From the NCBI RefSeq assembly GCF_000010625.1, contig NC_010296.1:2910001-2942000 (forward strand): 32,000 nt of DNA, written 5' to 3'. Every line of letters starts with the position of its first letter. The first letter of the stretch is position 1. Shown here one piece after another: positions 1-32,000 of the stretch. The DNA comes from Microcystis aeruginosa NIES-843. Lineage in GTDB: Bacteria > Cyanobacteriota > Cyanobacteriia > Cyanobacteriales > Microcystaceae. The notes beneath the pieces were generated by a model, which did not search any database, was not told the DNA's origin, and saw only the letters and a list, made by a program, of their open reading frames with translations. Position numbers and translations under genes: made by a program.

Positions 1-329
1 TATTTGTTGGATAATGGCAGTCATAGAGAGAATTTAGCAATTAGGGATTAGACAAAAATTGAGAAGGAATCGGTTAGCTTCCTAGCAGTAACCAGATTAT
101 GGGTCGAATTAGCTACTGAAGATGCCGATTGATGGTATTCTTTCAAGACTTTTGTGATAATCTTTTGTGGTGTATTCATTATAGTTTCGAGCCAAGGAGA
201 TTAACACTCCAGATAAATCAGGTTATTGACCATCTTACCTTATCATAATCTGAAGACGAATCCAATGCAGCTGGCTGCTGGGAAACATTTGCTTTAATAT
301 AGTAAGTAAGCTTTACCAATAGTACAACC

Positions 330-584
330 ATGTTAGCCAGTTATATTGATCAAGCGATGGCATTAGCTCGATACGAAATCATTGAAGAAGATGGCACTTA
401 TTGGGGTGAAATTCCACCCCTTCAGGGAGTTTGGGCAAATCACGCCAATCTAGAAGATTGCCAGCAAGAATTGCGCGAAGCTTTAAGCGATTGGATTGCT
501 TTGCGTCTGTGTTTAGGTTTGCCGATTCCAGTGTTAGCAGGAATAGATCTTAATCTCCTTCCTCAACCCATGTCTTCAATTTAA
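330..584 (+). CDS. HicB-family (UPF0150-like) type II antitoxin
   Basis: 84-aa ORF. The pattern YEIIEEDGTYWGEIPPLQGVWA...LEDCQQELREALSDWI is typical of small cyanobacterial HicB-like antitoxins. Its stop lies 3 nt before the next ORF. Confidence 0.65.
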   Translation: MLASYIDQAMALARYEIIEEDGTYWGEIPPLQGVWANHANLEDCQQELREALSDWIALRLCLGLPIPVLAGIDLNLLPQPMSSI

Positions 585-587
585 GAT

Positions 588-806
588 ATGCCTAAATTAA
601 CCGCCGTATCATGGCTTAATCTAGTTCAAAGATTACGAGAACTTGGGTTTGACGGTCCCTACGCTGGGGGTAAACACCCTCAAATGCGTCGGGATAATTT
701 AACGATAATTATCCCCAATCCCCATCAAGGTGAAATAGGGGTAGGACTGTTAAAACGCATTCTCAATCAAGCGGGTATTACCAGAGAAGAATGGCTGGGA
801 AAATAG
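588..806 (+). CDS. HicA/YcfA-family type II toxin (mRNA interferase-like)
   Basis: 72-aa ORF tightly coupled to the upstream ORF. MPKL..V.....L..LGF...... GKHPQM...NLTIIIPNPH..EIGVGLLKRILNQAGITREEW matches the HicA/YcfA layout. Confidence 0.6.
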   Translation: MPKLTAVSWLNLVQRLRELGFDGPYAGGKHPQMRRDNLTIIIPNPHQGEIGVGLLKRILNQAGITREEWLGK

Positions 807-828
807 CAGGGAAAACACCGCATTTAAC

Positions 829-1308
829 CTACTGCTTAACCAATAAAACCACGGCATAAACTGCGATACCTTCTTCTCGTCCCACCGGTCCCAATTGTTC
901 GTTAGTAGTGGCTTTAATTCCCACCTGGTCCGGATTAATCTTGAGAGTTGCTGCTAACTTGGCTCGCATCGCAATAAGGTGGGGTTTCATTTTCGGTTTT
1001 TCGGCAATAATTACCGAATCAATATTATTAATCCGCCAACCTTTATCGATAATTAATTGATTAACTTGTTCTAATAATTTTAAACTATTCGCCCCTTGCC
1101 ATTGTGGGTCTGTGGGGGGAAAATAATGACCGATATCGCCTAAACTAAGCGCCCCCAGCATGGCATCCATGATAGCGTGGGTTAAGACATCGGCATCACT
1201 GTGACCCAATAAACCGACAGTATGGGCAATCTCTACTCCTCCTAAAATTAAAGGTCTTCCTGTTACCAATCGGTGGATATCGTAGCCGTTACCAATACGA
1301 ATATTCAT
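829..1308 (-). CDS. ispF: 2-C-methyl-D-erythritol 2,4-cyclodiphosphate synthase
   Basis: 159 aa. The hallmark IspF motifs GYDIHRL and [11 protein letters not shown] are present, and the length is typical. Confidence 0.95.
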
Positions 1309-1345
1309 AGAGCAGTCTCCTTGAAGTTATATTAATTATCTTATC

Positions 1346-1388
1346 GCAAAAGGGAACAAGTTAGGGAAAAGATTTCCCTAACTTGTCC
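1346..1388 (-). terminator. Putative rho-independent terminator (minus strand) between the DUF4276 operon and ispF
   Basis: A near-perfect 16-bp stem (ggAACAAGTTAGGGAAA / TTTCCCTAACTTGTcc) is followed on the minus strand by TTTTG. Confidence 0.4.
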
Positions 1389-1532
1389 TTATTAGTTAAT
1401 TAGCTAGGAAGGATGAACTATTCTGCTGAAGTTTTTCCCAATACAATGAAAGCTTATACTAAATTGATTTTTGATAGTATCATTAACTGCCAATCCAACT
1501 TTAAAAACCCACTTCCCACTTGCCACTCTATA

Positions 1533-1644
1533 CTTGTTAAATAAGATTTAGTATAACTCGATCGCTGTTAAAATTGCGGTAGAATCGGGAGAGGGTTGGG
1601 TTTCATGCTTCAAACCAACCTACGTTCTTTTTAAATAAGATTTA
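1533..1644. repeat. Left copy of a ~100-bp modular repeat (modules A-B-C plus a partial A)
   Basis: 1533-1593 is the reverse complement of 3806-3866 with 1 mismatch. 1575-1629 matches the reverse complement of 3867-3944 apart from a ~27-nt loop insertion. It contains the hairpin GGTTGG...CCAACC. Confidence 0.85.
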
Positions 1645-1855
1645 TAGCGTTTTTCAGTCTGCTGAGGTACAAAAGTTATGGGTTTTAGGCACTCATGCAA
1701 AAGGGAAGAAAAATAGGTGTACCTTACTAGCTTAGGAAACGCTATAGTTAAACACCGAATTTTGAACAATTATGCAACAATTTATTCAACAGTTAAAAAT
1801 CGATTTATCCTTGACAGTGATCTAGCAGTTTCATCATTTACTTTCCTAAATATCC

Positions 1856-2467
1856 TTAGCTAATCATCGCCAATAAACCTTGATAAAAAATCTGAAAACT
1901 AGGAGAACAATTATGAGCAGGAGTCATAAATTGAGAAATTTCTCGGGCTGCTTTCACTTTTTCTAAACCTCCTCGATCATACCCAGCTTTTTGAAGTATC
2001 TTTTCTAAGTTTTCCCAAGTTCCCCCCGTAATTTCATCGGGTTTTCTGTATTTTGCTTGCTGTCCCACATTAGTAGAAACTTTGGGATAGGCTGAGACTA
2101 TAGCCTGAATATCACCAAAAAACCAAGCTTCTAGTTCTTCTATAGCAATTCTATTTAACACCTGAAATGTTTTTTTATCTTCACTAATCGTTTTGGTGAT
2201 CAGTCCTGTTTGTTGGGCAATATTTTCTAACTTTTCTTTGAGCATTTGACAATCTTCATTGTCTCTATCTACAAGAATAATGATTCGATAATCATCGGGT
2301 ATCCAGCATTGATAGCCTTTTAATCGCTCCGGTAGTTTTTTGATTAAATCGGATTTACCTCGAAAGGCATGAATTTTATAGGTGACATTCTCAAATAATA
2401 TTTTAGGTAAAATTTGATTTAAACATTCTTGGGTAGAAAATTCTTCAACTAAAAATTCAAGATGCAC
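1856..2467 (-). CDS. DUF4276-like small protein with Toprim-type acidic motifs, a putative nuclease effector
   Basis: 203 aa. An N-terminal strand FLVEEFST, ILVDRDNED (DxD) and IEELEAWFFGD fit the DUF4276/Toprim-like pattern. The start is 24 nt downstream of the ATPase stop and is preceded by GGAGG. Confidence 0.65.
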   Translation of the reverse strand: MHLEFLVEEFSTQECLNQILPKILFENVTYKIHAFRGKSDLIKKLPERLKGYQCWIPDDYRIIILVDRDNEDCQMLKEKLENIAQQTGLITKTISEDKKTFQVLNRIAIEELEAWFFGDIQAIVSAYPKVSTNVGQQAKYRKPDEITGGTWENLEKILQKAGYDRGGLEKVKAAREISQFMTPAHNCSPSFQIFYQGLLAMIS

Positions 2468-2491
2468 TTTTTCCCTCCTTTGCTATTAAAC

Positions 2492-3679
2492 TTAAATGCT
2501 AGGATTACCCACATCAAAATAGTCCTCCATCCATAATTGACCCAACAAAGCACCATTTTGAATAAATTCCTTAACTCCTTGCATTGCTGAAGTACGTTTA
2601 GCTTGAGTAAAACCATTTTCATCTCGATAAAGTACCCAAACCTCCTCTGGTTTCAAACCATCTACAAAAAAGGGAGAATGAGTTGTTACCATTAATTGTG
2701 TACTTGCGGTCGCTGCCCGACATTCTTCTGCTAATTCAGGTAATAAACGGGGATGAAGATGATTTTCTGGTTCTTCTATTCCCAGTAATTGCGGAGGGCT
2801 TGGATCATATAATATAGTTAAATAAGCCAACATTTTTAAAGTGCCATCGGAGGCAAATTTGGCAAGAATTGGCTCTTGAAAAGGTGCGTCTTTAATTTGA
2901 AGTAAAAGCTGTCCATTCGGCATAATAGATGCTTCTACTTTTTCTAATCTGGGAATTCGACGAGAAAGGGTTTGTAAAATAGATTCTAATCGTTGAGGAT
3001 GATCTTCTTTTAAATATTGAATAACATTAGGTAAATTGTCACCAGTTGGCGATAATCTTTCTTGCGCTCCTGCTTCTGGTTGAGTGCGAGTATTATCTGC
3101 GGTTAAGTAGGAAAGATACCAACTTGTGATAAAACGACGCAAAGCACTAACCCGGGGATGTTTGGCCAATTGTCCGAGGGTACTAACAGCTAAAAATTCC
3201 GGGGAGTCTAATCGTTCAGAGATTCGTTCATCTTTTGGTTTGGGATTTTCTCCACTAATCACTATTCCTCCCCCTTCTTTAAAGTCTAAAAAGCGATAAG
3301 GTTTGCCCTTCGCTCCTTGTCTCCACTGTAACCATTCTTCGGCAACATAAGGGCGATTGTTAGCTTCATTAATAGCCAAATGATAGGTAATTAAAGGTGA
3401 TGCCAATTTTTCTCGATATTTTAATTCGATAATGATGTAACCTTCTTGTCCTCTGGTTCTTAATTCTTTAAATCTTCCCCGTCTGTCCCAAGCTTTTTTT
3501 AAACCAACAGTAAAACATTCAGAGAGGAAAGCAAAGACATCAAATATGGTAGATTTTCCGCTCCCATTAGGACCGAGAAAAACGGTTAAAGGAGTAATGC
3601 TTTTTAATTCTAAGTCCTGTAAAGCTCGGTAATTTTGCACGCGCAGATTTTCGATTCGAGGTATAGAGTTTTTAGACAT
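2492..3679 (-). CDS. ABC-type (AAA_15/AAA_21, OLD/AriA-like) ATPase
   Basis: 395 aa. Walker [10 protein letters not shown], signature-like SDGTLKML, Walker [14 protein letters not shown] and H-loop TTHSPFF are all present. Confidence 0.85.
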
Positions 3680-3805
3680 TGATTGTTGCTCTCTGCTGCT
3701 TTTAGCTCGTCTTGTCCCAGATTAGCTGTTAATTTTCCCAGTTCCCGCAAAAAACTGGTCAATTTTTAGTAATCTCGCTCTTCTGGACTGGTTATAGCAA
3801 ATTAG

Positions 3806-3944
3806 CTCTCCTGATTCTACCGCAATTTTAACAGCGATCGAGTTATACTAAATCTTATTTAACAAGAACGTAGGTTGGGCTTCGGCCGTGAGCTTTTGCC
3901 GAACGGTTGAAGCATGAAACCCAACGCTCTCCCGATTCTACCGC
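3806..3944. repeat. Right, inverted copy of the ~100-bp modular repeat
   Basis: It is the reverse complement of 1533-1629, circularly permuted (B-C'-A-B when read on the minus strand). Module C carries an extra insert, ccgttcggcaaaagctcacggccgaag. Confidence 0.85.
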
Positions 3945-4047
3945 ACTCCGAGTTTTTTCTTGGGGATAATCTCCTAACTTCTGACCATCTACTGTCGATT
4001 ACCGCAAAGGATAGCCATTTATTCTATCAGAATGAGAAGATTTAATT

Positions 4048-4218
4048 ATGATAACACTTGTGATTATGTTTTTCGCTGCCTTGCTGGCAGCTGCCGATTT
4101 TACTTACCAAGTTTTGATTCATTTTCCCGTACAAATCCTCAATTTTTTGGGGTCGTTGTTGTCCTATGGAGTAATCGGACTGATAATTTTCGTCCTAGTG
4201 TGGATTGTGGGTGACTGA
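4048..4218 (+). CDS. Small hydrophobic (about 2-TM) protein, hypothetical
   Basis: The alternative frame to the listed 4032-4214 ORF translates as MITLVIMFFAALLAAADFTYQVLIHFPVQILNFLGSLLSYGVIGLIIFVLVWIVGD. This is far more protein-like than the Cys/Arg-rich listed frame. Confidence 0.35.
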   Translation: MITLVIMFFAALLAAADFTYQVLIHFPVQILNFLGSLLSYGVIGLIIFVLVWIVGD

Positions 4219-4288
4219 TTTCTCGGTAGAAAAAAATGAGAGAATCAGCCTTAGCCAATTCTCCCCAATTTCAGCCAACTTTTAATTT

Positions 4289-7105
4289 TTACTGTTCACT
4301 AGCCACTGCTTGGGGTTGTCCTTGCGGTTGGAATTGGAACAGGGAATAAACCACGTTACGACGGATATCAATCATCATTTCTAAAAACATCTCGTAGCCT
4401 TCCTGTTTATACTCAATTAGGGGGTCTTTTTGACCGTAACCGCGTAAACCAATCGACTCGCGTAAAGCTTCCATAGCTTGCAGGTGTTCGCGCCATAACA
4501 TATCGATTTGTTGCAGGATAAAATAACGTTCGGCATCGCGCATTAAACCGGCGCGAATACTATCCACTTGACGTTCCTTAATTTCGTAGGCTTTGCGAAC
4601 TTCTTCGTGTAGGAACATCTTGATATCATTAACACTCATCTCCTCGACATCTTTAGCGGTAATATCTGCCAACAGATAGACGAATTCCTGAGATTTACTA
4701 ATCAGTTTTTCCAAATCCCATTCTTCCGCCGGCAGTTCGGGATTAACATAAGCCATGACGATTTCATCCATGGTTTTTTCGGCGTATTGCAGCACCTGTT
4801 CTTTTAAGTCCATCCCCTCCAAAACCCGACGACGTTCGGCATAAATAGCGCGTCGTTGATTATTCATCACCTCGTCGTATTCAAACACCTGTTTCCGGGC
4901 ATCATAATAGAAGGTTTCCACTTTTCTTTGCGCGCCTTCCAGGGAACGAGTTAACATTCCCGACTCAATGGGCATATCTTCTTCCACCCGGAAGGCATCC
5001 ATTAAACCCGCCACGCGGTCGCCACCAAAAATCCGCAATAAATTGTCTTCTAGGCTTAAAAAGAAGTGTGTAGAACCGGGGTCGCCCTGTCTGCCCGCCC
5101 GGCCTCGCAATTGGTTGTCAATACGGCGGGATTCGTGGCGTTCCGTCCCGATAACGTGCAGTCCGCCCCTTTCTACTACTTCATCGTGTTCTTTACCCGT
5201 GTAATCTTCATAACTTTTGCGAATTAATTTATAGACTTCCCGTAACTTTTGAATAACCGGGTCATCCGTGGGAGCTTTTTCGGCCGCGATGGCGATTTTT
5301 TCTTCTACTTCTAATTCGGGTAAACTTTGAGTTCCGTGGGTATCAACGGCAAATTTAACCGCTTCTTTCAGGGCATTTTCTACCTCTTTCGGTAACTCGG
5401 TGGGAAAAATTTCCGCCGAGGCACGCCAGTTTTTTTTCTTCTTACCCGGGGCGAATCCTTGCGGGCGATTGCGTTCTCCTAAACTGGGTAAACTAAAGGC
5501 CAAATTGTCATCCTCGGGCATAACTAATTTCGGCATTAAATACTCGCGAATTTTCAATCGGGCCATATAGTCGGAGTTACCACCGAGGATGATATCGGTT
5601 CCCCGTCCCGCCATGTTCGTGGCAATGGTTACGGCCCCGGCCCGGCCTGCTTGGGCGACGATTTCCGATTCCCTTTCCACGTTTTCCGGACGAGCATTAA
5701 GTAAGTTATGGGGAATATTCCTTCCCTGTAATAAAAGCGAAAGCACTTCCGATTTTTCCACACTGGTGGTACCGACTAAAACCGGGCGACCCTGTTCGTG
5801 CATTTGTTGACATTCTTCAGCGACGGCGTTCCATTTTGCCTGTTCATTTTTATAGACCACATCGGCTAAATCTTGCCGACGAGAAACGCGGTTAGTGGGA
5901 ATAATTGTTACTTGCAGGTTATAGACTTTTTCTAGTTCCGTTTCTTCGGTTTTGGCCGTCCCGGTCATGCCAGATAATTTCGGATAGAGTAGGAAAAAGT
6001 TTTGATAGGTAATCGTGGCTAAGGTTTGGGTTTCCTGTTGAATTTCCACCCCTTCCTTAGCCTCCACTGCCTGATGTAAACCATCGCCCCAACGTCGCCC
6101 CGGTAATACCCGTCCCGTGAACTCATCAACAATAACAATTTCACCACTGCGGACGATATAGTTAACGTCTTTTTTCTGGAGTTCTTTGGCACGAATAGCG
6201 TTAGAAATATAGTGCGCCCAGGGATTTTCTTGGTCGTATAAATCGGTAACTCCTAATAGTTCTTCCGCTCTTTTAAAGCCTTCATCGGTCATTAAAACGT
6301 TACGGTCTTTTTCGTTAACTTCGTAGTCTCCCGGTCCGTCTTCTACTTTTTGGCGCACTAATTGCTTGGCGATTTCGGCGGCGAGAATATATTTTTCTGT
6401 GGGTCGATCGATCGGTCCTGATATAATTAATGGAGTTCTGGCCTCATCGATAAGAATGGAGTCCACTTCGTCGATAACGCAGTAGTTAAAGGGTCTTTGG
6501 ACAACTTCCCCCATCACTGTAGCCATGTTATCGCGCAGATAATCGAAGCCGAGTTCGCTGTTAGTGGTGTAGGTGATGTCACAGGCATAATTTTTCTTTC
6601 TTTCTTCCGGACTCATGCCGGCTTGAATTAGTCCCACACTTAACCCTAAAAAGCGGTGTACCTGCCCCATCCATTCCGCGTCACGACGGGCGAGATAATC
6701 GTTAACGGTGACGACGTGAACCCCTTTTCCGGTCAATCCATTCAAATAAGCGGGGAGAGTGGCAACCAGGGTTTTTCCTTCCCCGGTTTTCATCTCGGCG
6801 ATTTGTCCTTTGTGCAGTACCATTCCCCCCAATAACTGCACGTCAAAGTGACGCATCCCTAAGACTCGGATTCCCGCTTCCCGGACAATGGCGAAAGCTT
6901 CGGGGAGGATTTCCTCGAGAATCTCCTCTCTTTCGTCATAATTTCTGGCTTTGTCTAATCTTTCCTTAAATTCGCTGGTTTTGCTCCTTAATTCCTCATC
7001 GGACAGGTTTTTAATGTCTTCTTCCAGCAGGTTGATTTCGGTGACGAGGGGCTGAAATTTTTTAATTTTGCGGGCGTTGGGGTCTCCGAGTAGGGCTTTT
7101 AACAT
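4289..7105 (-). CDS. secA: Preprotein translocase ATPase SecA
   Basis: 938 aa, with canonical SecA sequence throughout ([62 protein letters not shown]). Confidence 0.97.
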
Positions 7106-7207
7106 AGCAGTTTTTATTCTCTCGCTTCGATTGGCTCTTGGTCTGTGGTGTTAACAATTGTATCACTCTCGTTGGGAGTGGAGAATCATTTATCGGTGAA
7201 CAGGGAC

Positions 7208-7334
7208 GGCGTTGTCAGATTCAGAAGAGGAAAGATGCAATGCTCCCAACTGATTCGGAGCATCTTTCAATTTGACAACGCCGATTGTAGGGCTAATTCA
7301 TGAATTAGCCCTACGCCGATTGTAGGGCTAATTC
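7208..7334. repeat. Cluster of nested palindromic / direct repeats (MITE-like)
   Basis: Three elements are visible. An imperfect palindrome joins 7208-7246 with 7257-7282. A perfect palindrome GTAGGGCTAATTCA|TGAATTAGCCCTAC sits at 7287-7314. A 21-bp direct repeat cgccgattgtagggctaattc occurs at 7279-7299 and 7314-7334. Confidence 0.8.
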
Positions 7335-7458
7335 CACTGCTAAATCGAGCGACTCTTGTTCCCCACTTAAGCCCAACTATCGGCACTATTCGTTCATTAA
7401 ACACTAATTGTCAAGATGCCATGTAATCTTTCCTATCAAAGTAATTTCAGTTCCGGTG

Positions 7459-7491
7459 CTGATTCGGAGCATCTTTCAATTTGACAACGCC
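7459..7491. repeat. Second copy of a 33-bp repeat (ctgattcggagcatctttcaatttgacaacgcc)
   Basis: It is identical to 7250-7282. Confidence 0.9.
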
Positions 7492-7639
7492 AAAATTTTT
7501 GAGACATTTCAATATAAATTTAAAAGGCAACCGCAACAAAAAAGGAAGAAAAACCCTAATAAATATAACCTAGAAGACGCTTTATCTGTGGTTGAAACCT
7601 GCGATAAAATATCAATCTAGGGTTTGCGGCAAAAAGTAC

Positions 7640-7704
7640 GGGCGAAGCATTCGGATAGAAAATCTACGGTTTCACCGATAGGTTATTGCCCGAATGCTTC
7701 GCCC
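7640..7704. repeat. Long-stem hairpin element
   Basis: 15-nt perfect inverted arms GGGCGAAGCATTCGG / CCGAATGCTTCGCCC are separated by ~35 nt. Confidence 0.7.
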
Positions 7705-7856
7705 CTACAGGACGCGGGCCGATGAAAACCCAAGGTTTTGAAGCACGATTCTCTCAAAATCTTGCACCTGTACTGATTATTTATTCTCCCTTTTGCCTCT
7801 CCCAATATGTAGCCTATAGTCAACGGATTTAGAGTTAATCTTCTCTCACCGGTGGC

Positions 7857-10800
7857 TTAACTAAAGGGGAAACCACCATATTTATGGATAATTATATCTA
7901 TAGTTTCCATAATTGCGATCGATTCGCCCAAAATGGAGATAATTTGTTGATAATGTTCTAGGTCATCGTAGCTAAGGTGGCGACCTTTGCGGTCTTTTAG
8001 CCACTTCTGACACACTTGATAACCGCCGATATAAAAGTTCCAAATTTGAGGCGGAATCCCCGCAAAATACTGGTCAGAATTAATCGAAATTTGTTGTTTA
8101 TTTTCGTCATATTTCACCTGTTCGACTAGATTAGAACCCGCCACGGGATAGCTACTAATTTCTTTTCCCGTTGCTTTCATCAGGTGTAACTGTACTAATC
8201 TGTCACCTTTTTTGACTAATTCCCAGAATAATTCTTTATTACTGGTGAGAGGAACGCGAGGAAAGTCTATTTTTAAAAATTCGGCGTAACGTTGGCGATA
8301 TTGGGGAGAGTGAAAGACCGCATAGATATAGTTAAAAATGTCTTCTGGTCCAAAGGTTTTCTTTTCGTCTCCTTTGCCATCACTGATAAATTCTAATTCA
8401 AGTTTTGCCGAAAGTTTGTTAATAAATTCTGGCGCTAGATTGGGACGGCGACCATTTGGCGAGTTGGTTGGTTCTGTGTCAAATAGCGTTGGGGTATTGG
8501 TTGGGTAAAGATAGAGGGGAAAAATATTAACTCCACCTCTTCTAAAAATATTAGTATCAATGGCATTCTCAAAAACAGTAATCAAGGCCCATTCAGGATC
8601 ATTAACCGCAATTCCTTGACGACCTATACCTATACCAATGTTATTCTTATTCATCGTATGCTGAATTATTTCATGCCTCAACCGATTTACTAAAGCATCA
8701 TGATGATAATAAGGTCTAATATCAAGAGGTCTATATAAACATTGAGTGAAATAAGATTGCCAATTAGATTCAGATGTAAAAGATTTTCTCTTTTGATTTA
8801 AATTCCAATCTAAACTGTCTTCCAACTTATATTTATTTTTTATTTCTGAATCATTTATAAGTGTATTTCTAAAGTCATTGATTCGCTCGATTAATTTAGC
8901 TTTATCAAAATCATAGACAAAGTGATCTCTATGGGTTTTGATACCAGAACCGTTTGTCAACATGATTGTATCAAGTTCCCAATATTTTTGATATTCATCA
9001 GATGAGACTTTGCTCTGAGGATTAAATAGGTAAAAATCTGATTTGGGATTTATAATTTCCCATTCAGTTGAACTAATATCATTTTCATCTAACCAATAAT
9101 ACTTACCCCCAACTAACTCCTTATGCTCTTTAACCTCTCTAACACCCCACAAATCAGCATGATAAACCTGCGCTAAATCTTGCTGACTATCTTGATACTT
9201 AATAAAAAACGCAATCGCTACTCCTTGCTGAATATCAAACACATTTTGATCGGTTGAACCATCGGGACAAACTTCTTTTTTCTTGCTATTCCCATGCAAA
9301 TCTAAAACATAAATCTCATCAAAAGTCTGCATCAAATTTTGACGCATTCCCCGAAAAGTGGGATTATCCAAATAACCATGATTTGTAATTAACGCCACAA
9401 CTCCATAACCAGTTTCCGCTACCCGATACTGAGCAAAGCGAATAAACTTCACATAATCATCTAATAAACCTTTAGGGTTTCTCTCTCCCAATGGTTTTCC
9501 ATCTAATTGATAATAATCCTTAACCAAATTCACAATCCAAGGGTCAGTATTCATCGACTGATAGGAATAGGGTGGATTGCCTAAAATCACCATAACTGGC
9601 ATTTCTTGCTTAACATCTTTTGCCGCGGCTGCTTCATCGCGAATACGATTTAAAAAACCATCAGCAGGGGGAATTTGAAAAGCTTCCTGTAGGGTGTTGG
9701 TGAGATAGATTCCCAAGCGTTCATCGGCACTAAAATCATAGCCTAATTCCTGAAGTTGTAAACCTAATTTCATGTGTGCTACGGTGTAGGGAGCCATCAG
9801 TAATTCAAACCCAAAGAGACGGGGTAATAAATGTTTACTGACATAACTAGACCACATCCCTTTCTGTTGACGAAAACTATCATAGATATGGTCGATAACA
9901 GAGTGTAAAAAAGTGCCTGTTCCCACAGCAGGATCGAGGATTAAAACTTGGTGAACTTCCTGAGTTTCTTGGCTATTATTAGGATTTTTAATCGTAATTT
10001 TTTTGGCATCGGCCAAACCTTTAGGAATCTGAAACTTATTTTTTAGAATATAGTCCACACTGCGAACCATGTAAGAAACCACGGGTTCAGGGGTATAATA
10101 AACCCCCCTAGACTCACGCATTTTACTATCGTATTCGGCTAAAAAAGTCTCATAAAAGTGAACTACAGGATCCTGCTTGCGCGTGCGTTTTCCAAAGCTG
10201 CCGAGAATCCCCTCCATATCCGTTTGTTGTAAAATAGTCGCTAGAGTATCCACGGCCCAAGTAATCCGCTCATCTAATTCTGTACCAGCAATTTGATGAA
10301 AAATTCCCCGCAAAAAAGGGTTAGTTTTCGGTAGTCGAAATCCCGCCGTTTCCCTGGAAAAAGAACTTATTTGATCCGTATTACAGCGTGCTGCGAATAA
10401 ACCATAACAGATTGTTTGTGCATACATATCCGCGAACTGCGCTTCATTGAGATCACTAATTAAAACTCGTTGAAAAGATTGCAATTGTTGCCGCAACATT
10501 CCCCCACAATCTTGATCTTTTAAAGCTTGGCCGATTGCGTCTCTAATTAACTGCGCTAAAGCGGCCATTTTTTTGGCTAATTCTCGCGGTGTTGTGATCT
10601 GAATAACTTTTGAGAGGAAAAACTGACAGAACAATTGTTCTACTTGTAAAATACCCTGGGAATCAGGTTTAATTTGCTTTTTTTGATTAAGACTTGCCAC
10701 GGCAGCTGATAGACGCAATTCTCCCGATACATACCAACGAAATTCTAAATGATCGGTGATAATTAAATTACCCAAAGCCTGTAAATAACGTTTTATTTGG

Positions 10801-11072
10801 GGAGTATTTTCAACCTTTTTGAGAGAAGTTCCGATATCTTTTGCTTCCAGATGGCCAACTTCTACCATACCCTGATTAATCACAAAATCCGGAGCGCCAC
10901 AAGCAATCCTTTTGGGTTCATTGAGAGCTTGTAGGTTATTATTTAGGGATTCAATTAATTTTTTTAAAGCAGGACGATAACTGTGTTCTGTGGCCTTACC
11001 CTGTTGATAAATGCCTGTGATTTCCTCTAGATATTTTGGCAGTGAGTTACTCATTATCGTTGCGACATACAA
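7857..11072 (-). CDS. Single-polypeptide type IIG/IIL (MmeI-like) restriction endonuclease plus N6-adenine DNA methyltransferase, with a Type-ISP-like C-terminal domain
   Basis: 1071 aa. The N-terminus has a PD-(D/E)xK motif (GAPDFV ... GHLEAKD). SAM motif I is ILDPAVGTGTF and catalytic motif IV is GNPPYS. The C-terminus reads FPRVPLTS...LHLM and GGYQVCQKWLKDRKGRHLSYDDLEHYQQII, as seen in Type ISP / PglX-like C-terminal domains. The start may instead be Met7 (11054). Confidence 0.8.
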   Translation of the reverse strand: MYVATIMSNSLPKYLEEITGIYQQGKATEHSYRPALKKLIESLNNNLQALNEPKRIACGAPDFVINQGMVEVGHLEAKDIGTSLKKVENTPQIKRYLQALGNLIITDHLEFRWYVSGELRLSAAVASLNQKKQIKPDSQGILQVEQLFCQFFLSKVIQITTPRELAKKMAALAQLIRDAIGQALKDQDCGGMLRQQLQSFQRVLISDLNEAQFADMYAQTICYGLFAARCNTDQISSFSRETAGFRLPKTNPFLRGIFHQIAGTELDERITWAVDTLATILQQTDMEGILGSFGKRTRKQDPVVHFYETFLAEYDSKMRESRGVYYTPEPVVSYMVRSVDYILKNKFQIPKGLADAKKITIKNPNNSQETQEVHQVLILDPAVGTGTFLHSVIDHIYDSFRQQKGMWSSYVSKHLLPRLFGFELLMAPYTVAHMKLGLQLQELGYDFSADERLGIYLTNTLQEAFQIPPADGFLNRIRDEAAAAKDVKQEMPVMVILGNPPYSYQSMNTDPWIVNLVKDYYQLDGKPLGERNPKGLLDDYVKFIRFAQYRVAETGYGVVALITNHGYLDNPTFRGMRQNLMQTFDEIYVLDLHGNSKKKEVCPDGSTDQNVFDIQQGVAIAFFIKYQDSQQDLAQVYHADLWGVREVKEHKELVGGKYYWLDENDISSTEWEIINPKSDFYLFNPQSKVSSDEYQKYWELDTIMLTNGSGIKTHRDHFVYDFDKAKLIERINDFRNTLINDSEIKNKYKLEDSLDWNLNQKRKSFTSESNWQSYFTQCLYRPLDIRPYYHHDALVNRLRHEIIQHTMNKNNIGIGIGRQGIAVNDPEWALITVFENAIDTNIFRRGGVNIFPLYLYPTNTPTLFDTEPTNSPNGRRPNLAPEFINKLSAKLELEFISDGKGDEKKTFGPEDIFNYIYAVFHSPQYRQRYAEFLKIDFPRVPLTSNKELFWELVKKGDRLVQLHLMKATGKEISSYPVAGSNLVEQVKYDENKQQISINSDQYFAGIPPQIWNFYIGGYQVCQKWLKDRKGRHLSYDDLEHYQQIISILGESIAIMETIDIIIHKYGGFPFS

Positions 11073-11223
11073 ACGTTCTTCTATAGATAAAATATAACCT
11101 CATTTAGCCCCAATGTTCTCAATTGCTGCTCAAGTTATACCCGTTTAAGGGGACTTCTGGCGAGATTTGAGTTAAACTAGAAAGGTTGACTATTGACAAA
11201 CATCGATCGCACAGGAGTAAATT

Positions 11224-11460
11224 ATGTCTAGAGTCTGTACTATGACGGGGAAAAAGGCCAATAACGCCTATGCGGTGTCCCACTCCCACCGTCGCACCAA
11301 AAAATTACAAGAAGCTAACCTACAATGGAAAAGAGTTTGGTGGTCGGAAGGCAACCGTTGGGTAAAACTACGCATCTCCACCAAAGCTATCAAAACCATT
11401 GAAAAGAAAGGATTAGCCGTCTTCGCTAGAGAAGTAGGCTTAAACTTGAATTTGTACTAA
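11224..11460 (+). CDS. rpmB: 50S ribosomal protein L28
   Basis: 78 aa. MSRVC..TGKK...[18 protein letters not shown] is the classic L28 N-terminus. Confidence 0.95.
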
Positions 11461-11604
11461 GCGAGTAGTTCAGAAGTGGAAACGAATCGACCCTATCGTT
11501 GACTCCTCTGCTTTTGATTATTAAGTATTGCAACAGGGCGTGATGTGGGGTGAAAACTACCTTTAAGATTAAAAACTTAAAACGACCTGTTCAGGAGAAT
11601 TTCA

Positions 11605-11871
11605 ATGTATTCAACCCTATTAATGGCCGCCACCGCCGTACAAGGTTCCAGCGAATGGAGTCCCAAAGTGGCGATTGTCATGATTATCTGCAATATTCTC
11701 GCTATTGCCTTCGGTAAAGCGACTATTAAACAACAAAATGTCGGTCCTGCTTTACCTTCCCCCGCTTTATTCGGTGGTATGGGATTAGGCGCTTTACTAG
11801 GTACTACCAGTTTTGGTCATGTACTCGGTGCCGGTGTCATCCTCGGTCTCTCCCGTCTCGGAGTTATCTAA
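11605..11871 (+). CDS. psaK: Photosystem I reaction centre subunit PsaK
   Basis: 88 aa. WSPKVAIVMIICNILAIAFGK.TIKQQNVG and SFGHVLGAGVILGL closely match cyanobacterial PsaK. Confidence 0.9.
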   Translation: MYSTLLMAATAVQGSSEWSPKVAIVMIICNILAIAFGKATIKQQNVGPALPSPALFGGMGLGALLGTTSFGHVLGAGVILGLSRLGVI

Positions 11872-11890
11872 ATATGTTTTGATTTTCTCA

Positions 11891-11922
11891 ATCGGTGGCC
11901 AAAAGTCACCGATTTCTTTTGT
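11891..11922 (+). terminator. Rho-independent terminator after psaK
   Basis: The stem ATCGGTG-gccaaaagt-CACCGAT is followed by TTCTTTTGTT. Confidence 0.55.
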
Positions 11923-11984
11923 TAAAAATTCTGGACTATATAAGTAGGTAGGTGTTAAAAATTATCAGACACCCCCGTTATCAA

Positions 11985-12016
11985 GGGTAGGGTTGATTCA
12001 TGAATCAACCCTACCT
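11985..12016. repeat. Palindromic element of the same family as 7287-7314
   Basis: GTAGGGTTGATTCA|TGAATCAACCCTAC is a perfect palindrome sharing the GTAGGG..ATTCATGAAT..CCCTAC consensus. Confidence 0.75.
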
Positions 12017-12078
12017 TATCAAGGGGGATCAAGGGGGGATATAGGGGGGATTTAATTAGAACCAGCTACTTAATAAAT

Positions 12079-13215
12079 ATGACTCTACCTCAAAAAAATT
12101 CTTTTTGGTACGATGAGCGATTTCAGAAGATTTTTCTACAGGTAATTATCCTGCTAATTGTCTGCCTAATTTTCTGGTTTTTTGGTCGCAATTTAGTGAT
12201 TAATTTCCAACGCCTACGCTTAAGTTTTGGCTTTGGATTTCTCTTTGATCCCGACCGACCAGCTTCTTTTGCTATTGGTGACTCTCCTATTGCCTACAGT
12301 CCCACCGATACCTATTTTCGCGCTCTTTTGGTGGGATTGCTTAATTCCCTCCGCATTATGATTAGTGGCATATTTTTGGCGATTAGTCTGGGAATAGTCA
12401 TCGGGTTAGGTCGCTTGTCGGATAATTGGTTAATTCGTCAGTTAGCAACAATTTATGTGGAAACTATTCGCAATACTCCTCTATTATTACAATTATTTTT
12501 CTGGTATTTTGCTGTGTTTCTGAAACTGCCGAAAATTGAGGAATCTTTAGAGTTTTTTGGCAGTGTATTTTTAAATAACTCAGGAGTCTATTTACCTTTT
12601 CCCGCCAATAGTTTCAGGACATGGTTAGCCTTAGCTATAATGATTTTAGGAATAATTCTCTCAGTATTTTTATACCTAAAAAATAAACTTAGTTTATGCC
12701 TAACTAGCCTACTAATCCTAGTTATAATTCCCCTAATTTGGGGTTTACAATGGCAAAGTCCCCAAGTTAATCCTCTTAATCAAAATATTGACTTCGGTTT
12801 ACATCTTTCTTCTGAGTTTGCTACTCTCTTAATCGGTTTAACTGTTTATACAGCTGCCTTTATTGCGGAAACGGTACGGGGGGGGATTCAATCGGTTAAT
12901 CGGGGACAATGGGAAGCAGCTAAAGCCTTGGGATTAAAACCTTTATTAGTGATGAGATTAGTAATTTTTCCCCAAGCTTTGCCAGTGATTATTCCTCCTT
13001 TAACTAATGAATGTTTAAACCTGGTTAAAAACTCTAGTTTAGCGATCGCTATTGGTTATAATGATATTTATGCTATCTCTAGTACCATCGCTAATCAGAC
13101 GGGAAAAGCTGTAGAAATGTTAATAGTAGTTATGGCCACCTATTTATTCTTTAATCTGGTGATTTCCTTGACTATGAATCAATTAAACAAACGGGTAAAA
13201 ATTCAGGAAAGATAG
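12079..13215 (+). CDS. Amino-acid ABC transporter permease (AapQ/NatG-like, His/Glu/Gln/Arg/opine family)
   Basis: 378 aa and polytopic. The EAA-loop QWEAAKALGLKPLLVMRLVIFPQALPVIIPPLTNE is diagnostic for this permease family. Confidence 0.85.
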   Translation: MTLPQKNSFWYDERFQKIFLQVIILLIVCLIFWFFGRNLVINFQRLRLSFGFGFLFDPDRPASFAIGDSPIAYSPTDTYFRALLVGLLNSLRIMISGIFLAISLGIVIGLGRLSDNWLIRQLATIYVETIRNTPLLLQLFFWYFAVFLKLPKIEESLEFFGSVFLNNSGVYLPFPANSFRTWLALAIMILGIILSVFLYLKNKLSLCLTSLLILVIIPLIWGLQWQSPQVNPLNQNIDFGLHLSSEFATLLIGLTVYTAAFIAETVRGGIQSVNRGQWEAAKALGLKPLLVMRLVIFPQALPVIIPPLTNECLNLVKNSSLAIAIGYNDIYAISSTIANQTGKAVEMLIVVMATYLFFNLVISLTMNQLNKRVKIQER

Positions 13216-13292
13216 GGTGTGTTAGCAAGCGCCTAACGTACCGAATCGCACCAAAAGGTAGCCTAACGCACCAGAATTTAGCGATAAATTAA

Positions 13293-13616
13293 TTAATGAG
13301 CATTAGCAGAATATAAAGCGGTGATAATTGCTGTCACCGCAGGACTAAGACTAGATAAAACCACCACAGAAGCGGTGGCAATGATGATAGTAGTAGCCAT
13401 TCTCACCATACCGTCTGTACCTTTTTGATAGGCATCAAATTTATAATCTATGCGATCAATTTTTTGTCCTATTTCATCTCGCCACTTACTGAATGCGTCC
13501 TGTGATTGGCTGAATTTTTCTTGCAAATCACTAACTTCATCACTTAATTGAATCAACGCCGCTCTGATGTCATCATTACTGGGATTTTCGGGAATTTGCA
13601 TGACCTTGATTAGCAA
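13293..13616 (-). CDS. Hypothetical tail-anchored coiled-coil membrane protein
   Basis: 107 aa. A charged, helical N-terminal part is followed by one C-terminal hydrophobic segment (TTIIIATASVVVLSSLSPAVTAIITAL). I recognise no family. Confidence 0.45.
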   Translation of the reverse strand: MLIKVMQIPENPSNDDIRAALIQLSDEVSDLQEKFSQSQDAFSKWRDEIGQKIDRIDYKFDAYQKGTDGMVRMATTIIIATASVVVLSSLSPAVTAIITALYSANAH

Positions 13617-13659
13617 TCAACTAACAACCGCCTATATTATAGCAGTTCTTAGCCATAAA

Positions 13660-14835
13660 TTACAATTTTTTATCGGGAGGAGGAGTCAATCGCCAGCGCA
13701 CTAAAAAACTATCAATACTTTCTAAACATTCCAAGTCATCTTTAGGTAAATAAGAATCTTTTGACAAGAAAGAAAAAGCCTGCTGAAACTCTTGACTATC
13801 AGCTTGAATCGGACTAGCAAAATGACAAGGAATAACCTGTTTAATCGGCCATTGGGCAATTCTATCAACCCATTGACTAACCTCCTCAGTAGTGCGATTA
13901 AGAATCAAAGTTTGCAAAATTGGCGCGACTATTAACCTCCCCTCTCGACGCAAATTTAAAAAAGTCTTTTGCCAATCATCACCCCATTGAAAAGGGAATA
14001 AACCAAAATAGGCTTTTTTACTCTTTTCCTTAGCAGTAAAAGCATCTCTAAACACCTGAATCCAATTGGGAACAGCTAAAACAGGAGGTTGAAAATAAAG
14101 AGCAAAAAGACAAATTCTTTGCCAACCCCGACGGCGATTTTCTGGGGTATCCTCCACCAAATCCTTAGCACTATTTTTAGCGTGAAACAGCAGCGGATAG
14201 GGGTCTAATTCTAAAATAGCGGGAGGATTTTCTGGGATAGAAATAATGGCATCGGTTAGCAGCAGAGTTTGAGAGTAGTGATGAAAAAAAGCCACTTCCG
14301 AGAAGTATCCCACATTCAGATCAATTGCGGGTAAAATTTCATAACTAAAATCTTTTCCTAAAGGAGTGGTTGCCGAGTCAGCAGGTAAAATTTCCGTTCG
14401 TTTTGCCGGTAAACCCAACCAACTCAAAGGTAAATTAAGAGGAAAACTCCATTGATTAGGAGCAACATAAACTATAGCCTTAGGAAAATAACGGGCAAAA
14501 GGACCGACAAAAACCTTATGTTCAATCCCAGAAATCGTCGGCAAAATAATATATTTAACTTCCCCATGTTGACTTTCCAACTCACGCATTAAGCGAATAC
14601 ATTCAGGAGTCGGGGCCACTGGTGCATAAACAAATAAACCCCCAGATGCTAACTTAATTACCGTCATGCGAATCGGCACGACCACATAAAAAATACCCTG
14701 CAATTGCTCAAATGTCCAGAGCGTATCTTTCACCACTTCTTGGCGAATTGTCCGTCTTTGACCATAGGGATAAAGTGGTACAATTGGCCAAAAAGGCCAT
14801 GATAAATCTTGCGGAGTTATTGCGGCTTTTGTCAT
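13660..14835 (-). CDS. DUF4336-family protein (metallo-beta-lactamase-like fold), conserved in cyanobacteria and plastid lineages
   Basis: 391 aa. The N-terminal WPFWPIVPLYPYGQRRT, TFEQ..GIFYV.VPIRMTVIKL and YIILPT.SGIEHKVFVGPFAR are characteristic of the family. Confidence 0.7.
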   Translation of the reverse strand: MTKAAITPQDLSWPFWPIVPLYPYGQRRTIRQEVVKDTLWTFEQLQGIFYVVVPIRMTVIKLASGGLFVYAPVAPTPECIRLMRELESQHGEVKYIILPTISGIEHKVFVGPFARYFPKAIVYVAPNQWSFPLNLPLSWLGLPAKRTEILPADSATTPLGKDFSYEILPAIDLNVGYFSEVAFFHHYSQTLLLTDAIISIPENPPAILELDPYPLLFHAKNSAKDLVEDTPENRRRGWQRICLFALYFQPPVLAVPNWIQVFRDAFTAKEKSKKAYFGLFPFQWGDDWQKTFLNLRREGRLIVAPILQTLILNRTTEEVSQWVDRIAQWPIKQVIPCHFASPIQADSQEFQQAFSFLSKDSYLPKDDLECLESIDSFLVRWRLTPPPDKKL

Positions 14836-14893
14836 CGTCTGATTCTATTGCTGAAAATCTCTATTTTAGTTATCATAAACCTTTCTAATCCCC

Positions 14894-16159
14894 ATGACTG
14901 ATAAACTGCCCATTGATTCTTTGGTCAATACTTGGAATAGTCTCACGGGGGAAGTGATGAAAAGACTCCCCATCGACCAGTTGACTAATACTGTCCTCCA
15001 GTGGTTTAGTGTCAGTGATAGTCAAGTAGCGGAAATTTTAGAAAAAGTCCGTCAAGAATTACCCACCACCGAGGCGCTGTTAATCGGCAAACCCCAAACG
15101 GGAAAAAGTTCGATTATTCGGGGAATAACGGGAGTTTCGGCGGAAATCGTCGGGCAAGGTTTCCGTCCCCACACCCAAAACACCCAGCGCTACACCTACC
15201 CCGCGGAAGACTTACCCCTGTTGATTTTTACCGATACGGTGGGGTTAGGGGATGCCTATCAACACACAGACACGGTAATCGCGGAATTATTAGCAGATTT
15301 AGCCGAAAACACGGGACGCGCCCAGGTTTTTATCGTGACGGTAAAAATTAATGATTTTGCCACCGATAGCCTCCTGGAAATTACCAAACAACTGCGGCAA
15401 AAATACCCTAAAATCCCCTGTTTACTGGCTGTAACCTGCCTTCATCAGCTTTATCCTCCTAATATCGCCGATCATCCCCCTTATCCTCCCGATTTCGAGG
15501 ATATCAATCGCGCCTATCAAGAAATTAAAGAAACTTTTAAGGATTTATACGACAATTCTGTGATAATAGACTTTACCCTAGAGGAAGACGGTTACAACCC
15601 TGTTTTTTACGGTTTAGAGGCATTTAGAGACAATTTAGCCGATTTATTGCCAAAAGCCGAGGCTAACACCATCCACCAACTTTTAGATCGGGAAACCAGC
15701 GATAAATTAGGCCATCTCTATCGGGACGTGGCCCGACGCTATATGTTAGCCTTTTCCGTGATAGCGGCGACCTTGGCGGCGATTCCCTTACCCTTAGCGA
15801 CTATGCCCGTGTTAACCGCCCTACAAGTGTCAATGGTGGGGGTTTTAGGCAAATTATACGGTCAAGTCTTAACCCCATCCCAAGCCGGCGGAGTCGTCAG
15901 TGCGATCGCTGGCGGCTTTTTGGCCCAGGCCATCGGTCGGGAATTGGTGAAATTTATCCCCGGTTTTGGCAGTGTGATCGCCGCTTCTTGGTCCGCTGCC
16001 TATACCTGGGCCCTAGGAGAGGGTGCTTGTGTCTATTTTGGCGATTTAATGGGGGGTAAAAAACCCGATCCTAAGAGGATTCAAAGAGTGATGAAAGAGG
16101 CTTTTTCTGCTGCCCAAGAAAGATTTAAAAATGTCGCTACGGGAGGAGATAAAATCTAG
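14894..16159 (+). CDS. P-loop GTPase fused to a C-terminal DUF697-like membrane domain
   Basis: 421 aa. G1 is GKPQTGKSS and G3 is DTVGLGD. The C-terminal hydrophobic region resembles DUF697/YcjF-type domains. Confidence 0.75.
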   Translation: MTDKLPIDSLVNTWNSLTGEVMKRLPIDQLTNTVLQWFSVSDSQVAEILEKVRQELPTTEALLIGKPQTGKSSIIRGITGVSAEIVGQGFRPHTQNTQRYTYPAEDLPLLIFTDTVGLGDAYQHTDTVIAELLADLAENTGRAQVFIVTVKINDFATDSLLEITKQLRQKYPKIPCLLAVTCLHQLYPPNIADHPPYPPDFEDINRAYQEIKETFKDLYDNSVIIDFTLEEDGYNPVFYGLEAFRDNLADLLPKAEANTIHQLLDRETSDKLGHLYRDVARRYMLAFSVIAATLAAIPLPLATMPVLTALQVSMVGVLGKLYGQVLTPSQAGGVVSAIAGGFLAQAIGRELVKFIPGFGSVIAASWSAAYTWALGEGACVYFGDLMGGKKPDPKRIQRVMKEAFSAAQERFKNVATGGDKI

Positions 16160-16386
16160 TTATTAGCCCCTTAAGTGTTGGAGATAAAGCAGCCTAAGAC
16201 AAGTAGCATATCTTCAAGTTAGCGAGATTTTAGTAACATTCGTCAGCTTTAGCTCCACTGGAAATTTACTTGGGCTTCTCAACCAGAACTATGGTTCAAT
16301 ACAGTTGAATATATCCCGTTCAAGTAATAGACAAAACATATAAAAAATGTGCCATGAGTTTCAGTGAGTAGCAGTATAATGGCTTT

Positions 16387-16512
16387 ATGCAGTTTGACTG
16401 GGATAAGAATAAGGCAGAATGCAATCTATCAAAATACGAAGTCTCATTTGAGGAGGCAAAAACTATTTTTGATGATTCTCTCTATGTTAAATTCTACAAT
16501 CGAGTCATTTAG
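16387..16512 (+). pseudogene. Truncated BrnT-family (DUF497) toxin fragment
   Basis: The 41 codons MQFDWDKNKAECNLSKYEVSFEEAKTIFDDSLYV... match a BrnT N-terminus. The ORF stops at less than half the usual ~90 aa. Confidence 0.55.
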
Positions 16513-16526
16513 AAGGAGTTGATATT

Positions 16527-16706
16527 ATGTTAGTTAAAGGAATTAAAAAAGGCAAAATTATTGAGTTATTAGAGGAAGTTGATTTTCCCGATAATGAAGA
16601 GGTATTAGTAGAAATTAGAGAGGTTAATGATTTTTGGTCAGCCTTGCAAGATTTTAGGCAAAGGGTAGATTTGGCAAGTCTTGATGATGATACTTTTGAT
16701 AATTGA
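16527..16706 (+). CDS. Small DUF104/VapB-like antitoxin-type protein
   Basis: 59 aa, with GGAG 8 nt upstream. MLVKGIKKGKIIELLEEVDFPDNEEVLVEIRE follows the pattern of small antitoxins paired with PIN toxins. It falls below the ORF-track length cutoff. Confidence 0.5.
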   Translation: MLVKGIKKGKIIELLEEVDFPDNEEVLVEIREVNDFWSALQDFRQRVDLASLDDDTFDN

Positions 16707-16738
16707 CGCGACAACTCAACCGGGAGAGATGTTCATTT

Positions 16739-16873
16739 ATGACTCTCAAGTATTTACTAGATACTAATGTTTTGTCAGATCATGGCTCTTATACCAGTTA
16801 TCTTAGCCGTTGTTGTAGTACCTTAACCCCGATACTTTACCCACAGTTAAAAACGAAAGGAAAAAGGCAGTAA
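16739..16873 (+). pseudogene. Remnant of a PIN-domain (VapC-like) toxin
   Basis: It starts MTLKYLLDTNVLS, the canonical PIN N-terminus with the first acidic residue. It then degenerates and runs into the 3' end of cdd. Confidence 0.35.
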
Positions 16874-17248
16874 ATCCGAGAGATTAAAACGATAATTTTG
16901 CTGGGTTCCACAGATAATAATCTCTGCTTGCGGCGCTAATTCGGCTATCCATTGACGACAGGCTCCGCAGGGAGTTAACTGACTAATATCATCCTTCCCA
17001 TCGATACAGGCTATAGCGATCGCCCGTACTTCTCGATCGCCCGCTGCGATTATTTGCGCTAAAGTTGCCCTTTCCGCGCATAAACTCAAGCCATAACTAG
17101 CGTTCTCCACATTAGTACCAGCATAAATCTTTTTATCTGTCAAGACCGCTGCCCCCACCCGAAAACGGGAATAGGGAGAATAGGAAAGTTTCGCCACTTC
17201 CCGAGCAGTGTCACAGAGTTGTTGTCTTTCTTGTTCAGATAGGGTCAT
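16847..17248 (-). CDS. cdd: Cytidine deaminase
   Basis: 133 aa. The zinc motifs CAERATL and PCGACRQW are present, at the typical homotetrameric CDA size. Confidence 0.9.
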   Translation of the reverse strand: MTLSEQERQQLCDTAREVAKLSYSPYSRFRVGAAVLTDKKIYAGTNVENASYGLSLCAERATLAQIIAAGDREVRAIAIACIDGKDDISQLTPCGACRQWIAELAPQAEIIICGTQQNYRFNLSDLLPFSFRF

Positions 17249-17277
17249 CGGCTAGATAGCATCCGAGGCAACTTTGA

Positions 17278-17420
17278 TTACTTCTTAATTATCCCTTTGG
17301 TCGTGCTTTGATGACATCCGAGCAAGACGGCCATTTGCCGTTGAGATAAATTTCCCTCTTGACTAGGTTGGTAGAGCAAGTTTCTTTGTTCTATGTTAAG
17401 ATGTTGGTGGCTTAGTTTTT
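17278..17420 (-). pseudogene. Possible IS30-like transposase N-terminal HTH fragment
   Basis: The minus-strand frame reads ...HLNIEQRNLLYQPSQEGNLSQRQMAVLLGCHQSTTKGIIKK*. This resembles the HL(T)xEER...G.SQR.IA..LG...ST HTH of IS30-type transposases. It has no start codon and no catalytic domain. Confidence 0.3.
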
Positions 17421-17667
17421 GGGATTTGTTGTTGCATTGATCGGACAATACCTCATGAGCCTTTCTCTGTCAACTCTTAAGGAGTCGTGCGTTTCATTTT
17501 TGAATTGGCGATTTAAGATCAGTTTTGTTTAAGTATCTTTTACCATGACTTCTACATCGAACTTTCAGCCGACGATAGTCTCAGAGTTTTAGCCGACCTC
17601 GAACTCAGGCTAGTTGCTCATTTTCACCGCAAAAACTGCATCCATAAATTTATCGCCGAATTTTAGC

Positions 17668-19557
17668 ATGGAAATTGACACAATACTGCAGCAAATTGAT
17701 ATTGGAGAAGACCAAGAATATGAGTTTAAATCAGCCGAGGGAGGCTTGCCAAAAGACATTTGGGAAACTCTTTCAGCTTTCGCTAATACCGATGGCGGTT
17801 ACATTATTTTGGGTGTTAGCGAAAAGAAACCTAGATTAGAAATTACAGGAGTGCGTAACCCTAAAAATCTTCAACAAGAGTTTTGGGATAACCACAACAA
17901 CCGACAAAAACTGAATATATCTATCTGTTCTAATTCAGACGTAGAAGTAAAAAAGATTAATGAATATCAGCTTCTCATTATTCATATTCCTAGAGCTACC
18001 CGAACTCAGCGTCCTGTATATATTAACAATAACCCAATGACTGGTACATATAAGCGAAATTATGAGGGAGATTATCGCTGTCATAAGGAGGAAATAGAGC
18101 AAATGTTTCGCGATGCCAGCAATGAACCTCAAGATTTTCAAGTTTTAGATAATTTTAATCTCAACGATATTGATCCTGATACTCTGAAAGTATTTCGCCA
18201 ACGGTTCAGCAATCGCGAACCCGATCATCCTTGGTTAGCATACAATGATCAACAATTACTCCATCAGTTAGGAGGATGGCGACGAGATAGAAATTCTAGC
18301 AAAGAAGGATTAACTGTAGCGGGTTTACTCATGTTTGGACGAGAACGCAGTATTTTAGATGCTTTCCCCCATTATAGTCTCGACTATCAGGAAAAATTAT
18401 CTGACGATCCTGAAAAAAGATGGACATATCGCTTAACTCTTGATGGTAAATGGGAAGCTAATTTACTTAACTCTTATTATCGTGTTTATGGCAGATTAAT
18501 TAATAATTTAGATGTTCCTTTTCAATTAGACAAAGATGCCGTTCGTAAAGATGAAACCCATGTTCATGAAGCTTTAAGAGAGGCTTTAGTTAATACTTTA
18601 ATCCACGCCGATCACCAGTCTTCACGGCCTATAAAGGTGGTAAAATCTATCGATGGCTATCTATTTTCTAATCCCGGTCGTCTGAGAATTCCCCTACAGC
18701 GTCTCTATGAAGGCGGTACTAGCGATCCTCGTAATCCTCATCTACAAAAAATGTTTCAAATGCTCGGATTAGGTGAAAAAGCTGGCTCTGGATTTGGGAA
18801 AATTCTTCGTGCTTGGAAAGAACAACAATGGTTGAGTCCCCTAGTTTCGGAAAAACTTGACCTAGAAGTTACATCTGTTAATTTACCGATGACAAGTTTT
18901 ATTCCCGAAGCAGTTGAAGTGGAATTAAAAAGGATTATCGGGGATGCTTACCGTCAGTTAGGTGATCTTGATAGGATAATATTAGTATTAGCGCATCAGT
19001 TTGAGGAAATTAGTAATACTGACATTCAGCGTTATCGATCAGAACATCCCAGAGATATTAGCGAACGCCTTCGTAATTTAGTTCAAAATGGCTGGTTACA
19101 CCAGTCAGGTAAGTGTCGGGGAACACGCTACACCCTACCGAACCAGAATTCTTCAGCGCAACTTTCTCTATTACCAAGCTCCGAACATTACCCACCAAGC
19201 TCCGAACATTACCCACCAAGCTCCGAACATTACCCACCAAGCTCCGAACATTACCCACCAAGCTCCGAACATTACCAACAGTTAGAGGCAATTGCTGAAC
19301 CCATACGCAGAAAAGGCCGCATTAGTAAAGACTCGGTACGAAAAGTGATTCTTGAACTATGCTCCCAACAATATCTACCCCTCGGAACATTAGCTCAACT
19401 GCTCGGAAGAGAACCTGATACTATTCGTAATCACTATGTCAACCCGATGATAGATGAGGGATTGCTGGAGCTTAAACACCCCCAACTAAGGAACCATCCT
19501 CAACAAGCTTATCGAACAGTATCTCGATCGCATTTCCTATCAGCGCAAGATGAGTAA
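17668..19557 (+). CDS. Schlafen/AlbA_2 (divergent AAA) plus HATPase_c_4-type protein with two C-terminal winged-helix modules; usually annotated as a putative transcriptional regulator or ATP-binding protein
   Basis: The N-terminus EDQEYEFKSAEGGLPKDIWETLSAFANTDGGYIILGV is a typical AlbA_2 domain. The middle region reads HEALREALVNTLIHADH...NPG. The tail ends HPQLRNHPQQAYR. I prefer the ATG at 17668 over the TTG at 17614 listed in the track. Confidence 0.8.
   Translation: MEIDTILQQIDIGEDQEYEFKSAEGGLPKDIWETLSAFANTDGGYIILGVSEKKPRLEITGVRNPKNLQQEFWDNHNNRQKLNISICSNSDVEVKKINEYQLLIIHIPRATRTQRPVYINNNPMTGTYKRNYEGDYRCHKEEIEQMFRDASNEPQDFQVLDNFNLNDIDPDTLKVFRQRFSNREPDHPWLAYNDQQLLHQLGGWRRDRNSSKEGLTVAGLLMFGRERSILDAFPHYSLDYQEKLSDDPEKRWTYRLTLDGKWEANLLNSYYRVYGRLINNLDVPFQLDKDAVRKDETHVHEALREALVNTLIHADHQSSRPIKVVKSIDGYLFSNPGRLRIPLQRLYEGGTSDPRNPHLQKMFQMLGLGEKAGSGFGKILRAWKEQQWLSPLVSEKLDLEVTSVNLPMTSFIPEAVEVELKRIIGDAYRQLGDLDRIILVLAHQFEEISNTDIQRYRSEHPRDISERLRNLVQNGWLHQSGKCRGTRYTLPNQNSSAQLSLLPSSEHYPPSSEHYPPSSEHYPPSSEHYPPSSEHYQQLEAIAEPIRRKGRISKDSVRKVILELCSQQYLPLGTLAQLLGREPDTIRNHYVNPMIDEGLLELKHPQLRNHPQQAYRTVSRSHFLSAQDE
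19174..19278. repeat. Perfect 21-bp tandem repeat x5 (ccaagctccgaacattaccca), in frame within the CDS
   Basis: Read directly from the sequence. It encodes (PSSEHYP)x5, and only the last unit differs, at its end. Confidence 0.97.
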
Positions 19558-19612
19558 ACACCCGCTCCTCAAATCCGAGAGATTAAGGGGACTACATCGG
19601 CAAGCCACTAAT

Positions 19613-20728
19613 TTAGCGATCGATAGCTAACTTATCACTTAACATTTCCCTGACGATTTTAGCGGTAGCGGGGGCTAATAAAACCCCGTTGCGGTAGTGT
19701 CCCGTGGCCAGAATAACGTTATCGTATCCGGGCAAATATTCGATGATGGGAGCGGATTTTTTCTCCGGTCGCGGTCGCTTACCGGACCAAGTACGCACGA
19801 TCGCACCCGCGGCCAAAGAGGGACAAAAAGCGATCGCCTGTTGATACACTTGCTCTAATAGGGCAGTATCGGCGATAATTTCGCCCTTTTCGTCCATAAA
19901 TTCCACCGTTGCCCCAATCCAGTATTCCGCTCGGGCCAAAGGCAGAATATGCAGGTCATTTCCCGTTAAAATCGGCTTAAAATCGGAACTTTCTAAGGGT
20001 TGCGTCAATTTTATCTGTAAAGCTTGCCCTAAAACCGGTCGGATTTCCACTGGATGGGTAAGAGTTTCGGTTAAAGCAGTGGAACCAATTCCCGCACAAA
20101 GAATCAAAGAGTCGGTTTCCTCTATACCATTGGAACTATAAACCTGGGTGCATTGCCTCAAATTAGAGCCTTGAAGCTCTGTCTTCCCAAAATTTTCAAC
20201 TTTTACCCCAAATTGACATTTTACCCCCCTTCTTGCCGCAGCATCGACGAGAGACTCCGTGAGCAGGGCCGGATTAATTTGATGATCACTGGGCGAATAG
20301 ATGGCACCATGGAGATGCTCGGCCACCTGGGGACATTTTTGCTTTAAAGTCTCTTTATCCCAGATTTCTAGACAATATCCCTGTTCTTGGCGGATTTGGG
20401 CTAACTTGCGCCAATTTTCTTCGTCTTCGGCACTCGATCGCAGGAGGACAATGCCATCACGGTTACAGGGAATAGTCAGTCCAGTGAGGGATTCTAGCTC
20501 AGGAAGGAGGGTTTCGTAACGTTTTAAACTTTCTTGCCGCAGTTTCCAGGCTCTACCTTTAGTTTTATGGCTGATAATCCCCATTAAAATCCCTAAAGCT
20601 GCCCCGGTTGCTCCTTGTCCCGGTTTTTTTTCATCGATGAGGGTAATTTCTAATCCTTTGATGGCGCTTAATTCGTAGGCAATGGTAGCCCCCACTATCC
20701 CCGCACCGATGATGACAATTTTAGTCAT
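19613..20728 (-). CDS. FAD-dependent oxidoreductase (glycine oxidase ThiO / DAO family-like)
   Basis: 371 aa. The N-terminal Rossmann motif is KIVIIGAGIVGATIAYEL, and the length and C-terminal GHYRNG motif are DAO-like. Confidence 0.8.
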   Translation of the reverse strand: MTKIVIIGAGIVGATIAYELSAIKGLEITLIDEKKPGQGATGAALGILMGIISHKTKGRAWKLRQESLKRYETLLPELESLTGLTIPCNRDGIVLLRSSAEDEENWRKLAQIRQEQGYCLEIWDKETLKQKCPQVAEHLHGAIYSPSDHQINPALLTESLVDAAARRGVKCQFGVKVENFGKTELQGSNLRQCTQVYSSNGIEETDSLILCAGIGSTALTETLTHPVEIRPVLGQALQIKLTQPLESSDFKPILTGNDLHILPLARAEYWIGATVEFMDEKGEIIADTALLEQVYQQAIAFCPSLAAGAIVRTWSGKRPRPEKKSAPIIEYLPGYDNVILATGHYRNGVLLAPATAKIVREMLSDKLAIDR

Positions 20729-20802
20729 AAACTCCAGAGGCTATTTTTCTAGTGGGAATAGGACTAAAAAAGGGTTGAACAGGTTTCAACCCCGATAATT
20801 AA

Positions 20803-21147
20803 TTACAGAACCCTGAAAATGAAAGGATAACGGAAAACCTTATAGGGATCTTTCCAGACTTGCAGGATAGCAAGAATGGGGAGAACAATGTTCACCACAC
20901 CCAGAATTGCTAGGAGCAAATAACCGATTAAAACCCAAATTAGAATCCCGGCAATTAGGTAGTATAACCACATATTCAGGTGAAAGTTTAAAGCTTCTTT
21001 GGCGTTTTCCTTCACCGTTCCATCATCAGAAATGAAATAAATAGCTAAGGGAATCCCCACCGATACCAGCGTAGCACTCAAAAAGATCGAAGCATGACAA
21101 GCCACGGATAGGAGTCTTTTTTTGGTTAAATCTTCACTCATGACCAT
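20803..21147 (-). CDS. DUF4870-like small integral membrane protein
   Basis: 114 aa with 3-4 TM segments. The motif KENAKEALNFHLNMWLYY resembles DUF4870. Confidence 0.55.
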   Translation of the reverse strand: MVMSEDLTKKRLLSVACHASIFLSATLVSVGIPLAIYFISDDGTVKENAKEALNFHLNMWLYYLIAGILIWVLIGYLLLAILGVVNIVLPILAILQVWKDPYKVFRYPFIFRVL

Positions 21148-21160
21148 CGGGTTTATCCCC

Positions 21161-22165
21161 CTAAAATTGGCGGAGAAAGCGGATATCGCTATTATAACAA
21201 CGGCGAATATCGTCTATCTCATGTAATACCATAGCAAATCTTTCCACGCCAAAACCAGCAGCAAAACCCGTATAGATTTGGGGGTCATAACCGACTGCTT
21301 TTAAGACATTGGGATCCACCATACCACAGCCCATCACCTCCAACCATTTGCCTTTCCACTGCACATCTACCTCGGCCGAGGGTTCAGTAAAAGGGAAGTA
21401 GGAAGCGCGGAATTTAACCGGTAAATCGGCCCCAAACATTTGCTTAAGAAATTCTTTAATTGTTCCTTTCAAATCCGTAAAGGTTAATCCCCGGTCCACC
21501 GCTAATAATTCCACTTGATGGAAAACCGCGGAATGGGTTGCATCCACGGTATCGCGACGATAAACCCGGCCCGGGGCCACAATCCGAATCGGGGGTTCGT
21601 GACTTTCCATGTAGCGAATCTGCACCGGGGAGGTATGGGTCCGCAATAAACGACCATCACTCAAGAAAAAAGTATCCTGCATATCCCGGGCCGGATGGTC
21701 AGCAGGGATATTTAAAGCCTCAAAATTATAATAATCGCTTTCTACCTGCGGCCCGGTGGCGATGCTGTAACCCAGACCGACGAAAATATCGATCATGCGA
21801 TCAACTGTGCTATTTAAGGGGTGAATTCGCCCTAAAGGACGGCTCAGAGCAGGTAGGGTGACATCGAGGGTTTCCGCCGCTAATTTCGCCTTAATTTGGG
21901 CATTCTGGAGACTTTCTCGCCGGGATTCCAGCAGCGATTGTACTAATTCTTTGACCTCATTAGCGATCGCACCTAATCGCGGTCTCTCTTCGGGGGTTAA
22001 TTTGCCCATTTCCCGTAAAATCTGCGATAATTCTCCTTTCTTACCCAGATAATTCACCCTTAGCTGTTCTAAGTCTTCTAGGGTTGTTGTTTGTTCGATG
22101 GAATTTTCCGCTTTCGCTGCCAGGGTTTTTAGGGCAGTTTCGATCGGATGGGGGGATAAACTCAT
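21161..22165 (-). CDS. pheS: Phenylalanine--tRNA ligase alpha subunit
   Basis: 334 aa. Class II aaRS motifs are present ([42 protein letters not shown]). Confidence 0.96.
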
Positions 22166-22207
22166 AATTAGGGCATTTTATAGGGCAGCATTCTAGTCTA
22201 GTTTATC
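22120..22207. repeat. 88-bp direct repeat, copy A (first 46 nt of pheS plus 42 nt upstream)
   Basis: It is identical base for base to 24901-24988, at an offset of 2781 bp. Confidence 0.97.
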
Positions 22208-22389
22208 AAGAGAGGGAATTTGGGGAGACAGTTGCAGGGGCGATTTGCTTTCCGGGGTGACGATTCCCTGAGATGGTTTGCTGTATCATGTTCATCGCTC
22301 CCTGTCCCCTCTGATCAAATGAGAGCTTATTGCATGAGTGCCTCGTCGAACCTAGAACTTTCAATGGGAACCAGCTTCTCTTGATTGCA

Positions 22390-24729
22390 TCAGATTTCTG
22401 GTTTTTTTAAAATGAACTCGATCGAGGCAAAAACCGCAGATAATTCTAGTTTAGTTGACGAGGAGAGTTTCTGGTAAACTTCGGCAATTTGATTAGAAAA
22501 ACTATAGACTAATTTATTCTCCATATAGAGAGGATGTCCAATATAGTGGGAATCTTTAAGAATTTTTTTCAGTTTGTTGACTCGCTTCGGTGGAACAATT
22601 AACACAAGTTTTCCTGCCAGTTCTGGATAAATTTTTAGTAATTCCATAAAGCGATCGATTCCTGTGGTGATCGGTGTACTGGTTTCTACTTCAAAAGCGA
22701 ACACTGCATCGCCTAAGTTATTAAACCAGATGAGATCGATCTGTTGTATTTTATCTCTGTCCCACTTTCCTAATTTATCGATCGGTAATTTTTCTAGAGA
22801 AATATCTTTAAAAGCTTCTCCATTCCAATAACCTGTAGATTGTTCTTTTTTGCCAATATAAGGCTTTAATCCGACAGCAATAGCAATTTTTGCCAGAGCG
22901 TAGATAATTTGATCGTGAGGAATTTTATCTGCTTGTTTGGGAAAATCTAAACCAGTTAAAACGGAAGAAATTGGCTCTATATTTAAATCGAGAGTTAGCT
23001 GAAGACCTTCTTCTTGCCCTAGTTGCCAGTGCCGACCATCGGGAGAATAAGCTAACTTTTCTAAAACCTTTAAAATCGATTGATCGCTTGGTGTTGTCCC
23101 GTTGATCAGGTTAGGCATGACCGCAAAAATAATTTCATCAAAAGTTGCTACTTTTCCCTGTCGTTTTTTGGCAGTTAGAAAATCCAAGAGATAAAATCTT
23201 ATTCGATCTTCTAGCGGAATAAAGCAACCGATTTTCGTATTTGTACGAATTCTCCAGAGATGATCTAATTCCGAAAAGTTGAATTCCTCTTTTAACAAAG
23301 GAGTAATATCATCTATTTGTTTCTTGACTTGGGTTAGTAAGCCATTTTCCAATAATTTAGGAATGAGCGCATTATAAATATCTTCTGTGGAAGCACCCGA
23401 ACTTTTAACGATTGTCATCTCGGCCACTTCTTTAATAATTTGCAGGATATCGATCCCGACTTTACTGATGGCGATTGTTTTGGGATTATTCACTTTTCTA
23501 AAGTTTAAAACTAACTCTCCCGATAGGACAGTCAGAGGATTTTTCTTTTTGTGTAATGAGGGCGTAGTAGAATGTTGTACAGAGGAATTTACATACTCAA
23601 AACCAGCTTCTTGAGCAGATTTAACGATCGCATCCCAATAGGCGGGATCTTTGTGAGCAAAAACAATACTCATCCAGCGATCAAATTTCAAAACTCGAAA
23701 CATTTCTCGAATGGAATTCGATAACAAATTGATGTAAGTTTCTTTCGATTTCTTTAAATCTCCTCCTTCGATCGCTTCCAATTCTCTTGCGTTATCGCTC
23801 ACTTCAAATCCTAGCCAAGCATTCCACATAGTCGAGAGATCTAAATAGGCAATATGTTGTCCGTAGGGAGGATCGGTATAGATATAATCCACGGATTCGG
23901 ACGATATGCCAGTTAAGTCCGTCGCTGAGAAATCAAAAATTGAAAAATTTTCTTGATAAAAATCACCGATTACTGTATTAGTTTCGATCTTGAATTTTGC
24001 CGTCCCCTTAAATTTCTGCTCAAATTGTTCCCAGACATTAAGATCGATAGTTTGAGGAGGAATCCAATAGCGATAACGGTGCATAATTCCGCTATTTCCC
24101 CGGCTTTCTATTCTTCCTCTCGTGGAACTAAAGGTTAAATTGGTTTTATTGAGAGTTGCCGAGAAAGTAAACCTCATTAAATCTTTAATGATCGGATCGG
24201 TGATTAATTCAATCTGGTTGAGAATTAGAGAAAGGGAAAATAATTGACGTTTGGTAAACAAATTTTCTACAGATTCTGCGTCCGCATTTTTCGGTAAACG
24301 AACCCCTTGCGGATACCAATAGGGAATCTCTAAATCCGCCGCTTCTTCTGGAGACATTCGATAAACTTCCTCAATCTTTTCCTGACAATTTCTGGCGATG
24401 TCATCGAAAGCAGACCGAAAATCATCGATGTTAACGGGACTAACAGCGATATTGCGGCAGATAAAACCAGCCATCGGGTTAATATCCGAGTAAATCGCCT
24501 TTCGCTTTAAAACTAGAGCCTCTACCGCAGTCACTCCCGATCCCCCAAAGGGATCTAAAACCACATCTCCCACCTGACTAAAACGCTTAATATATTCCTG
24601 TACCACATTCCAAGCGCGCCGGGTAAAATAGGGATGACTTCCCCAATGGCGTAACGTCCCTTGTTTTTTGGGATCGATCGGCCCAGAAATGGGATCGATC
24701 ATTCTATAGTCGAAGGAGGAAGCACTCAT
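22390..24729 (-). CDS. DNA (N6-adenine/N4-cytosine type) methyltransferase with a ~370-aa uncharacterised C-terminal extension that ends in a possible PD-(D/E)xK-like domain
   Basis: 779 aa. SAM motif VLDPFGGSGVT lies at aa 57-67 and catalytic TDPPYG at aa 285-290. The C-terminal region reads IDLIWFNNLGDAVFAFEVETS (aa ~664-684). Confidence 0.85.
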   Translation of the reverse strand: MSASSFDYRMIDPISGPIDPKKQGTLRHWGSHPYFTRRAWNVVQEYIKRFSQVGDVVLDPFGGSGVTAVEALVLKRKAIYSDINPMAGFICRNIAVSPVNIDDFRSAFDDIARNCQEKIEEVYRMSPEEAADLEIPYWYPQGVRLPKNADAESVENLFTKRQLFSLSLILNQIELITDPIIKDLMRFTFSATLNKTNLTFSSTRGRIESRGNSGIMHRYRYWIPPQTIDLNVWEQFEQKFKGTAKFKIETNTVIGDFYQENFSIFDFSATDLTGISSESVDYIYTDPPYGQHIAYLDLSTMWNAWLGFEVSDNARELEAIEGGDLKKSKETYINLLSNSIREMFRVLKFDRWMSIVFAHKDPAYWDAIVKSAQEAGFEYVNSSVQHSTTPSLHKKKNPLTVLSGELVLNFRKVNNPKTIAISKVGIDILQIIKEVAEMTIVKSSGASTEDIYNALIPKLLENGLLTQVKKQIDDITPLLKEEFNFSELDHLWRIRTNTKIGCFIPLEDRIRFYLLDFLTAKKRQGKVATFDEIIFAVMPNLINGTTPSDQSILKVLEKLAYSPDGRHWQLGQEEGLQLTLDLNIEPISSVLTGLDFPKQADKIPHDQIIYALAKIAIAVGLKPYIGKKEQSTGYWNGEAFKDISLEKLPIDKLGKWDRDKIQQIDLIWFNNLGDAVFAFEVETSTPITTGIDRFMELLKIYPELAGKLVLIVPPKRVNKLKKILKDSHYIGHPLYMENKLVYSFSNQIAEVYQKLSSSTKLELSAVFASIEFILKKPEI

Positions 24730-24773
24730 CTGGCCTTAAGAATAGAGTTCTATATATTACTGTACCCAGATGT

Positions 24774-24893
24774 GAGGGTATGGCGAGGATACCCTCTTGG
24801 GAGCATCCTACGCACTGCCGGAGGAAGTCCGGCTCTTGTTGCCGTTTCTCGGCAACAGGTGGGGAAAGCACCCCAGAAATCGAATCCTCGGCC
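24774..24893 (-). other. Densely structured ~120-nt leader between the pheS' fragment and the methyltransferase start (candidate cis-regulatory or ncRNA element)
   Basis: Four consecutive perfect hairpins lie at 24774-24796, 24817-24833, 24837-24857 and 24860-24875. A 9-bp helix (24782-24790 with 24884-24893) could close the last three. The strand assignment assumes co-transcription with the methyltransferase. Confidence 0.3.
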
Positions 24894-24946
24894 TTAGTTT
24901 CCAGGGTTTTTAGGGCAGTTTCGATCGGATGGGGGGATAAACTCAT
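24874..24946 (-). pseudogene. Duplicated 5' fragment of pheS
   Basis: The first 15 codons ([15 protein letters not shown]) are identical to pheS. The next ~9 codons are diverged but still homologous (ETKAEDSIS versus AAKAENSIE). After that the sequence is unrelated. Confidence 0.85.
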
Positions 24947-24988
24947 AATTAGGGCATTTTATAGGGCAGCATTCTAGTCTAGTTTATC
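24901..24988. repeat. 88-bp direct repeat, copy B
   Basis: It is identical to 22120-22207. Confidence 0.97.
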
Positions 24989-25187
24989 TGCTCCCGTGGC
25001 GAGACAGGCAGAATCGATCAAAGCTAATAGCTATGTGCTAGGATGGAGGTTGAGAATAAAAGTCGGCACTGCGGCTCGTTGTCAGTATTAATGGTCAAAG
25101 CGTTTCTGTTTAGTATTGGTTCAGCTAGTTCCCGAAATCTTGGTTCTCTACAAATCTGTTGTTTTTATCTGTGCAAGGATAGGTTTT

Positions 25188-25484
25188 ATGTCAATTTATG
25201 TTGGTAATCTCCCCTTCGAGGTTGACCAAGACGACGTAGTTGAGGTTTTTAAGGAATATGGTGAAATCAAGCGCGTTCACCTCCCCATGGATCGGGAAAC
25301 GAAAAGAAAACGCGGGTTCGCTTTCGTGGAAATGGAAACCCCAGAGCAAGAAGCGAAGGCTATTGCCGCTCTTGACGGCGCTCAATGGATGGGACGAGAA
25401 TTAAAAGTCAATCAAGCTCGTGAAAAAGAACCCAGATCTTCCTTCGGTGCTGGCGGCGATCGCAATCGGGAGCGTCGCTACTAA
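25188..25484 (+). CDS. RRM-type RNA-binding protein (cyanobacterial Rbp family)
   Basis: RNP2 is IYVGNL and RNP1 is KRGFAFVEM, followed by a short Gly/Arg tail. I prefer the ATG at 25188 (98 aa) over the listed upstream start. Confidence 0.9.
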   Translation: MSIYVGNLPFEVDQDDVVEVFKEYGEIKRVHLPMDRETKRKRGFAFVEMETPEQEAKAIAALDGAQWMGRELKVNQAREKEPRSSFGAGGDRNRERRY

Positions 25485-25532
25485 TCCCCGACCGTAACCA
25501 TTCTAGGTTATCGGAAATTTGGGTTGAAAACC

Positions 25533-25556
25533 CCGTCCTTTTAGGACGGCTTTGTG
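25533..25556 (+). terminator. Putative terminator after rbp
   Basis: The stem CCGTCC-tttta-GGACGG is followed by CTTTGTG. The U-tract is weak. Confidence 0.4.
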
Positions 25557-25919
25557 CGAGAATAGCTCCAGGTTGCCAACCGTGAGAACGTGAGGAAGCA
25601 GGTTAAACTTCCTACTCCGTCATCTCAAAATTTCTAACAGTCAATGGTGTTCAATTAAGTCCAAACTGTAAGAACGCAAAACAATTAAATACTGTGGGAC
25701 ACACAGAAATTTACGCTTGGGGAGTAGTCCATAAGAGTGCTTGCCTTATCGGTGTAGTCGGACTAGACATGAAACCGTAAGACCAAAATTAGCGTTGCTA
25801 GTGGAGGCAGGATTCAGCCCAAGAATCTCCGCACTTTTAGGGCGGAGAGTGTCAATGTCAATAGGGGGAGCGAGCGCTCGTTTCCCCGCTTGTCTATCTA
25901 ATATCCCAAGGAGATTCTT

Positions 25920-26084
25920 GTGGCTAAACGTCGTAATTTGAAAAAAGAAAAAGCTGAACGCAACCGCGCCTACGCTCGTCAATTCCGGGCTGCCTCTAAT
26001 CGTACCACCACCAGAGGAGGTAGAGGCGGTTATTCCAGCGATCAAAGACAATCTTCGGAAAATGAAGGGGCAGCCGATACCTAA
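25920..26084 (+). CDS. Small, highly basic protein (54 aa), hypothetical
   Basis: The GTG start is preceded by AGGAG at -11 to -7. The product is (M)AKRRNLKKEKAERNRAYARQFRAASNRTTTRGGRGGYSSDQRQSSENEGAADT. It was missed by the ORF track because of the GTG start and the <60 aa length. The overlapping listed ORFs look non-protein-like. Confidence 0.45.
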   Translation: MAKRRNLKKEKAERNRAYARQFRAASNRTTTRGGRGGYSSDQRQSSENEGAADT

Positions 26085-26132
26085 TCTGCTGACTTAGTTA
26101 GGGTCTGCGGCAAAAAGTTTTTCGTGGGGACA

Positions 26133-26164
26133 GGGTGTAGGGTGTGGGGTGTGGGGTGTGGGGT
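26133..26164 (+). repeat. G-tract repeat (GGGTGTAGGGTGTGGGGTGTGGGGTGTGGGG), a G-quadruplex-type motif
   Basis: Five G3-4 runs are separated by 3-4 nt loops on the plus strand, in the convergent intergenic region. Confidence 0.85.
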
Positions 26165-26302
26165 TTTACCGATTCTCATCTGGTCAATTACCTAATTTTC
26201 AGAGAAAAAGTCCCAGAATTTTCCCCCTATCTCTCCCACAACTGGTACTTTTTGATTGACAAAAAGTCTAAAAGTCTTACCCAATAAGGTTTTTAGATTT
26301 AT

Positions 26303-28999
26303 TCAGCAAGCCCGAGTTAATCTAGCAATAAAAGCCATAGCTTCGCTTTTATTGCTGACCATTCCATCTAAAGTTGCCCCCAACACCGCCGCAAGTAACG
26401 ATTTAAACTGGGGACCCGGTTGATAACCCAAAGCTTTTAGGTCATTGCCGTCGATAGGAGCCTCAATCTGCGACCATTTAGTTAAATATTGCCAGATTAA
26501 AGCCCGAATCCTAGTCTGACTCCTCACCGCCACCAGTAACAAACTAGGAACCCTATAACCATTGAAAAAGCTGACAATTTGACTAACGGGTTGATCATAA
26601 GCAAAATTATTGCTAATCTCCCTTTCCATAACTTCTAGTTTTTGTAAACGCTCCACAGTATCTTTGGGCAATTGTAAATTATTAGCGATCGCTATTCTTT
26701 CCCCCACAGCCAGAGAAGCGATTAATAATTCCAACCGCATTAACCAAGCATTCACCGGCAATTCCAGACTTAAACAATCTAACCAACGACTAAGACAGCG
26801 CAATTGTCGCCATAAAGCTTGATTTAAACTTAAATTCCCGTGTAAACAGTGCAAAGCCCCCAACTCAGCCAACTTTTCCAAGGCACTTTCCCAGTAATCC
26901 GCCTCTAAAATATAATTCAACTCCGCTTTTAAACGGGACTGTAAAGCGGGTGCATTCTGATTTTGTTGCCGTGAGCGCTCATAAACTCCACTTTCGATCG
27001 CATACCTAATATAGTTTTCTGTCAAGGGTTCAATAACAAATCCTAACCGAGTGGCAAAACGCACCGCTCGATAGATGCGCGTCGGATCCTCAATAAAACT
27101 ATTAGCGTGGAGAACCCGGATTTCTTGAGCGCGTAAATCCAACATACCGCCAAAAAAGTCGAGTAATTCCCCCTCTTTCGGCGAAGTTAGGCGAATTGCC
27201 AGAGAATTAATTGTAAAATCCCTTCTATACAAATCCTGTCGAATCGAACTAGCCTCCACTTGGGGATTACTGGCGGGATAGGGATAGAATTCCGTGCGTG
27301 CCGTGGCGATATCCACCCATAACGAGCCAAAACGCTCATCTTTGTGCCATAACAAAGCCGCCGTCTGAAATTCCCCGTGAATCGATAACCGGGCCCCCGG
27401 ATAAATTTCGCGTAAACAATTAGCCAATTCTACCCCCGCACCCACACCGGCGGCGCGATGGCAGCCATCCACCACTAAATCGATATCCTGTAACAATAAA
27501 GTATCCCTTTCTGCCGCTAACAATAAATCGCGCACCGCACCCCCAACCAGATAGAGATGCCAACCGCGTTTTTGAGCGGCAGCGGCGGCAGATTGCAGAA
27601 ATGACCATAAAACCGGCTCTAAACGCTCTTTAATCGTCGGTAAAAGACAGGAAACCAAAGCAACCCCTTCAAAACGCACCCGCTCATTTTGATGAATCTG
27701 TCTTAATACATCTGTACGAGTGACGATACCGACTAACTGCCCATTTTCTAGTACAGGTAAACGCCCTAAATCATACGTTACCATCAGTGACTCGATTTCC
27801 TGAAGGGAAGTGTCGGGGGTAATAGTTTTCGGATTACAAGTCATGTATCCCTTCACGGGAGAGCGAGAAAAGCCGTGATGGAGAGCTAAATCGAGGTCAC
27901 GACGAGAAATCACCCCAACTAAGCGATCCTGCTCATCTACCACCGATAAACCCGAATGGCCGTAACGGAAAAGGATGCGCTCGGCTTGAGATATAGAAGT
28001 ATCGGGACGAATTGTTCGCACCGGGGAAGACATTAAATCCCTCGCGGTGGGAGAGGGAGGAATTTGGGCAATTAAGTCCCCCAGCAGTTGGTTTAACTGT
28101 TGAACTGGCTGAACATCGCGAAAACTCACCGAAGCGGCCTGAGCATGACCACCGCCGTTATAGGGGGAAAAAAGCTGATATAGATTCACTCCATCGATCC
28201 TAGAGCGACCAATCACAGTTAAACGCTGTCGGGACTTATCTTCCTCGTTTTTACTATAACTATGACCGAAAAGTAGTGCATCACTATCGGATAATTCCAG
28301 TAGGCGCTCGGCCAGACTAGACAAACCGGGGATAAAATCGGCAGTATGGAGGAGAACGTGGGCGATTTTACGGTCATGGATCGTTTTAATCTCTAGATTT
28401 TCCCAAGCAAGGCTAAATAACTCCTGTAAGCGCGGGGAAAAACTCGGTTGACAGTATTGGGCGATCGTTTTAATGTTAGCAGCACAGGTCATTAACCAAG
28501 CCAAAGCATAGGCATCCCTGGGGGTACTACCGGCAAAAGTCAGGGAACCCGTGTCAACGTGAATACCGAGTGCCATTACCGTCGCTGCCATCGAGTTTGG
28601 TTTAATCTGGGCTTTTTGTAAAGCTTCGACAATTAAAGTCGTGGTGGCTCCCACCGCTTCTAAATGGACGCTAGAGGCATGAATATCGCTTTCACTATCC
28701 AAATGATGATCATACAATTCGATCGCCTGTAAATGCCCTAAATCGAGCCACTGGGAGGCTTTTCCCAGACGCTCTCGCCACTGATTATCAACGATAATTA
28801 AAGAGCGAATACTGGCCGGATTGACACTACGCATTTCAATTAAAGCGAACTCATCCCGATGCAGGGCCAAAAATTCCCTTACTGTTGGGTGCGCTCCCCC
28901 CGTTAACACAATGCGACTACCCGCTTTCAGCAACGATAAACCCACCGCTGCCCCCAAAGCGTCAAAATCCGCCGTTTGATGACATAAAATTAAATCCAT
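26303..28999 (-). CDS. Multidomain DHH/DHHA1 phosphoesterase, CBS pair and poly(A) polymerase / CCA-adding nucleotidyltransferase family protein
   Basis: 898 aa. The N-terminus has DFDALGAA and YDHH (DHH). Two CBS-like repeats follow (PVRTI...GLSVVD and TITPD...[17 protein letters not shown]). Then come [11 protein letters not shown] and RRDFTINS, the nucleotidyltransferase head. Confidence 0.85.
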
Positions 29000-29112
29000 A
29001 TTTTTTAGTAAGGAGAAGATATCAGGATTTTTTCTGTATCTATTGTTACTAAATGCTCGGCAATAACCGGGTCAAGAACTATAAGTTAGCAAATCATGAC
29101 TGAGAGAAACCC

Positions 29113-29568
29113 ATGTTATTCAAAATTCTAGTAATTCTCCACACCCTAGGGGCGACCGTCTGGGCCGGTGGTCATTTATTGTTGGCAGTCACCGTTCTAC
29201 CCCAGGCCCTCAAAAACCGAGAACCAGACCGAATTCGTCAATTTGAGCAATATTTTGAAGGTTTTGGGTTATCTGCGCTATTGTTGCAGGTAATAACAGG
29301 CCTAGGACTGACTTGGATTTATTTGCCCGGTTTTCGTGATTTTTGGTCATTTGATAGTTTTTTATCGGTTTATATAGGAATTAAGTTAGCTTTACTGCTA
29401 TTAACTCTCATCTTGGCCCTTCATTCCCGCTTTTTTCTCATTCCTAAACTGAGCAAGGAAAACTTAAATGTCCTCGCCCTGCACATAGTCGCCGTCACCA
29501 CTCTAGCAGTATTGTTCGTCATTTTTGGCGCTGGCATCCGTTTGGGGGGCTTGACCATTAGCTTTTAG
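29113..29568 (+). CDS. Conserved 4-TM membrane protein (CopD-like; function unknown)
   Basis: 151 aa with four clear hydrophobic helices. The family assignment is only tentative. Confidence 0.5.
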   Translation: MLFKILVILHTLGATVWAGGHLLLAVTVLPQALKNREPDRIRQFEQYFEGFGLSALLLQVITGLGLTWIYLPGFRDFWSFDSFLSVYIGIKLALLLLTLILALHSRFFLIPKLSKENLNVLALHIVAVTTLAVLFVIFGAGIRLGGLTISF

Positions 29569-29930
29569 CAGTTCAGCAGTCTGGAGACCTTTCTAGGGCA
29601 GGTTTGGCGAAAACGCGAAAATACTGTAATCTGGGCAAGGGATTACAGGGAGTCACTTCCCCCACCTAACCCTTGCCATGCTGCTTTTGACAAGGATGGA
29701 GACATCAAAAAAATTTTAGAACCCGCTGCGGCTGGGTAGTCACTGGCAGTAAAATTAAAATGCTCGTGGATTCAGTCTGACAGGGATATCTCCTGGGAAC
29801 CCCTGATTCAGAGAGGACTTAGAGGAAGGATCGTCCAGTTAAGTTGAGTGGAAGCGAGGCTCTTCCATACAAGTATCAAATCTGGGAGAATTATCTAAAT
29901 AAACATCAACTGCTTTAGGAGAACCCAATC

Positions 29931-30119
29931 ATGTCTATTGTTTTTCAATTTTTTCTCATTGCCTTAGTTTTATTTTCCTTGCTGATGGTGATTGGTGTCC
30001 CCGTTGCCTATGCTTCCCCCCAAAACTGGGATCAATCGAAACCCCTTCTCTATGTGGGTTCGGCAATTTGGGCGATTTTAGTCGTTGCCGTCGCTATTTT
30101 AAACTTTTTAGTGATTTAG
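29931..30119 (+). CDS. psbZ: Photosystem II reaction centre protein Z (Ycf9)
   Basis: 62 aa. MSIVFQ...[32 protein letters not shown] is nearly the canonical cyanobacterial PsbZ. Confidence 0.92.
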
Positions 30120-30193
30120 CCTTGATCAGGAGACGGGAGACAGGAGGAGATAGGGTGATAGGGTTTTGGGGTGATAGGGTGATGAGACAGCTT

Positions 30194-30289
30194 CCCCACT
30201 ACCCCACTACCCCACTACCCCACTACCCCACTACCCCACTACCCCACTACCCCACTACCCCACTACCCCACTACCCCACTACCCCACTT
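30194..30289. repeat. Octanucleotide tandem repeat CCCCACTA x12 (11 perfect units plus 1 variant)
   Basis: Read directly from the sequence. It ends 23 nt before the ribH start. The complementary strand is (TAGTGGGG)n. Confidence 0.97.
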
Positions 30290-30312
30290 CCCACTCCTAT
30301 CCCCTTCTACCT

Positions 30313-30858
30313 ATGACTGTTTTTGAGGGAAATTTTACCGAGGACATATCCTCTTTGCGCTTTGCGATCGTGATTGGTCGTTTTAATGATCTCGTCACTG
30401 ATAAACTGTTATCAGGCTGTCAAGACTGTCTCAAGCGTCACGGGGTTGATGTCAATCCCGATGGCACCCAAGTCGATTATATCTGGGTACCGGGTAGCTT
30501 TGAAGTGCCAATGGTAGCCCGTCAAGTCGCCCTTTCCCACCGTTACGATGCCGTTATTTGTCTAGGGGCAATTATTCGCGGACAAACGCCCCATTTTGAC
30601 TACGTTGCTGCCGAGGCCGCTAAAGGTATCGCCGCAGCCGCTTTTCAGACCGGTGTTCCCGTTGTCTTCGGTATTCTCACCACTGATACTCTACAACAGG
30701 CCCTCGAACGGGCCGGTATTAAAAGTAATTTGGGCTGGAATTATGGCCTATCTGCCCTAGAAATGGCTAGTCTCATGCGTCAATTGCGCCCCCGGAATGA
30801 AGATAAACCCCTAGAATTATTGGAAAATAATCCCCAACAGGCACTGATGGAAGGCTAA
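30313..30858 (+). CDS. ribH: 6,7-dimethyl-8-ribityllumazine synthase
   Basis: 181 aa. The motifs [18 protein letters not shown] and [19 protein letters not shown] are characteristic of lumazine synthase. Confidence 0.95.
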
Positions 30859-30869
30859 GAAAATTCCCC

Positions 30870-31100
30870 CGGCATTTAGGATTTTAGTTGTCCCCACTCC
30901 CGGAGTTCCACTGTTGACATCCTCACCGCCGTAAACGGACGGTGATTCCCAAACCTCACGATTTAGGTTTCTGCTTCTTTCCCTTGCGGGGTTCCGCACC
31001 TGCCTTAACAGATTTACTCTGTTCTGGTCTTATGGTCGCTCTACAGACTGACACCGCAAGCCCTGCGGCCAAAATATTTTTACTGGCGTTAATATCTCGG
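30870..31100 (-). ncRNA. Putative omega/reRNA region and right end of the IS element
   Basis: The position (3' end of tnpB plus downstream sequence) and a hairpin followed by GAGGATGTCAAC (30913-30924, minus strand) resemble TnpB-associated right-end RNAs. The boundaries are not determined. Confidence 0.3.
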
Positions 31101-32000
31101 TCATGGTGCGTCCCACAGTCTGGACAATCCCATTCTCGAACATTTAACGGCATTTTCAAGGGCAATATACCCGCAATTACTACACCTTTTAGAGCTAGGA
31201 AACCATCTATCTATTTCGATGTAGTTTCTCCCATACCAACGGCATTTATAGGCTAATTGTCGGGTAATTTCTCCCCAGCTTACATCAGATATTGCCTGAG
31301 ATAATTTCGGGTTTTTGACCATATTCTTGACGGCTAAATTCTCAACCACAATCGTTTGGTTTTCCCGAACTAATTGAGTGGTTAGCTTGTGTAAATGGTC
31401 TTTCCTGCTATCGGTGATTTGAGCGTGAATTTTGGCTAATTTGATTCTTGCCTTTTCTCGATTCTTTGAGTCTTTCTGTTTTCTAGAAATATTTTTCGAT
31501 GCTCTTCGCAACCTCTGATAATGCTTTTTAAAATGCTTGGGATTAGACACTTTATCGCCATCGCTGGTAATCACGAGGCTACTAATTCCTAAGTCAATTC
31601 CGATGGCTTTATCTGTTACTGGTAATGGCTTAATCGTTGGGTCATCAAATCTTATTGAAATATGCCAACGTCCAGAAGGATGTAATCTGACTGTTACTGT
31701 GCTTGGTTCACAGCTTTCTGGTATTTGTCTTGACCATCGAATAGGTAAGGGTTCTGTGCATTTGGCTAAATAGATTTGTTTGTCTTTAAATTTAAAAGCA
31801 GACTTGGTAAATTCGGCACTTCCTCCTTGATGTTTTTTCTTAAAGTTAGGATACTTAGTACGACCAGCAAAGAAGTTAGTGAAAGCTGTTTGTAGGTGTC
31901 TTAACCCTTGTTGTAAAGGTACACAGCTTACTTCGTTTAAAAAGTTTAATTCTTCTTGTTTTTTCCACTCGGTTAGCATTGAAGAAGTTTGAGCGTAGCC
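30956..32000 (-). pseudogene. tnpB: IS200/IS605-family TnpB (OrfB) RNA-guided-nuclease homologue, frameshifted and running off the window edge
   Basis: RuvC-I is IGIDLGISS and RuvC-II is IVVENLAVKNM. The zinc finger CSNCGY is in one frame. The remainder, [27 protein letters not shown] (RuvC-III), is in another frame. The frames switch near an A4/T4 run at 31153-31156. Confidence 0.85.

Follow-up and report, generated by a model that had tools for sequence, protein, structure and literature searches.

A HEC-01 ABC ATPase and DUF4276 gene pair forms an accessory cassette and candidate phage-defence system in Microcystis aeruginosa

Gene organization of the locus

The window, i.e., the whole 32-kb stretch of the Microcystis aeruginosa NIES-843 chromosome that was analysed, contains two co-directional genes between ispF and secA; the upstream one codes for an ATPase and the downstream one for a small DUF4276 protein. 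The features of the region are given below, with positions counted along the window.

829-1308, minus strand: ispF (Pfam YgbB), flanking gene
1533-1644: IspF-side arm of an inverted repeat, 112 nt, 97-98% complementary to the SecA-side arm (repeat search)
1749-1855, minus strand: 3' untranslated tail of the module; 1749 is the downstream edge of the core, where the alignment with locus L009 ends
1856-2467, minus strand: HEC-01B, the DUF4276 gene; open reading frame of 203 aa, GTG start
2468-2491, minus strand: 24-nt intergenic spacer, the operon junction, read from the sequence
2479-2474, minus strand: AGGAGG, 6 nt upstream of the HEC-01B GTG
2492-3679, minus strand: HEC-01A, the ATPase gene; open reading frame of 395 aa, ATG start
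3680-3801, minus strand: 5' leader and presumed promoter region, which moves with the module; the shared 2.05-kb core reaches upstream to 3801
3806-3945: SecA-side arm of the inverted repeat, 140 nt, corresponding to 1.2 units of a repeat of about 121 nt (repeat search)
4289-7105, minus strand: secA, flanking gene
7857-11072: Type IIG/ISP restriction enzyme, 4.2 kb from the pair

The ATPase gene ends with a TAA at 2494-2492 and the DUF4276 gene starts with the GTG at 2467-2465. A first-pass annotation, made from the letters alone, had described a 395-aa and a 203-aa protein encoded 24 nt apart between ispF and secA; lengths, coordinates, gap and flanks all agree with the present reading, in which the ribosome binding site is AGGAGG. 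Its remark that the pair is richer in AT than its flanks is borne out as well: GC content is 34.2% in the DUF4276 gene and 38.5% in the ATPase gene, versus 42.9% in ispF, 46.8% in secA and 42.2% in the whole window, while third-position GC is 0.24-0.25 in the pair and 0.39-0.48 in the comparison genes. In a consensus promoter and terminator scan the secA terminator was the sole clear terminator, and no convincing sigma-70-like site was found upstream of the ATPase gene, the counts being near the shuffle expectation. The TTGACC-19 nt-GAAAAT arrangement at 3762-3732 was picked by eye as a promoter and is unsupported.

The ATPase and the DUF4276 protein

The nucleotide-binding motifs of the ATPase occupy the following residues of the protein.

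36-44: Walker A, GPNGSGKST
277-284: signature-like motif, SDGTLKML
298-310: Walker B with the catalytic Glu
332-336: H-loop, TTHSP

Pfam assigns the protein to AAA_21 (6e-30) and AAA_15 (2e-20). Within an alignment of 37 homologues G36, N38-K42, S277-T280, E302, E303 and H334 are invariant; judged by these motifs, all of them intact, HEC-01A is an ABC-type ATPase. An ABC fold has already been stated for HEC-01A from predictions (bioRxiv 10.1101/2024.01.29.577857). The sequence-nearest relatives of solved structure are PtuA, class 1 OLD, AriA and Rad50, the similarity being restricted to the motif regions; the AlphaFold2 model of the ATPase, built with homologues that were all at least 80% identical, reached a pLDDT of 48, too low for a comparison of folds.

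The small protein matches Pfam DUF4276 over its full length (4.8e-31, positions 1-191 of 192). Its conserved acidic motifs, FLVEEFST at residue 5, ILVDRDNED at 64 and IEELEAWFFGD at 109, were found, like those of the ATPase, at the places where they had first been noticed. The AlphaFold2 model (pLDDT 89.8, pTM 0.87) has the topology b1(2-7)-a-b2(29-34)-a-b3(60-67)-a-b4(103-108), followed by a helical C-terminus, and thus contains the four-stranded parallel sheet with flanking helices expected of a Toprim fold. The top three Foldseek matches in the PDB come from class 2 OLD proteins, namely from their C-terminal nuclease regions (6njx, 6nk8 and 6njv), with probability 1.0, E of 4e-4 to 1e-3, TM of 0.44-0.53 and about 15% identity; as about 215-225 columns are aligned, the whole small protein is covered.

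The residues that define a Toprim site were located in an alignment of 79 sequences. E8, just past b1, is invariant and so is G37, after b2; a conserved Gly in this place is a defined Toprim feature (PMC6755086). The DxD lies at the end of b3, with D67 at least 90% conserved and D69 invariant. The acidic cluster E110, E111 and E113 and the residue K170 are likewise invariant. By sequence position and secondary structure, these residues parallel E400, D455/D457, T506/E508 and K562 of BpOLD, described in PMC6755086. According to the model, a Toprim core and a C-terminal helical region make up HEC-01B, a Toprim-fold protein that stands alone and is predicted to be a metal-dependent nuclease effector. 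The stand-alone form is the common one: nearly all of the best 150 DUF4276 family representatives consist of this protein only, of about 200 aa. Thus both the profile and the fold searches agree with the initial suggestion of an ABC ATPase with a Toprim-type partner, the evidence being the full-length DUF4276 match, the OLD-like model and the conserved Glu, Gly and DxD.

Other searches with the small protein gave no further relatives. Toprim-OLD (PF20469) and DUF4435 were not matched even at E<=10, DUF4276 being the only match, which agrees with the earlier view that the partner differs from the DUF4435 protein of PARIS. No PADLOC family other than the HEC-01 models was matched at E<=0.01. A DUF4276 alignment profile retrieved from the PDB only chance matches to yeast Cep3, the family having no solved structure, and a fold search among viral predicted structures returned nothing significant.

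Family identity and relation to named systems

Profile searches make the pair a clear member of HEC-01, a catalogued candidate phage-defence system. The ATPase matches the PADLOC HEC-01A model PDLC04182 (1.1e-175, 582 bits, residues 7-392 on profile positions 2-404 of 406), and the small protein matches the HEC-01B model PDLC04202 (7.7e-99, 328 bits, residues 1-202 on positions 1-201 of 204). Membership was assigned from the matches to the two individual gene models and from adjacency, i.e., the 24-nt spacer and the same strand. HEC-01 (Hma-embedded candidate 01; PADLOC-DB v2; Payne et al.) was described as an ABC ATPase with a TOPRIM protein carrying a conserved metal site, and was first found inside Hma systems (bioRxiv 10.1101/2024.01.29.577857). 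DUF4276 has been published as a Toprim family and as a homologue of Mad4 (PMC12065111; PMC11464382), MADS3-4 and AbiL have been classed among the ABC ATPase and TOPRIM systems (PMC11464382), and a published grouping places DUF4276 with OLD, PARIS, AbiL and MADS Mad3-Mad4. The pair itself, the principle of an ATPase with a Toprim partner and the classification of DUF4276 as a Toprim family are therefore all known already. Of the first-pass proposal that an OLD- or PARIS-like module uses here an uncharacterised partner family, the ATPase and Toprim architecture stands; the claim of novelty does not, given the PADLOC entry, the publication of DUF4276 as a Toprim and the phage tests of homologues. 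The discovery value is small, since any PADLOC run would label the pair HEC-01 and the logic is already published. The MANTIS preprint proved irrelevant to HEC-01.

The Microcystis pair shares with HEC-01 the gene order, the adjacency, the combination of an ABC ATPase with a stand-alone DUF4276 protein and the metal site, both models being matched over their full length. There is no difference in architecture; this copy, however, is free-standing between housekeeping genes in Microcystis, not Hma-embedded, and has an arm of an inverted repeat on either side.

Class 2 OLD and Gabija GajA (BpOLD, 6NK8; XccOLD, 6NJX) provide the best structural match, with a Toprim core and a helical region; the Glu and DxD of metal site A, the acidic residues of metal site B and the Lys of the helical domain all have counterparts, and an AAA_15/21-type ABC ATPase is common to both. 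However, OLD and GajA are one polypeptide, whereas the Microcystis pair consists of two reading frames separated by a stop codon and the 24-nt spacer; moreover, no UvrD/PcrA-like helicase (GajB) adjoins the pair, the downstream gene being ispF. PARIS is similar in having an AAA_15/21 ABC ATPase gene followed by a separate Toprim nuclease gene, and the co-evolution of the two proteins resembles that reported for AriA/AriB (PMC11464382). The ATPase matches the AriA PADLOC models at 3.7e-30, far below HEC-01A, and the AriA PDB chain only marginally (5e-4); HEC-01A has 395 aa versus the 464 residues of the AriA PDB chains, and AriB is a DUF4435 protein, while the small protein matches DUF4276 only and no AriB model in Pfam or PADLOC. 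In MADS, Mad4 is reported to be homologous to DUF4276 and Mad3 to be an AAA_15/21 ATPase (PMC12065111; PMC11464382), and the ATPase matches mad3 models (PADLOC, 1.5e-23; NCBIfam, 1e-33), but it scores 117 bits on the NCBIfam MAD3 equivalog NF047739, whose cut-off is 420. MADS comprises several genes and is associated with methylation; around the pair, where ispF, hicAB and secA are found, there is no further mad gene, and the Type ISP enzyme of the window matches mad2 at 1e-8 only. Membership in OLD, PARIS, Gabija or MADS was rejected on the lack of DUF4435 and Toprim-OLD matches, the two reading frames, the missing GajB and the low MAD3 score.

Mobility of the module in Microcystis

Comparison of Microcystis genomes revealed that the module is an accessory cassette. 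The secA-ispF site is empty in loci L094 and L095, where a single partial copy of the repeat lies between the two genes. An exact-protein look-up with IspF had yielded contigs broken inside the repeat, and the empty sites were then obtained by a metagenome scan with IspF. In L013 and L014 the module is inverted between the same secA and ispF flanks, the recombination junction of the L013 form falling within the SecA-side repeat, while in L009 and L015 the 2.05-kb core is found at a second locus, beside a peptidase-M1 gene; the L009 core (window 1749-3801) is 99.9% identical, with both flanks different. Within the 32-kb window, a 19-mer of the repeat is confined to the flanks of the module, with 0 occurrences expected; the copy number of the repeat differs among strains. 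Scanning the window for Rfam families and tRNAs, in search of an identity for the flanking repeat, gave no matches.

The empty site, the inversion and the second location within Microcystis support the view of a variable island, and horizontal acquisition is the best explanation for the presence of the pair. They also bear on a housekeeping role in DNA repair or recombination, in which the two proteins would act like RecF, an SMC-like ABC ATPase, and RecR, a Toprim protein. Such a role would fit the Toprim fold of the partner, the location between housekeeping genes and the matches of the N-terminal P-loop region of the ATPase to RecF, Rad50 and SMC_N models. Yet the RecF and Rad50 matches are weak and cover about 45 residues only, the pair is missing from the same site in close relatives, while others have it flipped or at another locus, its AT content exceeds that of the genome, and synteny is not conserved. 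Furthermore, the small protein conserves a complete acidic nuclease site, which to our knowledge RecR does not need. A repair function is thus very improbable.

Linkage and neighbourhoods across genomes

The ATPase gene lies directly upstream of the DUF4276 gene, on the same strand, in 78 of 80 genome loci; of the two exceptions, the L014 contig ends before the position of the ATPase and L047 has no detectable ATPase. Pairwise distances among the ATPases track those among the DUF4276 proteins (r=0.80, Mantel p=0.001), and the two genes are passed on together and evolve in step. The 80 loci fall into 48 distinct contexts, several non-cyanobacterial phyla included, in which the pair alone is conserved; together with the empty, inverted and relocated forms, this agrees with the proposal that the pair belongs to variable regions and not to a uniformly syntenic core.

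HicAB and the Type IIG/ISP restriction enzyme are found near the pair in this window, DUF433-PIN toxin-antitoxin genes near the module in sister strains, and some homologous pairs adjoin HmaC, PglZ, Type I REase, PtuA, Ppl or DUF499. The survey consists of family counts over 133 neighbours, without a background; the immediate neighbours are mostly ordinary metabolic genes, and a strong defence-island signal is therefore absent. The expected association with defence islands thus holds as far as some defence neighbours go, but not as a strong signal. The discoverers likewise state that enrichment near defence systems is lacking for most of these candidates (bioRxiv 10.1101/2024.01.29.577857).

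These neighbourhoods raise the question of whether the pair is autonomous or a satellite of a methylation and restriction system, its partner being the Type IIG/ISP enzyme at 7857-11072. Precedents are Mad3-Mad4 inside MADS, with a DUF4276 homologue and a related ATPase, and HEC-01 itself, discovered embedded in Hma; the mad3 matches of the ATPase, the distance of only 4.2 kb to the enzyme and the HmaC, PglZ or Type I REase genes beside a few homologous loci are consistent with it. Still, secA with its own terminator stands between the pair and the enzyme, L008 carries the module without the enzyme, L009 and L015 have it elsewhere, nothing but the pair is conserved across the 48 contexts, the MAD3 score is far under its cut-off and the other mad genes are absent; a satellite role is accordingly improbable.

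A selfish addiction cassette is likewise unlikely, if slightly less so. Here the nuclease would be a toxin checked by the ATPase, as in toxin-antitoxin systems, and the unit would persist since its loss is costly, not for phage protection. In favour of such a cassette, the unit is compact and mobile, has only two genes, is patchily distributed and has been transferred between phyla, toxin-antitoxin genes lie around it, and the first phage test of a HEC-01 homologue was negative (bioRxiv 10.1101/2024.01.29.577857). On the other hand, loss of the module is tolerated, since close relatives have intact empty sites, and a cold-seep HEC-01 shielded E. coli from at least one of T4, T5 and T7, the text giving no effect size (PMC12881386). 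Addiction also overlaps with abortive-infection defence and does not exclude it.

Proposed mechanism and significance

The pair is probably a self-contained accessory HEC-01 operon, and an ATPase-controlled two-metal nuclease directed against phage is the likeliest mechanism, by analogy with OLD, Gabija, PARIS and MADS Mad3-Mad4. As in these systems, an oligomer of the ATPase would sense an infection cue, and ATP binding or hydrolysis would hold or license the nuclease, which would then cut nucleic acid by two-metal catalysis. Going by sequence position and secondary structure, metal site A may be formed by E8, D67 and D69 and metal site B by E111/E113, while K170 may assist at the scissile phosphate. 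The end result would be the destruction of the invader or the arrest of the infected cell. The target may be DNA, on which OLD and GajA act, or tRNA, on which AriB acts.

As a separate observation, the mean cross-phylum identity is higher for the ATPase (77%) than for the nuclease (62%); such conservation is unusually high for a presumed sensor and counts against the main reading.

A PARIS-like abortive variant is also conceivable, albeit with a low likelihood: a conserved ATPase scaffold would release the DUF4276 nuclease onto host RNA, e.g., tRNA, and the module would be a cyanophage-defence cassette that moves and flips without a recombinase of its own, through homologous recombination at the short dispersed repeat. 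If so, phage susceptibility would differ among natural strains according to whether they have the module, lack it or carry it inverted.

For the ATPase-controlled nuclease in general, the published phage tests of HEC-01 homologues disagree, one being negative and one positive. Microcystis is an ecologically important bloom-former, and its near-isogenic chromosomes with, without, or with an inverted or relocated module constitute a natural experiment on whether HEC-01 shapes cyanophage susceptibility.

Gene organization and family assignment

The minus strand of the window carries a two-gene module bracketed by the arms of an inverted repeat:

1533-1644, inverted-repeat arm, 112 nt (window repeat search)
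1856-2467, minus strand, HEC-01B DUF4276 ORF, 203 aa, GTG start at 2467
2492-3679, minus strand, HEC-01A ATPase ORF, 395 aa, stop TAA at 2494-2492
3806-3945, inverted-repeat arm, 140 nt (window repeat search)

The ATPase stop and the DUF4276 start are separated by 24 nt, with AGGAGG inside the spacer at 2479-2474; Pfam searches identified the flanking genes as ispF (YgbB) and secA. SecA has its own terminator, a hairpin followed by a T-run at 4265-4238, thus the pair represents a separate transcription unit. GC content is 34.2% in the DUF4276 gene and 38.5% in the ATPase gene, lower than in ispF (42.9%), secA (46.8%) and the window as a whole (42.2%); at third codon positions the values are 0.24-0.25 versus 0.39-0.48. 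The first-pass annotation had therefore described correctly the two co-directional ORFs, their gap, ribosome-binding site and flanks, as well as the AT-richness of the pair compared to ispF and secA, and all the motifs quoted for both proteins were found where it had placed them.

The two proteins match end to end the PADLOC-DB models HEC-01A (PDLC04182; 1e-175, 582 bits) and HEC-01B (PDLC04202; 7.7e-99, 328 bits), respectively, while the AriA, mad3, AbiLi and PtuA models gave far weaker matches; the pair is a plain member of the known candidate family HEC-01. In Pfam, the ATPase matches AAA_21 (6e-30) and AAA_15 (2e-20), with SMC_N and AAA_23 matches confined to the N-terminal P-loop region. 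Identity with MADS MAD3 was rejected, as the NCBIfam equivalog requires 420 bits and the ATPase scores 117. The solved structures nearest to the ATPase by sequence are PtuA, a class 1 OLD protein, AriA and Rad50, the matches covering only the nucleotide-binding motifs. The small protein is a full-length DUF4276 (4.8e-31), as proposed from its motifs; no other Pfam family was matched, even at E<=10, and sequence searches against solved structures retrieved no relative.

Both the pair and its logic are already known. HEC-01 was described by its discoverers as an ABC ATPase with a TOPRIM protein, whose metal-binding site is common with BpOLD (bioRxiv 10.1101/2024.01.29.577857); the Toprim membership of DUF4276 and its homology to Mad4 are also in print (PMC12065111), and the PARIS structure paper places MADS3-4 and AbiL among the ABC ATPase and TOPRIM systems (PMC11464382). 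The earlier inference of an ABC-ATPase and Toprim-type defence module is thus correct, but it had already been made in the literature on HEC-01 and DUF4276. Its statement that the family lacks experimental characterization holds for the mechanism, but not for phage challenge: homologues have been tested with a negative outcome in the bioRxiv study and a positive one for a cold-seep HEC-01 representative, which made E. coli B resistant to one or more of T4, T5 and T7, the effect size being absent from the text (PMC12881386). The main residual value of the locus lies in the natural variation among Microcystis strains, in which the module can be present, absent, inverted or relocated, together with the question of the HEC-01 mechanism.

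Fold and active site of the small protein

The AlphaFold2 model of the small protein, computed with 79 homologous sequences, has high confidence (pLDDT 89.8, pTM 0.87) and displays a β-α-β-α-β-α-β core, followed by a helical C-terminal half. The three best Foldseek matches in the PDB (6njx, 6nk8 and 6njv) are the C-terminal catalytic regions of class 2 OLD nucleases from Xanthomonas and Burkholderia, with the whole small protein aligned (probability 1.0, E 4e-4 to 1e-3, TM 0.44-0.53); the fold comparison thus indicates a Toprim-like fold. Toprim hallmarks are a Glu at the β1/α1 junction, a Gly after β2 and a DxD after β3; BpOLD also uses T506/E508, where the first helix beyond the Toprim core begins, and K562, a lysine of the helical domain (PMC6755086). 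The counterparts of the hallmarks in the small protein are E8, G37 and D67/D69, all invariant or nearly so; E110/E111/E113 are invariant and occupy the same topological position as T506/E508, and K170 is invariant too. From these positions we infer the residue correspondence to BpOLD. The predicted OLD-like fold, together with the conserved E8 and D67/D69, supports the Toprim-like acidic metal site suggested earlier.

Variants of the locus in Microcystis

The two repeat arms are 97-98% complementary. The repeat unit, of about 121 nt, contains a GGTTGGGTTTCATGCTTCAA..CCAACC hairpin and has no Rfam or tRNA match; its 19-mer occurs nowhere in the 32 kb apart from the module flanks, a 23-nt core of the repeat recurs at scattered sites in other Microcystis DNA, and the repeat copy number differs between strains.

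In two metagenome contigs (L094/L095, 7003-8000) the site is empty: secA and ispF lie about 1 kb apart without HEC-01, their products being 98% (SecA) and 94% (IspF) identical to those of the window. The alignment with the window breaks off precisely at 3945, where the repeat has its outer edge, and the empty site holds one incomplete copy of the repeat. The interval from the repeat to secA contains a strongly hydrophobic ORF of 56 aa (4048-4218, plus strand) that gene calling recovers in every sister contig; since its DNA is also found in the empty-site contigs, it is part of the flank rather than of the module.

In two other Microcystis genomes (L013, 6994-14432, and L014, compared with window 1-7207), the segment 1768-3878, with the whole operon, lies in reverse orientation between ispF and secA, which flank it as they do here; one junction falls inside the repeat, and the opposite side has 480 additional nt. 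This stretch includes a 172-nt fragment of the 3′-end of a peptidase-M1 gene, beside the module in L013. In two further Microcystis assemblies (L009, 1-2100, and L015, 8556-10496) the 2.05-kb core (window 1749-3801) is found at another chromosomal locus, adjoining the peptidase-M1 gene, and in L009 it is 99.9% identical; the gene fragment in L013 hints at this locus as a possible donor of the module. No transposase or integrase is present within the core. The homologues are not uniformly syntenic core genes, an outcome that the first-pass annotation had named as refuting its reading; in Microcystis, the module is both accessory and mobile.

Linkage and distribution

Scanning one genome per species retrieved more than 527 relatives, of which the best 80 loci were kept (L011-L090); among these, the closest are from Microcystis (96-99% identity), and AP019314.1 is 99.5-99.9% identical to the window. 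In 78 of the 80 loci the DUF4276 gene is immediately preceded by a co-directional ATPase gene; the exceptions are L014, which is cut by the contig end, and L047, where a different 422-aa ORF occupies the ATPase position. Between the two proteins, pairwise identities are correlated (r=0.80, Mantel p=0.001; 61 pairs from these loci), so the pair is transmitted and evolves as one unit. In the same pairs mean identity is 77% for the ATPase versus 62% for the nuclease, which is unusual for a defence sensor, the role presumed for the ATPase. Conservation of the latter is even over its whole length, also between cyanobacteria and Desulfobacterota or Nitrospirota.

The 80 loci represent 48 unrelated gene contexts and include Desulfobacterota, Nitrospirota, WOR-3 and one short contig binned as Methanothrix, with 54-60% identity for the nuclease and 71-76% for the ATPase; the varied contexts and the non-cyanobacterial carriers indicate spread by horizontal transfer. 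Among 133 immediate neighbours (41 contexts), defence genes are a minority (HmaC, DUF499, PglZ, Type I REase, PtuA, Ppl, PD-T4-6 and HEPN) and most are ordinary metabolic genes. Only 3 relatives were found among 2.9 million viral contigs. At 50% identity, the family of the small protein falls into about 1,400 clusters; almost all of its best 150 representatives are stand-alone proteins, about 200 aa long.

In an uncultured bacterium (L069, 3035-10455), three ATPase paralogues follow one another; a DUF4276 gene comes after the second and another after the third (34% and 59% identical to the query), and an unannotated 233-aa ORF after the first. This array looks like a tandem diversification of HEC-01-like modules.

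Proposed mechanism

One co-evolving mobile operon encodes the pair: an ABC ATPase, which is intact, and a Toprim protein, which resembles OLD and has a conserved acidic site. Most likely, the ATPase would sense infection and control the nuclease, which may cut nucleic acid by two-metal catalysis, thus blocking phage or other mobile DNA. In the known systems the target differs, being DNA for OLD and GajA and tRNA for AriB. The pair might otherwise serve a restriction or methylation system as its satellite, act as a selfish addiction cassette, or function in repair like RecF/RecR; all three are less likely, because the empty site is tolerated, the pair is autonomous across contexts and its distribution is accessory.

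Other genes in the window

A HicB-like (UPF0150) and HicA toxin-antitoxin pair (330-806) lies just beyond ispF. A Type IIG/Type ISP restriction-methyltransferase of 1071 aa (7857-11072; PADLOC 8e-275) is located in a region that is variable in sister strains: L008 lacks the enzyme, while L003, L006 and L007 have a Peptidase_M78 gene and an unknown gene inserted nearby. A DUF433-PIN_10 pair, found in L001-L003, is missing from the window. Housekeeping genes elsewhere in the window are interspersed with further genes related to defence or mobility, which code for a Schlafen AlbA_2/HATPase_c_4 protein (17614-19557), a 779-aa DNA methyltransferase (22390-24729) and an IS605 OrfB/TnpB-like protein (31101-31979). 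Finally, an 898-aa fusion (26303-28999) joins DHH/DHHA1, CBS and poly(A) polymerase/CCA-adding head domains.

Follow-up and report, generated by a model that had tools for sequence, protein, structure and literature searches.

A solitary methyltransferase cassette between duplicated pheS starts in Microcystis aeruginosa NIES-843, with sister-lineage-type pheS remnants at its ends

We have characterized a methyltransferase cassette at the start of pheS in Microcystis aeruginosa NIES-843 and found pieces of a sister-lineage-type pheS locus nested between the cassette and the perfect 88-bp repeats that enclose it. This solitary methyltransferase cassette probably resided previously in a sister-type duplicated pheS start and entered its present site by homologous recombination, giving rise to an insertion with long target duplication. 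The site is precisely empty in several related lineages, and occupied loci share a single pair of junctions. All coordinates refer to the analyzed stretch of 32,000 nt (the window).

Background

Insertion with long target duplication has been described for restriction-modification and methyltransferase genes (Nobusato et al. 2000, Gene 259:99; Furuta, Abe and Kobayashi 2010, NAR 38:2428, PMC2853133). Table 3 and the text of the 2010 paper include a comparison of M. aeruginosa NIES-843 with PCC 7806, in which an orphan M is accompanied by 88/88 direct repeats (Fig. S7(h)). Judging from the species, the strain pair, the designation 'orphan M' and the 88/88 repeats, our locus is almost certainly that case, and the basic finding is thus already known. 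In the main text of that paper we found no proposed mechanism for long target duplications. Relative to that main text, the nested sister-type pheS flanks appear to be new here, and we also add the states of the locus in the population and a predicted restriction-endonuclease-like C-terminal domain in the 'orphan' methyltransferase.

In this bloom-forming cyanobacterium, the mobile orphan methyltransferase is an accessory epigenetic gene placed ahead of an essential gene without harm. Its presence/absence polymorphism offers natural strain pairs in which the methylation motif and expression from pheS signals can be studied, and the donor-type pheS remnants give a testable handle on how long target duplications arise. 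The nested-allele signature is also open to search in the Helicobacter, Haemophilus and Neisseria cases.

Results

Repeat search and pairwise alignment of the window identified a direct repeat in which 22120-22207 and 24901-24988 are identical (88/88 bp), an exact match that cannot have arisen by chance in 32 kb. It belongs to a longer direct repeat (22098-22207 and 24879-24988, spacing 2781) in which the 23 nt beyond the 88 bp match at 14/23 positions. The pheS ATG lies at 22165, and each copy therefore consists of 42 nt of upstream sequence and 46 nt of coding sequence. On re-measurement, the perfect duplication, its offset of 2781 and its 42 + 46 nt composition proved to be exactly as in the initial annotation. 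Among the loci scanned, the window and the occupied loci (15-18 kb) each contain two copies and the empty loci contain one; the repeat is a unique pheS start, which makes a high copy number unlikely.

All features from the outer repeat copy to pheS lie on the minus strand and are described in that direction. The outer copy (24901..24988; pheS -42 to +46) is of resident type, follows on from the native rbp-pheS intergenic region and has the same sequence as the single copy of empty sites L002 and L010. The rbp gene (25188..25484, plus strand), which encodes an RRM RNA-binding protein, is the divergent, native upstream neighbor of pheS and is separated from the (outer) pheS ATG by 241 nt in occupied and empty sites alike. 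The outer copy is followed by 23 nt of sister-lineage-type pheS, codons 16-23 (+47 to +69; 24878..24900), and then by the cassette core: a GC-rich (53%), structured leader of 148 nt (24730..24877), the 779-aa methyltransferase ORF (22390..24729) and a 154-nt 3' tail (22236..22389) without similarity to sister-lineage locus L107 or to resident intergenic DNA. Next, pheS upstream DNA of the sister-lineage type (28 nt, -70 to -43; 22208..22235) directly abuts the inner copy (22120..22207), which supplies the start of the intact pheS and, in its 42 nt, the only native upstream DNA of that gene. A -10-like box, TATAAAAT, lies within these 42 nt, promoter positions in this work being consensus guesses only. 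The intact pheS (21161..22165; protein accessions BAG03034.1 and BBH38261.1) encodes 334 aa with PF01409 and PF02912.

Between the repeat copies are 2693 bp of unique sequence, including 182 nt from the inner copy to the methyltransferase stop codon (22390-22392). The initial annotation had assigned this interval to the methyltransferase and its leader only; both are present, but the interval also contains 23 nt and 28 nt of pheS-locus DNA at its ends, and the actual insert core is 22236-24877 (2642 bp). On its right flank, the window has the same sequence as M. viridis NIES-102.

Independent assemblies and metagenome contigs with these junctions number at least 20, and the junctions are identical in all occupied loci with readable junctions (eight aligned and three more). 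Most occupied loci contain the 88-bp repeat twice, and in L007, L017 and L019 a SNP is confined to one copy. Identical junctions together with single-copy SNPs point to one old event that has since spread through the population. A false duplication of the pheS start during assembly, considered earlier, has only the general risk attached to perfect repeats in its favor; since a complete genome has the same structure, since this recurs across many independent assemblies from NCBI, JGI, ENA and Logan, and since SNPs separate the two copies in some strains, it is scarcely credible.

Empty sites occur in several Microcystis lineages (L002, L010, L114-L122 and the PCC 7806-type genomes L134-L137) and consist of rbp, 241 nt and pheS with one 88-bp copy, in the order outer left flank, 88 bp, inner right flank. 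Such precise empty sites bear out the earlier proposal, in which the 5' end of pheS received a methyltransferase cassette and its start became duplicated, and they show the cassette to be polymorphic for presence and absence among Microcystis rather than an ancient fixed locus. Presence and absence are scattered over flank haplotypes: the empty L002 differs from occupied haplotypes by at most one mismatch per 1.2-1.5 kb on each side, its left flank resembling L006 and its right flank L008. Because the flanks are mosaic in this way, their haplotypes give no polarity between excision and ancestral emptiness. The states found in the population are full, variant leader, 5'-replaced, 5'-truncated and empty.

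The pheS-locus DNA at the cassette ends resembles a sister lineage more than it does the resident genome. The comparison behind this assignment covers 23 + 28 nt, with L107/L108 as the one sister-lineage locus and L110 as the one variant haplotype. The diverged homology that had been noticed beyond the outer copy (ETKAEDSIS versus AAKAENSIE) is real: the match to the window's own pheS (14/23 nt) has P of about 3e-4, and within a shared K-A-E-x-S-I core the differences are mostly synonymous third positions. The match to L107 pheS is closer, at 20/23 (P of about 7e-10), and the N-terminus of the L107 PheS (P0159) reads ...TLETNAEDSI compared with ...TLETKAEDSI in the stub ORF that starts in the outer copy. 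At the other end, the 28 nt sit at the position collinear with L107 and agree with it in 25/28 aligned columns, the alignment having one 1-nt gap and a local score of 39 against 15.1 +/- 2.4 for shuffles. The occupied variant haplotype L110 is nearer still to L107 on both flanks. Beyond -42, the resident and L107 upstream regions have no similarity. Sister-type sequence at both cassette ends suggests that the duplication once extended over about 139 bp (-70 to +69), with the 23 nt and the 28 nt as its left and right remnants. The initial annotation had the cassette 'bringing or regenerating' a pheS start, and 'bringing' is partly right, as the 23 nt are a fragment of another lineage's pheS. 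In the search for a donor with the full sister-type duplication of ~139 bp, no such locus was found: a metagenome scan with a leader 33-mer returned three contigs, all of the standard arrangement, and a search with the stub-ORF protein returned L110 as the only variant.

These flanks bear on another reading, de novo insertion into the resident genome with an 88-bp target duplication, in which the 23 nt and 28 nt are chance similarity or ordinary cassette sequence. It accounts for the perfect repeat and for exactly one copy at the empty site, and the published case is tabulated in this way in the 2010 paper (PMC2853133). We regard it as improbable, since the 23 nt keep the pheS frame in addition to their agreement with L107, and since none of 500 shuffles scored as high as the 28 nt, which match at exactly the collinear position.

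An ancient event in situ is a stronger competitor, although still unlikely. It supposes that a duplication of ~139 bp (-70 to +69) formed when the cassette inserted in early Microcystis, that the flanks are fossils of the ancestral allele, that functional pheS codons 16-23 and the outer left side diverged later while conversion maintained the 88 bp, and that all empty sites are deletions between the repeats. It explains without coincidence why homology between resident and L107 sequence ends exactly at the -42 end of the repeat, and it fits three further observations: the 28-nt, 88-bp and 23-nt pieces each differ from L107 by about 11-16%, as one coherent haplotype would; the 'TLET' of the stub also occurs in outgroup PheS N-termini; and within Microcystis the methyltransferase has diverged by about 1%, much as the flanking genes have. 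Against it, the functional pheS would have to gain at least 6 of 9 differences in the 23 nt, many of them synonymous, with at most three falling to the unconstrained stub, and all empty lineages, including the whole P0140- and PCC 7806-type clades, would have to be secondary deletions. The homologous gene in Pannus, moreover, is located elsewhere, without the leader, the tail or pheS. Entry of a cassette already flanked by sister-type pheS is the reading we prefer.

Among the matches listed, Pannus is the closest genus that contains the gene, and what it shares with Microcystis is limited to the ORF and 38 nt upstream (82% nucleotide identity). The methyltransferase genes of Pannus, Lyngbya and Planktothrix stand in unrelated contexts among the same matches. 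No flanking repeat was found around the Planktothrix homolog. The Lyngbya homolog is associated with a 67-nt, 82% repeat that resembles a palindromic repeat element.

An accessory gene beside a housekeeping gene with direct repeats around it also recalls a site-specific integrative element with 88-bp att sites, or a transposon with its target-site duplication. Such an origin is very improbable here. As first observed, no integrase or transposase lies between the repeats, where the methyltransferase is the only ORF with a family match, and there is none beside the insert. A tRNA scan of the window found no tRNA. The best terminal inverted match at the core ends is 8 nt, equaled in 93/1000 shuffles, and terminal direct repeats at the core ends were not significant. 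An 88-bp repeat also far exceeds the target duplications of transposons, and the homologous gene occupies unrelated sites in other genera.

The 779-aa protein is a predicted N6/N4 DNA methyltransferase. It matches the amino DNA methyltransferase family PF01555 (E = 3.7e-18) with both motifs of that family present: motif I, FGGSG, near residue 62 (DPFGGSG at about 59-65) and catalytic motif IV, DPPY, at 286-289, where D286, P287 and P288 show no variation across 25 homologs and Y289 almost none. PDB sequence matches include M.MboIIA, M.RsrI and CcrM, and the cassette gene is annotated here as a putative solitary Type II methyltransferase. The base composition of the cassette core is foreign, with 38.6% GC in the methyltransferase ORF and 40% in the core compared with 47.8% in pheS.

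After the N-terminal methyltransferase come helical domains in the middle of the chain and, at the C-terminus, a predicted restriction-endonuclease-like domain (NmeDI_C, PF27126, a precomputed assignment). In this alpha/beta domain, the acidic residues D665, E680 and E682 are invariant across the family. Its model has a pLDDT of 92.5, and the top Foldseek matches are restriction endonucleases or restriction-endonuclease-like folds, with E values of 0.08-0.4 that are not significant; the full-length structure search was dominated by generic Rossmann methyltransferases and returned nothing informative on the C-terminus. Some Microcystis lineages retain only the C-terminal 265 aa beside pheS, which argues against a free-standing toxic nuclease.

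The leader RNA has a predicted fold of -70.1 kcal/mol (z = -4.8 against shuffles). Its last 38 nt, which include a -10-like box (TAATAT) and a Shine-Dalgarno sequence (AAGG), accompany the gene in Pannus, DNA homology to the Pannus locus starting at 24767. The L110 leader has 82 extra nt. An intron or a riboswitch in the leader was ruled out, no Rfam family being matched at the gathering threshold anywhere in the window, leader included. The stub ORF (24704..24946, minus strand, 80 aa) runs from the duplicated pheS ATG through the leader to a stop 26 nt within the methyltransferase ORF. It has no Pfam or NCBIfam match and is not conserved: it spans 92 aa in L110, where it ends ahead of the methyltransferase start, and is broken by a 7-nt insertion in L111 and L113. 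A consensus scan for sigma-70 promoters and terminators gave counts no higher than in shuffles and nothing in either repeat copy, and no terminator-like site was seen in the 3' tail. It is plausible that the methyltransferase is driven by pheS signals and that it is co-transcribed with pheS; excision through the 88-bp repeats is likewise plausible.

Discussion

We propose that the cassette did not arrive naked: its left end would have carried +47 to +69, and its right end -70 to -43, of a sister-type pheS locus from an earlier residence where the pheS start region would have been duplicated over about 139 bp. Homologous recombination between the carried pheS fragment and the resident pheS start may then have admitted it: an excised copy may have integrated ends-in (Campbell-type), or a double crossover may have been followed by conversion. 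The 88 bp of perfect identity would be the stretch over which homologous recombination or gene conversion has left both copies with the resident allele. Its left edge at -42 would mark the end of homology between the resident and sister-type upstream regions, and its right edge at +46 the onset of a highly diverged block of pheS codons. A single crossover alone would not make both copies resident-type over 88 bp; mismatch correction, conversion or a donor identical over that stretch would be needed. Since the promoter-proximal 42 nt and the start codon both lie within the duplication, pheS stays intact, and the outer copy places the full native pheS upstream region before the methyltransferase. 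Recombination between the repeats may remove the cassette again. To our knowledge, natural transformation of Microcystis is not established.

More tentatively, and with considerable doubt, long target duplications in general might owe nothing to a dedicated insertion machinery and instead mark where an excised cassette with its former host's version of the target integrated by homology (ends-in or Campbell-type), each transfer resetting the center of the repeat to the resident allele and leaving donor remnants beside the cassette, with the methyltransferase-nuclease-like protein possibly breaking the unmethylated target. If so, the flanks of a cassette would record its host-to-host itinerary.

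Ends-in integration, including the Campbell-type and gapped-plasmid forms of yeast and bacterial genetics treated by Orr-Weaver, Szostak and Rothstein in 1981, reportedly duplicates the region of homology. The Microcystis locus resembles it in that the insert lies between two target copies, that the chromosomal allele fills both around the break and that donor sequence is confined to insert-proximal positions; it differs from the classical systems in being known from sequence alone.

The protein resembles the single-chain Type IIC/IIG enzymes and R.NmeDI (PMC2095814), whose C-terminal domain gave PF27126 its name, in joining a methyltransferase and a C-terminal alpha/beta domain in one polypeptide, the nuclease-like part being a prediction only. 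It differs from them in its order, with the methyltransferase N-terminal and the nuclease-like domain C-terminal. The locus as a whole shares the features of the class described by Furuta et al.: a methyltransferase gene without a mobility gene between direct repeats longer than 30 bp (here a perfect 88 bp), a related genome that is empty with one copy and both flanks aligning (here PCC 7806-type), an insert below 20 kb without a mobile-element gene (here 2.7 kb), and a repeat that spans the translation start and leaves the target gene intact. In its basic description, as given in the main text and Table 3 of the 2010 paper, it does not differ from the NIES-843 case reported there.

Structure of the pheS locus

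Repeat searching and pairwise alignment in the window located a perfect direct repeat of 88 bp (22120-22207 and 24901-24988) with a spacing of 2781 bp, and the 23 nt that adjoin the repeat agree at 14 of 23 positions between the two sides. In minus-strand order, the locus begins with rbp, a divergent plus-strand gene for an RRM RNA-binding protein (ATG at 25188), followed by 199 nt of native intergenic DNA. Everything after that is on the minus strand: first the outer 88-bp copy (24988-24901), from whose duplicated pheS ATG (24946) an 80-aa stub ORF opens, then the gene for a 779-aa methyltransferase (24729-22390), a 182-nt tail, the inner copy (22207-22120) and intact pheS (22165-21161). ORF, Pfam, tRNA and Rfam scans of the window found no integrase, transposase, tRNA or Rfam family. 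The layout figures of the initial annotation (88 bp, 2781-bp offset, 779 aa, 182 nt) were all reproduced by the repeat, ORF and domain analyses, and its claim that the insert lacks an integrase or transposase was borne out by ORF and domain scans.

The duplication is real and is not new, since its junctions are shared across assemblies and some strains carry a SNP in one copy. Both junctions are alike in all occupied loci where they are readable (NCBI, JGI, ENA and Logan assemblies), and a SNP is confined to one 88-bp copy in loci L007, L017 and L019. Identical PheS and methyltransferase proteins recur in many Microcystis assemblies, including the complete genome AP019314, which we take to be that of M. 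viridis NIES-102 and whose right flank is identical to that of the window. The window PheS sequence is also found under accession BAG03034.1, of a series presumably belonging to M. aeruginosa NIES-843.

Empty and variant sites

Empty loci of other Microcystis lineages consist of rbp, 241 nt and pheS, with the 88 bp present exactly once. These include L002 and L010, which encode the same PheS protein as the window, all loci with PheS allele P0140 (10/10), and four loci with the allele that the sources name for PCC 7806, one of them in a complete 5.1-Mb genome. An arrangement common to all relatives, named in the initial annotation as evidence against an insertion, was not what the comparison of pheS loci gave; the empty sites in other lineages support its main inference, that the cassette was inserted at the pheS 5' end. 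Judged by sequence, an empty site is what would be expected of the pre-insertion state, or of recombination between the repeats. Presence and absence of the cassette are scattered across flank haplotypes. The empty locus L002 has at most one mismatch per 1.2-1.5 kb to occupied haplotypes on each side, but it is mosaic; this similarity shows a recent gain or loss of the cassette, in a direction that mosaic flanks do not give.

Several occupied loci carry altered cassettes. L124 and L129 have AT-rich DNA with a long hairpin in place of the leader, the outer copy and the first codons (breakpoint at window 24709). In the alignment of L125-L128, the 5' 1.5 kb of the methyltransferase gene is replaced (breakpoint at window 23226), with GroEL upstream in L125; L130-L133 were grouped with these by PheS allele, which is identical, and by gene layout, which is similar. 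These lineages, which carry PheS allele P0157, have a degraded or re-headed cassette, the degraded form being reduced to the C-terminal 265 aa, a restriction-endonuclease-like domain, before pheS. The leader is also polymorphic, with 82 extra nt (L110 about 190-270) inside the GGGTATCCTCGCCA/TACCC hairpin in L110 and, in L111 and L113, the 7 nt ACATAAC inserted into the TAATAT box that precedes the methyltransferase ATG by 30 nt. The pheS-start locus is a rearrangement hotspot, which fits the plasticity already known for Microcystis genomes.

Sister-type DNA at the insert ends and origin of the cassette

A PheS homologue with 93% identity, P0159, was found on Logan contigs L107 and L108, which represent a sister lineage. 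Its N-terminus resembles the stub's ...TLETKAEDSIS and differs from the resident PheS N-terminus. Directly following the outer copy, 23 nt (24900-24878, pheS +47 to +69) match L107 at 20/23 positions vs 14/23 for the window's own pheS. At the other end, the 182-nt tail closes with 28 nt (22235-22208) that equal L107 in 25 of 28 aligned columns (one 1-nt gap; local score 39 vs 15.1 +/- 2.4 for shuffles, 0/500 of which reach 39), and the L107 stretch so matched lies immediately upstream of its 88-bp equivalent. Because these 23-nt and 28-nt flanks match L107, both insert ends hold pheS-locus DNA of non-resident type. The true insert core is 22236-24877 (2642 bp), and the duplication was formerly ~139 bp long, from about -70 to +69. 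A second occupied haplotype, L110 (methyltransferase 98.9% identical in nucleotides, leader 82 nt longer), is nearer to L107 than the window is in both flanks, with one extra sister-type base within the outer copy. Alignment of the resident upstream region with L107 gave no significant similarity beyond -42. Synteny between Microcystis and L107 breaks exactly at pheS -42, where the 88-bp repeat has its left edge, and an unannotated 156-aa ORF (L107 3041-3655), rather than rbp, lies upstream of pheS in the sister lineage.

The locus accordingly reads as resident flank, resident 88 bp, sister-type +47 to +69, core, sister-type -70 to -43, resident 88 bp and resident pheS. Neither a recombinase in the insert nor terminal inverted repeats at the core ends were found. 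We propose that a cassette bearing a foreign allele of its target would have integrated by homologous recombination at the resident pheS start, the chromosomal allele then filling both copies wherever heteroduplex can form. The edges of the perfect repeat coincide with the limits of usable homology, which stops at -42 on the left and meets a block of 35-39% divergence from +47 on the right. The identical product would arise if a double crossover with an occupied donor were followed by conversion. Import of the cassette from another lineage is, in our view, fairly probable. The main rival, an ancient in-situ duplication in which the cassette-proximal flanks are fossils and every empty site is a deletion, accounts for the -42 coincidence as well, but under it whole empty clades must be secondary, and functional codons 16-23 must have undergone at least double the change of the unconstrained stub; we regard it as unlikely. 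The observation first made at this locus is thus confirmed, and its reading as an arrival by recombination at the pheS 5' end was essentially right.

The methyltransferase and its expression

The methyltransferase belongs to PF01555, with motif I (DPFGGSG, ~residues 59-65) before DPPY (286-289), and PF27126 (NmeDI_C) is precomputed for its C-terminal domain. Solitary genes of this ~780-aa family are widespread among cyanobacteria, Chloroflexota, Bacteroidota and others. Among the matches listed, the closest relative outside Microcystis is from Pannus brasiliensis (86% aa), where DNA homology is limited to the ORF and 38 nt upstream (window 24767-22404) and no adjoining pheS-sized ORF was seen at the locus. 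Lyngbya and Planktothrix carry the homologous gene in other housekeeping contexts. The Lyngbya aestuarii homologue is bracketed by 67-nt direct repeats (L022 5799-5865 and 8341-8407; 82% identical, each internally palindromic), candidates for a repeat element or for a target duplication that has decayed. GC content is 38.6% in the methyltransferase ORF vs 47.8% in pheS.

AlphaFold models the last 190 residues with confidence (pLDDT 92.5). The PDB entries that best match this model, EcoT38I, EcoO109I, YaeQ and BsaWI, are without exception restriction endonucleases or restriction-endonuclease-like folds, at E = 0.08-0.4 only. Residues D665, E680 and E682 are invariant in homologues, and a putative nuclease fused to the methyltransferase is possible. 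Some lineages keep the C-terminal 265 aa alone in front of pheS, which argues against a free-standing toxic nuclease.

In each 88-bp copy, TATAAAAT lies 8-15 nt ahead of the ATG and a Shine-Dalgarno sequence is absent, an arrangement that would fit a very short leader; a promoter consensus scan reported nothing at TATAAAAT in either copy. The outer copy retains the whole native intergenic region before the stub, leader and methyltransferase, and the latter has its own putative TAATAT and AAGG signals within the 38 nt common to Pannus. Since the length and frame of the stub ORF are not conserved between strains, selected translational coupling of the stub to the methyltransferase seems unlikely.

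Other genes noted in the window

A 647-aa Schlafen AlbA_2 / HATPase_c_4 protein (17614-19557, plus strand), which also matches pAgo-associated PADLOC models, is encoded in a strain-variable island (17249-19612) between cytidine deaminase and DAO oxidoreductase genes; other Microcystis strains have AbiJ, PIN/BrnT or DUF433/DUF5615 toxin-antitoxin genes, or nothing, at this spot. A second restriction-modification-type gene among the window's housekeeping genes (7857-11072, minus strand) adjoins secA (4289-7105), and its 1071-aa product carries N6_Mtase and Type_ISP_C domains and resembles a Type ISP/IIG-like restriction-modification enzyme made of a single chain. A minus-strand gene pair (1856-3679), for an AAA_21/AAA_15 ATPase of 395 aa and a DUF4276 protein of 203 aa, may be defence-related, the sole hint being the AAA_21 Pfam name 'putative AbiEii toxin'.

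Comparison with published long target duplications

According to Furuta, Abe and Kobayashi (NAR 2010, PMC2853133), the repeats of long target duplications often lie across a translation start, and the target gene is left intact. The nested sister-type flanks offer what may be a modest new clue to the origin of such duplications, and homologous integration may, with a rather low probability, be their general mechanism. [quoted passage not shown] S7(h); repeats 88/88, 88/88, 88/88, direct, Type II). We treat the window locus as this 88/88 case because the species, the PCC 7806-type empty site, the lone methyltransferase and the perfect 88-bp repeat over the start codon all agree, and on the entry in that table the basic finding is already known and is here the re-discovery of a published case.
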